Part shown: positions 1 through 64,000 of the stretch, piece after piece
Numbering within the stretch: the first letter of the stretch is position 1
How the letters are laid out: each line of letters begins with the position of its first letter
NCBI GenBank assembly: GCA_017654855.1
Contig: CM030337.1
Span: 1,364,001-1,428,000 of the forward strand
DNA length: 64,000 bases
Reading direction: 5' to 3'
Source of the DNA: Podospora anserina
Lineage: Eukaryota
Notes under the pieces: model-generated
Seen by the model: the letters and a program-made list of their open reading frames with translations, nothing else
The model's database searches: none
What the model was told of the DNA's origin: nothing
Translations under genes and position numbers: made by a program

Positions 1-256
1 TGCTGGGACAATGTATGGTGGTTGCCATGCCATGGGCGTTATAATCTAGGGATGGACGACGGGCAAGATAAAAAGATGGGATGGGCGCGCAGTTATCGGA
101 GGGGTTGGTTTTTTGTTTTGTTACTTACTGTCGTCCACGCTCATTATATCCCACGGCTTGAGACACACTACTTGCAAACACATCAAGACCAACATCTTTC
201 AGGCAAGATACATTATCTACACTCACCACCACAACCACGTTATCATTATCGTCAAG

Positions 257-620
257 ATGCAGCTCCTCGCCCTTGTTCTCTTCGTCACGGCCACCTTGGC
301 CGCCGCCAGCACAGAGCAACAGCCCTTCCGCAGACAGGTCGGCTCCAACTCGACGCTTGTTGTCGTGCAAGCGGCTGAGACTGGTGTATGTTTTCGCCTT
401 CATTTCCCTCCTCTTACTCCACTGACACTGACATATCATCCTCCAGGCCTTCCGCGCAGGCGCCCCCCTCCCAACAGACGGCCTCGGCGCCGGCCGCTTC
501 GCAGGTGACAGCGGATCTGGCTTCTTCGAGGTCTCGGGCGCGCCCAGCTCAACATTCACCGCAATTGGAGGGTTGCTGGGCGTGGTTAGTGCTGTGGTAG
601 GCGGTGTTATGCTGCTCTAA
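257..620 (+). CDS. Small secreted, probably GPI-anchored protein (~100 aa; exons 257-385, 447-620)
   Basis: Signal peptide MQLLALVLFVTATLAAA; GTATGT...CTGAC...CAG intron 386-446; spliced frame ends in hydrophobic tail AIGGLLGVVSAVVGGVMLL*. Confidence 0.7.
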
Positions 621-1968
621 ACCTACCCGATCAGCACATGTCACCACAACCTCCTATTTGGCACCGCTACTTGCCCTCCCTCTCCCAAAAAGTAGCTCGC
701 CTCTCCCTCCCCCTGACCCCTGACACATGACCATCATCACCATCCCCGCACATGGCCCATCCCAAATCTCATCTCCCCGTCGCCACGTGTCCCCGAGCAC
801 TCTCGGGCTTCCATTCTCCAAAACAATCAAAGCGAGCGAACACGAACGGACTTTGATCCGTTCCGTTCCCCCTTCTCTATCACGCGGGCGGGGGACGGAA
901 CGGAAACGGGCTCGGTACTTCGGCTTTAGCTCGTCATGGATTGATTGTGTGTGGCCTATTGTTTTGTCTGTTGTTCATTGCCGTTCTTTGTTGTACGGGT
1001 CCCGAATCCCCGGGTTTAGTCGCCGGTGAGGGAAGGGAGCGGGAACTTGCCATTGATTATTGTGTGACTCTTCGGGTATCTCCGAGGCTTGGTTTTTAGA
1101 GAAGGGGTTGTTTTATTTTTTTTTATTTTTTTTTATTTTTTATTTATTTTTTGTTTTTAGGTTTACTGTGGCTTCTGTTAGGGAGGAAAACAATCAGTGT
1201 CTGTCTGGGATTGGAGTTTGGGGCTTTCTAGGGGCACACATATTACTCTTGCTTTTTTTTCTTGGGAGGGAGGAGATTCATGTACTCTATTCGTTATTCA
1301 TGTAAGGAAGATACACAGGCTGGTTATGTGTTAAGAATTTGAGATTGGGTTGGAAAGAGCGTGTTCAAGGGGAGTGTTGTTACCAGTTCCGAGACGAGGG
1401 GCTATAGCCTCGCTGGCGCGTATCGACCATTGCTGGGTTCAAGCATAGGATGCCTTTCCGGAGACCCTCCCAAACCGGGGTCCATTCCTGACCATATCTT
1501 TGTCCCCTTCCACACCTTCCTCCCTTCACAGCCTTACCCTTATCACCATCACTATCACATGGCTCAGTCTCATCTCTCTCGTCACAATAGGTAGATGCAA
1601 AAGACAGAAAGATTCGCAATAGGGGTATCTACAACCAAAAATCTACATCAAACAGCAAACTCACAAACTTCCCAGTACATCCACCCCGTATCCTCCGTCC
1701 CCGTTCCAAACCCCAATTCCGGTCCCGAAAAAACAGGCGTGGCTTGGCGGCCGGGAACTTCCCTACTATCTACAGACCCAAGTACCTCTACCCCCCCAAC
1801 CCAAACAAAGAAAGGCTTATCACCACCAACTCGCAGTCACTACACCCGCCCAGATCCAGCCCCAAGTTCTCATAACCCCGCGATAAGAACAATCAAATGA
1901 TGCGATCCCTCAGCCTACCTCCATACCAAAAGTCCCCTAACCAGCAACCCACCACCTACCACAGGAAG

Positions 1969-3323
1969 CTAAAGCACCTCCGGAACAAAAGGCCCCCTCA
2001 ACGTAGCGCTGCTCTGACTCCCCCTCTTCTCCTTATTCGCAATCTGCGAAGGGAGCAACTCGTCATAGGGGTTCATCTCGGGGTACTCCTGACCAACATC
2101 TGACCCAGCCCGACTCCTTGGCCCAGGGGTAGCACCATCAACAGACTTGACGCTCCCCTCCGAGCAAGCCCTCTGATGCCTCCCCCCCAGCGCCTGCCAG
2201 AGCGCATCCTGGGGTATCTCCTTCTTGTTCACGTCCGGTGTGCTATGCTGCGGCACCCTCAAGGGGTCAGGGACGAGGGTTCTATCCACCGGTTGGGTCG
2301 AGTGTTCGTTTCTCAGGGGGTGTCGCTGAAATCGTTGATCCCAGTAGTCTTGTCGTGACTCTTCGAAATAGGGCGTCTCTGGATAAGGAACGGTAGGCGT
2401 CGGACCGGAGAATTGGATCTGCACTGTTGGCTGCGGCGGTAGGGGGTTACATGTTTGAATGGTAGCTGGCTGGAAACTATGATACCCCATCGGAGGAGGG
2501 CTCTTAACCGACTGCGGCGGACTAGTCAAATTGCTCAGACTAGGCGACCAGAGCGGGCTCGTCTGCGCGCTGTAACAGGACGGAGATGACTGCGCGCTGT
2601 GCGTGGAGGATGACGCTGAACTGGGGCGGCTGTTTGGGGCGGAGGTGCTCATGTTTTGGCTGAAGCTCGGGGTGCGGATTGTGTTGTCGGTCGTGGAGAT
2701 CCGGTTTGCATTGCTTGGGGTACGGATTTGATTCCCGGGCTTGTTGCTGGCGATTTCGGCCTTAATTTTCAGCCTGTCAACGAGCGCGGCGTGGGATTTC
2801 TTGAGTGTCTTTTTCACGAAACCTGCCATGAAGACGTTGCACTTCATGTTGACGTCCTCGCGGATGTAGAGACCGATAGGGGGGAGGTTGAGGCCGAGTT
2901 CGGACGGTTGGGGAATTTCGCCTGGGAGGCTGCCGCCTACGGACCATTTATCGCGGATGGCTGGGGGGCCTGAGGTTAGTGATGGGTGTGATGTGGTGGA
3001 AAGAAAACAGACATACTCAGCCCTGCTGGCGCATAGCAGTGCGTCTGCACCCCGTCGGGCAGATCATGGAACGCGCATGTGTAAGTGACATCCCCCGTTA
3101 CAAGCCCGCCAGGTAAATACGAGATCTTATCTGTGAGAGAAAACCACTGGCAGTTGAGCTCATCTGGGCTTGCGTGAGGTGGGGGAGGAATAGGATGTCG
3201 CTCCTTGACCAGCGGGTTCAAATCGATCATCTCCTCATGGTCGTGGAGGAAGTTGACGACCACCTCCCGAGTGATGTTCGGCGGCAGCGGCGTAACCGTT
3301 GTAAACACTGTGCGTTTCGACAT
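1969..3323 (-). CDS. Conserved fungal protein with N-terminal DUF7053-like (START/SRPBCC-like) domain and disordered S/P-rich C-terminus; 1 intron (~2963-3015)
   Basis: MSKRTVFTTVTPLP...LHDHEEMIDLNPLV; GTATGT donor and CTAAC branch join APAGL-TIRDKWSVGG into the 1969..2847 frame. Confidence 0.7.
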
Positions 3324-3988
3324 CCTGGAGTCGTGGGTGGTAGATCTTTTGCGGAAAACAAACAACTCTATTTTTTCTGGTCAACAAAAGATATCTAGGT
3401 AGGGTAAGTATATAGGTAAGGTAAATGACGGGAGAGCGGCGGGGTGGTGAGTGTGTCCAGGGACACCACCAACAGAAGTGTCAAACGAAACGTCATGGCG
3501 GCTGTGTTCAGGTAGACAGAAAGTCCCTTCCAATCGGCTGTGGCGTTGCCGAACTTGGCCCTTTGTTGCTTTCTTTGTTTCTGACTTGCCTGCTGCTGGC
3601 TGGGCTGCTGCTGCTGCTGCGCTCCAACCTGAAAACGTGGTCGGCAGTGCAGCAGCCAACCACCTCGGAAATAGCGACCCTCCTTCTGCAGGCCCAGTGC
3701 CACCGTTACACCAACAGGGGTTCAGATGTGCTGTTGCTGAGTGGCGCAACCCCAGACTCGCCCGCCAAAGCTTATCTCAGCCGTTCCAACGAACCGCTGT
3801 TCGGTCCCAGATCATCGGATCATCAACACCCGGCTGTTGGCCACATGGACCCTCGGGAGCCAACATGTCATAGTGTGCGATTTCCCGCAAGACATACTGT
3901 ATTGGTGCAAATACATATATTCACCATCCCTCTAACCGGCCGACAAGCGCCATCATTACAAATCATATAAGTCGTAGGCTGAGCATCC

Positions 3989-6543
3989 TCAGATCTCCTT
4001 GCACCAGCGCGCCAAAACCGCATTGAGTTTTACCGCCGCCGGAATCTCCTCGAGTGCGACATCCAGCTTCCACATCTTGGAGTCCAGCCCGCTCAGACCA
4101 GCTGTTCCTCTCCCTCCCGAAGCCGCCGGCACAAGGAGACCGAGCGCAACTAGCCGCTCCCAGGCCATTCCTGCGATACCACGACCCCACACTCTTGTTC
4201 CGCCTCCAAGAACGAGAAGTCCCGAGCTTGCCGTCTGAGCTCGCTGCTTACTCATGAGCGACGAATACTCGTCGTAAGCCATCGCGAAGTTTACCGTATC
4301 CGTATGTGCTACAATGTCCAGGCGCGCCGCTGCGATTAAGAGTGAGAGGTCTAGATCTGATAGTGATTCCAGCATGTGCAGTTTCGAGTCCGGTGGGTCC
4401 AAAGAAACAGCGATGCTGGGTGCTGGTATCCGCGGGAAGGGAGATGTTGGTGTTAAACCCGCCAAAGGCATGACACACGTCGTCAAGAAAGCAGAGGTCG
4501 ACTTTGTGGTAGCAAAATATGACTCGAGGTGGTCTTTAAATCTCTGATCTTTGCTGTAGAGACGCTGCATTCGCCTGTTAGTACATGCGACTACATCCGC
4601 AAAGCTCATGGGAACTTACCTCGATCCGTTCGTTCCACCACTTCCAGAACTCTTCATGACCCTCCAGGGACTCATCAACACCCTCAGCTTCCATATCCTC
4701 CTCATCAATACTAAGTCCTTGCCTGCATACATCCCAGAATGCGGGAAGACTCTTTGGCAATGACAGATAGACATATCTGTGGCTGAATCGACTCTTGACT
4801 CTCTTCTCCAGACTCTCTACCACGTCGATCCTCGTCGTCAGACCAACAACCGCAATAGGCGCTTTCCGAGCCTGTGCAATATCAAACAGATTGTACAGAA
4901 GCGTTTGTCTGGCATGTGTGGCGAACAGATCGAACTCGTCTATCACAAATACAATCGACTTGGATGTGACGCCTTCGTGGGATTCGGCGATCTCCGAGGG
5001 ATGCGACAACAAAGCTAGCAGAGAAGCCATCGTGTCTGCGTAGTTGCTCGTCTGTATTTAATCAGCATTTCCTCGTGTTGTTTCGTATAAGGCAGTCCAA
5101 ACCTACCTTGTTAACAAGATCATCCTCCACAGCCATCTCCTTGCCCAACTGCCGCCAGATCTCCCTCAACGCCAGCTTATCATCAGTATGAATGAACCCA
5201 TTGAGCCTTACGACGTGAAACTCCTCCTTATGTTGCTTAGACACATCAGAGATAACCGACTCTATCAGCGTCGTCTTGCCACACCCCCGCGCACCAATGA
5301 CCAACATTGAGTTACCCTCACCAGCAACAATCGTCTGCTCCACCAGCTGAAACGTTTTCTCATACGCTTCGTTCTGCCCAAAAAGCTTGATCCGTCGCCT
5401 CCCAGAGCACCGATCAAGCAATACCCTTTGTGCCACACGCAAATGCTGTTCAAAATTGGGAATATCGGGCAGATCCTCAGCAACCTGCGCAACCGTCGCG
5501 GCTTTCATGTCTTGGAATGAAGCCCCCCTAACCTTTGCTGTATCGCCCACGCTCAGCATCCCTGCCGCTTTCTTCTCTGCACAGTCCTTGCAGAACCAGT
5601 CTCCCTTGGGAATCCTCGCAACGCCATAACACTTCTGATGAACAGCCATGTCGCAACTGTCACAAAACAGAATTTGGTTTCCACGTTTAGAGTCGGGTTT
5701 CGAGCAAACAGTGCAGACCTCATCATCTTCTTCCTCCTCGCTCTCTTCCTCCTCCGCCTCGTTTTCGTCCTCGGGCCCAACTTCGCCATCAAGTCCCAGC
5801 CCATGCTTTTCCCCTGTCTTCTTCGTCGGAGTACCCTCCTCATCTTCCTCACTTTCCTCCTCCTCATCATTTTTTCCCTTCGCAGCAAAAACAACATTCT
5901 TCTTTCCCCTCTTCCCATCCACTCCCTTTTCCTTTCTCGGCGTAAGTATCCCCTTTGGAACCGTGTGCATCCCACCACCCCGTAAGCTCGTCGCCGCTTT
6001 CCCTGAGAGCTTCTTTGTCGTGGTGACATCGTCCTCCTCCTGCTCCGCGACAGGTTCCGCCGCGACTGGCTTGTTAGGTGGCCGGCCTCGTTTTTTCTTC
6101 TCCGCTGGCGGTTCTTCCACATTCTCTTTATCATTTCGAGGAGCAGAAGTGACAGATTTTACCGTTGCCTTGCGCTTTGTGGCAGGAACAGTGGTGGTGG
6201 TGACTTCAGCAGAACTCAACTCATCCTCATCCGAAGCTGGAAAGTCGTAAATGTTACTCTTTTTCTTGACCGATGATTGCCGTGTTTTCTTGGTGGCGGT
6301 GAGAGGTTTGGGCTGGGGTTCTTCCGAGTCGGGAGCCTCATCGGAGTTGTTTGCTGCCGCAGGAGCAGGTGCCACGCGACGCCCACGGGGTTTTGCGCCG
6401 TTTGTTGCTGTTGCTGTTGATTCCTTCGATACTCGTACTCTTTTCGCGGCTGTTGTTGATGATAGTTCTGGCTCATCTTTGTTTTGGGAGCGTGCTCTTT
6501 TCTTGCCTGCTGCTGCGGCGGTAGTGGTGCCGCGGGGTGCCAT
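3989..6543 (-). CDS. ORC4: Origin recognition complex subunit 4 with N-terminal AT-hook and PHD finger; 2 introns (~5052-5107, ~4578-4619)
   Basis: Walker A GARGCGKT, RLNGFIHTDDKLAL, Walker B FVIDEFDLF, RQTLLYNLFD, LEKRVKSRFSHR; PHD CTVC...CDSC...HQKC...WFCKDC; KKRGRPP. Confidence 0.92.
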
Positions 6544-7377
6544 TGATGCTGAAAATGAGAGAGAAAAAAGAAAAATGTAGCTGCTATTCCAGCTTGATAT
6601 TACTATGAAGGAGAAAGAAAAATGACAACAATGAGAGTTGGAAAGGTGTCAGGTGAATGAGCTGCAGGTTTTCATGAGATGGGCTCAGTCAGACAGGGCT
6701 GCCAGTCGCGTCTCAACTCAGGTGCGAAGCGCGTTGGACTGTTAATTGTTCGCTTATAAGGATTTAAAGTGGGTGCTTCAGGGGCTGGAGGGTGATGCAA
6801 ATATCGATGGGAGCTTGGTCTGTGCAACCATTTCTGTATCATAATTATTGCTCTATTGAGGGTTGTCCAACGTCGATGCCTCACTTCACGAATGGGAATG
6901 GCCAATAAGTTGGGCAGACAATTGTAAGACGAGTGTTTGAGGCGTTCCTGCCTTGAATGTGGCTCCCCCATGCCTCCTTCCCAACGAAGCTCTTGCGCAA
7001 CATAGCTCTTTCCCGGCAACGCTCTAGCACTGCAGGGCTCCTGCCCAGAGTTCCAGTCCCTGCCACAATGCTCCTTCCATATGTCGTTCCTTCCTGCAGT
7101 CAGTTTTTTGACAGTGCAAAATCATCGCCCTTTTGCCCTTTTGCACATTACCTCTTTAACACATTTCCACATTATCACATACATTGCACCCTTTGCACTT
7201 GAGCCTTTTGCACATTACATTACCCCTGCAAATGAGTATCTTCGTCTGGCCATCTGTAAGTAGAGGATGGTTTCTCCATGAGTATTCTCAAGAAGCTCAC
7301 CCTCGACGTTGCAGGTTGCTTCTGGTCATTGCCGTGTGGCAAGAGACTCACCGAGACCGTAAACACCTATCACGAAG

Positions 7378-8177
7378 ATGAAGATCACCATTCTCAGCGT
7401 CACTGCTGGCGTTCTGGTCCTCTTCGGTGTATGTACCGCCAAGTAACCAGTCAGTTTGGACATCACTAACAACCAAATACAGACTACCCAGGCCTTCGAG
7501 GTCCCGGACGTCGTGCCCGCTGTCACCTTCAACATGCCCATCAACATCACTGACAAGAACAACGCCACCGTCCCTATCACTGGTACGATATACCCCCCGC
7601 AAGACTTTTCTCTACTATTCCCTACATCCTTTCAAGGTAGTGAACCACAAACGTTCTTGCTAACCACCACATCCACCAGGCACCATCCAGCAAGCTGTAG
7701 CCAAAATGGACACCGACTACCCCGGCTGGAAAGCCGCCTTCCAGGTCCCATGCCCCCCCCCACACGTGGCCCCTCCAAGAAGCCCAAAAAGATCGACTGC
7801 TGGCCCAAGGGAGAAGAGAAGACCGTCACCATCAACATCGAGGATGGCATCGCGTACCTCTCGGATATGCCCGGCCTCACCCAGAACGACACCGGCCAGT
7901 GCGGCCGCGTGAGCTGCTCGTACAACTCGGCCATTCTCTGGCGCAACACCGTAAGCTTTAACCCTCAACTCACCCCATCTTTGTTAATTTCTGGTTTCTG
8001 ACACGAGGCGAAAAAATACAGGATGTCAAGAAGAAGTACGTTCCGTGGCTGGACATTGCCGATTCTGCGTTTGATATCTGCCCTTGAGTGCAACTCCAAG
8101 GAGAGCCACGACTACGTCAGGGGCATGCCTACATGGATGGCAGGTGGACTACCATCGTTCGCAAGGAACAGTGCTGA
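7378..8177 (+). pseudogene. Frameshifted gene for a small Cys-containing secreted protein
   Basis: Signal peptide MKITILSVTAGVLVLF; GIAYL...CGRVSCSYNSAILW motif; coding-like segments switch frame near the C9 run (~7753) and twice in the last exon (~8080, ~8122). Confidence 0.55.
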
Positions 8178-8719
8178 TCGCCTGCCGGCGGTTACAATGG
8201 GGATTGGCACCCTGAAAAGAACGATAGGGTGGGTGGGCATTCCATTCTCGGCACTTGGGGGACTTGATTGCGAGGGTGTACTTGGTTGGCTTTGGCTGAT
8301 ACTGGGAGTATCTCGCGCCTTGGGTAGTGGCTGGTTGGGGATAATTACCAGGTACCTAGATAACAAAGGATTGGGATCTGACTTTTCTCACATGAACTAC
8401 TTTTTTGATTTGATCTTCTCCACCCGTGTATTTGTCAAGGGCGGGCAGACAACCGCGTCAAACCTGTTCCCGTTCAATGTTGATGAAAGCTATGAGTGAG
8501 CCATGCTTGCCACATTGCTCACTCCTGTGGGATGTATATAGTGATATAAGGATACGCCAAGGGATCACACAATGATTTAATGATTTCCAAAGCGTCATTT
8601 CATGATACCACCTCACAAGTCATGTTTCGTTGGCCTACTTCTTCCATGTTGACATACAAAAAGGGGGTGGGTGCCAAGACTTGTCGATGGAGTCAAGTGG
8701 AGTCCAAAAGTAGGCAAAA

Positions 8720-8838
8720 ACATACAACACCGAGGATTCCCCAGTGGTCACCCACCTGAGTACTAGTTCGGCACTCAACTGCTTATCTAGGGGAGAACGG
8801 ACGGGATCCCGAGCTTTCAGTTGGTTATGGTCGTATGT
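8720..8838 (-). rRNA. 5S rRNA gene (dispersed copy)
   Basis: Minus strand ACATACGACCATAACC...CTCGGGATCCCGTCCGTTCTCCCCTAGATAAG...GGTGTTGTATGT, 119 nt with complementary ends, followed by a T-run Pol III terminator. Confidence 0.95.
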
Positions 8839-9205
8839 GATAGTTCTGCACAGGGTCGGGGAATATGAGGTGGCTCTCAATGCCTGGCCAGGAGGGCTGT
8901 TGCTTTTGGTGTCAGTTCAAGGTTGTGACAGACAATCCATTACACCAAAGACTGGCTTTCAAGTGATAGTTAGATTCTCGACCGTGTATCCTGGAATCTT
9001 GACTGCTGGTTCTTCAGGACATCTGGATCCGAGGCCTGCTGGCAGCCGCCTTCTCACCTCTCTATACATGGAGTCCTCTGGTCATTTGTCATGATGGGCT
9101 TCATGCCCACCAGTGACTATACGAAAGGCGACCCCATTTGAGCCTCAGGGTAGAGACGTTGAAAGTATCTTCGTGATGTCATTACTCATACAACCACCCC
9201 GCTCT

Positions 9206-10621
9206 CTACAAGCTAGCAAACAACTCCCCAAACCTCTCCCTCGCCTCCTTAACACAATCATTCGCATAAATCATCTTCTGCACGTCCGGACTAGCCCACT
9301 TGTCAGGCACCGACCCTGACTTTCCGTTCTCCTTAAATGCCTTGTCCCTCTCCTCCTTCGCCTTGCCCTCTCCCAAATGCAATACCCGTCCAGAGTGAGT
9401 CGCCAGATCCACCAGCGCGGTACAGTGCGGCTTCCGCAACAACTCATACACCTTCAATGTCTTGGTAATTGTCTCCCCATCGTGAATCTTCTCCGCCGGA
9501 ATCTCGCTTACAACCTCGGCCAAGACCGCCCCGTCCTCAATGGCCATCGCCGCACCCTGACTGAGATGCGGAAGCGTGGCATGGCACGCGTCCCCAACAA
9601 GAGCAACCGACCCGTGAACCCAAGTAGGAAGAGGCTTGTGAATCCGCAGTTTCCACTCGCAGACTTCACCATCAGGTACGAGGTTAAGCATATCCTGCAC
9701 CAGCGGGCAGAAAGTCTCAAACACCGACAGCATCTGCGATTTTGAGCCCTTGGTGGTATACGTCGCCGACGTGGCCGAGGCAAAGTTGGTATCCGGGTGA
9801 GCAGTCGAGATGTTGTAAATGTTGTGGTTAGAGACAGGATACGCAATAATATGCCTCCTCTCACCCACCCACCTCACCACAGTGTTGCTATCCAGCAACT
9901 TGATGAGCTCCGGAAAAGGGGCAAGCTGTTCCCTTGTGAGCATGATTCTATACGCAGCCTGGCCGGTGTCCTCCTCTTCCGTCTGCGTCAAGTTGTGCGA
10001 CGCCCTGAGAAGGTGAGACCGGGTAAGGGATTTGATCCCATCCGCCGAAAGCAAAATATCGCATTCAACTATGAACTCCTCTTCCTGAGCACGGGACCTG
10101 AAAATCAACGTTGGCTTGGGGGAGAAGGACGTGATGTTGACAAGGGATGTGCCAAAGTGGAATTTGATCGCCGGTTCCTTCAAGCAGCCGTTATACAGAC
10201 TCCCCGCGAGGTTGGAGCGGTGACCGGTGAGATGAGGAAACCCATATTTCTCACGAATGTCAGGCATGGAGACGTGGGCGAGCTCTTCGTTTGTGCTGCC
10301 CTGTCTGATGCTGGTGGCTTGGACGTCGGTGGCTTCGGCTTCGATCTCGGGGGCTACTCCGAGGCGGTCGAGGACGCGCATGACGTTTGGTGGCATTTGG
10401 ATTCCCGCGCCGACGAAGCCGAGGTTGGAGGCAGTTTCGTAGACGGAGATGTTTTTGAAGCCCTTTTTGGCGAAGGCGAGGGCGGTGCCTAAGCCTCCCA
10501 TGCCTGAGAGGGTTGTTAGAGATCTGGGGGTGGGTCTGGGGGTTGTTTTGAGGGGGGACGTACCTGCGCCGATGACGACGATGCGCAGGTCATAGACGTC
10601 TGCGGCCGTGGAGTGAGGCAT
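9206..10621 (-). CDS. FAD-dependent monooxygenase (salicylate hydroxylase-like); short in-frame intron ~10505-10564
   Basis: VIGAG|MGGLG Rossmann motif split by a GTACGT...CAG intron; ADGIKS; LVGDACHATLPHLSQGAAMAIEDG. Confidence 0.9.
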   Translation of the reverse strand: MPHSTAADVYDLRIVVIGAGTSPLKTTPRPTPRSLTTLSGMGGLGTALAFAKKGFKNISVYETASNLGFVGAGIQMPPNVMRVLDRLGVAPEIEAEATDVQATSIRQGSTNEELAHVSMPDIREKYGFPHLTGHRSNLAGSLYNGCLKEPAIKFHFGTSLVNITSFSPKPTLIFRSRAQEEEFIVECDILLSADGIKSLTRSHLLRASHNLTQTEEEDTGQAAYRIMLTREQLAPFPELIKLLDSNTVVRWVGERRHIIAYPVSNHNIYNISTAHPDTNFASATSATYTTKGSKSQMLSVFETFCPLVQDMLNLVPDGEVCEWKLRIHKPLPTWVHGSVALVGDACHATLPHLSQGAAMAIEDGAVLAEVVSEIPAEKIHDGETITKTLKVYELLRKPHCTALVDLATHSGRVLHLGEGKAKEERDKAFKENGKSGSVPDKWASPDVQKMIYANDCVKEARERFGELFASL

Positions 10622-12593
10622 CTTGATGTTGTTTTGGTGACAATGCTATTCAGGGGTAGGTATCTTTGGACTGAAATAGGGGGCAGGTGTTTAGCGATTT
10701 GTCCAAGAGGTGATGTTGTGGGATGTCACTGTGTCAAGAGCTGAAGCAGTCAACAAGAACGACGAGAAAATAAATGATATTCAACGGATATATAGCTTTC
10801 TACACGACCCGTGGGTCCATGCCTCGGCAGCTGGTCTGGTGGGCAATATCCATCACAGATTGGTGTGGACATTCGCGCTGTTGGATCAACAGCGGAACGG
10901 CAGTGGGGATGGCAAATGCATGTATATTTCTTACTCGCAGAATCACGGCATTCCGAACTCTTGAACTAAGCTTCTCTACCAGCTGCCAAAGGGTTCAGTC
11001 CAGATCGGAAGTGTGGGGTGAGTGAACTGCGGGCGTGCGGATGCGGGGAAAACTTGTCTCCAGCCGGCTGCGGGAGAAATCTGGATCGGGTCGTGGATCT
11101 TCCCCGGAGAAGCTGAGGAAAATGGATTTGCCGGAGTCGCGGTTGAGACTTCGGAATTGCAGCGTGGAAACACAACCAGGCCGGTCCTGCCGGTTGCCTC
11201 TGGGATCCTGAGGTGCAGACTAAGGCTTTGACCTGGGCCACCAGCTGGCCGCCCAAAGTGAGTGTTATAGCTACCGTAAATCCGTCGGCAATCTGCAGAG
11301 ATAAAGTTAGAATGAAATGGAGAGAAGTCTCTGTTAAATTTGCAATGGCTACTAGACTGGTCTTCCACACATATCGACAATATGGTAGAAATATATCGAC
11401 GTGGAAATCGGAGCTTTTAAAACCCCCGCATTTTGTGCTCTAGTGCATGTGCCACAGCTTATCCCCCGCATTCCAGCGGCCAGCCATCGCCGTCATCGGC
11501 CTTGTCAGCGAATTTGATGAGAACGTTATCTGATGGAAGTGGGCTTACTGGGATGGTAGGTAACAATAGGGAGCACTTCTCTGCCAGTACATATATATAC
11601 CAAACCAGGTAGCCGGGACTGCGGAGGTTGAGATGCCGCGAATGCATAAAGCACTACATCATCGCCCGTAATCGTATTTATGCCATGTTTTCATTTGAGG
11701 TTATGCTGGCCATTGTGCTGCCCGAGACGGGCCTTCCCCACCAAAGGCAGGCGTGTGTGGGTCTTTTCAGATGAATGACGACGGGCCGCCCAACCACGCG
11801 GGAAGGGAAATGCTTGAAACATGTTTCACGGGAAGAGAGAGGGACGATTTCCTGGGACAAAGCAATCAGTAGCTAAAAACAGATGGAGTCACTATAGCAG
11901 CGATAGCTTAGCAGATCTGCTGGCAGATTTCAACAAAGGGAAAAGGTGAAGCGCGCGTCTATCTCTTGTGTCACTTGCCCCATCGAACAACGATTCGAGG
12001 GCGCGCGCCACAGGCACAATCATGGTTGCTCTCCAGGAACAGAGTGGCACAGTTGCAGCAAAGAGTGGGAAGCGATCAACTGGACAGCAGCAGCCGCCGA
12101 CGTCACTTGCAGTTCCTGAGACGCAGCCAATCACACCCCTGTATTGGCCAAAATGCTCGAAGCGACCCAGCTGGCTAGCAGGGTTCCCATGGGGTTTCAA
12201 GCCGCCGTTGGGGGCCTCAAAAAGCTTCCAGGGCATCATTTCAACTCTGGAGCTCCTCTTATCTCAACATATCCATGAGTGCTGGCCGGCACGAGATCGA
12301 CAAGAGCACCAAGCCGGGTCGACGGCCGTCCAGTTCCACCTAGTCATACCTCCGTACTTGTACACCGCAGTTCTGCTTTGGTTTTTATTATTGCTCAATC
12401 CTCGTCCTACTCAGCAAACACCTCCACCGCTCCCGTCTACAACGCGCCTTGACGGGAACTCTTAACACCACGCCGTGACAACCCCTTTTATGCATGGACT
12501 ACGATAGTTGACCATCGCTCTCGCCGCGGCAGGTTCACGCTGCGGAGCTTCCACGATAACAATACGATCCATACATTCTTCTAGCCGCTCAAC

Positions 12594-15500
12594 ATGGCTA
12601 CCCCTACCCCGGACGTCACCGACCCGGTGACGGAGACGTTATCGACGATAGCGTCGGTGTCCACGTCCCTCTTGGAAACGATATTGTCTTCGTCAACAGA
12701 GGCGCTGTCGACAACATCAACGCAGGCTGCCACGACAACGAGCAGCAGCGCAGCCGAGGCGCCTACTGGGCCAACAGACGGGCGGCCAGGATCAGGACAG
12801 CAGGACCGTGGAATAAGTTTAGTGGCTTTTGTGACTGCATTGGCCGCTTCGTTGATTGTTTTCGGAGTGCAGATGGGCTTCTTTTTGCTATTACGGAACA
12901 AGCTGGTCAGAATCTTGTGCGTACCTCCATCATCTCCGCCTTCATATCCAACCCCTCTTCTTTCTGTTGCGTTTCTAAGGCGCTAACTGGGTACCGCGAT
13001 GATAGCAAGCCGAAAACCTACCTGGTTCCCGAACGCGAAAGAACAGAACCACCACCCGCCAGCCATTTTGCACTCATTTATAAGCTCATGGCGTTCAGGG
13101 ATCGCGAGATCATCAAGAAATGTGGACTCGACGCCTACTTCTTCCTACGATATCTACAGACTTTACTGATCATCTTTATTCCTATCGCTCTCGTCGTCAT
13201 TCCGATCTTGGTACCTATCAACTTTGTGGGCGGACTCGGCAAATCGGTTGTTGAGGATTTGAAGGATGATGATGGCAACCCTATCAACAAGACTAATCTA
13301 GACCTGCCAACCGGATTAGACACGCTAGCCTGGGGTAACGTTCCCCCGGAAAAGCAACATCGGAGATGGGCTCATCTGATCCTTGCGCTTCTTGTCATTA
13401 TCTGGGTCTGCGGTGTGTTCTTCTTCGAACTTCGCGTATACGTCAAGATCCGACAGGACTACTTGACCAGCGCCGAACACAGATTACGAGCCTCGGCGAA
13501 TACGGTCCTTGTGAGCTCCATACCGGACAAGTGGCTCAGCGAAGAGGCCCTGAGAGGTCTATTTGATGTGTTTCCGGGGGGCATTAGAAATGTCTGGTTG
13601 ACGCGGGATTTCACACCACTCCTCGCCAAAATTCACAAACGCGATGCTATTCACAAGCAACTCGAGGCAGCCGAGAGCGACCTCATCCGGGAGGCGAAGC
13701 GCAGGCAGTTGAGACAGGCTAAGGAAGGCGGACTGAGGCAGCGCTTCACTTCTGAAGGCAGAGCAAATAAAGTTCAACGAGCACAACAAGCAAAGGCTCA
13801 GAACTTGGAGGCTCAACGGCGCGCTGAAGGCCCCGGAGGCTTGAGCGCCAACACTCCAAGAATCCCGCACAGTGTGCAAGAAGAGGTGGCGGAGGAAAAG
13901 AAGCCGGAGGGCGATCTCACTGATGTGCAGGAGGAGGGATCCGAGGATACCGAGGCCGATAATCAGCGCGGCAATCCTCTCACCAAAATTGGACGCGGCT
14001 TGGGTAAGGGCCTGGGCAAGGGCGCCGCGGTGGTCAGCGGGGCCGGACTAGGTATTCTCGGAGGAGCAAAGGCTGTCGGAAAAGGCATCGACAATGAGTT
14101 GGAAAGGTTTGGAGGGTTCACCGTGATCAATCAACCCGAGGGGCGAGCTCCGTCTCCTGGTAACTCGCCCACCTCGGATGTTTCGTCCCCACGAAGAGCC
14201 CAGATTGCCGTCGACGAGGACGACAAGCCTAGAACGTCGTACGCCTCCGAGAGGCCACTTACCCAGTCCACCAGGCATCAACACACGACATCCAACGCCA
14301 CCAACGAGACCGACTCAAGGCACGACGATTTTAACCCCAGAAGCTTTGGAAACACAACTCGAAAGGCTACCAACATGGACGAGATGATTGTGAATAAGAA
14401 GACGTATTGGTTCCAGTTTTGGAAGCCACCAACTGGCAGCTATGCATCCCCAATCCCCCAGGGGTACGAGGGTGGCGAGTACCCGTGGATCAAGACAGAG
14501 AAGAAGTCATTCTGGGAGAAATTCAAGAGCTCATTGCCTTGGGTCGAAGATGAATCCGATCCGGTGGAATACCCACCGGCTTATAACTACGACTACAGGA
14601 CGCACCCAGAAGATGGTGCTGAGTGGACGAAGTGGCTCAAACCAAAGAACCGCCCACAACACCGTGTCGCGAATTTCGATTGGACCCCTGACTGGTTGCC
14701 TGGTCTGCCTTTCATCAACAAGAAAGTCGACACCATCTACTGGTGCAGAGAACAGCTGGCCCAACTCAACATGGAGATTGAGCAAGACCAGCAAAACCCC
14801 GAACGCTACCCTGTCATGAACTCGGCGTTCATCCAGTTCAATCATCAAGTGGCTGCCCATATGGCTTGCCAGTCAGTAACTCACCACGTACCGAAACACA
14901 TGGCACCCCGTATGGTTGAGATATCGCCCGACGATGTCATCTGGGACAACATGGCCATAATGTGGTGGAGCGCATGGCTTCGAAGGGCGGTTGTGTTTCT
15001 TGTCGTGGCAGGCATGATTATCCTCTGGGCTATCCCCGTTGCCTGGACAGCCTCGCTGTCACAAATAGACGCGTTGCTCAAGCAATATCCGTGGCTTAGC
15101 TTCATTAACAGCAGCGAGACACTCACGAACATCGTCAAGGCCGTGGCTGGTGTGTTACCCGCCATTGTGCTGGCCATCCTGCTGGCGCTTGTCCCTGTCG
15201 TCCTCGACCTTCTGGCGGAATTTCAAGGAGAGAAGACGGGATCCTTGAAGTCAGAAATGGTCCAGATCTATTATTTCGCCTTCCTCTTTACCCAAGTCTT
15301 CCTCGTTGTCTCTATTGCAGCAGGTACCTTCCAGGTCCTAGAGGAGCTGGGGAAAAGTCCGCAGGAAACGCCTAACATTCTAGCCCAGAACATTCCCAAA
15401 GCTGCTAACTACTTTTTCTCCTACATGATTCTCCAGGCTTTGTCCACGAGTTCGGGTACCTTGCTGCAGATCGGAACACTCGCCGTTTGGTATTTCTGGG

Positions 15501-16573
15501 CTCGGATCGTCGACAACACAGCGCGGGCAAAGTGGGTTCGGAACACGCAGCTCCCGCACATCAACTGGGGCTCCTTCTTCCCCGTGTACACGAACTTCGC
15601 CTGCATCGCCCTCATCTACTCTATCGCCGCGCCCATCATTTCCATCTTCGCCATCATCACATTTGGTCTTCTATGGGTTGCTCACCGGTACAATATGTTG
15701 TACGTCACGCGCTTCAAGACCGACACCGGCGGTGTGCTTTATCCACGAGCAATCAATCAGACATTCACCGGACTGTATGTCATGGAGCTTTGCCTCGTGG
15801 GTTTGTTCTTCTTGGCTCAGGATGAGAACAACAAGCCAGCCTGCATTCCTCAGGCTCTGATCATGGTTGTCACACTCTTTCTCACCGCGCTGTACCAATA
15901 CATCCTTAATGCGTCGTTTGGTCCGCTGTTCCGGTACCTGCCCATCACCTTTGAAGACGAGGCTGTCCTCCGCGACGAAGCTTTCCGACGAGCACAGGAG
16001 CGCCGACTCGGCCTCTACGACGATGATGAAAATACCCATCTCAACGGCGTTAACGGCACCGGCGATGGCGAGGACATTGAGCTCGAGAAAATCGGCCAAC
16101 ACAAACGCTCCCACTCCCGAACGGGGACCGTCATGTCCAAGATGACCCACGCGGGACAGTGGGCTGCCAAGGGCGGAAAGCAGATTAGACGTGCTACTGG
16201 CAAGACTAACCAGGCGATCCGCACCGCGGCCGACTACCGCAAACAGAAGCGGCAAAAGGACCTCGAGGCTCAGCGCGCGATGGGTGATGCTTTGTACGGG
16301 GGTTATTGTGATGCTGTGGAGGACTTGACGGCGGAGGAGAGGGATGTTTTGGTACGCAAGGCGTTTCAGCATTCGGCGATGCGGGCGAGGAGGCCGATTG
16401 TGTGGATTCCGAGGGATGATTTGGGGGTGAGCGATGACGAGATTGGGAGGACGAATGAGTTTAGCCAGTATATTTCGATTACGAACGAGGGGACGGCGCT
16501 GGATAGCGAGGTGAGGGTGGTGTATGGGAAGAATCCGCCGGACTTTTCGGATGTGGATTTGATTAACCTATGA
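12594..16573 (+). CDS. CSC1/OSCA/TMEM63 (RSN1-like, DUF221) mechanosensitive channel; intron ~12917-13005
   Basis: [82 protein letters not shown]; many TM segments. Confidence 0.9.
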
Positions 16574-17578
16574 GGAAAAGGGGTGAGGAGGATGAAGTTG
16601 ATGATAATGGGATATATGATGGGGGCGGTAGAGACGGGGGGTTGTACAGATAATTGTGAAAGGGAAATACCCAGGTGTTGTTTTGTTTTGTTTTCTAATT
16701 GTGTTCTTTATTGCTTATTTTTTGGTTAGTAAGGAGGATGATACTGGATACAATTGGGTGGAGAGGGAGAAAAGAAGAAGAAGAAGAAAAGGAAGCATTA
16801 GACCATGCGTGGCATATCTGTAATGAAGCATACGGCATAGCATCATTTGTTTTTGTTGTAGATGTAGATGGGGTGAATAATGTTGGGGTATATATATCTT
16901 GGATCGCATTCTGGTTTTTGGGGCGCGTTTAGTGATTGAATGTTCAATTTGCATACCATACATGATAGACAGCGCTTGCTTGTTCAGGCGAAGGGAAGAA
17001 AGTTATACCATGTCTCTGCTCTAAAGCTCGTGTTTCTGGCCGAGGTATTACTTGTTCCAATCTTTCATCGAGTCAGGACGAAGAGATTCTTGTGAGGCTG
17101 GAATCAATTGTCGTCGGTCAGTGATGGGAAAAAAGACTCTGAGGACATAATCCATGATACAAAATTACACTTTCATTCTTGATCTACAATACGAGTAATG
17201 CGACACAAACGCCACAACTAAAAGCCAGACAACCCATCATGAAAACATAAGGTTGAAAAGAAAAACAAAACACCAAAGACTTTTAACCGAATCAAGAAAA
17301 CCAAGCCAAACGCAATAATCTATCAAACGTATAGAAACGCATAGAAAACCATAACTCATGCTGTCTAGTCGTATCACAATCTCAACATCTCACCTGTCAT
17401 GGTTTCCCATGCCTAGGGTTAGGGTTCCAGTCTGGTTGAACCAGGATGCTCCGAGCCGGGCAGGGTTTGGTCATTTGCTTCCTGTACCTAGCTTTTCCCT
17501 CTCTTAGCTTCCTCACGCGACCTTGTTGTATCGACCTCAGTTGCTAACATAACCATTTTTTCATCAACATTTACACCT

Positions 17579-18840
17579 TCAAATCTCCGCCTTTCTGACC
17601 TTCTCCCCTTTCTCCTGCAACCTCTTCCCATCCTGCTGCATCCTCTCGCCCATCTTCTCACCCGCCTTACCAACCTGATCCTTCAGGCCAACCACCTCCT
17701 CCATAATCCAGTTTCCCGCCTCTCCCACAACCCCATTCACCACCCCTTTGGCATCGTCCACAACTCCATTCACAACCTGCTTCGCGTCACCCACAACACC
17801 ACCCACAACCTGCCTGCCCTGCTGCACCACCTCCCGTCCTTGATCCATAACCTCTCTTCCCTCCTGTCTCAGCTCCCGTCCTTTCTGCTTGCCGATCCCC
17901 ACCGCCTCATAGGCAAGCTGCATCAAAGGGCCGAGAACGATTGCTCCAAAAACGCAAAAGACAGCGGTACATACCTGCCAAATGCCGTACATCATGGATC
18001 CCGGGGCGAGGGAGATGAACTTGAGGAACTCCGTGACCTGGTAGAGATCCTCCTGGTGGGTGATGTAGTACTTCACATCACCCTGACCACTCTGACCCTG
18101 ACTGCCGCTGGCGGTGCCACTCTGCTTCAACTTTTGCAGCTTATTGCCGCCATTGGCTCCAGCAGGGACGGTGATTGGGCTGGAGGGGGCAGACGCCTCT
18201 CCTGCGGCGACCTCGCTGAAGGAGGGCTTCTCCCCTTCCTGGATGAGATGACGGGTCTCAGAGGCAGCGTCATAGAGTGTCTCGCCGTCGGTAGAGGCTT
18301 CACTGGGGGGATGATGGGGGAGGGGCTCGACGAGGAGGTTGGTAGCTGTGCCGTTGACGGTGGGTTGTTGCTGGGAAGAGAAAGAAGAGCGGGCCTCGAG
18401 GGAGAGGAGAGAGACGAGCTCTACCCGGCGGGCATTGTGGAAGGGGAGGAACCAGATGGAGAAGTCTTGGTTGAGGTGAACGTAAAGGGTGTTGGTCTTG
18501 TGGTCGAAGGCAACGGAGGTGATGGAGAGGGAGATGCGAGGGGAGAGGAGCTTGTACCTGTGACATACGAAGTTAGATCACAGTGGGATAAGGGCAAAGG
18601 GGAAGGAGGAAAGGGGAAGACGGACCATCGGTAGATGGCAATGATGAAAGCTCTGGAATCGAGGTTCGTGGTATTGGTGAAAGGAATCTGTCTATCTTTG
18701 AAAGAAGGCACCCGACAAAACGGGTGCGTAAAAGAAGCGCCCTTCGCAAAATATTTGAAAATCGTCCGTGCCTGCTCGTCCGCGTTGCCCTGGGTAAGGG
18801 AGCGGATCACGTTCTTGATATCGTTGACTGGGTGATCCAT
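17579..18840 (-). CDS. NTF2/SnoaL-like fungal protein with repetitive amphipathic C-terminus; intron ~18561-18628
   Basis: MDHPVNDIKNVIRSLTQG...ASFTHPFCRV...IYRW|YKLLSPRI...YYITHQEDLYQ. Confidence 0.7.
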
Positions 18841-19494
18841 GATGTTCGTTGCTGCTTGATGTTCTTTAACTCTTGTTCTTGTTACAGTGGAAGTTGAAGT
18901 TGAGGAGGAAAATTGCACGGGGATGTCCAATTCAAATAGTAACCCAAACGTCATGCCAGAGCTCTTACGGACCATCAAGCGCTTTCACATGCCACTGATA
19001 GCTTGACGTTTGCGTATGGAATGAACCACCTTCAAGCTCTCCTGGTGATGTCATTACCTCTCAAAGTGGGGTCCCGGAGATTTTCCAGCATGTGGGTAAG
19101 ACACGGGAAGGCGCCGGGAAACGGCTCTAACGCAGGGGTTGATCGCCGGCTCCGGTAAGCGCCAAGCCCGGGCTTTTTGCTGCCGAAGCTTTAATCTGGT
19201 GGTGATGCCATGGTTGACATTAGTTCCTGCGGTAGCTCTGGGCTTGGAGAAGAGGAAAAGCTTTGCTCTAATGACGAGGTAGTTACAAAAAACCATTGGA
19301 AGCTGAGATAAATCCCTACCGAACCTCCCTTGCATGATCGAGATGCAAGCATTTTGCTGTCAGAAACCCACAATCCACCCATCTTTTGAACCATCCAAAG
19401 TTCCTGCAGTCCGAAATACTCGTCGGTTCAACCCATCATCATACAATGCCATTATATACCAACCATCATCATCATCGTCATGCCCACCCACCCA

Positions 19495-20199
19495 CTACCT
19501 CCTATGACTACTCGATCTCCTCACCTCCACCACCCTAGCATCGCCCCCAGCAAACCTCTCCGGATCAACCTCCCTATACCCACTACTCCTCCTCTCCTGA
19601 CTCCGAATCCTACTCCTCTCCCTCCTCCTCCCCCCGCCTCTCACCGGTGAATGCTCCTCAATAACAACAACCTCATCCTCCACCGTCCCCGTATCATCAT
19701 CACTAACTTCCACCACCCTCCTCACCCCTCCCCCCCTAGAATAACTCCTCCTCCTCTCCTCGAGAATCACACTCTCCATCCCACCCCCCGTCCGCTCCTC
19801 CACAATCACCGGTCCCCTAGACTGCTCCCTCGTCGTCCTCGTAATCTCAATATCCCTCGTCCTCCTCCTCTCCCCCCGCGAATGCGCCCGGTGGTGGTGC
19901 GACTTGCGTGTAACGACCGACGCCGTCCCCTCAGTTGTGGAGTCCACATTGCCAATGTTAATGCACGTGTAGAACAGGTAGAGAACCAAGCAAAACCCAG
20001 CGACAGAACCGAGGACGATGCCCGCGATGGCGCCGGGGGTGAGGGAGGTGTACAGCGCGCCGTAGGAGGCGGGGATCGTGTCGGTGGGAGTTTGTCGTGA
20101 GACGAAAAGGAGCAGCGATCGAGCGCGAAGGAGGAGTGAGGACGATGCTTGGGATGGTGATGTTGGCGGTGGTGGTGGTGGTGGTGGTATTGGCGCCAT
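19495..20199 (-). CDS. Single-pass membrane protein with Arg/Glu-rich cytoplasmic tail
   Basis: ATG at 20199; PGAIAGIVLGSVAGFCLVLYLFY TM helix; EVVVIEEHSP and YREVDP motifs; consistent coding bias. Confidence 0.65.
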   Translation of the reverse strand: MAPIPPPPPPPPTSPSQASSSLLLRARSLLLFVSRQTPTDTIPASYGALYTSLTPGAIAGIVLGSVAGFCLVLYLFYTCINIGNVDSTTEGTASVVTRKSHHHRAHSRGERRRTRDIEITRTTREQSRGPVIVEERTGGGMESVILEERRRSYSRGGGVRRVVEVSDDDTGTVEDEVVVIEEHSPVRGGGRRRERSRIRSQERRSSGYREVDPERFAGGDARVVEVRRSSSHRR

Positions 20200-20942
20200 T
20201 GCCGCGCTTTCTCTGTACAGCGCTGATGATATTCCGCTCGTTCGGTGGGTGGTATCTGAGTCGTTTGTCGCGACGAACACACGGTCGGTTATGTCGGCCG
20301 GCTCGCAAGTCTCCTCAGGTCGCGCGCACAAGTCTTGAAGAAATTGCGGGGGTGGTGTCGCGTCCCAACTGGCAATGTCCTCGTCCGTGAAGCAAGAGCT
20401 GATGTATCGTCTGTTTCTTTCAAGCCAAAATCTCGGCGCAACTGGTCGATTTCTCGTATGAGTTCTCGACGCGATTGACAGAAAATGAAAATCAAGGGTC
20501 CAGCGTCTACAGCACGCAAGCACCAACGTCAGCCTCGAAGCGCGCGACGTTCTCCAAGCTGATTGGATAATGTAACTCCATGTAAGCTGCCCAGCTTGAT
20601 GGACTCTGGGATCGCGGTTAGAAAGTTGGCTATATCAGCTTCAATCGTTCTGGTGCCTGACTGACCCCCCTCGACAAACACGTCCAGGAGGATGTTATTT
20701 ACAGAATTCCCGCTGCCTGTTGGTTTCATGAAGAAATGCGCCAGTCATCTCAAGTCCGAGTGGAACCTCAATTGCGGCGCAGACATCCCCGCCATTAACG
20801 GGAGGTTGGGGATTGGTCCACTTCCTGAGCCTTACAGAAATCTTGGCGATGGGATGGAAGGGGTCCCTTGTGGTGATCACTCTTATGAAGATGTCTCTAC
20901 ACTACACAACGCTTGCTTGCCATACCTATATATGCCTTCATC

Positions 20943-23900
20943 TTACACAAAGCCGCGGATACCTCTAATAGTGCCCATCTTCTTCTCCTTTTCCGGCTTC
21001 TCTTCCTTCTTCTCCTTTTTGTCCTTCTTCGTATTTTGGACGCCGCCTGTAAACATGATAAGCATAGGCATGTCGAAACTTACAAGGCAAGGAAATATCA
21101 GTTACCTCTCCCGAAGTACCGCTCTATTTGCGGGCTCGTCTTGCCTGATCTTGACGTCTCGTGTCGTCCGGGTGGCGTCGATGGGCGATTAGGGGGAAGT
21201 ACTGAACCAAGGGAACTCGAAAGCGGCTCTAACGGTGGCGTGGCGTTATGCGACCCTTCAAATCCATCTGAATCTGCGATTACACGAGGAGACCGAAGAC
21301 GACCCATGGCAGGACTCCCGGAACCTTGGTCGAGCCTACCATCAGCCACCGCCGACGTCGGCGTCGCGATTGGTCTCCCGCTCCGTTCCGTCTGCTCGCA
21401 CTGCATGTCCAGCAGTGACGCCTTAAGTACTGTGTATTTTCTCGTGAGTGCCCCATACTGTTTTTGGAGATCAGTGTTCTTCGCTCGTGCTGCTGCCAGA
21501 GCACCTTCGTACGCCGCCACAATCTCTTTGGACGATGTCTGTTGCTTGATTTGGAGTGCTTTACCCAGTTCAGACTTCAGGCCATCGATTTCGGTCTGAT
21601 AATGACGTCTTTGCTTCTCCAACTGCTCTTCCCGCGCCGCAAGTTCTTTGGATAGCTGCTCAGCTTTGGCCTCAGCAGCGGCTGCTTCCTGCACGGCTAG
21701 CTGCATCTTGACCTCTTTACCGTGGAACAGGTGCTCCGTAGCGGAAAGACGAGAAATTTCCGCCTTGAGCTTCTCAATCATGGCTGTGCTGATATCAACG
21801 GCCTCTAGGTTCTGCTCCGACTCCAACCTCTTCTTTTCCGCCTCGTCCACAATCCGCCGCAGACTTGCAATTTCGCCCCGCGCCTTTTCCAGCTGCTGTC
21901 TGAGTTCGGCCTCCTCCAAAACCCACTTCTTCTGTTCCTCGCGGAGAACCTTGAGCTTATTAGACAGAGAGTCTTCCCACTTCTTGGACATATTGCGACG
22001 GTTGTCGAACTCCTTTTTGTTCTGGGCTTCGCTCCTCTTCGCCTCGTCCAAACGCTGTTTCAAACTACGATTAGCCATTACGAGGTTCTGAGTCTCGGCC
22101 TCTGTCGCTGCCTCCCTGACTTGTTTCCGGCGCAGCTCTCCCATGTGCATCATGTGCTGCTGCTTGATGAACCTCTCATACTGAAGGTCATTGAGCAGAA
22201 GTAGACGCTCATGATGCAGCATAGCAGCTTGCTCAGCCAAGTCCCCGCTGGTTTGTCCCCCCTGCGGCAATGTGTGCGTGGTTGAGGGCAGGAACGGACT
22301 TTTTTCTCCCGCTTGTTCCTGCGGGCTCAGTATCAAAGATGGCACGCTGTCGCTGTTGAGAGACTGGTGGAGGCCTGATTTGATGACCTTGTTGGAATGT
22401 ATCAAATCCTGAAGACGACTGTGGGATGCTGACGGAGCAAGTTGCGGTGGCAATGTCGGGCTATCACCACCGCCTCGACTTCTAGGTTCTGGTGTATTGT
22501 ATCCAGAAGGTGACGAATGACTTAATTGCGAGCCAGGTCGATCAAGCACCAGCGACGGAAGTGCCATTGACTGGGATAAAGAGTCGACAACCGGGCTACT
22601 CAAGAGGGCAAACTCCCGGCTGTCTAGTTCCTGGCCCTCGCTGAGCACGGAGGCCGGCACTCCTGGAAGTGATGTATCAGTTTGGATATTGACGGGCGAC
22701 GGACCTGGCTCAATTTGCAACGCCGTACAGTCAGCTAGGACTTCGTCGGCTTCGCTCCTGATCCAGCGACTCAAATCCGTCTTTTCTGATTCGATGGTGA
22801 GATTGTAAAAGTTGGGATGCAAAAGATGCATCTTTCTGAACCGCTCTGACCTGTCTCGGATTTCCATCGCCTGAACATCGATATCCTCAGGATTGTTGGC
22901 ATGTCGGAGATACCTTTGAGGCTTCCTGATGTAGTCTAGGAAGTTGATCGGGTACAAGCCATAGAGCAGGCTGAAATAGTTCTTGAGGTAATGTATGGTG
23001 CTTCCGTCAAAATCTGGGTCCATTAGAACCTTCTCCCACGGCATCGTGGCCCATGGGCCGTCTTTTCCCTCGCCCATCTCGGTATGCTGTTGTGTAAACA
23101 GCGAGTCTCTGTCCCAGAACAGAAGCCTTGCGTAGATGTTGAAGAGTGTTGGGAGATATTGGACAAGAGCGCTGGGTATAAACGGCATGATCATGTTGAG
23201 CGAAAGAAGAGCAATCGTAACAGTGTTGGTAGACTCATCGCGCTGTAGCGATTGCAGGATACTCTGGAAGAGAGGTGTTTGTAGAATTTGATGCAGATGT
23301 GGTGGCCCGCACGAGACGAAATGTATTAAGAGACTCAGCGTCGCATTGCGATCATCTTTTCTGAGCACGAAGTCGTTCAAGACTGTCATGAAGCCCTTGG
23401 GGTCTCGCTTGCCAAAAGCCACCAGAGCATCCTTGATCATCCTCTCTTTGAGTTCGGCTGCTGGACCAAAGCTGGATTCAGACTGAACAATCTCCAGCCA
23501 GCGAGCCAGCAGGCGACTAACCAGCGGGAGCATCTGGCCCGAACTCCATGCCTCGGGGTCATCGTGCTCGTCCGTCGAGAGCAAATCAAGGGTATGTTCG
23601 AGTACCTCTCGGGCCAGTCCTCTTTCTGAGGCTACATGCTCGAGAACCGGATCCAGAAGCTTGTCCCACCATTTGAATATGCGAGAGGGTGTTCGAAGGA
23701 CTGGACGCAGCTCTCGTAAAATGACAAGAAAAGCAGCATATCGCTCCGGACGATCCCGCACTATCTTTTCCCAGATAGTGGCCAGTTCATCGTTCAGCTT
23801 GTCTCCCGAGGTCTCTTCAGACTTCTCATGTTTATCGAGGTAGCTGGTGATGATAGCATTGACTTCTGAGGGCAACGGCAGACTGGGTGACTGGAGATAG

Positions 23901-24009
23901 GCCGTGAGGCCTTTGACGAGGTCCTTTGAAGATCTGTGCGGGGGATTAGCAACAGCTCCAGTTTATTCATACTCAGAGTAGCAAGCAAGGCCTACCCGGA
24001 TGAAGTCAT
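20943..24009 (-). CDS. TSC1: Hamartin / tuberous sclerosis 1 homolog; short first and last exons
   Basis: LFNIYARLLFW, YFSLLYGLYPINF...YIRKP...HLLHPNF, LLLNDLQYERFIKQQHMMHMGELR and long coiled coil; introns near 23935-23995 and 21048-21103. Confidence 0.88.
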
Positions 24010-24827
24010 CCTGATCGACACTACGAATGGCGCATCGGGGGACTGGATGAAGTTGGAGAGCCCCGCTCGGGAGCGGAAGCGAGGCGAAGCTCAGGAGAGA
24101 AGTGACGTGCGCGGCACCGGGACCTTATGACCGCCTGACAGTGCGCCGTTCCAGAAAGGGCCGGAGGTATGAGGGGTCCAGCGTAGTCCCCGGGAGGCTG
24201 CTCGGGGTTTATGGCGTTATGGGGTTATGTGATACAACTGGATGTCTGGACGTACGAGGTCGATGGCGTTGCTCAGATGATTCGTCGTGGAAAAAAGGCT
24301 GCCAAGAGCTCGCTGCCCCCGGTTGCGCTAGAGTGATTGGCCCCACCTCGTGACCCGACTCCAGCTTGACTTGCATGGTCAGTGCTGGCTTTCCCTGTTC
24401 TTTCAGCGGCAGCACCCCTCGAACCCCGCATTTTAAAACGCCAAAGTGGGGCGCATCGGCGGGAACTTAGTGGGCTGCTGCCCGCCGCCGAATCGTCTGA
24501 TGCATGGTGTGAGAGGAACCAGGCCCCTCTTTGGCGGGGCTGTCTTTGAGAGCTCTCTCGTGACTGATCCAATGCGGCCCTCCAATGACTGTCCCGACAG
24601 GCAAGCTCGAGGCACAAAACCCAGACTTCTCCCAGCTTGTTCACCCATTCCTCTGTTTTCTACCCATCTTTTTCATCGCTGATTCCATCAATTGAGTCTC
24701 TCCATCTCCGGTTTGGTCTGTACACTCCCAGGCAAACCACCACTTACACCTACACCAAGCACACCACTGGTCTACAACCACCACTCACCCACCACCCCTC
24801 CAACCCCAATTCCAACAGTTGCCAAAG

Positions 24828-25874
24828 ATGGCCCACAAGGAGTCCGCAGTGGCAGACGAGCCAATTGATGTGCTCTTTGCCCTGCACGACAAGTTCAACC
24901 TCATGGACTTCGCTGGTCCCCTCGAGGTCTTGACCACGGCCTTGCACGATCAATCTGATCCTGGTAAGTCATTGTGTCCTGATTTGAGGCCAGGTTGGCA
25001 CCACCACCGGCTTCTTTCATACCCCGCGTTTTGGTTCCTTTGACAGCTGGAAGCTTCCCGGCTAACCGGACCCCGACCTACAGCTTCCAAGGCCTTCGAG
25101 GTCACCATTGCTGGTGGCAGTCCCACAGTCATCTCCGAGCAGGGAGTCTCCGTCCAAACCCAGATCAACTGGAAGGACGCTAAGGAGCGTCTTAATGACT
25201 TCGACGTCCTTGTCGTCATCGGCGGCGGCACCGATGCAGTTTTGAAGAGCAAGGGCGAGCCCCTTGATCTCATCACTGCCTACTCGGAGCTTCAGAAGAG
25301 CGATCCCACCCGCGAGCGGACACTCCTGTCTATTTGCACCGGTTCACTCTTCCTTGCCCAGCAGGGCATTCTTGCTGGCCTTTCTGCCACCACTCATCCC
25401 GACTATATTACCAAGCTCGAGATCTTGTGCAGCCAAGCTGCCACCCGCGACTTGGGCGAGCGCACCGACGTTGTCGATGACGCCCGCTACGTCGTGAACA
25501 ACCTTCGGTTCGAACTCGGAGACGAGGACGAGAACCCCTACATCCGTCGAAAGTCGGATGCTGGCAGACGCCCCTCGAATGCCCGGTATGTTCCACTGAC
25601 ATGACTGTCTGACGAGTAGCACATACTGACTCACCATTGCAGAAAGGGATCCATTTCGTTCAAGGGCGCCACACGCAGAGAGTCCATTGCTCGGCGCGCA
25701 TCCATGCGCCTAGGAGGTCTCCGAGTCATTACGAGTGGGGGAGTGGCCGCTGGCCTGGATGCAACTTTGTATCTGGTCAGCGTTATGGTGACTGAGGAGT
25801 CGGCCAACCAGGTCGCCCAGTTCATGCAGTTGACCTGGACCAAGGGTATTGTTGTCGACGGCCTTGATGTGTAA
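24828..25874 (+). CDS. DJ-1/PfpI family (class I glutamine amidotransferase-like) protein; 2 introns
   Basis: FNLMDFAGPLEV, DVLVVIGGG, LSICTGSLFLA (nucleophile Cys), ATTH, VITSGGVAAGLDA. Confidence 0.85.
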
Positions 25875-26340
25875 GTTTAGTAGTGTGATATTAGCGATAT
25901 GGGTATTTGGGCAAGGGATCTGGCGTTTTTGATGAGATAACGAATGAAATGAAAACAATATTCACCTCTTCTAAGAATTGGAACCGCTCTCTATCCTGTG
26001 AAACGCCCAATGAAGTAATTGAGTACGTAACGTGTCCCTGACAGCTCAAGAGCTTGGTGTTGTGGTAACGCTGTCGTTGAGAGATCGATGACAGGTGTGG
26101 GGTAATGCCCGTAGACACTCTTGGCATTACTATGGACCCACCTGCGAGTTGAGGTCCTGGTCACTCAACCCTGGTCGAAATCGCCTGGATTGGCAGCTGG
26201 CAGCGGGCCGTCAACAGCGTCTTTCAATCGCTGGAAAATCTAACTGGAGCCATCATCACGATACCAGATCCCGACAGCGAGTTGCCATTTCAGGACGGCG
26301 GTAGACCCAGCGCAAAGCTACCCGTCACTTCTCACCCACC

Positions 26341-27019
26341 ATGTCGTCAATGAACTCATTACCGCGGATCGCGGAGCCTGTACAGCGGTGGAAGAGGTTC
26401 GGTGAGAAGCAATTGTTTCTGTAAGCAACCAGCCCACCTTTTCTTCTCGAGGAGATCTCGGAGCTAACCTGCTCTCTTACTCTCCCCGCCCAGACCAAAC
26501 CACGTAGTCGCCCTCCTCCGCCCCAAGCCCAAACAGTCCCCCCACCTCGCCACCTTTGCCGTCCCCCTGCAGTTCAACAAGCTCGATCTTCGGGACTATC
26601 TTCACCATGCTTACGGCGTCGAGACGACGGCTATCCGCTCGTTCATCAACCAGCCCAAACCCGAGAGGAAGAACAAGACTGGGCCTTGGTATCGGCCCAG
26701 GGCGCAGAAGATGATGATTGCCGAGCTGGTCAAGCCGTTTGTGTGGCCGGAGCCGGTGAAGGATGAGGAGGCTCTCAAGCCGTGGGATCATGCGATGTAC
26801 CAGAAGCTGCAGAAGGATAGGAGGGCGCAGGAGAAGAAGCAGAAGGACCCGAAGAAGGTGCCGTTGAGGAACAAGTTTGCGGTGCCGGATGATGTGAAGA
26901 GTGTGAGTCAGCAGGCGAGGGAGTTGTTGAGGAAGGCGAAAGGGTTGAAGGTCAAGGAGAAGGGGTTGAAGGTGGAGGGGAAGGAGGAGGGGGAAAAGGG
27001 GGAGGTGAAGGATGAATAA
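26341..27019 (+). CDS. MRP20: Mitochondrial ribosomal protein uL23m; intron ~26421-26493
   Basis: FGEKQLFL|PNHVVALLR...ATFAVPLQFNKLDLRDYLHHAYGV...KMMIAELVKPFVWP. Confidence 0.82.
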
Positions 27020-27269
27020 GGGGGGTTGGACTTGTTCAGGCGTAAATGGGATGTGCTTGGGGCGAGGTAAATACGCGGAAGTGCAGTTCTGAGAAAGAAT
27101 GGTCAGGCTGAAGTGGTCGGCTTAGTTCGGCTGTCACTGCTGCTTGGATAAGGGGGCTCAAACGCTAGAAATGAGCAGAGCCAAGGAGAGATACTTGGCA
27201 AGTGTATTATATGCTATGGACGCAAATACATGTACAATCATGACCAATGCTGGATTCTCCCGCTCTACA

Positions 27270-28547
27270 TCAACCTGGTTGAACAATTTGACTTAGGTTT
27301 CCTGCTATATCTTCTTCCAATCGTGCAGAACCCGCCGTCTTTTCCTCTCTGTTTTCTTGCAGATCACCCTCCGGCCCAACAACCTCTTCTCCTTCTACCA
27401 CTTCTTCCTGAGCCCAGTACTCTCCCCCCTGAAACTTCATTACCTCATCCCCCCACCCCCACCAACCCGCCGTCAAGTTCCGTGCAAACATCTCCAACGC
27501 TGTATACCCCCTAGGTAACACCTCCTCAAACACCCTCTTTAAATTCGGCTTGCGAGAGTGAATATCGGGCACAGAGACAATAACCTTATTCTTCACACCA
27601 CCAGCCCCTGCACAAGCCCCTTTTTTCCTCGCAATCAACAACCGCTCATAAGGCTTCCGCCATTGACTCCCCAGACTGACAATCGGCTCCCCACGAGACG
27701 TGACTTTGACCCAGGTCCATTCTGCCACTAGCTCAATACCCCAGTTGTAGGGGAAAATGTCGTTGAGGAGGAGGGTGGTGAAGCGGGGGGAGTTGGTGAC
27801 CCATACTGCTACGAGTCCGTCAGGGGAGAGGAGGGTGGTTATTTGGAAGGAGGACAGGAGGGAGTGGGTGGAGGAGAGAGAGGGGAGGGGGGTGTAGGCG
27901 GCGGGGCTGGAGCGTTTGCGTTTTGCGGAGCGGTTGGGCCAGGGGGGGTCGAGGAGGATGAGGGAGAAGGTTTGGGAGAGGGGGGGGAAGGGGCCGGTGA
28001 GTGGGTGGGAGTTTGGGGGGGTGTAAGGAGAGTCTGGGTTATCGACTTGGTTGGTGGGGATTATACTGTGATCTTCGGTTGCTTTGGGAGGGGGATTTGG
28101 TTCTGTGGGTGTTGATGTGCTCTTGGGCGGCGCTGCTGTTTCTTCCGGTTGCGTGGCTATCTGCTTTGACTCAACCGGGGCTGGTGGCTTTGAAGTGAGG
28201 CGTGGTAGACACCAGGGCCCTTGATAGGATGTGCTTATCTCATCGAGTGCTGACTTAACGGATGCCATGGTCATGAGCTCGGCTATCTGAGCTGCGGGTG
28301 AGATGGCTGGTTGAGCATAATCACTGGACTTCGGCTCCGGAGTTACGAAGGGTTGTTCTGGTGCCGGCGAACAAATCAACCTCCGGAATGGTGCAGTTGT
28401 GTCTGGTGGCTCATGGCCAGGTAGCATCTGTTTATCGGAAAGATACTGGGCTTCTTCAATTGACCGGGGGAGGTCGAGTAGGACCACCGTTTTGGCCTCG
28501 TTCTGCCAGAGAATGCTGGATTCAGGCATGGTTTCGATAGTGTTCAA
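27270..28547 (-). CDS. MT-A70 family N6-adenine methyltransferase (METTL4-like)
   Basis: LILLDPPWPNRS catalytic motif, VAVWVTN, EWTWVKVT..GEP, RKPYE, HSRKP, LEMFARNL..GWW.WGDE. Confidence 0.88.
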   Translation of the reverse strand: MNTIETMPESSILWQNEAKTVVLLDLPRSIEEAQYLSDKQMLPGHEPPDTTAPFRRLICSPAPEQPFVTPEPKSSDYAQPAISPAAQIAELMTMASVKSALDEISTSYQGPWCLPRLTSKPPAPVESKQIATQPEETAAPPKSTSTPTEPNPPPKATEDHSIIPTNQVDNPDSPYTPPNSHPLTGPFPPLSQTFSLILLDPPWPNRSAKRKRSSPAAYTPLPSLSSTHSLLSSFQITTLLSPDGLVAVWVTNSPRFTTLLLNDIFPYNWGIELVAEWTWVKVTSRGEPIVSLGSQWRKPYERLLIARKKGACAGAGGVKNKVIVSVPDIHSRKPNLKRVFEEVLPRGYTALEMFARNLTAGWWGWGDEVMKFQGGEYWAQEEVVEGEEVVGPEGDLQENREEKTAGSARLEEDIAGNLSQIVQPG

Positions 28548-29322
28548 TCCATCCCATACATGGACATTATTCTCAAGGCAGGCTATTCAATGGCTCAGGT
28601 ATTTTGATTGGTCCTTAACATCTAGTCAGTGATTTGCAATGAGACTATGGAATTTGTAACAATTCATTCCGCTTACAAGGTCTTATATAGACTATTCACG
28701 CATCAACTGCCATGGTAGCACTTATCTTCGCAGTATATGATGCCCTCGTGACCAACTCGTGACCGTGAATGTGGATATATCGATAACAACCTTGTCAGCG
28801 TCGTCAAAAGAGGGTACCATGTGGGCTTCTAGAAATCCCAGAATGGCATAGTGTCAAACCTGATTTACTTGGGCGGCCGCTGGTTGGCCCGTTCTCAGGC
28901 ACTGGGCCCCTAGTTCAGGCGGGTTGGTCAGGTGGGAGGATTCGGCAATCCTCGGCTATGCGGGGTGGCACTGGAGGGCTTGCGGTTCTAAAGCTTAAAG
29001 AGTCTGCGGAGAAGACGGAAATGACGTTTGGCTGTTGCATTCCCGGCTTTCGAGAGCGTTTTCTTTGCTCCATCTTCTGAATCGCATTCACAGCAAAACA
29101 TTACGTACTTGACGATAGACCTATAACTCACTTCCAACTCGTATCTGGACCGTCGCCGAATATATACCTTTTCTCGACGACCACAGAATACAACAGAAAG
29201 ACATTTTAACTCGCAATGCGCCAGTAACGCAGAGCGTCCGTCCCAATATTCCCCTCCCCGAATCTACCTGTCGCGATATTCCGCTACACCAGTCCGCTGA
29301 AGCGGGCAACCCCCGGGCCCTC

Positions 29323-30524
29323 ATGAGCCATGCCTCCATGCCGGGGGTCTCGTCGCCTCAAATAGGGCGAGACACTACCCGTGCAGCCCGGCCAAATGCT
29401 ACAGCACTGCCGGCTAAGGATCCAGCAGTATGCCCTACAGACGACGAGGCCCAGGTGCCGAGGAAGCCTCCTAAGAACAAGCGGAGCTTGGATTATGTCT
29501 GGCGATCTGGAGTCGCAGGTGGTCTGGCAGGATGCGCGGTAGGTTCTTGCCTCGGACTCAGGCACGAACATTGTACGGTTGACTAACATAACCATAGGCC
29601 AAGACTGTTGTTGCGCCGCTCGACCGAGTGAAGATTCTTTTCCAGTCTCATAACCCACACTTCATCAAATACACGGGATCATGGCTTGGTGTGTCGGAGG
29701 CCATGAAGGCCATCTACCAGCAGGACGGACCAACAGGCCTTTTTAGAGGCCACTCAGCGACACTTTTGAGAATTTTCCCCTACGCAGCCATCAAGTTCCT
29801 GGCCTACGAACAAATACGAGCTATTGTCATTCCGAACAAGGAGCACGAAACGCCATTCCGACGACTTATCAGCGGGTCTTTGGCAGGTGTCACCTCAGTT
29901 TTCTTCACATATCCACTAGAAGTTATTCGAGTACGGCTGGCTTTCGAGACGAAGAAGGACAGCAGATCATCACTACGCTCAATATGCAAGCAGATATATG
30001 GTGAACAACAAAAACCGCGCACTGTGGCTGGCCCTCTCGGCGAGCCTCTGCCAGTTGCGCCTGCTAGGCATGGGCTGACCAACTTTTACCGTGGATTCTC
30101 CCCAACGCTCCTGGGCATGCTGCCCTACGCTGGCATGTCTTTCCTGACACACGACACGGCCGGCGACCTTCTTCGTCACCCAGAAATTGCGAAGTGGACT
30201 ACACTGCCACAACCTGAGAATGCGCCCGCCGGGAAAGCAGCGCCTTTGCGGTCTTGGGCTGAGCTATTCGCGGGTGGCGTGGCCGGTCTGGTTTCTCAAA
30301 CGGCGTCCTACCCGTTGGAAGTTATTAGGCGGCGGATGCAAGTTGGTGGAGCGGTCGGCGATGGCCACAGAATGCGCATCGGCGAGACAGCTGGGATAAT
30401 TATGAGAGAGCGCGGACTGAGAGGTTTCTTTGTGGGCTTGACCATTGGTTACGCCAAGGTGGTCCCCTTGGTGGCGGCGAGTTTCTACACGTACGAAAGA
30501 CTAAAGACATGGTTCGGCATTTAG
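29323..30524 (+). CDS. LEU5: Mitochondrial carrier, CoA transporter type; intron ~29539-29597
   Basis: SLDYVWRSGVAGGLAGCA|AKTVVAPLDRVKILFQ, GHSATLLRIFPYAAIKF, three PX(D/E)XX(K/R) signatures. Confidence 0.85.
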
Positions 30525-31153
30525 AATTTCTTGGGGTTCCTCTGGTTCTTGTTTTGTTTGCAAGCAAGCACAAGATAGGCGTTTGGGGTTGGCAGGCAGA
30601 TTTCTTTTGTATATACAAAATCTTGGGTTTGAGGGGTTGTCTTTTTCGGGGTGGGCCGGCTCGAGCTGGTTTGAGATACTTGGTCGAGGCTAAACAGGAA
30701 GTTCATTTGGTTACTAGCATCATAGTGGACCGTCGTTGGGGCGGGTAGAAGCAATATGAATGTATCATGGCTATCTTGATCTGCTACCTTTCAAAATTGA
30801 GCTCTTGGATCCAGCTTGACGCTTACCATGGCCGGCGACGAGCCATCTCCTGACAACGGGGTTTAGGGTCTCGATGGTGTAGTACGAACTACCGATGGAC
30901 ATCGACGGCGTGACATGGCACCGAGGCAGAATCATGTCACTTTCAGCAGTAGGTGGAATACCCGCGAGGAAACCATATCAACCGGCACACCTGCGTGACT
31001 CGACATTCGCGGGATTAAATCACTCCGTGACGGCGTTCCAGAAAAATATAACATTCAAACCATCATCTTCTTCAACTATCACCGCTCATCAAGCAATAGC
31101 TTATCCGTCTCGATCTCTACCCCTTCAGTCACCACTCACCAACATTGCCCACC

Positions 31154-32079
31154 ATGGCCTCCACCCAGAACCAAAACCAAGGACAAGACCGCCCCATCAT
31201 CAAGGCCCATTCCGCTCCCGAGAACCACAACCAACACGTCAAAGACCCCCTCGCCCACTTCAATGCCATCCCCCCCCTCGCCAAAATGCTCTCCGATCCC
31301 GCCCTCCTCAGCACCCAAGTCGTCGACCGCCGCCCCTTGCCCTCGGGTGAGAGCAACTTTGTTCGCAAGGTGATGAACTCTGGCACCACCGTCAAGGCGT
31401 GCGTGACATTCTTCCGGATGCTGCAGCCCCCTGCTTCAATGGTCAAGAAAGCTCAGGCTGCCGGGGCAAAGGGGGAGTTGATCCCCATGGAGGAGATCAC
31501 CAAATCCAAAGCGATGCTGCAGGGGGGTGGGGCGCAGGACGGGGAGGATATGAAGAACCCGTTTTTGCTGTTTAGTGCGCTGGTGGATTTAGGGGAGGAT
31601 CTTTGTGGTTATGCGGGGACGATGCATGGGGGCTTGTTTGCGGTGCTGATGGACGAGGTTATGGGGACGGCGGCCAATTTTCAGAGTGGTAAGTTTTTTG
31701 AGTTTTTTTCCCCTTTTGCTATATCATTCCAGCTGCTCCGCGGTTGAGGGAGGGGTTGGGATTCTTGGGGCAGGATGCTGACGGGACTATGTTGACAGAG
31801 CACGGCGCCTATACTGTCCAGTTCAACACCAACCTTCAGAAGGCGATCAAGTTGCCCATGGTGGTTGTTATCAGGGGGAGGGTGGTCAAGAAGGCTGGAC
31901 GGAAGATCATGGTTAGGGGGTGTATTGAGGATCAGAATGGTTAGTTGTTGAGATTGGTTGCTGTATCCCTATGTGATCATGGAGTATGACTAACGCAATA
32001 TTGAACAGGCAATATCATGGCTGAGGGCGATGGTCTCTGGATCCAGATGGATAAGAACGTGGGCAGGAGTCAGTTGTAG
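31154..32079 (+). CDS. Hot-dog fold thioesterase (PaaI/THEM4-like); 2 introns
   Basis: LGEDLCGYAGTMHGGLFAVLMDEVMG; AYTVQFNTNLQKAI; AGRKIMVRG; final exon IMAEGDGLWIQ...QL*. Confidence 0.8.
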
Positions 32080-32967
32080 ATGTTGCTCTTGGCAAGTTGT
32101 TTGTAGGCAATAGAGGAGGAAGGTGATATAATAATCTGAAACTTAACCCGGACTTTCTCCTCGAGAAGACCAATAGTTGGAAGCTCTTTCCAACGGCCAA
32201 TGATGACGTGAAGTGAGAATGGCAAACCTGAGAGACCGGAGCTGGAAGGCGTATCTCACCATTGGAGTTCAAACTTTTTTTCTTGTTTTTTATTTTTTTC
32301 TTTTTTTTACACGAGAGGGGGGCAGACTTTCAGAACTCAACCAACCAAACATTTCTAACATCAACTCACCTCTTCTGCATGCACTTGCTTGAACATTATT
32401 TCGTTCTTGATCGTCACTTTACCCACAAACACTGTAGGTTATCATTTCATGGCTCTAGATGGCATAACAAAACAAACGGACTAACCAACCAATCAATCGT
32501 GCTATAGGAAGTCCAGGAGAAAATTACCAGAATGTCCAAACCCGACTTATTACCCCTACGCCAAAGGAGGGAAGAACCTTTCAACGCCGCCCGTCGCCGG
32601 AACTTCTAGAGCAGCCGCTTTTACATGATAACCGAGGACGCCTTCGCGAAGATGGTGAAGGACATGCAGTCATCTTCGACTCACATCGATTTGGCTGCCC
32701 TCTTTTGCCTGGGTCGCGTGTCACGGGATTTCCGATACACGGTTCTCAATGTTCTAGACATTGGCGGTTTTGACGCCTCGTGGTTGGAGGGAGTTCAAAT
32801 GGTGCAAGAGAATACCGCAACGTAATACACAACGAAGAGAATGATACGGATTTTGCTACTGAAAGGTAGGTTCTTTGCCAAGAAATACCCGAACATGCAG
32901 GCCTTGGGCGGAGGGGAGGTTTTGAGACAAGGAAGAGCTTTGGGAGAGGGGGAGGCAAAACATGATG

Positions 32968-33068
32968 TGGGCTCCGTCCTTTCAGAAGCGGGCTCCCTCC
33001 TTTCAGCAGTGGGCTCCCTCCTTTTCGAAATGGGCTCTCTCCTTTTAGAGGCGGGCGCCCACCTTTTA
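32968..33068. repeat. Imperfect 21-bp tandem repeat, ~5 units (GGGCTCCCTCCTTTCAGAAGC-like)
   Basis: Units gggctccgtcctttcagaagc / gggctccctcctttcagcagt / gggctccctccttttcgaaat / gggctctctccttttagaggc. Confidence 0.7.
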
Positions 33069-33548
33069 GCCTTGTTTTACATTTTGCCTTTTCTTTGTTT
33101 TTTCCTACCTTTTACTCAAAGAGGAGAGAGGGAGGCACAACATGAGCTTGAACAAGAAGGGGGAGAGAGGGAGGCAGGGGATCGTGGAAAGTAAGAGTGT
33201 CATCCTACCTTGACCTCAACATCGGCTCAATGTGCCCGGAGCCAGGCCTGCCCCTGCACGACACTGTGCAGGGTGCAGAGCGATATATGTATTTCTGATC
33301 AGCGAGAAAGGACATCAATTCCAAGTTTGCTTAGTTATGATACACTCACCTCGTAAGATAAGCATTAAGCCCTAGAAAATAGTTAACAGGCCTTTAAAGA
33401 GGATTGGCAGGTGTTAAAGATAGCTAAAAAGCATTGAAAGATGTTTAAAAGGTCTACTGACTTTCATTTAAAGTATGTTTTACGATATAATAAGTATTGA
33501 CTTATGTTGTGTGGTCCGTTGGCATGGGTTTAATCACCAGGCAATATA

Positions 33549-33919
33549 TGTGACGAACCCCTGTACAGAACCTCTGAAAGGGATACGGGTTGAAGGTAAC
33601 TTCTGATAATTAGTTTGGTGTAGTTAAATAGTGCATAATAAGATATCTTAATGTAAATATAAGATACCGTGAATATAATTGTGAATTATATACTGCGGAA
33701 CTATCTATCTATATTAGCTAGTTCCTCCGTATATATAGATTTATTTATTACTATTATTATTAATAATAATATCGATTATTATTCGTCGTTTATTAAAGGC
33801 TAATAATAATCGTGATTATTACTTTTAGCGCTAATAATAATCTGACTTCCCTACTTTTTTGTTTTTAATGGTTAGACGGGTCGCGCCCCGCGTTCCCTAC
33901 TTATATTAGGTCCGTAATA
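33549..33919 (-). repeat. 3' LTR of element A (same U3 type as element B LTRs)
   Basis: Starts TGTGACGAACCCC, ends RIP-altered CCGTAATA; reverse complement of 36438-36805 and 60117-60484. Confidence 0.85.
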
Positions 33920-34039
33920 TAATGCCCTTCCTTTAGGCTAACGTCCCGTTAATTTAATTATCGATTATATATATTCTTTTCGTTTCCTTTTTCTTTTTCG
34001 TAAGTCTTTCACTCTTATCCTTTAATAGCCTAATTAACG

Positions 34040-34730
34040 CTATATTTATAATAAAACCTTTATTATTGTTTATATAGTACTGTACTAAATTTATTTAAAA
34101 TATTATTAAAAATAGTTTCTTCGTTATACTTTATTTATAATATAATTTATAAGGATTAATTTACTATATAATAAATAAAGTAAAACGTTATAAAGCTTAC
34201 GTATATTATAGTCGTTTATATAATAGTTCCGGTATCCCTATTTTATTACGTAAATCTTTTATTACTTTTTTTTTCTTTATTAATCTTCTTTAATAAATAA
34301 AATTATGCGAGAGTAACGTTATTTATAGGAGGAAGAGAAACGTACCGAGACTTTTCTAATCGAGTATTAATAAAAAACTTTTAAAGCTTTAGTTCGTTTA
34401 TCGTAAGTCCGTCACTAACGCGAATTTCTTATAAATAAGAGAGCCGTTATAGTTGCTCGTAGCCTCTTGTCTTTCGATAAGTTAAAAGCTGCCGAACGTA
34501 CCGAATAGGAGGGAGTTACGCGGGCCGCGTAGGCCATCCCGTCGTCTAACGACGCTCCTCCTTCTAATCCTACTCCTCCGGGTCCTTCCGACTTCTCTTT
34601 TTTAGATCCTTCCTTAGGCTTCGACTAGCTACCTAACCTTTCTCTGGATCCGGGTACGGCTAATCCTTCTTTCCTAATTCCGCTAGGTGCCGTTAAAGGT
34701 ACGCCTTCCACTTCCTAAAGTAATTAAAAC
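34040..34730 (+). pseudogene. RIP-inactivated antisense accessory gene of element A: Zn2Cys6-like cluster plus coiled coil
   Basis: Reverting TpA to TpG/CpA using both copies gives PCSWCDSQGLSC.MMD.VKRCEACVRRGRSCDG, an intron, then ...RQREFLVDRGAVMVARGLSSLDELEAAER; boundaries approximate. Confidence 0.55.
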
Positions 34731-35023
34731 GCGTGACCCTACTTATATTTAGGTCCCCTTATACCTTTTATCTTTATAGTGTAATGAGTAGTATGTCGAC
34801 TATTACGTTAAAGGTATAGGTTCGATTTTTATTAAGGTTCTTCGGTATTAAGGTTTATATTTATAAACCTCGGTATTAATCTTTTTATTTATTTAGGTAG
34901 TTAAAATATATTTATAATTTCTACGAATTATTTATAATCGGGTATTTTAATTAATTAACTAAATACTTTAATTAACCTTTATTAAACTATAAATCTAGTA
35001 TTTCTTTTATATTATATTCCTTT

Positions 35024-35646
35024 TATTAATGTGTGGGTACTACTAAGTGCCCTACTTACTGCTTTACAGATTAATATTATAGTGGGCAGTACTGCTATAA
35101 ATAGTAATGGAACTTCCCGGCTTGGATCTCTTTAGTATATTCTTTATAAGAGACCCTTGAAGGCTTACAAGGCTACTGTGGCCTAAGGCTTAATTAATGG
35201 ATATTAAAACCTTTTAAAGTGGCTATAGGCTTACGTAGTAAGTTGCTACAATAGTGTAATTTATAAGGCACCTCTGCTACCGAAGGTTCTATGGATTTCC
35301 GTAAGTCTATACTAGACCCACCTAAGCCCACTAAATACCCTAAAGTAATATAGGGGCTTCCAGGGCCTATAGGACCCATAGTAGGCTTACGAAGGCCTAT
35401 ATATAGACCTCTCCTCTTTCCTGTAGAATAGTTCCTTTCTTTCTTTCTTTAAGGGGCAAAAGCTTAAGGCTAAGGCCAAAGGTAATAAAGGTAATTTTTA
35501 TTCTTTATACCTCACTGTATTACAGTGCTTTACCTTCCTTCGGCACTGCCGTCGTATCCTCCCGCTTCCGCTTGCGCACTGCTGTATTTTACAGTAACCC
35601 TGTATAGGTTCTATATTATAGGCCTATTAGGGCTTACTAGCTAACA
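35024..35646 (+). repeat. Copia solo LTR without matching TSD
   Basis: Near-identical to 38301-38932 and 43196-43827; flanks CCTTT vs ACTTT. Confidence 0.9.
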
Positions 35647-36437
35647 ACTTTTTTTAGTTTTTTCGAAAAAAAAGTTATTAAATATAACTTTTTATCGTTA
35701 TTTTACTATCCTAATTATTTACCGATTATATAATTTAATATATTTGCCTCGACCTCGAATAGTCGATTAAAGTTTAATAATTTAAATATTAGGTCTTTTA
35801 AAATAATCTTTTTTAGTTTTTAAAAGGCTTACTTCTCTTTTTACCCCTACCGGAACTCTACGTTTTTATTAATTAAATAATTAAATAATTACGTAATTAT
35901 TATATATTTATAAATAAATATCCGATAAAAGTTTATAAACTTTAAAAATTCCTTAATATATATTTATAATTATAATATAAACTAATCTTTGATTACTATA
36001 ATTTTCTTATATTTTATACAAACCTCTCTTAACGATATTAAATATCCTAAATATATTATTTTTTATATATAAAACTTACTTTTTTCTTTATTAATTAAAA
36101 GTCTAATTCTATATAGCGCGTTAAATATCTTTTATATATATCGCTTCTATTTCTTTAATATATATAAATAAATAAAAATATTATTAAAATAATATATTAT
36201 TATTTTATCGAGGTACTTCTAAATTATATAATTAACGAGAAATTAAAATATTATAGGTATATTAGTTAACTTAAATAGTATTACGAGATACTCGAAATAA
36301 TTATAAAGTATATAAAACGTTATTTTTTATTTATCCCTTTCTTTAATTTATATATAAACGTACCCGATAAATATATTTAAATATATAAAGTATTGTACTT
36401 TAATTAATTAATTCTATAATTTAAATATTAATAATAA

Positions 36438-36805
36438 TGTCACGGACCTGATATAAGTGGGGAGCGCGGAGCGCGATCGTCTAACCACTGAAACGGAAAA
36501 GTGGGGAAGTCGGATTATCACTAGTGCCAAAGGTAATAATCACGATTATTATTAGCTTTCGATAAACGACGAATAATAATTAATATTATTACTAGTAATA
36601 ATAGTGATAAACCGGTCTATATATACGGAGGAACTGGCTAGTGTAAATAGATAGTTCTATAGTATATAATTTAGTTTATATTTACGGTATTTAATATTTA
36701 TATTAAAATATTTTATTGTATACTATTTAACTGTACCGAACTAATTATTAAAAGTTATTTTTAATTAGTATCTCTTTTAGAGGTTCTATATAGAAGTTCG
36801 TTATA
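36438..36805 (+). repeat. 5' LTR of element B
   Basis: TGTCACGGACC start; TATATATA box; direct repeat of 60117-60484. Confidence 0.88.
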
Positions 36806-38300
36806 CGTTATATACTTACTTTAACTTTATTATAGATAAGTTAAAGGTATTAAAATAATACTATAGCCGGAAACGTTAGTACTTAGGGAGGCTCGACCTA
36901 GCCTACTATCGATTAGTTTCTCGCTTATATTTAAAAGCTTAAAGATAAATTACGCCTTTCCTATAATATCCTTACCTAAAAAAACGCTATACTCTACTAG
37001 GAGATTAGTACCTTACGTAGGGAGGGAGAGCGTGCTAAGCTCGAGGTACCCGATTACTATAGAGGCGTAAAGGGAGAGCTAGGAGGGTTCCTGATTTAAT
37101 TTAAAGCTTACTTTCGGTATTACCCTTTTCGTTTCTTAAACGAGGAATTTAAAGTTATATATACTACGTTCCGGCTTAAAAATAAAGTATTTACTTAGTT
37201 CGAGCCGATTTTAGAAAATTATTTCGATAATAAGTATAACGAGAAAGAGGATATTACGAAAAAATATTTTAAGTCGTATAAAGGCTTTAAAGAGAAGATT
37301 AAAGAGATATTTAAAAAGTATAACGAGGGTAAACGTACCTAGGAGCGACTAACTAACTTTAAATAAATTCGATTTATTACCGATTACGTTATAGTATTTA
37401 AAATAAATTATATTAAATAAAGCGATTAAAGATTATTAATAAATATATTATAATAATAATCCGTATTAATAATTAATAATATTAATACTATAAAAAGCGT
37501 AAAAGTATATATATATAAAGATTTTATTACTTTAACGATAAAAGGAAAAAACGGTTATACGGGACTTATATTTCGGGGATTATATATGTAAGGCTTATAA
37601 AAGTTAATATTATTTAATAATAAAGGTTATAAGGTTAAAGTAAAAATAATTTTAAATATTTTAATTATAATAAGGTAGGATATTTTAAGAGGGACTATAG
37701 GGTACTTAAGTAATTTAGATAGAAAAGAAAGATCGTAGTAATTATTATATTAAAAGGACCGAAAGTTATAAAGGTTATAGTTATTAGGTATTAATAAGGT
37801 AAAGCGAAGAATTATTATTAAATATATATATAAAAGAATATTAAATACGTAAAAGACGGAAAATAGGAGGAAACTAAGTAAGTATAATTAAAAAACTTTA
37901 TATTATTAAATAACTTAAAGTAAGAGGATATTTTTAAATAATATAATTATTTAAAAAACGATTTACGGCCCTTTGCGGGAGCCAATAACTTTTAACGGAT
38001 TACGAATAATATTTTTATAAATATTAATATAAAATAAAGGTATAAAATAATAATCCGGTATTCGTTAACGAAGTTACTACTATATAGGAAGGAAGTAAGA
38101 AAAATAAATATTTTTAAATTATAATATATTAAAAAAATATTTAAATAATAATATTAATAAATAAAAATATAAAAACGAATTTAATTTCGTTATAGTTCGT
38201 ATATTAGGTTAGGATATTATAAAAGAAAAAAAAGGAATAAATTATTATATAAGGATTATTTTTAACGTAAAGAGTTTATAAAAAAATATTACTTTTAAAT

Positions 38301-41300
38301 TATTAATGTGTGGGTACTACTAAGTGCCCTACTTACTGCCCTACAGATTAATATTACAGTGGGCAGTACTGCTATAAGCAGTAATGGAACTTCCCGGCTT
38401 GGATCCCTTTAGAATGTTCTTTACAAGGGACCCTTAAAGGCTTACAGGGCTACTGTGGCCTGAGGCTTAGTTAATGGATACTAGAACCTTCTAAAGTGGC
38501 TACAGGCTTACGTAGTAAGTTGCCACAATAGTGTAATTTACAGGGCACCTCTGCTGCCGAAAGTTCTATGGATTTCCGTGAGTCTACACTAGACCTACCT
38601 AAGCCCACTAAATACCCCAAAGTGGTATAGGGGCTTCCAGGGCCTACAGGACCCACAGTAGGCTTACGAAGGCCTATATATAAACCTCTCCTCTCTCCTA
38701 TAAAATAGTTTTCTTTCTTTCCTTAAGGGCAAAAGCTTAAGGCTAAGGCCAAAGGCCAAAGCCAAGGGTAATAAAGGCAATTCTTATTCCTTATACCTCA
38801 CTGTATCACAGTGCTTTACCTTCCTTCGGCACTGCCGTCGTATCCTCCCGCTTCCGCTTGCGCACTGCTGTATTTTACAGTAACCCTATATAGGTTCTAT
38901 ATTATAGGCCTATTAGGGCTTACTAGCTAATAGGTTATGAGCCCGGGCAACCACCTAGCCCGGAATCTAGCCTACTTATGCGCTTCCAGTCGACGTACCT
39001 ACAGCATTATACTACAGGCTGTACGGCTTCTTACTAAGAAGCCTTTTCCAGTAGAATTAGCGCTGTACTATAGGCTTTACTACTGCTGTGATTATAACCC
39101 TGGCCAATACTTTTAGGCTAATTTATAGCACTGTACTACAGGCTATATAGCTTCTTACTAAGAAGCTTCTTTAGTGGAATTAGTGCTGTACTATAGACTT
39201 TCTACTGTTATAACTATAACCTTAGGCCAATACCTTCAGGCTAATCGTCGATTTACAGCACTATACTATAGGCTGTACGGCTTCCGAGAAGCCTACTTAC
39301 TAACCTATACGGTTATTTTCTACTAAGTCCTCGCTTTTACTATAGCTAACTAGCCTATAGATTAAAACTACTTAGGTATTATAAAGGCTACTAGCCCTAT
39401 GGTACAGGCCTTATCGGCCCGTATCGACACTATTAAGGACAGGCTTCGGCAGGTTATATTACTGTTTAAAGTTTAGGCTACTAAATAGCTAGTAGCTGTA
39501 CCGGCCACCCACACTACCGAGCCTCCCGTGGCTCTAGCTGCTTCAGTACCTTCAGTACCTATTATAGAGCCTTTTATAGCGACCTTTAGTACACTTATTA
39601 TAAAAGAGCTCGCTAAATAGTCCCTGAACCTCGCTAAATAATAGCGCTTTTTAGGACCCGATAATTATTAATAGTGGCACTAGGCTATTTCTATATAATT
39701 TAGGGCCTTTAGAATACCTGAATTTCTAGAAAATCCTAATTCGGTAAACGCCCGGCTTTCCGACCCACAGAAAGCAGCCCTGCTATTGACCCTCAGAAAT
39801 ATACTAAAGGAAGGCCCGTTATCCACTATAGCCTTCGAAACCGACCCCGTTGTGGCCTATAAGCGCCTTCGCTCACAGTACGCTCCGGCGCAGCCTACCC
39901 TCCGAGACGAGCTATATAAGGCCTACCACTACTTGCAATTCAATAGGTCTATACCTATCGTAGATTTTAACGCCCAATTTAATACCTACGTAAGTAGGCT
40001 CGGGGCCTTAAGCGTTGAAATAGCCTAAATCGACTAACTAAACTACTATTTTAACGTACTGGAAAACCATTTTCCACAGTAGGCCGAGCGCTGTAAAGGC
40101 CTACTTCGGTAAGAGTAATAGCTCTACTATATAGAAGGCAAGCTTATTAGGCTAAGCCTTTTGTATTTCCAGGAAGACTTTTTAGCCGAAACCCGTAATT
40201 CGGTTACTTCCACTGCCCACTAATTACAAGCCCTATAGGTTACCTATAAGCCTATTAATAGCGAAAAGAAGCTTAACTTTTAGGCTTCTTAAGCTTACCG
40301 GTCCTTACTAAATAAGGACTAAAAGCCCTATAAAAAATAGGGCAATAAGTAGTAGAAGAAAGGCTTGAAAAAGGACGACCGCTATAACGACCGTTATAAC
40401 GGCCGTAAAGACGGCCGTAAGCATAGTCGTAAAGACGACCGTAAGGACTAAAAGGACTTACCCGCTACCGAGGCTTTTACTATAGGCTACGACCTTAACT
40501 TAGGCACTGTATTTGGAAGTAATATAATTGAAGAATATAGCGACTTAGGGCCTAATCCTCCCGAAGAACTAGCTAAATTTAGCCACTTAACCGCTACACT
40601 ACGTACCCAGTGGCTCTTCGATACAAGCTCTACAGTGCATATCTGTAACAATAAAGCCTTATTTACCAACCTACAGTTTTCTTCTTCCCTGAGCTGTGTT
40701 GGTACAGGCGGTGGCCCAGTCAAGCTACAAGGCAAAGGCACTATAGAAGTTAAATTCTTTAGTGGTTTTAAGGGCAAAAAAGCGGTATATACTACTGTAG
40801 CCCTTAAGGAGACCCTCTATATTCTAGACTTTCTACTAAATATAGTTAGTAGTTATAGGTTCTACGCCTCCGGTGGGACCCTTCTTAAGGACCGCCTATA
40901 TTCAGCTTCCAGGAAGCTACTGGCCCTCCTTAACTTCAAGAAAAATAAGTTCTTTTTTACTACTAAAACCACGGTTCCAGCTAAAATAGAGCATTTAACG
41001 CTACAAGCATACGGCTCTATTTGGTGCTACAGCACTGAAGACAGCGATTTAGACCCTGAATTAACTACCATTACGCCTGAATTTCTAGCTACCATAGCGC
41101 TTACCATAGCGCCTACTACAGTGCTTACTATAGCGCCTACTATAGCGCTTACTATAGCGCTTACTATAGTGCTTACTACAGCGCTTACTATAGCGCTTAC
41201 CACAGCGCTTACCATAGCGCCTACTATAGTGCCTACTACAGCGCCTACTATAGCGCCTATCATAGCGCCTAAACCAACTACCACTACGGCGCCTACCCCT

Positions 41301-43827
41301 CGCCGTATAAAGCATTCGCCCTACCAACGTAACTAAGTGTTAATTTAGGCTGCAAGACTCTGGCACGTTCGATTAGGCTATATAGGCCTAGACCTTCTGA
41401 AGAAAACTGCCCTAATTACTAAGGGTATACCCAATTTATAGAAGGTATAGCCTACAGATCTGACCTGTAAGAGCTGTGACGTAACTAAATTACTGCGTAA
41501 ACCTTTTAAAAGGCCTGTAACGGACCTACCGTATACGCTGAGTCGAATAGAAGGGGATATATTTGTAATTCGACCCACCCTACTAAACAGCAGGCCTTAC
41601 GGGCTTATTTTAGTGGACCGTAAAACTCGGTACAAGCTTGTTAGGCTCCTAAAAACTAAGGACGAAGTCGCTATAGAGGCTCGCTCCGCTATAGAGAGCC
41701 TATATAATACTTATAAGCGTCACCCGGCATAATTCTACTACGACGGGGGCAAGGAAATTCGAAAGCTACTGCCCTACCTTACTGAAAAAGGTATAACCTT
41801 TAGTGAGTTTAGCCTATACGCCCACCACCAAAACGGCCTAGCCGAGCGCTCTATTCGGGTAATTTTAGAGCGTTTATAAATTACTATAGTAGCTTCTGGC
41901 CTACTATTTACCCTCTAGTGCTACGTAATTAGCTCTATTATAAATATTATTAACCGTATAGCTACTTCCACTAAGGAATTTACGCCCCACTAGTTATTTC
42001 TTAACGAATTGGTGCCCTTACAGGCCCCTCACGTCCCGGACCTCGGACCTTATAGGGCTATAGGCGCTAAAGTTCTAGTATTTATACCGCCTAAAAAACG
42101 TATTACCGTAAAGAAGCTAGAGCCTAAAGCTACTAAAAGTAAGCTTCTAGCCGTACTAAGTAATAATACTTACTTAGTGTGGCTAGGCCACCGGTAAGTA
42201 ATTTAAACGCTATTCGTTAAACTATATAAAGATTATAGGCTTTATTTAGAAGGACCTATAGTCTCCATATCGTAACTAAGGCTTCTAGAACTGGAAGATA
42301 TTAAGCTTTTAGAAAGGGAACCCCTTATAATTACAGAAGGGGCACTTACTGCAACAGCACCTCCTAGACCTATACTTACGGTAATAGTACTTCTAAAGCT
42401 TACTAATATCGAAGTACTATTTCCGTAAGCTACTAAGCTACAGAAGAAGGAATTCGAAGTGGTAAATAACGATACTATAGATACTACTGCTCTAGTAAAT
42501 TATTTTATTAACCAGGCTACTACAGCTATTACTTACAGCACTACTTCTATTAGCACAGAACCTAGGACCTTTAAACAGGCCCTGAAGCACCCACTAAAGG
42601 ACCAGTAGCTACAGGCTTCCTTTAGTGAACTATAGCAGCTACTGAATTCCAAAACCTTTTACTTTATTAACCGCTCTCAGGCTCCAAAAAGGCCTATTAC
42701 TAACCGATGGGTCTATAAGGCTAAAAAGGACTTATAGGGCTAAATTATTAAATTTAAGGCCCGGCTAGTAGTTAGAGGCTTCTAATAGGTATCCGGAACC
42801 GATTTCACGAAGACCTTTATAGCTACTACGGTACTACCTACCTAGCGGGTTTTACTAGCTATTGCAGCTGAAGAAGACTTAGAAATTAAGTAAATTGATT
42901 TTGTTAGGGCCTTTCTTAACGCTAGTGTGGACTCCGATATATATATGGAAGTCCCTAAAGGCCTATACGAATATAGCCTTAGTAGCTAAACCGCTATAGA
43001 CTTTCTAAAATAATACTGTTAGGACCCTTCGAAGGACTAAGTTATAGTACTAAAAAGGTCCCTATACGGCCTAATAAAGGCCCTACCAGCACCTAAATTC
43101 TAGCGCTTTTTAGAGCTGATGAATTACCGGAAGCCTAGTACTTATAAGGGCCCTACGGCCTAGTAAGTGGGCACCTAATACTCCCACAGAAGGGGTGTTA
43201 ATGTGTGGGTACTACTAAGTGCTTTACTTACTGCCCTACAGATTAATATTACAGTGGGCAGTACTACTATAAGTAGTAATAGAACTTCCCGGCTTAAATC
43301 CCTTTAAAATATTCTTTACAAAGGACCCTTGAAGGCTTATAGAGCTACTGTGGCCTAAGGCTTAGTCAATAGATACTAGAACCTTCTAAAGTGGCTATAG
43401 GCTTACGTAGTAAGTTGCTACAATAGTGTGATTTACAGGGCACCTCTGCTGCCGAAGGTTTTATAAATTTCCGTGAGTCTACACTAGACCCACCTAAGCC
43501 CACCAAATACCCCAAAGTGGTATAGGGGCTTCCAGGGCCTACAGGACCCACAGTAGGCTTACGAAGGCCTATATATAGACCTCTCCTCTCTCCTGTAGAA
43601 TAGTTTTCTTTCTTTCCTTAAGGGCAAAAGCTTAAGGCTAAGGCCAAAGGCTAAGGCCAAGGGTAATAAAGGCAATTCTTATTCCTTATACCTCACTGTA
43701 TCACAGTGCTTTACCTTCCTTCGGCACTGCCGTCGTATCCTCCCGCTTCCGCTTGCGCACTGCTGTATTTTACAGCAACCCTGTATAGGTTCTATATTAT
43801 AGGCCTATCAGGGCTTACCAGCTAACA
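38301..43827 (+). mobile_element. Element C: Ty1/Copia retrotransposon, RIP-mutated, with internal RT/RNase H deletion
   Basis: 632-bp LTRs 38301-38932 and 43196-43827; TSD TAAAT (38296-38300, 43828-43832); PBS GGTTATGAGCCC 38933-38944; PR WLFDTSSTVHIC; LWHVRLG; IN QNGLAER before RT (KFKARLVVRGF, LKRSLYGL); PPT AGAAGGGG. Confidence 0.92.
41089..41270 (+). repeat. 12-bp coding minisatellite (~15 units, ACYAYAGCGCYT) in the copia PR-IN linker
   Basis: Translates as TIAL/TIAP/TTAP repeats in ORF 40635..41336. Confidence 0.85.
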
Positions 43828-44025
43828 TAAATATTATAGTCGAAGGAAAAATAATATTAATTATATTTAATATTATAGATATAGGACTTTCGAAGGATAT
43901 AATCTTAAAGTAATTATAATATAAAAATTATAATTTAAATATCGATTAGAGGGATAATAATTATTTACGATTAAAAGAATTTTAAAAATATTTAATTAAC
44001 GATAAAAGATTAGGCGTACGTATAG

Positions 44026-44388
44026 TGAAATGGTGAGAAAACACACAAAACAACCACAACACCACAAATATACCCTCAACAGGTCTCAGAATGAACACAC
44101 CTGCGTGACAGTGACTCGCTCGCAGGCCGCACTTCACGTAGGACAAAGAAAAGACACTATGGGCTCGCAGGCCACATAATAAGCACCGGATTGGCCTGAT
44201 CAGAGGGCCAGAATTGCCTGCACGCGTGCAAGGCACAAAATACGAAGCAAAGAATAAAAGTCGATGTCCTGTCTAAAATAGAATGTCCGAAGCAGACCGC
44301 TTATATACATGACCCCTGAACCCCTGAGTCCTCTGAGAGCCCCGCTTCCTTACTCATACTCTCAGGCCTGTGGCCGCACCCCAAACCA
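44026..44388 (-). repeat. 3' LTR of element D
   Basis: Direct repeat of 55538-55900; preceded on the minus strand by PPT GAAGGGAGG (44391-44399). Confidence 0.95.
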
Positions 44389-44905
44389 AACCTCCCTTCG
44401 CATTTGACCACTACAAACCAGTGGGCAAATGCGTACACAAGAAAAAAATCCCTTACAAACCAAAAAAAAAAAAAAAAGAAAATATCGTTCAGCAGAAAGA
44501 AGGAAAACGATGTAATCCTGCTATCCCTTTATCCATTCTCCCTTGATCAGAGAGAAGAGCACCCTCACTTCTCGGATCTCAGAGCATACCTCCGTCCCTG
44601 TCGAGCCATCACAACTGGTGACCTAACGACCTCCTCCCTTCGTCTCTGAGGAACTCCAGGAGCCCACTCCCATCCCATGAAACCAGGTGTGTGATCAGGC
44701 GAAAGGTGTGTTGTTGGCGATCCTGAGTGGTCATAAGTAGGGGACGGGCAATTACAGGCCCAGAGAGGAGCGGCGAGTCCATTGTCACAGGAGTGCGGAA
44801 CCCAAAGGGGTTGCTACCCTGCTTGGTCGTTGAGAGTTGCTCGACACGCTACTTGGTCCAAACCCTTCATGATCAGAGGGAAGACCCACGACGCACTCAT
44901 CTCCC

Positions 44906-46087
44906 TCAACAGTAGTAACCAAAGCTAACGGAGAACCAGGGAGGGAAGCAAACCGGGGGAATTGGTGGAGACTTGAAAGGAGACGAGAGGGTGCTTGGCA
45001 GGTTGAATCCTTCCGCGTCCATCAAGTCCTCCAGGCCCCTCCTCCTCCATTTCTTATCACGCACCCTCTGATCAGGCTCACAACCCAAAGACCTTTTCAC
45101 ATAAGCCATCCACAACCTCATCATCTTCTTCCCCGCAACGCCCACGGTCTTGCAGTCTCTGTAGCAACGATCTCCTCTCCAAGCCTTTACTACCGTTAAA
45201 TCCTCCTCTTCACCGTACGAAACACCTCCCTGAAAGTAGGTACGGCAGTGCTCCAAGACCCAAAGACCACATTCCCACGCCCCGCCCTGTTCACCGCAAG
45301 CTGGCCTCCTCACTTTCACGTCAAGGCTGCAGTGGAAAGCGTGACGGATGTAAGATACCAGGCAAGAAATAGCATTAGCTTGATACCCCTTCCAATCCTT
45401 CGACGAGTCCATATAAACCAAAATGCCAGTAGCAACGTCGTAGATGCCCACTGCCCAGTGGCTTCCGTTGTTGACATGAATGGGGAGGACCCAGTATCGT
45501 CGGTCAAAGGCGTTGTGGTTGTCGTTAGGCAGGAAAAAGCGCATCGACGACTTCATCATAACAGGGTTCAGAGGCTCTCCAGGGATCCATATACAACGCT
45601 CGAGGATTCCCTGAAGAGAGTACCGAAGAGCGCAGGTAAGGACCGAGCTAGTGAGCCACTGCTTGGCCTCTAGTTGACCTTGAAGGTCATACATAGCGCA
45701 AGTGAGGGAAGCTACATGGATACCGTAGATGTGAGTCCGATCAGGGGGGGTCGTTATTCTCAAGCCAGGAAAAAGATATTTGATAGTGTCAATCGAAAAC
45801 TGCTCCACGAAAGTGGTGTTGATCCAGTCGGGCCGCCTTCCCACAACATAATCTCCTGGGTCGGCAACCAGGTTAAGGCCAAAACGAACAGGCCAGAGAG
45901 TGTCATCGCCTTGGGGAAGGAAGATGCCGCGCGGGGGACCAGAGCCATAGACCCTGTCGATACCTTGAAGGCGCGCTTTCCGAATAATCTCTTTAACGAG
46001 ATCATTGGGAGGGCCGAATTTCTTGGTGGCGGTGAATTCTTCCCATGACATGTCGTGAATGGACTTTGTAAAAAGCGTTGATGACAT
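44906..46087 (-). CDS. Ulp1/SENP-like cysteine protease (peptidase C48) encoded inside element D
   Basis: WLTSSVL, WVLPIHVNNGSHWAVGIYD (His), VYMDSS (Asp), EQGGAWECGLWVL (oxyanion Gln + catalytic Cys); 393-aa open frame, 3' end may be extended by splicing. Confidence 0.8.
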   Translation of the reverse strand: MSSTLFTKSIHDMSWEEFTATKKFGPPNDLVKEIIRKARLQGIDRVYGSGPPRGIFLPQGDDTLWPVRFGLNLVADPGDYVVGRRPDWINTTFVEQFSIDTIKYLFPGLRITTPPDRTHIYGIHVASLTCAMYDLQGQLEAKQWLTSSVLTCALRYSLQGILERCIWIPGEPLNPVMMKSSMRFFLPNDNHNAFDRRYWVLPIHVNNGSHWAVGIYDVATGILVYMDSSKDWKGYQANAISCLVSYIRHAFHCSLDVKVRRPACGEQGGAWECGLWVLEHCRTYFQGGVSYGEEEDLTVVKAWRGDRCYRDCKTVGVAGKKMMRLWMAYVKRSLGCEPDQRVRDKKWRRRGLEDLMDAEGFNLPSTLSSPFKSPPIPPVCFPPWFSVSFGYYC

Positions 46088-46352
46088 CGTTCTGTGAGAA
46101 TTGAGAGGGAGTAGTGTGTGGTGTGATCTGTGATCAGAGGGTTGTCGAGAGGGAAGTGAGGAATTTTTTTTGGAATGGAGAGTTAAAGAGGGAAGAAGGT
46201 CTTCGGTGAGTCTTTGTTCTCTGTTGTCTGCCTGGCTTGTAAGGCAAGATCATCAGATAGTTGCGTAAGCCGTTTGAGGAGGAAAGAGCGCTCTGATGAG
46301 TCTCCCTCCTGTAGAGGTCTGTAGGACCAGTCGCACCGTCCTATCCTCTGGT

Positions 46353-46360
46353 TATAAATA
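46353..46360 (+). promoter_or_regulatory. TATA box (TATAAATA) in the 342-bp spacer between the divergent accessory genes
   Basis: Canonical TATA 70 bp upstream of ATG 46430, followed by a CT-rich leader. Confidence 0.55.
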
Positions 46361-46429
46361 CCCATGCCAGTTCTCCTCATTCCCGCTCACTCCTCATCTT
46401 TTTCAGTACTTATTAACCGCTTCCTCCCA

Positions 46430-47500
46430 ATGGCCTCTTCTTTGAGGAAACCTGCTGCTTCGTCCGATCAGGCGGTCGACGACCTTACTACCCAGGTATC
46501 CACGACCTCTTTCGCCAAAAAACTTCCCAGTCAGGTCGAGGGAGTCCTTGACCTTACTGCGTACGACTGGTCCGAGGTCGCCATAGACCCTACTCAAGAG
46601 CCTTTGCTTGCTACCCTCACTCATCGTCCCACCGACCTCACCCGTGCTCCCAACAATCAAGGCGTTGCTTACAAGAGGCACGTCTGGGTTCGGCGTCCTA
46701 CTTGCGTTCACGACTCCACCATGCCCAAAGGTGCTAATGCTTATCACGACATTTCTCTCCCCCATCAGGCTGCTCTTTGGTACCTCAAGATTTCCCCTCT
46801 AGATCCCAAACACGTGGCTGCTCCCCTCTACCTTGAGTGGTTCCTCCCTGATCCGACGAAGAAGGGGGGTAAGAAAGAGTGGCAGCTACTTTTCAAGGAC
46901 ATTGGTGCGGACAAGACTATCACTGATTACATCTCCAAGGCGTTGTCGACCGGTTCCGTTAGGCGGATTTTCGTCGAACGGTCCAATGGGTGGTTCTTCG
47001 GGCGCTGGCTCTTCGAAATCGTCAAGCGGGCTCATCGCTCTAAAGGCTTATTTGTCCAGGCCACCGGGTTACTGTAAGTGCCGCCCCCCTGATCAGACTT
47101 AGCCTGACACTAACATGTTGGATTCAGTCATGCCAATCCATGTGATAAGTGCGATCAGAGCTATCGCCGGTCTTTCGTGACGTTCCCCGATGGGACCAAA
47201 ACTAAGGTGATGTGGCCATACTTCGGTTGTGTGGGAAGAGAGGACCTCGATTGGAAATGCGGGAACTGCTGGCATAAGGGTATCCATTACTCATGGTCCA
47301 GTGTTGATGAGGACAGCCCTTACTTCAAGGATCTTGGTAGTGGTGGGTTATCGAAGTTGGATCGTGGTGCCGTGAGCTTGATTCCTGGTGGTAAGGAAGT
47401 CGATTGGGACCAGGAGTGGGAAGAACAGCGGGCTGAGTACAAAGAGCTTAGGAAACAGCAGATGGATAAGAAGAAGGAGAAGAAGAAAGAAAAAGAATAG
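46430..47500 (+). CDS. Spliced antisense accessory gene of element D, 338 aa, Cys-rich DUF3716-like putative Zn/DNA-binding domain and basic tail (exons 46430-47073, 47128-47500)
   Basis: 54-nt intron GTAAGT...ACTAAC...CAG joins the two ORFs in frame: FVQATGLLHANPCDKC...WPYFGCV...KCGNCWHKG. Confidence 0.72.
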
Positions 47501-47748
47501 TCTTCCACTTCCTCAGATCAGAGGAAGGGGCATAAAGAGAGGAGTAAATCGGAAAAAAAAATAACAGGAAAAGAAAAAAAAAAAATTAAAAATTCAATGC
47601 GATAATCTTCACCCCAATCAATCACCTCCCTTAATGTCTTTCCTCCCTTTAAGAACAGACAGCTCCCACAGCTCTGTTCTCACAACACAAGCTTCAGTAC
47701 CCTCTTAAAGAAAAACAACAACTACAACGCCTTCGTCATCGTCTCCCC

Positions 47749-50700
47749 CTAATCACCCAAGAAGTCCTCTGGTCTACCCTTCTTCAGGACCACCTCTATA
47801 CTTTTGCCCTTCTCAAATCTCTTCTGCACCTCAGCATTCTTCCGTTCCATCCAAGTCTTCCCCCTGGTCATCATTCTCCCTGGTGTTTCTTCCACTATCT
47901 CTTCTTCTTCATCCTCATCTTCCACCATATCCACGCCTTCCTTCACTCCATTCCCAGGCACCTGCTCAACTCTCCCTAGTCCTGGCTGCATGTCCGTATC
48001 CTCTTCATCTACATACACGTCTTCCAACCTAAAAAACTTCTTTACCCTGTTTAGCGTATAAGAAGCTCGCAATGGCACCCCATCCAGTGTCTCCAGGAAG
48101 TAGCAAGTGTTGCCTGGTTCGACCTTCCTCACTCTGAAAGGGCCGTCCCAGCGGTACTGTAGCTTCCTTACCACACTCATATCCAACTTTCTATCCATTT
48201 TATACACCAACACCAAGTCCCCCCTTCTGATCATGCTATTCTCAGGCCTAATGCTGCGAATCCCTTTTCTGTTCTTTCTTGCCGCGGCTTTCTGTCTTGC
48301 CATACCAACCCTCTCAGCCACCAGAGTCAGATTCATCTCCTGGGATTTCAATAGTCTCGCCCTTGCCTCTATTAAATCCATAGTCGCTCTCTCCTTCCAG
48401 TGTCTCCCTGATCTGTCGAAGCCAATCTTTTCCCACTGGACGACTCTCCATAACGGTACGTCCTTTTCGATCGGCGTAATGGGGTTAAACCCATGTGCCA
48501 GATAGAAAGCACTGTACCCATAAATACCTCGTGTCGTGGTCCTATCAACAAACAACACATAAGGGAGCCACTGCTTCCACTTCTTCCCCGTCCCATCCGT
48601 CATTTTTGCCAGCATCGATGCAATTGGGATGTGACCAGACTCCGTCACTCCATTTGCTCTTGCGTTGTAAGGTGAGACCACCACCCGAAGAACTCCTAGC
48701 CTCTCTAAAATCTCAGCAGCTTCCTTCCTAAATTCTGATCCGCCGTCCACCACCACGATCAGAGGGTGACCCCATCTAAGGATGATATCGTGCAGGATAA
48801 AGTTCTCAACCCCAGAAGCCTTGCCTGAGCTCAAGACCTTCGCTTCTGGATACCCAGTCAAGTCATCCCTCGCTTCCAGAAGGTAGGCTTTTTCTCCCGA
48901 AGCCGTTGGTAAGAACTGAACGTCTAAATGCCACTTCGCAAATGGAGTAGCTAAAGGCTCAGTATATAAGTGCCAGTCCTCCCAACGCTTCGGGCTCCAT
49001 TGTTGACATTGCCTACATGTCTTGATCCAAGCCTCGACGTCAGCGTACATACCCTTCCAGTAGTAGTTTTCTACTACTCGGGCATAGGTAGCTTCCCGTC
49101 CTTTGTGGCCCATCTCGTTGTGACACGCATTGAAGACTCTTTCCCGCTCGATCAGAGGGTCAACAATTCTCCTAGGGGGAAAGCCTCCTTTATTTAGCTT
49201 AAGAAACAAAACTCCGTCTTCGAGAATCATTTTCAGGGCGTCATTCTTAATGGTCTGAACGTCAAACCTCGTCTTAGCCCTTGGCTCCGCACCAGTCGCG
49301 AGGAACTCGGCGATAGCATGGGAGTAAGGAGACCACAGTCCATTCAAGTAGGGGCCTTGCCCAATAACTTCCTTTTTCTTCTTCCTGATATTCACCCGCC
49401 AGACACTTACTTCCTGGATATCGTTCTTCCAGATCCTTGCGTCAACCTCATCATCAATGTCTGGCTCTAACTCCTTCTCCCTCAGATCAGAGGGGCCAGG
49501 TGGCTTTCTCGATAGTGCGTCTGCCACAAGGTTCTTACTCCCAGGGATGTGAACAATTGTGAAGTCGAAAAGTCTAATCCATCCCAGCCATCTCATCATC
49601 AAGGCGCCGGGAACGTCACTAGCCGCCCCCTGGACTTGGTGGACTACCACTTGAGCGTCCGTTTCCACCGTAAAGTATACCCCGAAAAGATACCTTCTAA
49701 ATCTCCTCAAAGTATACAACAGTCCTCTCAACTCCCTCTTGGTGGCATCATACCTCTGTTCAGCCGGGCTCCAAATACCACTCTCAAACCGACAAGGGTA
49801 CCGTTTTCCATCAGGTCCTACTTATTCAATCACCGCTCCCCACCCCGTCAAGCTTGCATCAAAAATAACAAAGATTCTACCGAAACGGTCGTCATCAAAC
49901 GTCAGAGAAGCCAGACACGGTGCCTCTATAATCAAAAAGGCAAGCCACTCCATCGCACCCTGTTAAGCTTCCGTCCATTCCCATCTCGTGTCCTTCCTCA
50001 TCAAGAAATACAGCGGAACTGCAATCAGATTGAAGAGAGGTACCCATAGCCGATAGTAACCGGTGATCCCCAGGAAGGCGCGAACATCCTTAAGACTGTG
50101 GCAAGTTCGCCATTCCCTTATCTTCACTATCTTTGTCTGATCAGGGAGGCGCCCGTCCGGTGTACAGGAATAGCCAAGGATAACAGCTTCCCGTCTGCAC
50201 CAAAGGGATTTCACGGCTGCAATTGTGGCTCCTGCAAGCTCACAGTTAAGCAAGACTGCGTCGATATTCTTCAAGTGCTCCAGGACCCACTTCCTAACTC
50301 CTGGCCTTTCTTCTTCACCATTGTAGTCCCACCTTGGCCCTTTCACTGCGATATCGTCCAGGTATGGCCGACACACCTGTGGGATAAGATCTTGAAAGAC
50401 TCTGGTCACGGCTCTTTGGAACTGGGCCACTGAGTTGGTAGCTCCTTGAGGTAGGGTACACATCCTGAATAGGCCGATAGGTGTCGCGAAGGTAGTGAGG
50501 TCTCGGCTCGTCAGGGCTAATTTGACTTAGTCGTATCCGGAGAAGAAGTCAAGCAAGGAGGTAATAAGGCACCCTGCAAAGTCCTCGCTGAACTCCTCAG
50601 TGCTTGGTGGGATAAAGGCATCTCGTTGCGTAACCTTATTGTATCTCTGGGCATCGTTGATCAGACGGAGGCCACCATCCTTTTTCTTTACTAGGAACCA

Positions 50701-53700
50701 GTTATTGCGGTAGGGACCATGCGCTTCCTCAATAATATTTCTCTTGATTCGTTCCCTAAGGAGATCGATGACTTTCCCCACGAGTGGCTTCGGGATCGGA
50801 ATAGACTTGCTTTGCCACGCTTTGTGAGGGATAGTCCTAATATGTTGAGCAGGGAAGACTTCTTCAAGGATCTGTCCACACTCGGTGAAGTCCCATGCCA
50901 GTGCAGCCTCCCTTGCGAATAAGATTGCCGTAAACACTTTAACCTCCTGATCTATCAAAATGTCGGTGGTTTGTCTGATCAGATCGGCTAAGCGTTCTGG
51001 AGTGAGGCGTGACCCTCTAATCATTTCAGAAAACTTAGGGACCACAATATCGTCGAATTCTGAGCCGTATTGTAGGGATTCCTTAACTGCCGCCCATCTC
51101 CTTACTTTCCAGTTCGGATCTCCTTCAGGAGTGCTACCATCTGACCCAGCATTATCAACCGGCTTCACCTTCTTATCTACCCTCTTGTACATCGTAGCAG
51201 TAGTAACAATATCCGCAGGCGTTGGCCAGGCCTGTTCAAAAGTAGTGATCAGGCTGGTCTTCATATTGTTTTTCTTCTCAGAAGGGGGCGGAGGTGGATG
51301 ACGTCTATGTGGTTGTGTAGTGAAGAGGCTGCGCTAACCTGGTTGAGTGAGGGACCAGTTAAATATCCCCAAGCATAAGGATGCCATATCGGGCTTAAAT
51401 GGGGTTATCCTGCTAGTCCTCTGATCAGACGGCGGCGATGTCTTTAGCAGTGGTGGCGACGGTACTAAATGCAGACCTGTTATGAAGGTCGGTGGTGGCG
51501 GTCGTTCTTTCCCTGAGATTTCGTCCGAAGTTAGAGTTCTTGTCGTAATTTCCACTCTTCCAGGCTGAAACAAAGACTTCTCTTTCTGGCAGTCCCTTAT
51601 ACCTCCCTTCTTTCCTTCCCTCTGATCACTAATATTCTTTCCTCCCTTGCTCCTAACATCCCCCTTTTCTTTGTTTTTATAAGAAATAATATCAGACGCC
51701 AGGCAATAATTTAATAACGGCAAACTTGACTCCCCCAAAATAAAATTAAGCAAAGAACGCCCAGCTCCTTCATTCAGTCCCCCAATCACTTCATCCCCTT
51801 CCTCCAGCTCCTCCGTTACCCACTCAGGGACAGGTACTCCTTCATTAACCAATCCCTTAAACACCTGTAAGGGTCAGCTGGCAGGAGAGGCATTACCTCG
51901 ATCCCTGCCGTTATATTCCGCCTTCATCTTATCAATCACCTCCTTTTTTACCACGTGGGCCTTAATCAGCTTTCCCCCATACAACATATTCGCGCTAATC
52001 ATACAGCCCTTCATAAAATCAAGGGTGAGGCTCGTATCCGTGAAGAACGGGATGCCCAATAGCAGGTCATGGAAACCCAGAGCCTCAGTGTTATCAATAA
52101 CGAAGAAATAACACAAAATTGGAACCCCAGCCAGCACTACTGGAGCCTGAGTCTCACCTATAAACGCAACCGGATCTCCATGAAGGCCTTTAGACTGTAG
52201 GTTCGTCGACACCATCGGTAGACAGAACCTCTCAGCTACAGCCCTACTGATCAGGTTGCACTCCGAGCCTGTGTCCAACATTGCCAGCACCTTCTCTGAA
52301 GTTGGTGAGACGAAGTTACAATATAGCGATGGGACGTTATGGGTTCGAGTGACGGCTCCCAGGAGAGTTCGCTCACTACCGGAAAGCCGGCCAATGGGCG
52401 TAGACAGCAGAGTCCGCAATCGCTCTTCTGGGCTGTCACCCGGTTGGACCTTGCCTTCGATGATCTTCTCCCAGATGCCTCCCTCGACCACACCATACTC
52501 ACCATCCGCCGTAATCCCGTACAAAGCAGGGACAGTCTTCCTCTGATCAGACGGAGGAGTCTTACTGTGTCCAGCCGTCTGAAAATTCGTCCGAACCGTT
52601 AACGGCAAGGCCTCCCCCTTCTGTGGGACTTCTCTCTTTCCATCCGGGGTACTCTTGGAAGATCCACGCCACTCGATCACCTCAGCATCCTCGGCCACAC
52701 TCTTCACGTAATCCATCAACCGGTAAACAAATGTGGGTGAAACCCTACAATGCTCTTCCAGTGTGAACTTAGTCTGACCACAGGCGTACTTTTTGGCTTT
52801 CTCGGCAATATAATCCCCAGAGTCCTCTGCCTCACCATCAGGCAACCTTGAGCCACTCCGGACTCCATCCCCCTGATCGGACGAGACTCCCTCCTCAACT
52901 ACCTTTGGCTTCTCTTACGCGGGGGTGAGTACCACTTTCGGATTTTCGGCTGAGGCTGGGTCATCCATATCCTCTTTCGGCAGATCCTCGATCCTTACTC
53001 TCTTCGCTCCTTGCGCGCCTACCCCCACTTCCACCTCTTGGTTGCAGACGACCACTGGGGCATCATCAGAGCGCTTCAGAATGCTCCTAGGCGACCACTT
53101 CTCTGCTGAGCAACGTTGCAAGGCATTCCTAGTAATGTAGTCACTGGCTGAGTTCTCGTTAAACGGTACGTAGGGTTTGGAGTACCCATGAAGCCTGTTT
53201 AACCTAACATCCATAGCCCTGGCCATCTGAGTAGCTGTCTGCTCCCTCCCTCTGATCAGAGAGACCTCGGGCCTATATCCCTTGCCCTCACGAGCTTCCC
53301 AGTGCTCAGCCCATTTCGTGTAAGCTTCATAGGCCCTATTCAGTTCTGGTTTCAACGAAATTGCAGCACGAACCAGGTCGCCAACCTTCCCTTCACGCTG
53401 CGCCTTCCTCACATCCTCTTGATCAAGCCACGCTTTTTCACTCTCCGGCCACTCCTTCTTACCGATACACACTCTGCCTCCTTCAGTATAGCACAGTCCC
53501 CACGCCTCATCATACTCCTTCTTCGGACACTCCGTCGACTTAGCGTAATGGCCAGTCTTGCCGCACCAGAAGCACCTTCTTAGTGGGGGAGGGCTATCGC
53601 GGTACTGCCCCCCTAATCTTCCGAACTGGGTTTTAGTATCAACAATGGGGAAGGTATTAAAAGACGAATCCATTTCCCCATTAGGGCCAATGCCAAAATC

Positions 53701-54957
53701 CAGGGAGTAAGGTGCCTGGTCTTCTAGGTGTTGAACGCGGGTCCTCATTATCCCAGATTTGCCGTTTCCCGGTGCAGAGAAACCACCGTAGATATTCGCC
53801 CTCAAATGCTGCAGTGCCATCTCTCTGTCTACCATAGCGTTAACCGCCATATACTGGTCGAGCACCTCGGCCGCCTGATCAGAGGCAGCAGGGGAGGGTG
53901 CAATGGTTGATTTGTCCTCCTTGTAGATTCTTCCTCCCACGTCATACCCATCTTCGATCACATCATTAATCCAATCGCTCCAGGTAATAAAATTCATGGA
54001 TCTTAAACGACGTTCGGATCCTCCTCGGTTGATAAGGGTCATCCTCATTAACTCGGAGAATTTCATCCAAAAGCGGCTGGCAACCCTGGCTCTTACTGCC
54101 TCTTTCTCCCCGGTCGGCACTCGAGAGAGCAGTTTAGAGTGGTCAAAAACAACCTTCCTTAACTCGCCCACACCTTCAGGGATAACCTTGGCGTAGAAGT
54201 CATCCAACTCCCTGTGGATATCTTCGTCTTGTCGGGGGTCATAGATCTTAAAGAGGCGTTTAAGGCGGACAACCAGGACAGGCCAAGTATCGGTGGGTGT
54301 AGGTAGGTCTACACATTCGTCAATCTGTTTTCCCACATCGAAGTCACACCAGGATTTGAACTTGCGAACGCGAGAGGTAAATTCCACGACATGGTACTCT
54401 TCACAGGCATTCTCGAAACGCTCCAGATATTCCGTAAAGTGCTTCCCTTTGAAGTTGCTCTTAAAACCGACTTTCTTCGGATCAGGGAATTCACGCTGAG
54501 GAAAATACATAGGCACCATGGGATAGGGGGTTGGATGATCAGACGTAGGGGACCCCTGGAAGTGGCGATAGTCGGGGTAAGCTCCTATGGGATATGGGTA
54601 TCCGGGTTGCTGGAATTGATGCGCGAACCCAGGAAGAGGAGCGGGATATCCGGCATGCCGAGTGGGAGGCGCAGTATGATTCCAAGCAGCAGGATTTGGG
54701 TGGGTACGAGGTCCACCTGGCACGTCAGGAGCGTTGGGCCTTGCAGTCGGGCCACCTTGATCAGAAAGGGGGCGAGGGGTCTCAGCATCTTCAGGGTGAG
54801 CGCGGTTCGCAGCCGGGGAGAGGACGAATGGTGATGATTCCGGGGACCTGGCCGCCGGAATGGCCACTTCTACCACGGAACGAGCCGTAGGAGCTTGATA
54901 CCCCTGGTTGTCGCCGGGAAGGCTAGCCGAAGCGATGGGTGGGACATTGTCGGACAT
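47749..54957 (-). pseudogene. gag-pol of element D: one reading frame (~2400 codons) with six in-frame stops
   Basis: Zn knuckle CFWCGKTGH...C; PR MLDTGS; RT LDFFSGYD, LPQG, YLDD; RH FDAS, ETDA, ADALSR; IN H..H..CRQC, HLD, VDGG, NGVTE, WDGPF; no chromodomain; all consecutive ORFs share one frame. Confidence 0.88.
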
Positions 54958-55518
54958 GTCGATACTCGATGATTGCTGTTGCGTTTGCGTTGGTGGTATG
55001 GCTTTTTCCTTGTGTATGTTGTTGGAAATATGAAGACGGTTGTCCCTTGCAACTCCAGTATGTGGGCATGAGTTACATCTACCCAGATCAGAGGGAAAGT
55101 GTCCTCGTCTCCTTGCTTTTGGGTTCCCGATGTCCTGAGTCAAACTGACCCGGAAATCCCCACGATTGTCCACCATCGCTAAACAACACACCAGGAGGAT
55201 TCCTCCTAACCAAAGATAGGAGAGGACTTTGATAGTTGACGCGGAGATAAGGTCCACTAACGAGCTAGTCTCAACCAATGCTCTTAGTTCACTTCCCGGT
55301 CCCATCCGGACCACACACTTGACTCTCCACTCGCGGGCAGAAAGTTTAGAGTTTGGTCGATGATGAAAGAGCTTTATCCGATCAGACGGAGAAGAATCGT
55401 TTCCGTTGAACCTCGCGGGGTTCAGTGAAGTTGTCGGTGCTTGTTGTCGTTCGTGGCTTCGCACTTCCTCCAGTACCCAGGGCTTGTGAGTCCAGTTTGG
55501 ACCCTGAGCTTTGCTCAA

Positions 55519-55535
55519 CCCGGGCACGACCTCCA
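55519..55535 (-). promoter_or_regulatory. Primer-binding site of element D, complementary to a tRNA 3' end (tRNA-Gln-like)
   Basis: Minus strand TGGAGGTCGTGCCCGGG begins 2 nt after the 5' LTR; complement CCCGGGCACGACCT-CCA. Confidence 0.75.
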
Positions 55536-55537
55536 TT

Positions 55538-55900
55538 TGAAATGGTGAGAAAACACACAAAACAACCACAACACCACAAATATACCCTCAACAGGTCTCA
55601 GAATGAACACACCTGCGTGACAGTGACTCGCTCGCAGGCCGCACTTCACGTAGGACAAAGAAAAGACACTATGGGCTCGCAGGCCACATAATAAGCACCG
55701 GATTGGCCTGATCAGAGGGCCAGAATTGCCTGCACGCGTGCAAGGCACAAAATACGAAGCAAAGAATAAAAGTCGATGTCCTGTCTAAAATAGAATGTCC
55801 GAAGCAGACCGCTTATATACATGACCCCTGAACCCCTGAGTCCTCTGAGAGCCCCGCTTCCTTACTCATACTCTCAGGCCTGTGGCCGCACCCCAAACCA
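55538..55900 (-). repeat. 5' LTR of element D
   Basis: Direct repeat of 44026-44388; TATATAA on the minus strand ~55813-55819. Confidence 0.95.
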
Positions 55901-58900
55901 ATAGAGTAAAGTATAGGATAAATACCCTCTACGGTATTACTATAAGGAACCTAAAAAGTAATAGTATATTTTATTAATATAGGTAGTAAGATCGAAGAAG
56001 TAGGGTTAATAACGTTAATAGAGATATCGGAGGTTAATAAATATATTTATTATAATAATATAAAGAAAAGCGAGAAAAAAGCGGTACCGGTAAAATATTA
56101 AAGATATTTAACTTTTACGGTTAAATATTTAAAGGGACTTTTAGAGCGAGGACCGTAAAACTATAAAATTAAATTAAAAAAAGGAATTAAGTTACGGCTA
56201 TTTAAAATTTATTATACTAATAATAAATAAAGTAAAGAATTATAAAAATATTTAAATAAAAATTTAAAGAAAAGATATATTAAGGAATCTATATTACTAG
56301 TAAAATACCTTATATTTTTTATACCGAAGAAAAACGGTAATTTATAATTATATATAGATTATTATTAATTAAATAACGAAACGGTAAAAAATAGTTATTT
56401 ATTACCGTTAATATTTAAATTACGGAGTTAATTAATAGGAGCGTAATACTTTATATATTTAAATATATTTATCGGATACGTTTATATATAAATTAAGAAA
56501 GGAAATAAATAAAAAATAGCGTTTTATATATTTTATAATTATTTTAAGTATCTCGTAATACTATTCGGGCTAATTAATATACCTATAACGTTCTAATCTC
56601 TCGTTAATTATATAATCCGGAAATACTTTAATAAAATAGTAATATACTATTTTAATAACGTTTTTATTTATTTATATACTTTAAAAAAGTATAAGCGATA
56701 CGTATAAAAGATACTTAATACACTATACAGAGCCAGACTTTTAATTAATAAAGAGAAAAGTAAGTTTTATATATAAAAAATAATATATTTAAAATATTTA
56801 ATATTATTAAAAGAGGTTCGTATAAAACTTAAGAAAATTACGGTAGTTAAGGATTAATTTATACTATAATTATAGATATATATTAAAGAATTTTTAAAGT
56901 TTATAAATTTCTACCGGATATTTATTCGAGGGTATATAGGTATTACGTAATTATTTAATTATTTAATTAAAAAGGATGTAGAGTTCCGGTAAGAGTAGGA
57001 AGAAAAGTAGGCCTTTTAGGAGCTAAAAGAAATTATTTTAAAGGACTTAGTATTTAAATTATTAAACTTTAATCGACTATTTAAAGTCGAGGCGGATATA
57101 TTAGACTATACGATCGGTGGACAATTAGGGTAGCGAGACGACGACGGTAAGCTATACCCGGTAGCCTTCTTTTCGAAGAAGCTCGAAGGGGTACGTTAAA
57201 ACTATTTAATTTATAATAAAAAGTTATTTACTATTATTAAAATATTCGAGGAATAAAGGTTATACTTTAATAATATTAAATATAAAATATAGGTTTATAT
57301 AGATTATAAGAATTTACGGTACTTTATTATTACGAAGGTCTTTAACGTATAGTAAATACGATAGTTAGAGTTTTTTTCGGAATTTAATTTTTAAATTAAT
57401 TATAAAAAGGGTTCGGAAAATATTAAAATAAATATATTTAATTAGCGGGCCGATTACTATAAAAATATATTTAGGGAGTTACTATTATTATTTAAGGAAG
57501 CGCTAAACGGTATTTTTAAGTATTTACTATAGTTATAAATAAAGTATTATATAATATATTATAAAAAAGTTATTTCTAATAAATATTAAAGGAAGTTAAG
57601 TAACGATATTACGGAATAATATTAATAGGAAAAGTTAAAGCTATAAAGTATTTAAAAAAAATAATTAGGGAAGATTATAATATAAAAGTCGAGCGTATAT
57701 AATACTAGGTAATAGAATAATATTAATAATAGAGATTTACGGATCGAAGTTCGGAGGATATATAGGTATCGTAAAGATTATAGAAAAAATTAAGTAGTAT
57801 TTTAATTAACTAAGGATTAAAAATAACGTTAAGGAAATTTTTTAATTATATTATATATACGAAAAAACAAGGGTTACGAAGTATAAGCTTTATAGATTTC
57901 TAAAGTTATTATTAATAGTAAAATAATTATAAAGTTTAATTATGATATATTTTATTATTAAATTATTAAAGTTTAAAAATATAGTAATTAACGTTAAGTA
58001 TAATAATATATTAATAGTAATTAATAAGTTTATTAAATAAATATACTTTTTACTTTATAAAGAGATTTAGTTAGTAAAGTAATTAACGGATATAGTATTA
58101 TAGTATATTATATTAATATATATATAATTAAAAGAATTTATTACGGACCGCGATATTAAATTCGTATTAAAGTTTTAAAGAACGTTAATAACGAGGCTAA
58201 GGGTAATAAGTAAAGCGTTTTCGGTTTATTATTTTTAGACGGACGGTTAAACGGAACGGTTTAATTAAATTATAAAATAATATTTACGGAATTATATTAA
58301 TTTCGAGTAGGATAATTAAGTTAAATTATTATTTATAATATAATTAATATATAATATATTATTAATTAAAACGATTAAAATTATATTATTTTTCGTAAAT
58401 TTTAAATATAAAATAAATTTATAATAGGGACCTAGCGTTAAAGTACTTAGGGCTAAAGTTAAAATAAATAAATTATATATATTTTACGGTAAATTTAAAT
58501 AAAAACTAAAGTTTATAAGGGAAAAGATACAGAAATATTATAATACTAAAAAGCTTAAGGGATCTTACTTTAAGGGGGGGGATATAATATTCTTTTTTAT
58601 ATATAATTTACGTATTAAAAAACTTAATAAGAAGCTAGACTATAGGAAAGTAAGTTTATTTAAGGTTAAAAGGAAGATCTTAAAAACGGTATTTAAATTA
58701 AAGCTACCTACTACGATACGTTTACGGTTATATACATTTTATATCTTACTTTTAAAACCTATATTATTAGTAAATAAAATTAATATATAAATAGTGGCGG
58801 AGAACGAAAAAAAAGAGTATGATATAGAAAAGATATTGGATTTACGGTTTAATAAAGGTTAATTAAAGTATTTAGTTAGTTAGTTAAAATATCCGGTTAT

Positions 58901-59299
58901 AAATAATTTATAAAAGTTAAAAATAAATTTTAATTATTTAAATAAGTAAAAAGAATTTTATTAGTAATACCTAGACCGATTAAAATTTAAATAAAAATCG
59001 AACCCGTACCTTCGACGTAACGGTCGACATATTATATATTATACTATTAAATTAGTAAGTATAAAGGAATCTAAACTTAATTAATACTATACATTTTTAT
59101 TACTATAAAACAAAGAGGTACTACCGGTAATAAAAAGGGAGATTTATATTTAAATTTACGGAAAAATATTTATAAATCTAAATACGGAAGAACCTCGACG
59201 GGAATCGAATTTATATTTTTAACGTAATAATTAGTGTACTATATACTATACTACGAGGTTAGAAAGTATAAAGAGACCTAAATATAAATAGTACTGTAC

Positions 59300-59995
59300 G
59301 TTTTAATTATTTTAGGAAATAAAAAGCGTACTATTAATAATACTTTACAGAGTTAAGAAGGAAGGACCGGCTATACTAAAGTTTAAAGGAAGGTCGGAAA
59401 GCTAGTTGAAGCTTAAGGAAGGATTTAGAAAAAAAAAGTCGGAAGGATCCGAGGGAGTAAAGTTAAAAGAAGAAGCGTTATTAGACGACGGGATAATTAG
59501 CGCGGCCTACATAATTTCTTTTTATTCGATACGTTCGGTAACTTCTAACTCGTTAAAAAAAGAGAGGCCGCGGGCGACTATAACGGCTCCTTTATCTATA
59601 AGAAACTTACGTTAACGACGGACCTACGATAAACGAACTAAAGCTTTAAAAAGTTTTTATTAATATTCGATTAAAAAAGTTTTAATATATTTCTTTTTTT
59701 ATTAAAAATAATATTACTTTCGTATAATTTTATTTATTAAAAAAAGATTAATAAAGAAGAAGAAAGAGGTAACGGGAGACTTATATAATAAGATAGGGAT
59801 ACCGGTACCGTTATATAAACGACTATAATATACGTAAGCTTTATAACGCTTTACTTTATTTATTATATAATAGGATAACCCTTATAAGTTATACTACGAG
59901 TAAAGTATAACGAAGAAATTATTTTTAATAATATTTTAAACGAATTTAATATAGTATTATATAAATAACGATAGAGGTTTTACTATAGATATAAT
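59300..59995 (-). pseudogene. RIP-inactivated antisense Zn2Cys6-like accessory gene of element B
   Basis: Inverted homolog of 34040-34730; TAT/TAC codons fall at CX2CX6CX8CX2CX6C spacing; boundaries approximate. Confidence 0.55.
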
Positions 59996-60116
59996 ATTAA
60001 TTAGATTATTAAAAGATAAAAAGAAAGATTTATAAAAAAAAAAAGGGAAAATAAGAAAAGCGTATATAGTTAATAAAATTAGGCTAACGGGACGTTAATT
60101 TGGAGGAGGAATATTA

Positions 60117-60484
60117 TATTACGGACCTAATATAAGTAGGGAGCGCGGGGCGTAACCGTTTAATTATTAGAATAGAAAAGTAGGGAAGTCGGATTATTAT
60201 TAGTGTTAAAGGTAATAATTACGATTATTATTAATTTTCGATAAATAACGAATAATAATCGATATTATTACTAGTAATAATAATAATAAACCGGTCTATA
60301 TATACGGAGGAACTAACTAATATAAATAAATAATTCCGTAATATATAATTTAATTTATATTTACAGTATTTAGTATTTATATTAAAATATTTTATTATAT
60401 ATTATTTAGTTACACCGAACTAATTGTTAGAAGTTACCTTTAATTAGTATCCCTTTTAGAGGTTCTGTATAGGGGTTCGTTACA
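60117..60484 (+). repeat. 3' LTR of element B
   Basis: Follows the PPT; direct repeat of 36438-36805. Confidence 0.88.
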
Positions 60485-62760
60485 GATAACGAATAATTAT
60501 TTTTTACCGTTTTGTTATTTAATTAATAGTAATCTATATATAATCGTAAATTATTATCTTTCTTTAATATAAAGAATATAGGGTATCCTATTAACGATAT
60601 AAACTTTTTAATATATCTTTTCTTTAAATTTTTATTTAAATATTTTTATAATTTTTTACTTTATTTATTATTAATATAATAAACTTTAAATAATTATAAT
60701 TTAGCTCTTTCTTTTAATTTTATTTTATAGTTCTATAGTTCTCGCTTTAAAAGCCCTTTTAAATATTTAACCGTAAAAGTTAAGTATCCTCGATATTTTA
60801 TTAATATTACCTTTTTTTTTACCTTTCTTTATATTATTATAATAAATATATTTATTAACCTCTAATATCTTTATTAACGTCGTTAACCATATTTTTTCGA
60901 TTTTATTATTTATATTAATAAAATATACTATTACTTTTTAAACTCTTTACGGTAGTACCGTAGAAAATACTTATTTTATACTTTATTTTATATATACTCC
61001 TAATCTCCTATCGTTAATTAAATATTTTTATAATTCTCTTAATTATAAATAATTATTATTTCTTTAATCGATATTTAAATTATAATTTTTATATTATAAT
61101 TACTTTAAAATTATATCTTTCGATAGTTCTATATTTATAATATTAAATATAATTAAAATTATTTTTATTTTAATTATAATATTTAAAAATAATATTTTTT
61201 TATAAACTTTTTACGTTAGAAATAACTTTTATATAATAATTTATTCCTTTTTTTTTATAGTATTTTAATTTAATATACGAATTATAATAAAATTAAATTT
61301 ATTTTTATATTTTTATTTATTAATATTATTATTTAAATATATTTTTAATATATTATAATTTAAAGGTATTTATTTTTCTTACCTCTTTCCTATACGGTAG
61401 TAATTTCGTTAACAAATACCGGATTATTATTTTATACTTTTATTTTATATTAATATTTTTAATAATATTATTTATAATCCGTTAAAGGTTACCGGCTTCC
61501 GCGAAAGGCTATAAATCGTTTCCTAAACGGTTATATCGTTTAAAAACGTTTTTTTACTTTAGGTTATTTAATAATATAAAGTTTTTTTAATTATATTTAT
61601 TTAATTTCTTCCTATCTTCCGTCTTTTATATATTTAATATTCTTTCGTATATATATTTAATAACGGTTCTTCGTTTTACTTTATTAATATTTAATAACTA
61701 TAATTTTTATAATTTTCGGTTCCTTCGATATAATAATTATTACGATTTCTTTTTTTTATTTAAATCGCTTAAGTACCTTATAATCTTTCTTAAAGTATTT
61801 TACTTTACTATAATTAAAATACTTAAGGTTTTTTTTACTTTAACTCCGGCCTTACGGCCGTTATTACTAAATAATATTGACCTTTATAGGCCCTATATAA
61901 GTAGTCCCTAAAACGTAAGTCCTGTACGGTCGTTTTTTCTTTTTATTGTTAAGATAGTAGGGTCTTTATACGCGTATACCCTTATACTCCCTACGGTATT
62001 AGTATTATCGATTATTAATACGGATTACTATTATAATATATTCGTTAATAGTTTCCGGTCGCTTTATTTAATATAGTTCGTCCTTAATTTCTTCTTTAAA
62101 TCCGTTATAAAACGCCTATATTAACCCTTTATCGTTAATCGCGTTATAAAGCGTATCCGTCTTAAATACTGTAGTATAATCGGTAGTAAATCGAGTTTAT
62201 TTAAGGTTAGTTAGTTACTCCTAGGTATATCTAGCTTCGTTATACTCTTTAAATACCTCCTTAATTTTTTTTTAAAAACTTTTATATAACTTGAAATATA
62301 TTTAGGTAATATCCTCCCTCTCGTTATATATATTATCGAAGTAGTCCCTTAAGATCGGCTCGAATTATGTAAGTGCTATGTCCTTGAGCCTAGATGCAGT
62401 ATATATAACCTTAGATTCCTCGTCCGGGAAACGAGAAGGGTAGTACCGAAAGTAAGCCTTAAGTTAAATCAAAAATCTCCCCAGCTCTCCCTTTGCACCT
62501 CCGTAGCGGTCGGGTGCCTCGAGTTTAGCACGCTCTCCCTCCTTACGTAAGGTCCCGATCTCCTGGTGGAGCATAGCGTTCTCCTGCGTGAGGGTCTCGT
62601 GGGAAAGGCGTAACTTATCCTCAAGCTCTTGGATACAAGTAAGAAGCTGGTCGATGGTGGGTTGAGTGGATGTCCCTGCCTGGGTATTGACGTTTCCGGC
62701 CATGGCGTTAACTTGATACCTTCAACTTATCCGTGACAGAGTTGAAGTGAGTATGCAACG

Positions 62761-63161
62761 TGTGACGAACCCCTGTACAGAACCTCTGAAAGGGATACTA
62801 GTTGAAGGTAACTTCTGACAATTGGTTCGGTGCAGCTAAATAGTGCACAACAAGATGTCTCAATCACAACAGCTAAGATACCACGATTGTGACTTGTCAT
62901 TGCATACTGCGGAACTGTCTATCTACACCAGCCAGTTCCTCCGTATATATAGACCTTGGGACCGTGGACCGTTGACTTACAGACGGTCCTCGGTCCACTC
63001 CTGATTGGCCGATACTGGACCGTGGACCGTGAGCCCCGCCGCGGTCCCCGGTCCCCATCTTATTGGTCCGTTCCGTCCACTCGGACCGTGAGCCCCGCTC
63101 GATCGCTCGGTCCAGTCCTGATTGGTCCCTCGTGGCCCCACTGTCTTCCAGAACCGTGACA
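62761..63161 (-). repeat. 5' LTR of element A; largely un-RIPed, different U3 subfamily
   Basis: TGTGACG...CCGTGACA; 62761-62955 matches the other LTRs, 62956-63161 is unrelated and GC-rich. Confidence 0.88.
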
Positions 63162-63208
63162 TTGTGCGGTTTGGTGGGTGTCCCGACAGATAAGCATTCA
63201 AGGCAGAT

Positions 63209-63244
63209 CTTATCTAGGGGAGAGCGGATGGGATCCCGAGTTCT
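63209..63244 (-). pseudogene. Internal fragment of 5S rRNA
   Basis: CTTATCTAGGGGAGAGCGGATGGGATCCCGAG matches 8782-8813 with 2 mismatches. Confidence 0.65.
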
Positions 63245-63329
63245 ACACTACTTCAGTTACGCCAAAAGCAGAAACTAGGGATCAGGAAAAAGTTGTCATC
63301 TTGACATACCTGTGCTGCTATTACGTTCT

Positions 63330-64000
63330 TCAAACAATATCCACGACCCTCATCACCGCATGCCTCATCATCTCCCCAGGCGCCTGCTCCTCCTGGTCAA
63401 ACGAAGGTCGATTTGCAAAGTTGACGATCCCCACACGGCGGTACGCATCATGGGGGGGTGACCATTTGAGAACCAGCCATGGGAATCGGTAATTGTAGTA
63501 TTGATCCGGGTGCTCTGGGTCGTCCCATGGAGAGTCAGGGTTGACGTTTACGTTGTCCTTGAACCCCTTTTTGGTGATGTAGATTTCTAGGCAGGAGACT
63601 TCGTCCGAGGCAGCTAAGGAGTCGGCTGACTGAGGGGCGTTGTGCCATTGGGGGATGTCGGGCGTTATGAGATATTGTTTGTTGCAGAGGGAGATGTATG
63701 CTTTGAGGGGGCTGCTGGGGTTCTCTTCTACGGGAGGGCCGAGGACGATTTTTGCTTCGACGCAGGGGCCGGAGAGGGTCAGCCGGGCATATGAGACTGG
63801 GCCGGTGGGATCGGGGCTGGAGAGTTCGGCTTTGTAGTTTAGGGCTGTGAGACGGGTGCTGATGCGGGGAGGGTTCATGACGTCGTCGAATACGCAGGGT
63901 TGGTTGATGGAACACCAGGACCAGGAAGGAGAACCAGGGATTCGGGCCGCTTCCTTGACGCGTAATGCCTTGGGGTTGGCATCGCGAGTCCAGGCTAGTT
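63330..64000 (-). CDS. 3' part of a HET-domain-type protein (continues beyond the window)
   Basis: Frame upstream of the annotated ATG reads LAW...PGSPSWSWCS, then DPTGPVSYARLTLSG and YRRVG, the typical C-terminal region of PF06985 proteins; the HET domain itself is not in the window. Confidence 0.65.
   Translation of the reverse strand, partial: LAWTRDANPKALRVKEAARIPGSPSWSWCSINQPCVFDDVMNPPRISTRLTALNYKAELSSPDPTGPVSYARLTLSGPCVEAKIVLGPPVEENPSSPLKAYISLCNKQYLITPDIPQWHNAPQSADSLAASDEVSCLEIYITKKGFKDNVNVNPDSPWDDPEHPDQYYNYRFPWLVLKWSPPHDAYRRVGIVNFANRPSFDQEEQAPGEMMRHAVMRVVDIV

Follow-up and report, generated by a model that had tools for sequence, protein, structure and literature searches.

Within the window, a 64,000-nucleotide stretch of Podospora anserina DNA, positions 44026-55900 are a single Ty3/gypsy copy that lies on the minus strand, is lightly RIP-mutated, and is now non-autonomous. 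Its two minus-strand LTRs of 363 bp each (3' LTR, 44026..44388; 5' LTR, 55538..55900) were identical at 364 of 364 compared positions, the first mismatch being at offset 364. On the sense strand the LTR ends are TG...CA, and the target-site duplication ATAG forms a 4-bp direct repeat adjoining both element ends (left, 44022..44025; right, 55901..55904). The earlier description of an LTR element with intact boundaries was borne out. A single CTGATCAG site lies in the 3' LTR, at 44196. By sequence reading, the polypurine-tract-like GCGAAGGGAGGT (44390..44401, minus strand) adjoins the 3' LTR, PPT-like GAAGGGAGG being directly beside this LTR, and the primer-binding-site-like TGGAGGTCGTGCCCGGG (55519..55535, minus strand; TGG...) lies 2 nt inside from the 5' LTR. 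A gag-like ORF (52915..55536, minus strand; 873 aa from ATG) contains a zinc-knuckle-like CX2CX4H motif and ends in a TAA that is in frame with pol. The pol region (47749..52914, minus strand), which encodes protease, RT, RNase H, and integrase as judged by Pfam matches, is interrupted by five internal stops with first bases at 51876, 51336, 50529, 49965, and 49824.

The 3.36-kb accessory region between pol and the 3' LTR (44389-47748) carries ORFs on both strands, and the pair of divergent genes described earlier for this interval, one C48-like (44906-46087, minus strand) and one Cys-rich (46430-47500, plus strand), was found there by ORF and Pfam analyses. Between them lies a putative divergent promoter region (46088..46429) with TATAAATA at about 46353 and a motif site at 46132; the Cys-rich gene would have its own promoter on the strand opposite to pol. 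The C48/Ulp1-like cysteine protease gene is in the same sense as gag-pol and forms a 393-aa ORF in the window. Its match to Pfam Peptidase_C48 (PF02902) was weak (E=0.0015, 18.8 bits, under the 20.7-bit cut-off), while alignment to yeast Ulp1 (1EUV) revealed that the His, Asp, Gln, and Cys residues are retained. The sole close database match was a P. anserina protein named for a ubiquitin-like protease domain. In other copies the C48 protein is 562 aa long (P0001, approximately 44565-46250) and is 100% identical to the window protein across 96% of the query; the gene in the window differs from these copies by one-base indels at 44501, 44739, 44806, 44955, and 46164. Enzymes of the C48 family also process NEDD8, not SUMO alone. 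We assume that SUMO is the substrate of the element protease, with NEDD8, ubiquitin, and a polyprotein as alternatives; according to an extract of PMC4640811, the C48 enzymes of NeSL and Utopia elements are thought of as polyprotein proteases.

The product of the antisense Cys-rich gene was identified, by homology, as a predicted DUF3716-family protein. Exon 1 (46430..47073) and exon 2 (47128..47500), which encodes the Cys-rich part, are separated by a 54-nt intron (47074..47127; GTAAGT...CTAAC...CAG) that contains a CTGATCAG site and appeared as an exact insertion against 15 aligned homologues. Thirty-three homologues were found with E<=1e-3, several of them covering both exons, and those with names belonged to Sordariales. 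PF12511 was matched by 11 of the 16 members scanned, the window protein itself being under the Pfam cut-off. The full-length protein was modeled with pLDDT 72 and pTM 0.71, and the domain-only model was poor (pLDDT 56). A Foldseek search of the full-length model against PDB and BFVD returned no match with E<1; the predicted fold would thus resemble no solved DNA binder, and nothing in the model marks a DNA-binding role.

The composition of the element (GC 0.507, TpA/ApT 0.79) is clearly distinct from that of its flanks (GC 0.355 and 0.212; TpA/ApT 1.67 and 1.35), in agreement with the earlier description of a GC-rich element inside RIPed DNA, but the copy is not pristine. Comparison with contigs from four other runs gave 65-75 places at which the window has A and the others have G, and 26 of the 35 such places listed are preceded by T, which is the RIP context. 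In this copy six internal stops interrupt the single gag-pol frame, and the terminal TAG of pol at 47751 is also an A>G place. Damaging changes hit both accessory genes: in exon 2 of the DUF3716 gene, the window has Tyr at a position where homologues have a conserved Cys, and the A at 47289 is G in other copies. Given 65 RIP-type changes, protection from RIP is not evident in the window copy. In run X11 the LTR depth was approximately 95x the internal depth while the interior was seemingly single-copy, and the element family is therefore not proliferating freely.

We compared three independent elements, namely the window element and L003 and L008, which are diverged elements from metagenomes (L001 and L002 are the same element as L003). 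Although pol identity to the window was only 46% (L003) and 54% (L008), both relatives have the layout C48(-)/DUF3716(+)/pol(-), with the same order and orientation as in the window. Their C48 proteins scored above the 20.7-bit Pfam cut-off (33.8 bits for L003 and 26.5 bits for L008), and the three element proteins agree in all four catalytic residues (His, Asp, Gln, and Cys). The Cys pattern of DUF3716 is likewise conserved in all three at 25-28% identity, and the L008 gene is interrupted by an intron at the corresponding position, so that introns are present in two of the three elements. Purifying selection on both accessory genes is evident: the frames stay open at 25-28% identity, with unchanged catalytic residues and a conserved intron position. 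The expected co-occurrence of a C48 gene, a Cys-rich gene, and an enriched motif was observed in both relatives checked. The element lineage carries a conserved accessory module consisting of a C48 gene, an opposite-strand DUF3716 gene, and a palindromic GATC-core word.

GATCAG/CTGATC occurs 47 times in the element (11,875 bp) and 18 times in the remaining 52.1 kb of the window. In Markov simulations of orders 1-3 (300 runs each), the means for the element were 8.0, 9.0, and 14.0 and the maxima were 18, 21, and 28. The claim that one short motif covers the element therefore held in number, with 47 occurrences against 8-14 expected, but GATCAG is only part of a longer palindrome, yCTGATCAGr, within the partly palindromic full word yCCyCTGATCAGRSGGa. 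The flanks of the motif are often pyrimidine-rich on the 5' side and purine-rich on the 3' side. The 36 GATC-core sites (44196..55715; 11 exact CTGATCAG, 18 GATCAG only, and 7 CTGATC only) have a median spacing of 327 bp and occur in the LTR, intergenic DNA, the intron, and coding regions of both strands. The density of GATCRG half-sites was 4.55 per kb in the window element versus 0.61 elsewhere in the window, and 9.22 per kb in L003 versus 0.77 in its 1.3-kb flank. L003 has 89 GATCAG (16.0 expected) and L008 has 39 GATCGG (10.6 expected), and the motif counts were above those of every Markov simulation (200-300 runs). The dinucleotide after GATC is AG 89 times and GG 23 times in L003, and GG 39, GA 24, and AG 17 times in L008, whose word variant is yCCGATCGGr. 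The shift of the preferred L008 half-site to GATCGG is family-specific, as the anti-silencing model predicts. Motif and protein, however, do not clearly vary together: AG is the half-site of both the window and L003, yet exon 2 of the window DUF3716 gene is nearer to L008 (37.5% identity) than to L003 (27%).

The motif is under selection as a nucleotide sequence. Of the 19 Leu-Ile pairs of L003, 14 are spelled CTGATC (5.8 expected), and of its 24 Asp-Gln pairs, 17 are spelled GATCAG (4.4 expected); in L008 Pro-Ile is encoded as CCGATC in 9 of 15 (2.3 expected); the dipeptides themselves are also skewed toward the motif word. In pol, only 6 of 22, 5 of 22, and 4 of 26 sites fell at homologous columns (1.0-1.6 expected), so that density and spacing are kept while most sites move. 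Spacing in the window was more even than chance (CV 0.55 versus 0.96; none of 20,000 random placements was as even, and P=5e-05 in a second test), and in the three elements the CV was 0.53-0.61 versus 0.96 for random placement (P<=0.0012). The sites of L003 have a period of 170 bp (R=0.478, N=63; P<0.0005 against a uniform null and P=0.0145 by gap shuffling), with 171 and 169 bp and similar phase in its halves. For L008, with sites defined after the data were seen as GATC followed by GG, AG, or GA, the period was 176 bp (R=0.459, N=59, P=0.0005; 176 and 178 bp in the halves). Periodicity in the window element was non-significant in a scan-wide test (best period 320 bp, P=0.117), and 176 bp fits its left half only (R=0.70). 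Thus, the sites of L003 and L008, the two intact elements, form a phase-coherent lattice of approximately 170-176 bp that is kept by codon choice, and across the elements sites recur roughly once every 170-176 bp or at a multiple thereof. Nucleosomes in Neurospora repeat at approximately 170 bp. The period points to chromatin.

Taking these results together, the C48 protease, the DUF3716 protein, and the nucleosome-spaced word suggest a self-encoded chromatin system. The best explanation as a whole, which we put forward tentatively and hold to be somewhat short of probable, is that a DUF3716-bound lattice holds the protease on element chromatin and counters silencing in cis. The sites would act as double-stranded DNA, and the palindromic word fits a dimeric binder of such DNA. 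This binder would be encoded by the element, the DUF3716 protein being the likeliest candidate, and would occupy about one site per nucleosome repeat and tether the C48 isopeptidase to the chromatin of the element; there, the isopeptidase may strip SUMO, or NEDD8, from the silencing machinery. The element would consequently be guarded, in cis, against heterochromatin, DNA methylation, or RIP. The anti-silencing model proposed earlier for this element is partly supported, by the co-occurrence of the three parts and by the motif shift.

The lattice may instead be read by a host DNA-binding factor, the integrase, or Gag, with the accessory genes acting independently of it; the protease, for example, could process element proteins or modulate SUMO-dependent nuclear entry or integration. 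We consider this possible but rather unlikely. The link between DUF3716 and DNA has no support from fold or family, the window and L003 have one motif in common with DUF3716 proteins only about 27% identical, and extracts of PMC2836005 and PMC4640811 propose roles for transposon C48 domains in transposition or polyprotein processing. However, the three parts travel together in three of three elements, and short contigs that carry DUF3716 outside a gypsy context are hardly enriched (in L006, 3 half-sites versus 2.9 expected). Moreover, the records of L001 (the L003 element) and L008 have the same sample prefix and different half-sites, which element-specific readers explain more easily, although a metagenome may hold several hosts.

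A module that restrains or targets the element, in which the lattice and its binder set a special chromatin state tuned by the protease, seems improbable. Such a state could involve control of copy number, heterochromatin or centromere association, or nucleosome phasing that favors integration or transcription. The period of the lattice and the single-copy interior would agree with it, as would the varying centromere enrichment among Podospora Ty3 families described in an extract of bioRxiv 10.64898/2025.12.02.690432. The sequence itself does not tell repression by the module from de-repression. Deconjugating isopeptidases are, however, more often linked to the removal of SUMO-dependent silencing. 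It is still less probable that the motif acts in RNA, where palindromic CUGAUCAG words would fold into hairpins or pair between molecules to allow dimerization or Gag packaging. The word is self-complementary, its flanks give hairpin potential, and the half-sites have some strand bias in the window (18 versus 7) and L008 (21 versus 8), but this bias is reversed in L003 (14 versus 23), sites are found equally in the upstream region of the LTR and in the antisense gene with its intron, and an RNA role gives no evident reason for a 170-176-bp lattice that stays in phase over 12 kb. The least credible reading, already disfavored, is that no system exists, the genes having been captured as passengers and the motif having arisen as a by-product of composition or mutation. 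Despite the damage to both window genes, open frames and key residues persist in three elements, the motif counts exceed the simulations, codon-pair and dipeptide use is skewed toward the word, and the spacing is not random.

The closest parallel is the VANDAL/VANC system of Arabidopsis, in which, according to extracts of PMC5735166, an accessory protein encoded by the transposon has as its counterpart a short motif that is enriched specifically in the cognate element, differs between related families, and matters by its density. VANDALs are class II Mutator-like elements, whereas the present element is an LTR retrotransposon encoding C48 and DUF3716 proteins; VANC binding and hypomethylation were experimentally demonstrated, whereas the present module is described from sequence; and VANDAL motifs are non-palindromic, of one orientation, and located in non-coding tandem repeats, being rare in exons (extracts of PMC5735166). 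The word here, in contrast, is palindromic and runs through coding sequence in a lattice of about 170 bp. KAONASHI-type Mutator-like elements carry Ulp1/C48 domains. In extracts of PMC2836005 and PMC4640811, Mutator-like elements, Ginger1, NeSL, and Utopia similarly encode C48 proteases, but these are DNA transposons or non-LTR elements with the protease usually fused to the transposase or ORF, and the same extracts are silent on LTR retrotransposons encoding C48, on any DUF3716 partner, and on dispersed motifs. REP9 of Zymoseptoria tritici, an IS3EU-like class II element, produces DUF3716 proteins from two of its four genes; it belongs to another transposon class, and the extract of PMC8232023 mentions no C48 gene or motif analysis. 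DUF3716 thus recurs as an accessory domain of transposons, in window-type gypsy elements and in REP9.

The Ty3/gypsy families crapaud, grenouille, yeti, and xenopus are from the same host complex and superfamily as the window element. According to an extract of PMC10787394, grenouille exists mainly as solo LTRs and full copies are very few, a pattern that fits the high LTR depth and single-copy interior seen here. In contrast, crapaud is drawn, in the extract describing it, with gag and pol only and has LTRs of about 400 bp, which account for about 11% of the element. Alpha-satellite arrays likewise contain a short protein-binding word, the CENP-B box, that recurs at nucleosome-scale periodicity; its period comes from tandem 171-bp monomers, whereas here the word is superimposed on unique coding DNA by codon choice.

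The stretch from 44026 to 55900 of the window is a minus-strand Ty3/gypsy LTR retrotransposon. Its LTRs (44026-44389 and 55538-55901) are identical at 364/364 positions, or 363 bp long if the TG...CA ends on the minus strand are used, and by sequence reading a 4-bp target-site duplication, ATAG, abuts both LTR outer ends. LTR identity, the TG...CA ends and this duplication confirmed the boundaries given in the original prediction. Also by sequence reading, a PBS-like TGGAGGTCGTGCC begins 2 nt inside the 5' LTR and a PPT-like GAAGGGAGG adjoins the 3' LTR. A single long minus-strand frame (55536 to 47749) encodes a zinc-knuckle-like gag followed by aspartic protease, RT, RNase H and integrase, and the Pfam matches of pol are, in order, Asp_protease_2 (weak), RVT_1 (1.3e-13), RT_RNaseH (7.8e-11) and Integrase_H2C2 (2.4e-19). 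The gag is unusually long (873 aa), which brings the element to nearly 12 kb, and about 180 aa between protease and RT (51334-51873, minus strand) carry no recognisable domain. Podospora Ty3 families have been named crapaud, grenouille, yeti and xenopus, and accessory genes are absent from the parts of two sources that describe them (PMC10787394; 2025 bioRxiv preprint).

The window copy is lightly RIPed and no longer autonomous, its gag-pol frame being interrupted internally by six in-frame stop codons (TAA four times, TGA and TAG once each). The element had been described as GC-rich inside RIPed DNA; this held relative to its surroundings, with a GC content of 0.50-0.54 across 44-56 kb vs 0.19-0.44 in the AT-rich neighbouring stretches and RIP indices of 0.79 and 1.15 vs 1.35-1.67 and 0.07-0.48 in the flanks, but the light RIP and the stops in gag-pol show that the element itself has not escaped. 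An 11.2-11.5-kb contig of the same element was present in each of four public sequencing runs (X11, X15, X17, and X19). These contigs differ from the window at 76-138 places per run, mainly as A>G on the plus strand (75 places in X11 and 65 in each of the other three runs), and 26 of the 35 A>G places among those listed are preceded by T, against a background of 17%. A change from CpA to TpA is the signature of RIP, and the T-preceded places correspond to exactly this change on the minus strand, thus pointing to RIP. Among the differences listed, which extend to 50248, at least three stop codons read G elsewhere, namely two internal ones (49824 and 49965) and the one that ends pol (47751). Programmed readthrough of the in-frame stops was rejected because the listed stops read G in other copies and lie in RIP context. 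In X11 the LTR depth was about 95 times the interior depth, so that the family would consist mostly of solo LTRs plus a single full copy. Runs that had been guessed to be RNA yielded 11.5-kb unspliced contigs at a depth like that of the flanks, with no spliced joint, and from these contigs the runs are probably DNA. The flanks of the window copy (33000-44025 and 55901-62000) are heavily RIPed, with TpA/ApT of 1.67 and 1.35 and GC of 0.355 and 0.212, and neither tblastn nor blastn found relics of the element family in them. In the partly RIPed left flank, at 41054-41305, a 12-nt unit (TACTATAGCGCT-like) is tandemly repeated about 20 times.

Two genes in divergent orientation occupy the 3.36 kb that separate pol from the 3' LTR, as had been predicted. 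They are a C48-like gene in the sense orientation and a plus-strand gene of the DUF3716 family. The C48/Ulp1-like ORF (44906-46087, minus strand) matches Pfam PF02902 at 18.8 bits, below the gathering score of 20.7. Its sole close match is a 562-aa P. anserina protein (P0001), the UniRef name of which includes a ubiquitin-like protease family profile domain and which likewise stays below 20.7 with 17.9 bits. Five one-base indels between 44501 and 46164 set the window apart from all four runs, and these indels account for the 562-aa form in other copies. The window ORF aligns to yeast Ulp1 (1EUV) over the SHWA, DS, and Q...CG motifs, and its orthologues in two diverged relatives of the element, the metagenome loci L003 and L008, exceed the 20.7-bit cut-off with 33.8 and 26.5 bits, respectively. 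Pairwise identity among the three element C48 proteins is 25-28%, and the catalytic His, Asp, and Cys and the oxyanion Gln (H265, D282, C328, and Q322 of P0001) are invariant in 3/3. The C48 protein is a putative isopeptidase whose substrate is assumed to be SUMO or NEDD8. A word-indexed search for further C48 relatives, with a single sequence or a three-sequence profile (E<=1e-5), returned only the P. anserina protein itself. The window-family and L003 proteins also have in common a C-terminal stretch, RPP..TYDH..SP..HLSPDH..G..GW (about residues 500-545 of P0001; tail of L003 242-1927, minus strand), which lies far from the catalytic domain and may be a docking motif.

The second gene (plus strand, ATG at 46430, end at 47500) is preceded by a TATA box (about 46353) and interrupted by a 54-nt intron (47074-47127) with canonical fungal GTAAGT, CTAAC, and AG signals. 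With the protein query read through the intron as X, a HMMER search against 1.84 billion representatives gave 33 relatives at E<=1e-3, several of which cover both exons, and all aligned homologues lack exactly the intron stretch; exon 1 alone as the query matched nothing but itself. Named relatives come from the Sordariales Cladorrhinum and Chaetomidium. Pfam DUF3716 (PF12511) was matched by 11 of the 16 scanned family members (best E 6.1e-9) and by the L003 protein at 36.1 bits (cut-off 22), and the window protein itself gave no match to PF12511 at E<=1. The pattern PC..C ... PFF.C.S ... C.NC ... C is invariant in the family alignment A3, and the window protein keeps five of the six conserved Cys residues, the sixth being Tyr through an A at 47289 that is G in other copies. 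Judged by these sequence comparisons, what had been called a Cys-rich protein is a DUF3716-family protein. We know of no function for DUF3716. A search of the ESM Atlas with exon 2 found nothing at 0.9 or above, and one with P0004, a further protein from this analysis, reached DUF3716 clusters at 0.88-0.89, which we take as a lead only. P0003, a Logan-derived protein of 130 aa, shares 82% identity with exon 2 and differs by RIP-like changes (Pro to Leu, Ser to Phe, and Arg to Trp/Cys), implying that additional RIPed copies of this gene are present in some strain that has been sequenced. Two DUF3716 genes are also reported, in the part of the source that describes it, for REP9, a class II transposon of Zymoseptoria tritici (PMC8232023).

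When metagenome contigs were scanned with the DUF3716 alignment, 35 pattern matches led to eight loci; L001 and L002 are the same element as L003, and L008 is separate. The layout of the window element recurs in both relatives. L003 has C48 at 239-1927 (minus), DUF3716 at 2540-3343 (plus), and pol at 3934-7983 (minus; 46% identical to the window pol), and L008 has them at 259-2295 (minus), 2601-3626 (plus), and 4296-8201 (minus; 54% identical), with gag-protease beyond pol and every frame open in both. An LTR fragment of L003 (1-127 equals 11919-12045) sets the end of that element at 12045. The predicted co-occurrence of C48 gene, Cys-rich gene, and motif was thus upheld, since L003 and L008 keep the GATC-core enrichment together with the layout. 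L004-L006 are too short or lack C48. The C48/DUF3716 pair may also exist outside lattice-bearing elements, as the 1.6-kb locus L007 has a C48-like fragment (2-145) divergent from a DUF3716 gene (955-1637; E=0.001) and three GATCRG half-sites vs 1.6 expected. In IMG/VR neither the DUF3716 alignment nor the pol alignment picked up relatives.

The word GATCAG/CTGATC occurs 47 times in the window element vs 18 times in the remaining 52 kb, and Markov-type simulations keeping up to the tetranucleotide content of the element produced at most 28 hits. Sites lie in the LTR, both accessory genes, the intron, intergenic DNA, and all along gag-pol, which agrees with the end-to-end cover first described. 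The word extends to yCCyCTGATCAGRSGGa at 36 sites, of which 11 are the exact palindrome CTGATCAG; 18 sites have the right half only and seven the left half only. In L003, GATCAG/CTGATC occurs 89 times (simulated mean 16.0, maximum 28), and half-sites GATCRG number 9.22 per kb in the element and 0.77 in the 1.3-kb flank. The top hexamer of L008 is GATCGG/CCGATC, with 39 occurrences (simulated mean 10.6, maximum 19). GATC is followed by GG 39, GA 24, and AG 17 times in L008 and by AG 89 and GG 23 times in L003; L008 therefore prefers GATCGG/GATCGA and the window element and L003 prefer GATCAG, one shift among three elements with overlapping preferences. An intron interrupts the DUF3716 genes of the window and of L008 (about 3171-3224 in the latter) at the same codon position and in both contains a motif copy; the L003 gene has lost it. 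In the window copy at least one site has been lost to RIP: 47749 reads CTAATCAC, where the A at 47751 is G elsewhere, and the same change destroys CTGATC. This RIP-type G>A change created the pol stop (site 47749-47756), and other copies with G would extend pol by 8 codons.

The motif is selected as DNA, at the nucleotide level. Leu-Ile is written as CTGATC in 14 of 19 cases in L003 (5.8 expected from codon use) and Asp-Gln as GATCAG in 17 of 24 (4.4 expected), both dipeptides being about twice as common as amino-acid frequencies predict, and Pro-Ile in L008 is CCGATC in 9 of 15 (2.3 expected). The GC profile around the sites is flat. Sites at shared columns of the pol alignment amount to 6/22, 5/22, and 4/26, above the 1.0-1.6 expected yet a minority of the sites; individual sites turn over, and density and spacing persist. 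A role as a plus-strand priming site was rejected because of the palindromic form of the motif and because the arm rich in purines lies on the wrong strand.

The spacing is far more even than chance. The coefficient of variation of the gaps in the window element is 0.55 vs 0.96 by chance, and 0 of 20,000 random placements were as even (median gap 327 bp). The 63 sites of L003 have a median gap of 178 bp and pairwise-distance peaks at about 160, 330, 500, 670, 850, and 1030 bp. Their periodogram peaks at 170 bp with R=0.478, a value reached by 0 of 2,000 uniform placements and by 1.45% of gap shuffles, and the two halves of the element, taken separately, have periods of 171 bp (phase 226 degrees) and 169 bp (phase 202 degrees). 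For L008 the peak is at 176 bp (R=0.459, P=0.0005; halves 176 and 178 bp), a weaker replicate since the definition of its sites, GATC plus GG, AG, or GA, was chosen post hoc; with the narrow GATCGG definition its periodicity is not significant (N=34, P=0.19). The best period of the window element, 320 bp, is not significant scan-wide (P=0.117), and the left half of that element, which is less RIPed, fits a period of 176 bp (R=0.70). Our interpretation is a lattice with a site roughly every 170-176 bp, fully occupied in L003 and at about every second position in the window element. In Neurospora, nucleosomes repeat about every 170 bp. As far as our searches show, a nucleosome-scale, phase-coherent lattice over protein-coding DNA is undescribed for any transposon.

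Taking these results together, three parts are conserved together, the motif is selected, and its spacing is even and, in two elements, phase-coherent. A palindromic word would suit a dimeric reader of double-stranded DNA, and a nucleosome-scale lattice would point to chromatin. The DUF3716 protein is the candidate reader, as the only element-encoded protein without an assigned job. Its gene would have an antisense promoter of its own for expression from the integrated copy, and the intron would be preserved because the genomic RNA is the opposite strand. The adjacent C48 isopeptidase would then free silencing factors on the element of SUMO or NEDD8. We put forward this whole chain, a DUF3716 reader on the lattice together with C48 removing SUMO/NEDD8, as a tentative reading that falls somewhat short of probable. 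The fuller version, in which one site per nucleosome forms an address code through the whole element, its coding regions too, and the element itself encodes a reader, a DUF3716 dimer with a fold not assigned before, and the C48 effector, which together keep every nucleosome free of SUMO-/cullin-dependent heterochromatin, DNA methylation, and RIP, is more doubtful; if true, it would amount to a counter-defence that acts in cis, is addressed by sequence, and has half-sites specific to each element.

Alternatively, the motif may be read by another protein, host-encoded or the integrase, with the accessory genes acting independently, which we consider rather unlikely. DNA binding by the DUF3716 protein is unsupported by its predicted structure: the full-length model has a confident core (pTM 0.71; 105 residues with pLDDT >=90) and Foldseek found no match at E<1 in PDB and BFVD, and the domain-only model reached a pLDDT of 56.5. 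It is improbable that the module restrains or targets the element instead of de-silencing it. A role of the motif at the RNA level is still less probable, being weakened by a strand bias that is reversed in L003 and by the lattice. That the accessory genes are passengers and the motif a compositional accident is very improbable, given the conservation and the outcome of every control.

To our knowledge, self-encoded sequence-specific anti-silencing has so far been established only for plant VANDAL elements. As for VANC, the motif is enriched in the cognate element and rare elsewhere. VANC/VANDAL is the nearest concept, sharing an element-specific motif and an element-encoded protein, a likeness claimed at the functional level only, whereas the transposon class, the proteins, and the motif architecture differ; VANDAL motifs are non-coding tandem repeats in one orientation (PMC5735166). 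The portions of two sources that treat C48 domains place them in Mutator-like, Ginger1, NeSL, and Utopia elements (PMC2836005, PMC4640811). Our literature searches found no C48 in LTR retrotransposons and no prior description of a system of C48, DUF3716, and the CTGATCAG motif, and the survey 'LTR Retrotransposons in Fungi' never mentions Ulp1, C48, or SUMO. The proposed reading bears on the persistence of transposons in fungi that have RIP, DNA methylation, and H3K9 heterochromatin, and the element is a compact candidate, open to testing in a fungal genetic model and consisting of two small genes and a defined 8-10-bp word. If true, it would give a function to a widespread fungal domain, DUF3716, and explain the recurrence of Ulp1-type proteases in unrelated transposon classes; the lattice itself calls for explanation even if the anti-silencing reading is wrong. 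The L001 and L008 records share a sample prefix and differ in half-sites and GC (0.59 vs 0.545), which, if the two share a host, would argue for element-specific readers.

Follow-up and report, generated by a model that had tools for sequence, protein, structure and literature searches.

A short GATC-cored motif is over-represented and evenly spaced along a young Ty3/gypsy retrotransposon of Podospora anserina, possibly as recognition sites on double-stranded DNA

Why should a single LTR retrotransposon carry the same short word some 36 times from one LTR to the other, in genes on both strands as well as in non-coding DNA, and what, if anything, reads it? The locus lies in a 64,000-nucleotide stretch of Podospora anserina DNA, referred to here as the window, to which all positions apply.

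The element, its genes and its relation to other strains

Positions 44026-55900 hold one complete Ty3/gypsy (Metaviridae) LTR retrotransposon of 11,875 bp on the minus strand, set in RIP-degraded, AT-rich host DNA of a Podospora anserina-complex genome. Direct TG...CA LTRs are flanked by a 4-bp target-site duplication and adjoined by a primer-binding site and a polypurine tract, and the pol order is that of Ty3/gypsy elements, with a DTGS protease upstream, followed by RVT_1, RT_RNaseH(_2) and Integrase_H2C2 (Pfam). The element is young. Other strains present an empty site, where contigs run from 44021 directly to 55901, leaving out 11,879 bases. Searches of the window with blastn and tblastn revealed no further copies, as the matches were the element's own LTRs and gag-pol. 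The features are as follows.

44022-44025, no strand: target-site duplication ATAG, left copy, read directly; the same four letters stand at 55901-55904 beyond the other LTR
44026-44388, minus: 3' LTR, 363 bp, TG...CA, 100% identical to 55538-55900, with one palindromic motif site at 44196-44207
44390-44401, minus: polypurine tract, sense GCGAAGGGAGGT, 1 base from the 3' LTR, read directly
44906-46087, minus: accessory ORF of 393 aa, Ulp1/C48-peptidase-like by a weak Pfam match (PF02902), with two motif sites inside
46430-47500, plus: ORFx, antisense accessory gene (exons 46430-47073 and 47128-47500), with four motif sites, one of them intronic
47074-47127, plus: ORFx intron, GTAAGT...CTAAC...CAG
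47752-54957, minus: gag-pol polyprotein frame, start MSDN at 54957
48991-49152, minus: gag-pol integrase zinc domain (Pfam Integrase_H2C2)
49666-49977, minus: gag-pol RNase H (Pfam RT_RNaseH(_2))
50170-50691, minus: gag-pol RT (Pfam RVT_1)
52255-52278, minus: gag-pol protease DTGS, seen by eye
53527-53574, minus: gag-pol zinc knuckle
55523-55535, minus: primer-binding site, sense TGGAGGTCGTGCC, 2 bases from the 5' LTR, read directly; its complement has a CCA end
55538-55900, minus: 5' LTR, 363 bp, TG...CA, carrying a motif site at 55708-55719

The proteins closest to gag-pol are those of Colletotrichum, Zalerion and Ophiocordyceps, at 39-44% identity. The Ulp1-like ORF matches PF02902 with E=0.0015 and 18.8 bits, under the gathering cut-off of 20.7, and its candidate catalytic His, Asp and Cys were picked by eye, without alignment.

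Six in-frame stops interrupt gag-pol (52917, 51876, 51336, 50529, 49965 and 49824), four of which are among RIP-like changes. Other strains carry an intact copy, of which the window copy is, judged from its sequence, a version lightly mutated by RIP: 65 of its 76 differences from the contigs of run X13 are an A in the window and a G in the contig, and 36 of the 40 difference sites listed are TpA in the window. This is the RIP signature of C-to-T change at CpA (on the opposite strand, TpG becomes TpA), with one strand dominant.

Counts, nulls and spacing of the motif

The array extends from 44196 to 55719 with the half-site consensus (T)GATCAG-R-S-G-G-A. Once the palindromic CTGATCAG is merged, it comprises 36 sites with a GATC core, 11 of which are palindromic, 18 plus-only and seven minus-only:

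44198, 44545, 44693, 44871, 45070, 45739, 46132, 46466, 46850, 47091, 47153, 47516
48229, 48410, 48737, 48757, 49150, 49485, 50139, 50659, 50949, 50977, 51247, 51423
51624, 52249, 52545, 52875, 53254, 53877, 54480, 54537, 54759, 55086, 55380, 55710

The original prediction listed 29 plus-strand GATCAG positions, and our recount returned the identical list. Counted on both strands of the whole window, GATCAG occurs 65 times where 26.1±5.0 are expected, a number attained in none of 100 shuffles; 47 of these occurrences fall within 44196-55715 and 18 across the remaining ~52 kb. The 10-mer GATCAGAGGG was likewise found in the predicted 11 copies (eight plus, three minus; 0.13 expected), every one of them within the element, and no exact copy is present in the other 52 kb of the window. 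The strongest k-mer outliers of the element are motif words (TGATCA, CTGATC/GATCAG and TGATCAGA), and k-mer tables of the host DNA at 1-32000 contain no comparable motif word that stands out.

The over-representation of the array is established against composition-, codon- and host-matched nulls alike. In the gag-pol frame used for codon-preserving shuffles (47752-55587, with some 210 codons before the probable start), 23 sites are observed against 8.9±2.5, with a maximum of 18 in 1000 shuffles and none attaining 23, while the non-coding parts of the element hold 10 sites against 1.5±1.2 expected (maximum 7 in 1000). The element has 3.03 sites per kb and the host 0.47, and in 32 kb of host genes the enrichment is gone, the 15 sites there lying under the host's own null of 21. 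The sites occupy all three codon phases and are spread over three genes on two strands, an intron, the LTR and UTRs, which bears out the claim that LTRs, spacers, an intron and coding sequence all carry them. The claim that protein sequence does not account for the motif stands too, since the excess holds both under codon shuffling and in non-coding DNA. Sites coincide with protein positions that are conserved among relatives (RLIN, GPSDL) and with others that are unconserved, and those within conserved peptides involve no indels. Around the sites no longer repeat unit could be recognised, only families of 20-23 nt centred on the motif.

The even spacing that had been proposed is borne out as well, with a coefficient of variation of the gaps of 0.56 against 0.97 under the null (P=0.0002) and a largest gap of 713 bp, where the null has a median of 1262 (P=0.0015). 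Gaps of 250-420 bp make up 16 of 35 (6.7 expected), with a mode at about 330 bp. An adjacent-gap period of about 326 bp is marginal (P=0.045), and a strict period was not significant either over all pair distances (P=0.27) or over positions (P=0.16). At least two motif sites have been destroyed in the window copy by RIP-like damage, and a third is likely, all of them within longer gaps:

47749-47754, no strand: lost motif site, CTAATC here and CTGATC in other strains
51017-51022, no strand: lost motif site, CTAATC here and CTGATC in other strains
53613-53618, minus: likely third lost motif site, GATTAGGGGG on the minus strand

Between 2 and 5 of the 18 to 21 motif TpG positions were hit by RIP-like mutation, compared with about 9.7% overall; the motif is therefore hit at about the general rate, which gives no sign of shielded sites. 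Beyond the element, GATTAG/CTAATC words, the form that a RIP-converted motif would take, number 11 in 32001-44025 against 5.6 expected (P≈0.017), and two in 55901-62000 against 2.0 expected.

Could such an array be functionless, left behind by biased mutation or repair, by short duplications within the element long ago, or by the way codons and dipeptides are used? Codon-preserving shuffles still yield 8.9 sites, so that part of the count does come from protein sequence and codon usage, and the full reading of the element covers one copy. However, the excess persists under the codon-preserving null and in non-coding DNA, the same genome's host DNA shows no enrichment, the motif-centred families of 20-23 nt belong to no longer repeat unit, conserved peptides take up sites without indels, and mutational bias is not expected to generate even spacing. 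We consider a functionless origin very unlikely. As for the age of the array, inspection of the three closest protein relatives (39-44% identity) revealed no excess of SDQ-type peptides, and the array may thus be young and lineage-specific. Among metagenome sequences, five loci were confirmed out of 32 pattern matches, two of them short fragments, in which 35-40 residues match at 54% and 44% identity, and the other three at 33% identity; the latter lie on microsatellite-rich contigs without a comparable word and were dropped as comparators.

Candidate readers of the array

We were curious to know at which level the word would be read. The asymmetric extension GATCAGRSGG occurs 13 times on the plus and six times on the minus strand, against 0.14 expected per strand and a maximum of two in 400 simulations. 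An excess in both orientations points to strand-independent recognition, as a signal on one RNA would favour a single orientation. Nevertheless, transcription probably covers both strands, given that ORFx runs opposite to gag-pol, and so the two-strand excess does not strictly exclude reading at the RNA level. A signal of this kind on the genomic RNA or its cDNA might serve Gag or nucleocapsid binding, packaging, or contacts within an RNA dimer by way of the palindrome CUGAUCAG, or might act as RT pause or strand-transfer sites that favour recombination of co-packaged RNAs. Full-length RNA holds all sites save those in the untranscribed parts of the LTRs, 11 of the 36 sites are palindromic, and the sense RNA ...CCYCUGAUC includes UCUG, a nucleocapsid-binding word in a retrovirus. 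Besides, dispersed packaging signals are evenly spaced in RNA viruses too, and element-covering contigs of 11.4-11.5 kb occur in runs that we guess to be RNA, one of which has the spliced ORFx junction; among the samples listed for the element, none is recorded as RNA. In addition to the two orientations, two structural results weigh against this explanation. Hairpin covariation between the left and right arms of the sites was not found (symmetry 129 versus 154.5 for shuffled partners, in a test biased by the choice of sites), and the predicted unpaired probability of the core did not differ on either strand from that of 33 other GATC sites or of random positions (P 0.24-0.45). The array accordingly does not show the stem-loop on one strand by which RNA packaging or structure signals are recognised. 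We regard an RNA- or cDNA-level signal as unlikely.

The original prediction preferred protein landing sites on double-stranded DNA to an RNA signal. This preference is strengthened indirectly by the two-strand excess and by the lack of a shared hairpin or accessibility signal. In the product of 46430-47500, which the prediction named together with Gag for binding assays, no DNA-binding fold was recognised. We tentatively prefer, with confidence that stops short of even, the reading that the array consists of selected recognition sites on double-stranded DNA for a putative sequence-specific protein. The motif (T)GATCAG-R-S-G-G-A would then be a cis-element under selection in this retrotransposon family, present at about one site per 330 bp over the whole integrated element and read on double-stranded DNA. 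We infer both the binding of a protein and the function of the array, which may act on the chromatin or transcription state of the element; it might, for example, hold a unit of 11.9 kb open amid RIP-derived AT-rich heterochromatin, or else identify the element as self. Candidates for the binder are a host factor and the product of the element's own antisense gene, a Cys/His-rich protein with weak likeness to DUF3716.

The same dsDNA-type evidence, that is, the two-strand excess and the even spacing, would also suit targets of a putative host defence or chromatin factor in sequences that are otherwise needed, or sites with a role apart from expression, such as replication, pairing or clustering of copies. 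Precedents are the arrays of binding sites for zinc-finger proteins at chromosome pairing centres and, with a spacing of about 340 bp, CENP-B boxes. An element is expected to shed sites of a repressor, however, and not to accumulate 36 by its choice among synonymous codons, and we hold this explanation to be distinctly improbable.

With regard to the preferred reading, a spliced and probably expressed accessory gene with a Cys/His-rich C-terminus such as ORFx could supply the binder. Comparative sequence evidence indicates that 46430-47500 holds a genuine gene that is spliced and belongs to a small family in fungi: 17 remote homologues were found, the 338-aa spliced form P0207 is a member of the same 90% cluster, and record 11 of run X13 connects 47073 to about 47130, in runs whose RNA nature is a guess. 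The likeness of ORFx to DUF3716 is weak and should be taken as a lead only. Spliced P0207 scores 14.3 bits against PF12511 (E=0.038), under the cut-off of 22, and DUF3716 is found in 28% of the members of the nearest Atlas cluster (score 0.89). DUF3716-domain genes are reported as accessory genes of an unrelated fungal DNA transposon (PMC8232023). An Atlas search with exon 2 of ORFx returned unnamed viral clusters only (score 0.87), and a word-based search recovered only ORFx itself. The single-sequence fold was poor (pLDDT 38.6); for the alignment-based model (pLDDT 61.8), Foldseek gave no match to the PDB at E<=0.001 among the 103 matches listed, and Pfam detected no DNA-binding domain. ORFx is a candidate binder of the motif and nothing more. 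A bolder proposal, which we rate as a long shot, envisages a self-contained module against silencing in which the array is the address: ORFx would bind GATCAGRSGG at about every second nucleosome and tether the Ulp1-like deSUMOylase, SUMO-dependent repressors would be removed, and an active island would be maintained in RIP-made heterochromatin.

Reading on DNA would make the array an example of how a long element keeps up a chromatin state of its own within heterochromatin in a RIP fungus, and the motif together with its candidate binder would offer an easily tested handle in a model fungus that is tractable. Should the word be read on RNA or cDNA instead, LTR retrotransposons would have their first described case of a dispersed signal for packaging or recombination.

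Comparison with known systems

LTR families of the P. anserina complex, crapaud, grenouille and others, are described in the text of two reports as Ty3-type RIP targets with few putatively active copies (PMC10787394; bioRxiv 10.64898/2025.12.02.690432). The present element shares with them the host group, the Ty3 type and the exposure to RIP. It differs by description from crapaud, which has about 7.3 kb and about 800 bp of LTRs in total, as implied by the text of PMC10787394, while here 11.9 kb, 363-bp LTRs and two extra genes are found. The texts of PMC10787394 and bioRxiv 10.64898/2025.12.02.690432 make no mention of such a motif; in one of them the word 'motif' denotes the TpG LTR end only, and in the other it is absent. 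The papers listed in the literature searched contained no description of the motif, including as GATCAG, CTGATCAG, GATCAGAGG, CCTCTGATC or TGATCAGA.

The gypsy element of Drosophila carries a cluster of 12 Su(Hw) sites, an insulator, within a few hundred bp of its 5' untranslated region. Like the present case, it is a Ty3/gypsy-type element with many copies of a short motif, which in gypsy is bound on double-stranded DNA by a zinc-finger protein with effects on chromatin; here, in contrast, about 36 sites are distributed evenly over 11.9 kb, mostly within coding sequence, and the binder is hypothetical. Single-stranded RNA viruses have dispersed packaging signals in the form of stem-loops, confined to one strand. 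They resemble the array as many degenerate short motifs that run fairly evenly through coding sequence and are kept by synonymous choice, but in the present array the excess extends to both orientations and the sites showed no structure in common. Chi, DNA uptake sequences and KOPS are 8-12-mers over-represented through genes in any frame and have a reader at the DNA level. The word described here runs through genes in any frame as they do, although they extend over whole prokaryotic genomes and this one is private to a single eukaryotic mobile element. In alpha satellite, CENP-B boxes follow one another at about 340 bp, and the pairing centres of C. elegans carry arrays of zinc-finger motifs; both are protein-binding short words every few hundred bp, yet they belong to tandem units or non-coding DNA, whereas here no underlying repeat unit exists. 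Clusters of factor-binding sites are known in the non-coding ends of mobile elements. To our knowledge, no other eukaryotic retrotransposon has been described with a private 10-bp word running evenly through its whole body, which in the present element comes at the expense of synonymous, and even amino-acid, choice.

The GATCAG array and the element that carries it

Over both strands, the window contains 65 copies of GATCAG against 26.1±5.0 expected, and 0 of 100 dinucleotide-preserving shuffles reached 65; 47 of the copies lie within 44196-55715 and 18 in the other ~52 kb. All 29 plus-strand positions of the original prediction were reproduced exactly, as were its 11 copies of GATCAGAGGG (0.13 expected; eight on the plus and three on the minus strand), none of which lies outside the retrotransposon described here.

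Features of the retrotransposon
44026-55900, minus strand: single complete LTR retrotransposon, 11,875 bp
44026-44388 and 55538-55900: LTRs, 363 bp, TG...CA ends, mutually 100% identical
Both sides of the LTR pair: target duplication, ATAG, 4 bp
2 nt from the 5' LTR: primer-binding site, CCA at the end of its complement
1 nt from the 3' LTR: polypurine tract
54957 (MSDN...) to 47752, minus strand: gag-pol, single frame
44906-46087, minus strand (sense): Ulp1/C48-like peptidase ORF, a weak likeness (18.8 bits, below the 20.7 cut-off)
46430-47500, plus strand (antisense to gag-pol): ORFx, with a canonical intron

The gag-pol domains follow the Ty3/gypsy order (zinc knuckle, DTGS protease motif, Pfam RT, RNase H, integrase zinc domains), and the closest proteins, which share 39-44% identity, are gag-pol products of Colletotrichum, Zalerion and Ophiocordyceps. 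Long A-rich tracts at 44450-44489 and 47458-47598, in the non-coding spacers, were passed over as repeats when reads were placed.

Of the element's 69 GATC sites, 36 are preceded by CT or followed by AG, comprising 11 palindromic CTGATCAG, 18 plus-only and 7 minus-only sites. Their half-sites (n=47) give the consensus GATC-A-G-(A30/G16)-(G25/C15)-G29-G32-A23, and the remaining 91 GATC flanks in the element lack a comparable consensus.

Motif sites in parts of the window, observed and expected
Gag-pol frame, codon-preserving shuffle: 23; 8.9±2.5 (maximum 18 of 1000)
Ulp1-like ORF, codon-preserving shuffle: 2; 0.6
ORFx exon 1, codon-preserving shuffle: 2; 0.45
ORFx exon 2, codon-preserving shuffle: 1; 1.5
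Non-coding parts (2,351 bp): 10; 1.5±1.2
Host DNA 1-32000: 15; 21

Enrichment in the gag-pol frame thus survives the codon-preserving null, and host DNA is not enriched; the top k-mer outliers are motif words in the element only. The view that no protein constraint underlies the motif holds as well, since every codon phase is used and the non-coding parts are also enriched; peptides under the sites are in some cases conserved in relatives (RLIN, GPSDL) and in others unconserved. A search of the element for a longer repeat unit beneath the sites found none, and we consider it improbable that the array is a functionless by-product. A host-factor or non-expression role appears only slightly less improbable.

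Spacing and the nature of a proposed reader

The roughly even spacing originally proposed is borne out by a gap CV of 0.56 against 0.97 under the null (P=0.0002); no gap exceeds 713 bp, and under the null the longest gap has a median of 1262 bp (P=0.0015). Gaps of 250-420 bp account for 16 of 35 (6.7 expected). Evidence for a period of about 326 bp is marginal on adjacent gaps (P=0.045) and non-significant by other measures.

The asymmetric GATCAGRSGG occurs 13 and 6 times on the two strands where 0.14 would be expected, and 400 order-3 simulations never gave more than 2. Hairpins gained no support from arm symmetry within sites (129 versus 154.5 for shuffled partners), a test biased by site choice. 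The predicted unpaired probability of the core at motif sites (0.48 sense, 0.50 antisense) was indistinguishable from that of other GATC sites (0.39 and 0.42; P=0.24 and 0.35). Orientation, symmetry and accessibility together favour a reader of double-stranded DNA, as the original prediction had preferred. Its alternative, an RNA signal, stays a rival: both strands of the element are probably transcribed, so RNA reading is still compatible with the both-strand enrichment, and a signal at the RNA or cDNA level strikes us as rather unlikely. Tentatively, we read the array as a selected cis-element of the retrotransposon family, foremost as double-stranded DNA recognition sites that cover the element evenly, its binder and function being what we infer.

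Light RIP of this copy

The flanks (32001-44025 and 55901-62000) are repeats heavily degraded by repeat-induced point mutation (RIP), with GC of 0.19-0.43, TpA/ApT of 1.73 and 1.35 and (CpA+TpG)/(ApC+GpT) of 0.43 and 0.07; the corresponding element ratios, 0.79 and 1.15, indicate that the element is not degraded. In the left flank, GATTAG/CTAATC, which a single RIP change would make from the motif, seems mildly enriched (11 versus 5.6), including GATTAGAGGG at 43944.

The element is present in contigs of four same-organism runs from four studies. Contigs of one of these comparison runs, X13, differ from the window at 76 positions, of which 65 have A in the window and G in the contig, and TpA stands in the window at 36 of the 40 best-supported A/G positions listed (574 further differences lie beyond these), which is a RIP signature on one strand. 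Gag-pol has six in-frame stops (52917, 51876, 51336, 50529, 49965, 49824) and no frameshift; those at 49824, 49965, 50529 and 51336 are among the listed positions, are C-to-T on the sense strand and are missing from other strains. The copy in the window therefore derives, by light mutation, from one that was apparently open, and these four stops beside identical LTRs fit light RIP to which the 363-bp LTRs were not subject.

Two motif sites were destroyed by listed changes (CTAATC at 47749 and 51017, CTGATC elsewhere), and a third was likely lost at 53609-53618, where the minus strand reads GATTAGGGGG. Adding the two confirmed lost sites, or all five CTAATC sites, leaves the gap CV at 0.53-0.57. 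RIP-like change in this copy affected 2 to 5 of 18 to 21 motif TpG positions, roughly as often as elsewhere (~9.7% overall).

Contigs of two other strains connect 44021 to 55901, omitting 11,879 bases (the element and one duplication copy); such joints may represent empty sites, or else copies of the repeated flank that lack the insertion. Among the window's host genes, those at 27270-28529 and 5062-6543, both on the minus strand, encode a member of the MT-A70 methyltransferase family and a PHD-finger protein carrying a STAND-type P-loop NTPase.

Accessory genes and related systems

A full-text search on the motif words returned nothing relevant among the matches listed. Podospora LTR families and RIP are described in PMC10787394 and in a centromere paper (bioRxiv 2025, 10.64898/2025.12.02.690432); the portions of their text consulted do not mention the motif, and the supplements may give a library sequence and a name for this family.

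The two extra genes, the Ulp1/C48-like ORF and ORFx, are located between pol and the 3' LTR and diverge across a 340-bp spacer holding the motif site 46132. An intron-less 338-aa form, P0207, shares a 90% protein cluster with ORFx, and a short X13 contig connects 47073 to about 47130, the splice junction; hence the ORFx intron is genuine and the gene probably expressed. Compared with P0207, ORFx in the window has five missense differences that are RIP-type on the plus strand (G-to-A), among them the replacement of a Cys in the Cys/His-rich C-terminus, and a sixth, His/Tyr, just past the junction. Its 17 remote homologues (E 2e-14 to 3e-4), one labelled Parachaetomium, almost all end at the exon-1 boundary; ORFx is a member of a small fungal family that is as yet unnamed. 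ORFx also bears a weak likeness to DUF3716; according to PMC8232023, DUF3716 genes accompany a DNA transposon of Zymoseptoria as accessory genes.

Follow-up and report, generated by a model that had tools for sequence, protein, structure and literature searches.

A conserved Ulp1/SENP-fold protease gene carried by a Ty3/Gypsy retrotransposon of Podospora anserina

An LTR retrotransposon with two accessory genes

In the window, i.e. the whole 64,000-nt stretch of Podospora anserina DNA analysed here, the protease ORF is enclosed by an 11,875-nt Ty3/Gypsy element (44026-55900) on the minus strand; its two LTRs (363 nt, TG...CA) have the same sequence, and a target-site duplication of 4 nt borders it (Table 1). 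Pfam searches gave the gene order gag-zinc knuckle, aspartic protease, reverse transcriptase (RT), RNase H and integrase, which identifies the element as Ty3/Gypsy; LTR termini, duplication and domain order agree with this group. No chromodomain was found by Pfam after the integrase in the window element, which places it outside the chromovirus clade. Downstream of pol lies a plus-strand gene, which a head-to-head spacer of 276 nt separates from the protease ORF; the 3' LTR closes the element. This is the env-like location proposed in the first-pass annotation: the ORF has the sense of pol, lies between pol and the 3' LTR, and is separated from pol by an antisense gene.

Table 1 Features of the retrotransposon and of its protease gene (positions in the window)
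Feature	Position	Strand	Remarks
5' LTR	55538-55900	-	363 nt, TG...CA; TATA-like box at about 55813-55819
gag (zinc knuckle) and aspartic protease	51874-55536	-	terminal TGA not RIP-private; one internal RIP stop
pol (RT, RNase H, integrase)	47722-51864	-	no chromodomain found; RIP-made stops in the window copy
Antisense gene	46364-47500	+	predicted intron at about 47074-47127 (GTAAGT...CTAAC...CAG)
Head-to-head spacer	46088-46363		near 46350-46360 a TATA-like stretch; leader rich in pyrimidines; DNA word present once
Ulp1/SENP-fold protease gene	44565-46087	-	natural frame about 507 aa; broken in the assembly near three sites given in the text
Catalytic domain with family-specific N-terminal extension	45074-45860	-	about aa 76-338; W144, H210, D227, Q267, C273
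Conserved C-terminal motif (RPPTYDH...HLSPDH...GW type)	44670-44747	-	past the stop of the 393-aa ORF
3' LTR	44026-44388	-	identical to its 5' twin; purine tract before it; both LTRs bordered on the outside by the 4-nt target-site duplication
Partly palindromic DNA word, core GATCAG/CTGATC	44196-55714		36 sites at even spacing, in coding as well as non-coding DNA

The insertion site consists of AT-rich, RIP-decayed repeats. The same nest contains another LTR-like repeat in three copies (35026-35646, 38303-38932 and 43198-43827) and a 12-nt tandem array (41054-41305). The pol frame ends 8 codons past the last RIP stop, and the Pol relatives P0036 and P0038 stop at the same place. At 51864-51880 (minus strand) the TGA of the gag-protease frame overlaps a CTGAC branch-like site with a CAG acceptor-like site next to it; P0036 and P0038 start at the matching position, and the protease domain is absent from most Pol relatives among the best 120 of 232 matches. 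Expression of pol may depend on splicing or on a start of its own. The primer-binding position (55519-55537, minus strand) begins with TGG at a distance of two bases from the 5' LTR, and the first ATG of gag overlaps with it.

Elsewhere in the genome, the LTR loci L021-L040 have target-site duplications of 4 nt, most of which are centred on TA (e.g. CTAT, GTAC, ATAT, CTAC), and at least 9 of these 20 loci resemble solo LTRs with intact duplications. The sequence CTGATCAGA occurs 456 times genome-wide (G000) as against 85 for its reversed control, which exceeds what the few intact copies would yield; part of the surplus comes from solo LTRs, and part may be ordinary sequence bias.

The spacer between the two accessory genes is, from its sequence, probably a divergent promoter serving both the protease and the antisense gene, in agreement with an earlier suggestion that the protease has a promoter of its own. 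In public run X1, whose RNA nature is a guess, a single 11,513-nt contig extends from 55763 in the 5' LTR, 50 nt past the TATA-like box, to 44243 in the 3' LTR. The LTR depth was not raised in X1, and X5 was similar; in the DNA-like run X15 the LTR bins reached 3,185-7,815 vs about 240 in the interior, a more than tenfold difference. None of the runs containing the element is recorded as RNA, and the RNA status of X1, X5 and X8 was in each case guessed by the tool. The X1 contig looks like a genomic transcript of a copy without RIP changes, and the whole element is probably transcribed. The RNA-like runs showed no subgenomic protease mRNA, and no splice joints were listed in the three of them, whose contigs drop minority forms.

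The window copy carries 67 private C-to-T changes, all on one strand and 57 of them in CpA, and this is light RIP. Six of its seven in-frame gag-pol stops were made by RIP, and only one private C-to-T change falls inside the protease gene. The CA sites hit by RIP in the window element amount to 43/301 for pol, 11/163 for gag, 5/78 for the antisense gene, 1/114 for the protease gene together with the spacer and 0/22 for the LTR, and a similarly uneven bias was noticed in the copy at C8:4154790-4166651. The unevenness may simply be a fall-off towards repeat ends. The protease gene clearly does not shield the element from RIP, because 11 of the 14 examined copies are heavily RIP-mutated through this very gene.

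Length, fold and catalytic residues of the protease

The uninterrupted 393-aa ORF at 44906-46087 (minus strand) is present as described in the first-pass annotation, but its stop is not the natural end of the gene. The coding-like sequence noticed down to about 44565 (...RRYALRSEK*) does extend the protein, although splicing is not needed to reach it, as it belongs to the same exon, broken by single-base indels. In one of the three other young copies the open frame reaches ...RRYALRSEK, database proteins P0001/P0030 (562 aa) and P0031 (507 aa) read through the three indel sites, and all four public runs compared differ from the window near 44955, 44806 and 44739. Together these data give one exon of about 507 codons, and a spliced C-terminal extension is rejected in view of the same sibling copy, database proteins and public contigs, which give one unspliced 507-aa frame. 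The 562-aa length of some database entries results from an upstream in-frame start. Since, in the four young copies, homopolymer runs of at least 3 account for 40 of the 41 indels, the three indels of the window are most likely assembly errors, a reading limited for the window copy by the fact that public-run contigs drop minority alleles. P0001, the only close protein match and assigned to Podospora anserina in UniRef/NCBI, stands in public databases under an automatic 'ubiquitin-like protease' label.

The motifs PIHVNNGSHW, YMDS and EQGGAWECG, on which the original assignment was based, were found in C48 order and correspond to the catalytic set H210, D227, Q267 and C273, arranged as in clan CE. 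Among 24 aligned rows of the family (20-36% identity) His is kept in 24, the second position is Asp in 15 or Asn in 8, and Gln and Cys are each kept in 20; the catalytic Cys is missing in three rows, being replaced by Ser in P0010 and P0014 and unaligned in P0029. Because these residues are kept at such low overall identity, the alignment argues for selection on catalysis.

The window protein matched the Pfam model PF02902 with E 0.0015 and 18.8 bits, i.e. below the gathering score of 20.7; among 26 related proteins 15 pass the cut-off, 8 match below it and 3 give no match. A profile built of 24 family proteins led to yeast Ulp1 (E 7.2e-13), followed by Ulp2, SENP8 and others. For the alignment-based AF2 model (pLDDT 73.9) the top Foldseek match was 1euv (Ulp1, E 2.7e-7), and the ESM Atlas result agrees with the Ulp1 fold. 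A single-sequence AlphaFold model was set aside for its pLDDT of 34.8. The VIA structure comparison gave tied Z values of 13.8-14.3 to SENP8, SENP5, SENP7, SENP3, Ulp2 and Ulp1 (SENP8 2bkq: Z 14.3, rmsd 3.6, 197 aligned; Ulp1 1euv: Z 13.9, rmsd 3.6, 198 aligned), and the structural matches to cellular Ubl proteases share 10-16% sequence identity, those with the top Z values 10-15%. The C48/CE-clan assignment is in this way backed by the catalytic set, the family profile, Foldseek and Z of about 14, and the Ulp1/SENP fold is matched by both the profile and the AF2 model, the single-protein PF02902 match remaining under the cut-off. The earlier caution that the substrate is not readable from the sequence was justified, as the fold scores for SUMO and NEDD8 proteases are tied.

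With the cellular Ulp1/Ulp2/SENP and Den1/SENP8 enzymes (PF02902, clan CE) the Podospora protein shares the fold, the His-Asp-Gln-Cys order and a Trp before the core. It differs from them by its own N-terminal extension, which carries RP...FP and LxDLEG, and by its C-terminal motif, and it is not orthologous to the three host genes. The C-terminus is composed of a variable, disordered low-complexity linker, the conserved motif and an Arg-rich tail; the motif is present in 15 of the 28 proteins examined, P0001 included, and is also visible in the metagenomic contig L052. P0025 and P0026 differ in their C-termini, which are long; P0003 is probably a fused gene model. The C-terminal Trp motif with the basic tail is, as far as its sequence suggests, probably a targeting or partner-binding part.

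Genome copies, host enzymes and relatives

A tblastn-type search of the genome with the ORF gave 51 matches, 0 of them at the three host C48 loci, and no match to these loci appeared at E 0.1 in the whole genome. An LTR match was found nearby at 14 of 14 examined loci, and the antisense gene stood beside the ORF at 13 of them (at one only in part). Besides the window copy the genome contains three other young copies. The protease gene differs among young copies by 1-6 substitutions, and the old copies differ almost only by RIP. One further locus (L002/L004, G000:C1:5043199-5048400) is an internally deleted, RIP-damaged copy, in which the gag-pro protease region runs straight into the final third of the Ulp1-like gene.

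The best blastp matches of the ORF to host C48 enzymes had 20-23% identity and E 0.01-0.04 in a tiny set of sequences. In the tree of 26 rows, of which only 3 are host proteins and in which branches are long, the three host enzymes (Ulp1, Ulp2, Den1) stand on their own branch, set apart from the family proteins with support 92/96. P0012, P0015, P0020, P0024 and P0026 were omitted from this tree by the trimming rule; the labels hostUlp1 and hostUlp2 are presumably swapped, judging by motifs, with no effect on the result. No close sequence or tree affinity to host Ulp1, Ulp2 or Den1 was found by the genome search, blastp or the 26-row tree.

Word-based homologue searches found P0001 alone, or P0001 and P0029; the other relatives come from an exhaustive search, which returned 29 proteins at E up to 0.001. 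Relatives of 22-39% identity occur in other Sordariomycetes, the named ones in Staphylotrichum, Parachaetomium, Trichocladium, Cercophora, Cladorrhinum, Lasiosphaeria and Sporothrix. For the protease P0004 and the Pol protein P0036 the longest contig is identical in size (11,361 nt) and source (JGI); the proteases P0034/P0006 and the Pol proteins P0038/P0161 come from contigs of equal size (11,685/11,677 nt, NCBI/ENA), and P0019 (protease) and P0067 (Pol) from a same-size contig of 12,197 nt (Logan). Contig sizes of 3 of the 28 protease relatives are equal to one among the best 120 of 232 Pol matches, with 0.11 expected, and the shared contigs (11,361-12,197 nt) are element-sized. Protease and Pol similarities over six pairs, which are not independent, gave a Spearman coefficient of 0.94. 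The shared contig sizes and sources and the parallel similarity ranks support, indirectly and through a size coincidence for 3 of 28 relatives, the co-inheritance of protease and Pol in a retroelement clade.

No flanking DNA of the relatives was found in viral contigs, and the metagenome scan for their loci gave one 1,682-nt contig (L052) with no flanks. A scan of prokaryote genomes gave a 3,937-nt contig (L053) in a Bacteroidetes MAG with a related Pol fragment, which is probably fungal contamination.

Obtained results make the protease almost certainly an element-borne, conserved C48-fold gene. The ORF has long resided, as an accessory gene, in a Ty3/Gypsy clade without chromodomain in Sordariomycete fungi, and is not a neutral capture confined to one copy, being present in all examined copies and in distant relatives and lying far from the host C48 genes.

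The element-wide DNA word, known systems and possible function

Exon 2 of the antisense gene encodes a Cys-rich sequence that matches DUF3716 weakly (Pfam PF12511; E 0.46, short of the cut-off); exon 1 had no usable match in the ESM Atlas. A detached copy of this gene, intron included, was noticed at L050:5719-6980 (G000:C1:5806718-5807979); it is 90% identical, with mixed and not RIP-only changes, and has no LTR, pol or protease matches around it. The DNA word has 7 matches in this copy vs 1 in the preceding 5.7 kb.

In the window, 32 of the 36 matches to CTGATCA fall in the element, with 5.85 expected across the whole window. The element ORFs contain 26 word sites vs a mean of 11.1 and a maximum of 20 in 1,000 synonymous shuffles, and the spacing of the sites is more even than in all 5,000 of 5,000 random placements. 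With the same kind of shuffle control, host ORFs contain 6 sites vs 3.6; for the protease ORF alone the numbers are 2 vs 0.6, an excess that is not significant.

The first-pass annotation stated that Ulp1-like cargo is known mainly from DNA transposons. Such cargo does occur there, but the accessible part of PMC4640811 describes it also in the non-LTR retroelements NeSL and Utopia. These nematode elements are, like the present one, retroelements with a Ulp1-like cysteine protease, N-terminal and fused to RT in their case, whereas in Podospora the gene stands alone, at the env-like place of an LTR element. In DNA transposons, Ulp1 domains have been reported in Ginger1 and Mutator, with unsettled function and a proposed aid to transposition (PMC2836005, accessible part), and in CACTA elements (PMC8978399, accessible part). 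These share with our element a C48 domain on a mobile element, but they are DNA transposons, and in Ginger1 the domain is fused to the C-terminus of the transposase. No LTR element with a Ulp1/C48 gene was found in the literature searched, subscription papers, Repbase reports and bioRxiv supplements being outside its scope, and such a gene is not mentioned in the accessible parts of the fungal LTR survey PMC3248453, of PMC6431247 and PMC6338049, or of the Podospora LTR papers. A Ulp1-type protease as cargo of an LTR retrotransposon is apparently undescribed so far.

A likeness is offered by plant VANDAL/non-TIR Mutator elements, in which some VANC genes (KIU, Kaonashi) bear a Ulp1 domain whose role is unsettled (PMC13317346, accessible part), and in which silencing is relieved by VANC, a protein binding to a short motif (PMC5735166, accessible part). 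Both systems combine a Ulp1 domain long kept by a transposon with an accessory protein and with a short DNA motif specific to the element; the Podospora element is indeed enriched in such a motif. It is, however, of LTR and not of Mutator type, and its protease is separate from the candidate DNA-binding protein, in contrast to the fused Ulp1 and VANC. The VANDAL motif lies in non-coding tandem repeats, while the Podospora word is dispersed through coding DNA, and the likeness here is one of sequence.

Judging by fold and conserved residues, the protease is quite probably an active Ubl-removing enzyme; that it acts against silencing, as the plant analogy suggests, is a plausible but tentative reading. 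Such a CE-clan cysteine protease would remove a ubiquitin-like modifier, most likely SUMO, possibly NEDD8 or ubiquitin. It would be expressed from the internal divergent promoter common with the antisense Cys-rich gene and would strip the modifier from chromatin or silencing factors at the element, which would favour transcription and transposition of the latter. The Cys-rich protein, reading the element-wide word, would perhaps guide the protease, like plant VANC/KIU on VANDAL transposons. The two genes may in this way form a sequence-addressed anti-silencing module, in which the word, recurring about once per 330 nt in the genes of the element itself, is bound by a DUF3716-type reader that recruits a Ulp1-fold eraser of SUMO/NEDD8 on the silencing machinery; we give this reading a probability of roughly 0.3. 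Repeat silencing requires SUMO in several eukaryotes. In Neurospora the H3K9 methylation complex includes Cul4, a neddylated cullin, although it is disputed whether Cul4 must be neddylated there.

The same evidence of fold and conservation would fit an active Ubl isopeptidase working on the element's own proteins or on the integration step, independently of the word and of silencing. It would spare Gag or integrase a SUMO/ubiquitin-dependent turnover, or tune DNA repair at insertion sites. Ginger1 transposases fused to Ulp1 and OTU domains, which have been proposed to take part in transposition or repair through these domains (PMC2836005, accessible part), and the Ulp1 domain within the RT protein of NeSL and Utopia (PMC4640811, accessible part) point in this direction. 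The Podospora protease is, however, not fused to pol, but is a separate gene facing the Cys-rich gene over a short spacer, which suggests joint regulation of two accessory genes, and action on element proteins is in our opinion possible but doubtful.

Maturation of the element's polyprotein or particle, in the manner of poxvirus I7L, ASFV pS273R or adenovirus protease, is unlikely: viral CE-clan proteases do appear among the fold matches (Z about 10) and three relatives have weak Peptidase_C57 matches, but cellular Ubl proteases score 3-4 Z units above the viral ones and the element retains its aspartic protease. In most Ty3/Gypsy elements a second protease is not needed for maturation. Equally improbable seems a host-acting cargo, e.g. 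a toxin-antidote or developmental effect exerted with the DUF3716-like gene and kept via host fitness or transmission. The head-to-head pairing of the two accessory genes would agree with it, as would the effect of a DUF3716 gene of a Zymoseptoria transposon on pycnidia formation (PMC8232023, accessible part), but the element-wide DNA word is left unexplained. That a host gene for Ulp1, Ulp2 or Den1 was captured recently and neutrally, with which only the shared fold agrees, is largely refuted and most improbable in view of the lack of matches at the host loci, the low blastp identity, the separate host branch, and the presence of the gene in old and young copies and in other fungi.

If the two-gene module is true, these fungal LTR retrotransposons would have in it a convergent counterpart of plant VANC/KIU. 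Ulp1-like domains have been acquired repeatedly by unrelated transposons, and their function there is still a puzzle; in Podospora, a genetically tractable and non-pathogenic model fungus in which the family is apparently transcribed, the question of why transposons have SUMO proteases becomes testable, and a mechanism by which silencing is countered in fungi could come to light.

The element family may be grenouille, a name absent from the text and one supplement of PMC2441463. A preprint (10.64898/2025.12.02.690432) says in its accessible part that grenouille carries a chromodomain, in contrast to the window element, where none was found. The protease ORF is not mentioned in the accessible main texts of this preprint and of PMC10787394. 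According to the accessible part of the latter, grenouille is the second most abundant Ty3/Gypsy family of Podospora, with 426,455 bp in P. anserina, and has uniform LTRs, a recent expansion and nearly all copies damaged by RIP. The suggested identity comes from abundance and not from sequence: 426,455 bp would correspond to about 35 copies of 11.9 kb, which fits the window element.

Follow-up and report, generated by a model that had tools for sequence, protein, structure and literature searches.

A spliced DUF3716-like gene antisense to gag-pol in a Ty3/Gypsy retrotransposon of Podospora anserina, a putative accessory gene of its lineage

Within a 64,000-nucleotide stretch of Podospora anserina DNA (the window, whose positions are used throughout), an 11.9-kb Ty3/Gypsy retrotransposon with the minus strand as its sense strand carries on the plus strand a two-exon gene for a predicted 338-aa protein (338 codons plus stop). 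The original prediction held that two separately called ORFs were the exons of one spliced gene, and this is confirmed by homologs that span the junction and by the conservation of the intron site. We judge the DUF3716-like gene, from these comparisons, to be a genuine accessory gene of a fungal Ty3/Gypsy lineage. The best explanation as a whole, to which we give a probability of roughly 0.8, is an antisense accessory gene with an internal promoter, encoding a nuclear zinc/nucleic-acid protein and represented here by a copy damaged by RIP.

The host element is bounded by a 5' LTR at 55538..55901 (minus strand, 364 nt), which is 100% identical to the 3' LTR at 44026..44389 (minus strand). The LTRs end in TG..CA and are flanked on both sides by ATAG; TGG begins 2 nt past the 5' LTR. 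On the sense strand of the element, the 3' LTR is preceded by a purine tract at 44390-44401. Pfam domains for gag (CCHC), protease, RT, RNase H and integrase follow one another in Ty3/Gypsy order at 47752..55587 on the minus strand. By its LTRs, target duplication, PBS/PPT and domain order the element is a Ty3/Gypsy LTR retrotransposon. The plus-strand gene lies between the LTRs and in opposite orientation to gag-pol, which bears out its predicted position antisense inside a retroelement. It is placed between the integrase and a second additional reading frame, a sense-strand ORF resembling Ulp1/C48 cysteine proteases at 44909..46249 (minus strand; first Met at 46087), from which it is divergently oriented. 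The Ulp1-like ORF scores 18.5 bits against PF02902, below the cut-off of 20.7. The whole element, including the antisense gene, is also present in other strains, on contigs about 11.5 kb long (4/4 runs); these are the contigs of four of the 24 other sequencing runs listed, and they are without joints and have DNA-like coverage of the whole stretch.

Exon 1 (46430..47073, plus strand, 644 nt) starts with the ATG at 46430 and consists of 214 codons and 2 further nt, encoding a disordered N-terminal part and an alpha/beta domain without a Pfam family. A 54-nt, phase-2, spliceosomal intron follows at 47074..47127 (plus strand), with the donor GTAAGT at 47074-47079, a CAG acceptor ending at 47127 and, as read from the sequence, the branch motif CTAAC at 47110-47114. 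The donor itself forms the TAA at 47075-47077, which is why the exon-1 ORF ends there. Exon 2 (47128..47500, plus strand, 373 nt) then continues in frame to the stop TAG at 47498-47500, and its product reads P-C-x2-C ... W-P-[FY]-F-x-C ... C-G-N-C ... [C], followed by a conserved QR..Y motif and by a tail rich in Lys. The junction peptide given in the original prediction, QATGLL-HAN-PCDKC, matches the spliced reading, and the Lys-rich tail that it described is found in the product as KKKEKKKEKE. This Lys/Glu-rich C-terminal stretch (47450..47497, plus strand) lies within a long helix predicted by AF2 and has counterparts in the basic tails of homologs; it is a possible NLS or nucleic-acid contact. 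Upstream, a TATAAATA box can be read at 46353..46360 (plus strand), about 70 nt 5' of the ATG. The first ATGs of the two divergent ORFs, at 46087 (minus strand) and 46430 (plus strand), are 343 nt apart, and the box falls within this interval. This TATA box may serve the antisense gene as an internal promoter.

The evidence for splicing comes from the homologs. A phmmer search with the window protein returned 33 proteins at E<=1e-3, nine of which align across the junction, with a 341-aa hypothetical protein from Cladorrhinum sp. as the closest match (E 4.7e-15). In the alignments the 18 residues coded by the intron lie opposite a gap in all full-length homologs, and AF2 gives these residues a pLDDT <50. 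Against a family profile built from 11 full-length homologs, the window protein being excluded, the spliced product scores 137.5 bits in a single continuous match, whereas the read-through scores 122.0 bits in a match broken in two at the junction. An intron at the identical site and phase is found in two metagenome homologs, L006 (50 nt) and L008 (53 nt), and three further homologs (L003, L004 and L007) are intronless, with a distance of 18 nt from the conserved Gly to the first Cys that equals that of the spliced window product. Among 13 ORFs covering exon 1 only, 11 end exactly two residues past this Gly, as is expected if a same-phase donor of the GTAAGT type supplies the stop. Other assemblies contain an ORF (P0003) that is 99% identical to exon 1, and another (P0005) is a degraded copy of exon 2 with 82% identity. 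Prokaryote-style ORF calling cuts such genes at the intron, and they are therefore obscured in large protein collections.

The likeness to DUF3716 held through the homologs, while the window protein taken by itself stays below the threshold. DUF3716 (PF12511) is the sole Pfam family listed for the window protein, with scores below the gathering cut-off of 22 bits (7.7 for exon 2, 10.9 for the ORF from 47114 and 9.3 for the read-through). Among the homologs, 11/32 match the family at E<=0.01 and 6/32 reach the cut-off, which is also reached by L003 (35.8), L004 (30.3) and L007 (23.2). The window protein is thus assigned, by transitive homology, to a divergent branch of DUF3716. The named homologs belong to the Sordariales genera Cladorrhinum and Parachaetomium (2 proteins), which fits the fungal distribution of DUF3716. 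The family pattern, C-x2-C ... F-x-C ... C-x-N-C ... C, was compared here with the alignment of the homologs. As had been anticipated, their cysteines are conserved, with six columns being Cys throughout (18/18, 17/17, 20/20, 19/19, 19/19 and 19/19, counting the homologs that have a residue at the column). The window copy keeps five of the six, spaced C-x2-C-x25-C-x9-C-x2-C-x6-[C]. The Zn2Cys6 binuclear cluster of fungi has the spacing C-x2-C-x6-C-x5-12-C-x2-C-x6-8-C; this candidate was rejected, as the spacing differs and Pfam Zn_clus is unmatched even at E<=10. The six-Cys cluster of the family would bind zinc, an idea that draws on the conservation of all six Cys, and the protein would act on nucleic acid inside the nucleus.

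The missing sixth Cys was predicted to lie at 47288..47290 (plus strand), where the window reads TAC (Tyr269 of the spliced protein). The contigs of all four other runs read TGC here, with G at 47289, so that the predicted residue is present in the other copies. The change is, as had been proposed, a G>A change of RIP type in TpA context, with the same polarity as two stops in pol. The pol frame of the window copy is interrupted by in-frame stops, at least two of which are G>A relative to other copies, these having G at 47751 and 49965 and thereby reading CAG and CAA. At 25 of the 32 sites with A in the window and G in other copies the preceding base is T, against a background of 16%. The comparison between copies thus identifies that of the window as damaged by RIP-type G>A changes, which account for the change of the sixth Cys to Tyr and for stops in pol, and the protein of this copy, with its sixth Cys missing, may be inactive.

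AF2 predicts a product with a disordered N-terminus, one compact domain ending in the Cys cluster and a basic helical tail. The model of the core is confident (pLDDT 83.9, pTM 0.80) and packs an alpha/beta region of about 130 residues, which lies outside Pfam coverage, together with the Cys cluster as one domain. A prediction of the L003 protein as a homodimer gave no answer (score 0.00); here the alignment was unused and the fold is uncertain. Searches for a known relative of the fold were negative within their scope: Foldseek against the PDB left both the whole and the core model without a match at E<=0.001, and none of the PDB sequences matched in a profile search at E<=1. The wide VIA-align search reached at best Z 4.6 with the whole model, on the tail helix alone, and Z 3.5 with the core, for which 14 chains had Z>=2. 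With no solved structure like the model, DNA binding has no fold-based backing. Among sequence collections, a word-index search with exon 1 returned only the 99%-identical ORF and searches with alignments returned 4 and 8 proteins; the ESM Atlas gave noise-level scores only for exon 1 and P0039 (0.84 and 0.79), and a scan of viral_contigs found no relative.

A diverged metagenome element (L001/L002/L003, hereafter L003) has the layout of the window element, with gag-PR and RT-RH-INT on the minus strand, then a DUF3716 ORF on the plus strand and then a C48 ORF on the minus strand. Its DUF3716 ORF has no ATG ahead of residue 76. Identity between the two elements is 55-57% for RT, 40% for INT, about 30% for the DUF3716-like gene and 25% for the Ulp1-like ORF. 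The two Ulp1-like ORFs match one another with E 8e-18, their HW, D and Q..W.CG motifs align, and the L003 counterpart scores 33.8 bits against PF02902. Other homologs lie in different surroundings. No retroelement domains were detected in the flanking ORFs scanned at L004, L005, L006, L007 and L008, those of L005 and L006 being without Pfam match and L004, L007 and L008 being short loci; L009 is a weak partial match only. Hence not every member of the gene family is carried by an element. In a different reading of the gene, it is a passenger without a role in the life cycle of the element, either a host DUF3716 gene captured once by transduction or one around which the element inserted. The loci without a detected retroelement domain favour such an origin, as do the annotation of the Cladorrhinum and Parachaetomium homologs as single hypothetical proteins and the conserved spliceosomal intron, which is typical of cellular genes. 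Against it, position and orientation are common to two elements with merely 55-57% identity in RT, and the divergence of the gene is in step with that of the other accessory ORF. In L003, moreover, the pol, gag-PR, DUF3716 and C48 ORFs are all uninterrupted, and the window gene bears the palindrome that is found across the element, even in its intron. We consider a mere passenger unlikely on balance; an ancient capture followed by retention would fit the accessory-gene explanation too.

It could also be supposed that the antisense unit matters as RNA, for example by forming dsRNA with the genomic RNA and so leading to silencing or self-regulation, and that the protein is incidental. Antisense transcripts with a putative regulatory function have been discussed for LTR retrotransposons (PMC7264820). 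An RNA role alone would not keep the features that mark a conserved protein, that is the invariant Cys columns, the profile match of 137.5 bits, the pTM of 0.80 and an ORF open in both elements, and we regard it as very improbable. That chance ORFs and an intron-like spacer on a non-coding strand only imitate a gene, as the Pfam score of the window protein below the cut-off might suggest, is refuted in practice by the homology, intron-site and profile results, given 33 homologs of which nine cross the junction, a conserved intron site with intronless homologs that fit the spliced spacing exactly, and a family-predicted residue found in other copies.

For an accessory gene, the course of expression would be as follows. 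The plus-strand gene would be transcribed from the internal promoter, with its TATA box at 46353, and the mRNA would then be spliced. The 54-nt intron is antisense to the genomic RNA of the element, so that the template of reverse transcription cannot lose it by splicing, which explains its survival through retrotransposition. The product would then bind zinc through its six-Cys cluster and work in the nucleus on nucleic acid, and in the most specific version of the proposal it would recognise a palindrome present throughout the element.

This palindrome, the 10-bp TCTGATCAGA, occurs at regular spacing across the window element, roughly every 175 bp, and is found in coding sequence (in all three phases), in the LTRs and in the intron; it also studs the L003 element. 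About 175 bp corresponds to one nucleosome repeat. The palindrome CTGATCAG is present once in the intron, at 47089-47096. GATCAG has a density of 3.96 per kb in the window element against 0.35 per kb outside it, and of 6.8 per kb in L003. RIP was considered as the cause of the lower density in the window element and rejected, as a motif is lost at just one of the 32 G>A sites. The enrichment is absent at the five homolog loci L004 to L008. In the literature, a search with the palindrome brought up unrelated primer sequences only. The link between gene and motif is correlative, for it involves two elements and there are homolog loci free of the motif. That the antisense protein recognises TCTGATCAGA is accordingly put forward as a tentative proposal, which we hold to be less likely than not.

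Additional antisense genes are known from plant LTR retrotransposons as aORF-3R genes (Grande gene23, RIRE2, Retand and PvRetro13), which lie between pol and the 3' LTR and are present across copies, with an own promoter shown for Grande and with some products nuclear (PMC7264820). The same account describes their products as being without clear similarity to known proteins (PMC7264820). The window gene shares this position and the antisense orientation and is present in 4/4 other runs and in a related element; it differs from what is described for the plant genes in being fungal, in its DUF3716 relationship, in its conserved spliceosomal intron and in its pairing with a sense-strand Ulp1-like ORF. 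We regard it, from its sequence and setting, as a fungal variant of the antisense additional ORFs already described in LTR retrotransposons.

Among fungi, Zhao et al. are said to have described in 2011 (Virology 417:248) an antisense gene, brtn, in Boty-like Ty3/Gypsy elements of Botrytis cinerea. By description, brtn and the window gene are both additional antisense genes of fungal Ty3/Gypsy elements. The Boty-like gag-pol is described with a chromodomain, and the parts of these sources at hand make no mention of Ulp1 (PMC8365987, PMC4227169, PMC7264820); in the two supplementary files of PMC8365987, DUF3716, brtn, Ulp1 and C48 are all absent. DUF3716 is itself found in a mobile element, REP9 of Zymoseptoria tritici, a class II transposon of IS3EU type which is reported to have four genes, two of them (REP9-1 and REP9-2) with DUF3716 (PMC8232023). 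As described, REP9 resembles the window element as a fungal mobile element with DUF3716 proteins as non-transposase genes; unlike it, REP9 is a DNA transposon, so no antisense logic applies.

A connection of the family to DNA binding is provided by the Neurospora protein NCU05718, which is reported to bind double-stranded TTAGGG repeats directly (PMC4650311) and is stated to be the ortholog of the Fusarium graminearum DUF3716 protein PSC58 (PMC10776026). The Cys pattern is common to PSC58/DUF3716 and the window subfamily, and the DUF3716 link of NCU05718 is one of stated orthology only. The window subfamily differs from Pfam DUF3716 by the added alpha/beta region of about 130 residues upstream. 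As to the second extra ORF, Ulp1 (C48) domains are described in Ginger1 and Mutator-like DNA transposons, where they are fused to the transposase or lie beside it (PMC2836005). An Ulp1-type domain is shared with these transposons as they are described there. That of the window element, however, has an ORF to itself, placed downstream of pol, and the element is an LTR retrotransposon; of such an arrangement titles and abstract openings yielded no report.

Extra genes in LTR retrotransposons seldom gain recognition, and hardly any of them is understood. DUF3716 is a named, uncharacterised fungal family which the literature places in a DNA transposon and links to a direct DNA binder. A conserved antisense gene in two elements, its pairing with an Ulp1-like ORF, the regularly spaced palindromes and a compact domain without a solved structural relative together lead to a testable hypothesis of DNA or chromatin management by a retroelement. 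In its fullest form, which we think rather unlikely as it stands, the lineage might encode its own chromatin-reading module, in which the DUF3716 protein would bind TCTGATCAGA and, together with an Ulp1-like SUMO protease, would set or protect the state of the chromatin or the cDNA. If true, this would be a self-encoded system of sites and reader extending across an entire retrotransposon.

Between 46430 and 47500 of the window two ORFs are found on the plus strand, the first of which runs from an ATG at 46430 to a TAA at 47075-47077 that belongs to a GTAAGT splice donor starting at 47074. The further plus-strand signals are a CTAAC branch motif at 47110-47114 and a CAG end at 47127, and with these 54 nt removed codon 215 (CT + T) is joined to the second ORF, giving a spliced product of 338 aa that reads QATGLL-HAN-PCDKC at the junction. 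The coordinates of the original prediction were all found to be correct. The ATG at 46430 is the start that matches the N-termini of homologs (MA.., MS..) in the alignment, and the in-frame upstream ATG at 46364 is unlikely to be part of the mRNA because it abuts the TATAAATA box (46353-46360) lying directly 5' of it.

The gene with its intron read through and X at its four stops (P0004) was used as a query against 1.84 billion representative proteins and gave 33 matches at E<=1e-3. Nine of these run across the exon junction, the top one being a hypothetical protein of 341 aa from a Cladorrhinum sp. (P0006, E 4.7e-15), while 13 are exon-1-only ORFs, including one 99% identical to exon 1 (P0003), and seven are exon-2-only ORFs. 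All but two of the 13 exon-1-only ORFs (11/13) end exactly two residues past the conserved Gly of ..LFVQxxG.., as expected if the ORF caller meets a GTAA/GTGA donor whose phase is that of the window donor. In the alignments the 18 intron-coded residues lie opposite a gap in all full-length homologs. Against a profile of 11 full-length homologs, from which the window sequence was excluded, the spliced product scores 137.5 bits as a single match over profile positions 20-261, whereas the read-through product reaches 122.0 bits and its match is split in two at positions 140/143. Among metagenome loci with homologs, L006 and L008 carry introns of 50 nt and 53 nt at the site and in the phase of the window intron, with GTAAGG and GTAATG donors, respectively, and a CTGAC branch motif in each; L003 (identical to L001 and L002), L004 and L007 are intronless, and their Gly-to-first-Cys distance of 18 nt is exactly that of the spliced window product. 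The junction-spanning homologs, the profile scores and the conserved intron site thus lend comparative support to the gene and its splice, and the claim that a 54-nt intron joins the two ORFs stands.

The only Pfam family returned for the window protein is DUF3716, with scores of 7.7-10.9 bits where the cut-off is 22. A DUF3716 match at E<=0.01 occurs in 11 of 32 homologs and six of the 32 pass the cut-off, with a top score of 36.1 bits; the ORFs of L003, L004 and L007 score 35.8, 30.3 and 23.2 bits. Conservation of the Cys residues had been named as a check, and all six columns are invariant, no residue other than Cys being found among the homologs aligned there. The proposed likeness to DUF3716 is therefore upheld through the Cys columns and the homologs that pass the cut-off, but not by the protein's own Pfam score; transitive homology makes the window protein a divergent branch of DUF3716, although taken alone it falls below the Pfam threshold. 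AF2 models, made with 34-35 aligned sequences, had a mean pLDDT of 73.1 for the whole read-through and a pLDDT of 83.9 with a pTM of 0.80 for the core only (P0004 residues 82-300); within them confidence is weak only in the insert coded by the intron, and they place the exon-1 alpha/beta region and the Cys cluster in a single, compact predicted domain. Foldseek found no solved structure resembling these models at E<=0.001, the best Z for the core in VIA-align was 3.5 with Z>=2 in only 14 of 48,161 chains, and PDB sequences searched with a profile yielded no match. The modelled fold consequently gives no functional lead, and the absence of a solved relative would be no proof of a new fold.

The host is a minus-strand Ty3/Gypsy element with LTRs at 44026-44389 and 55538-55901, which have TG..CA ends and are flanked on both sides by ATAG; the 3' LTR is preceded by a purine tract, and a TGG lies 2 nt past the 5' LTR. 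On the minus strand are found gag (CCHC), protease, RT, RNase H and integrase, with the end of pol near 47722-47751, followed by the antisense gene, convergent with pol, and then a sense-strand Ulp1/C48-like cysteine-protease ORF (46249-44909, minus strand, first Met 46087). This Met and the antisense ATG are divergently oriented and 343 nt apart, so that a bidirectional internal promoter is conceivable. The related element at L003, a 13.2-kb metagenome locus found as identical copies in two other samples (L001 and L002), has four uninterrupted ORFs, namely gag-PR (1076 codons) and RT-RH-INT (1349 codons) on the minus strand, a DUF3716 ORF on the plus strand (2477-3343, 289 codons) and a C48 ORF on the minus strand (242-1927, 562 codons), together with a partial LTR repeat (1-127 and 11919-12045). 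Compared with the window element, that of L003 is 55-57% identical in RT, 40% in INT, 25% in the Ulp1-like ORF and ~30% in the DUF3716 gene. The C48 score is 18.5 bits in the window against 33.8 bits in L003, and the His, Asp and Gln..Cys motifs of the two ORFs line up. The stop-to-stop frame of the L003 DUF3716 ORF has no ATG before residue 76; translation may really begin in an upstream exon or at a codon other than ATG. The Ulp1-like ORF has 447 codons in the window against 562 in L003. At five homopolymers (G2-G5, T8; 44501, 44739, 44806, 44955 and 46164) the window differs in length by a single base from the contigs of all four other sequencing runs compared, and the four differences below 45000 alter the C-terminal end of this ORF; they may be either real slippage or assembly error.

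Contigs of the four runs were compared with the window over 44400-50000, the whole element being contained in contigs of ~11.5 kb. In three of the runs (X1, X4 and X8) there are 32 A>G sites relative to the window, against 2 C>T, 1 G>A and 1 T>C. One A>G site is 47289, where the window has TAC (Tyr) and the others TGC (Cys), so that the sixth Cys predicted at 47288-47290 is present in other copies. T precedes 25 of the 32 A>G sites, as against 16% of the region's A's overall, a context that reads as the CpA>TpA RIP signature seen from the opposite strand, and the other copies lack two pol stops of the same polarity (47751, TAG/CAG; 49965, TAA/CAA); the contigs thus agree with the expected RIP-type TGC>TAC change sharing its polarity with the pol stops. 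Further changes in the gene, all non-synonymous, are T43A, I164V, K/E at 47147 (within PCDKC) and K/E at 47393, and three of the four runs have a C>T at 47129. The window copy is lightly RIP-mutated and probably dead. Its 364-nt LTRs are still identical; RIP can miss short repeats. Gag-pol (47749-55587, minus strand) is a single frame broken by in-frame stops at 52915 (TAA), 51874 (TGA), 51334 (TAG), 50527 (TAA), 49963 and 47749, of which the last two are G>A relative to other copies; the first four lie beyond the compared 44400-50000 and are all compatible with C>T at the first codon base.

The 11.9-kb element contains 47 occurrences of GATCAG, at 36 sites, and the remaining 52 kb of the window 18; at L003 the counts are 89 (63 sites) within the element and none in the last 1.1 kb of the locus. 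The flanks of the motif widen it to the consensus TCTGATCAGA, a 10-bp palindrome that is 10-20x denser within the elements (window 44026-55901; L003 1-12050) than outside and that is not enriched at loci L004-L009. Each of the three codon phases is represented among the sites, which also lie in the LTRs, non-coding DNA and the antisense-gene intron. Gaps in L003 have a median of 178 bp and a CV of 0.53 against 0.98 for random placement, a regularity that no shuffle out of 5000 equalled; in the window element the CV is 0.55, matched by 1 of 5000 shuffles, and the gaps group near 150-200, 290-390 and 520-710 bp, multiples of ~175 bp. This spacing is about one nucleosome repeat. The palindrome is a feature of the element lineage at the level of DNA or RNA. 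That the DUF3716-like protein reads it is a doubtful proposal, with which the co-occurrence of palindrome and gene in two of two elements agrees. An outside lead is the Neurospora protein NCU05718, which is described as binding double-stranded TTAGGG repeats directly (PMC4650311) and is said to be the ortholog of a DUF3716 protein (PMC10776026).

The element lies in a nest of degraded AT-rich repeats (32000-62900) where GC falls to 0.19-0.31. Here are found a ~600-nt repeat in three copies (near 35026, 38303 and 43198), a 12-nt tandem repeat (unit like TACTATAGCGCT, ~20 copies, 41054-41305) within a plus-strand ORF (40452-41336) in an AT-poor island, and repeat pairs (33549-33739 and 62761-62953; 79-89% identical, 29.2 kb apart) that may mark the termini of a larger, older element.

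A fungal precedent for such an arrangement is reportedly brtn, an antisense gene of Boty-like elements. Plant LTR elements carry additional ORFs, antisense and placed between pol and the 3' LTR (PMC7264820), the REP9 transposon of Zymoseptoria carries DUF3716 genes (PMC8232023) and Ulp1 domains occur in Ginger1 and Mutator transposons (PMC2836005). DUF3716 is mentioned in 2 papers of the literature searched, and none of the papers found there on Ulp1 or C48 and LTR retrotransposons reports, in its title or abstract, such a domain in a Ty3/Gypsy element; subscription papers, Repbase reports or supplements may hold such a report.

Retroelement domains were not found at the homolog loci L004, L005, L006, L007 and L008, so the family is not confined to this Ty3/Gypsy element type. 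The weakest metagenome match, of 31 residues at 68% identity (L009 8-3054), has genes for a glycosyl hydrolase 32 and a TPMT-like methyltransferase next to it, an ordinary gene neighbourhood and not a retroelement. We put the probability of a real, element-borne DUF3716-family gene at 0.8 or above, and it is most likely an antisense spliced accessory gene encoded by the element for a predicted zinc-cluster nuclear protein. That both accessory genes have been kept in place and orientation despite the divergence of the elements is an argument that they serve the element and are not recent passengers.
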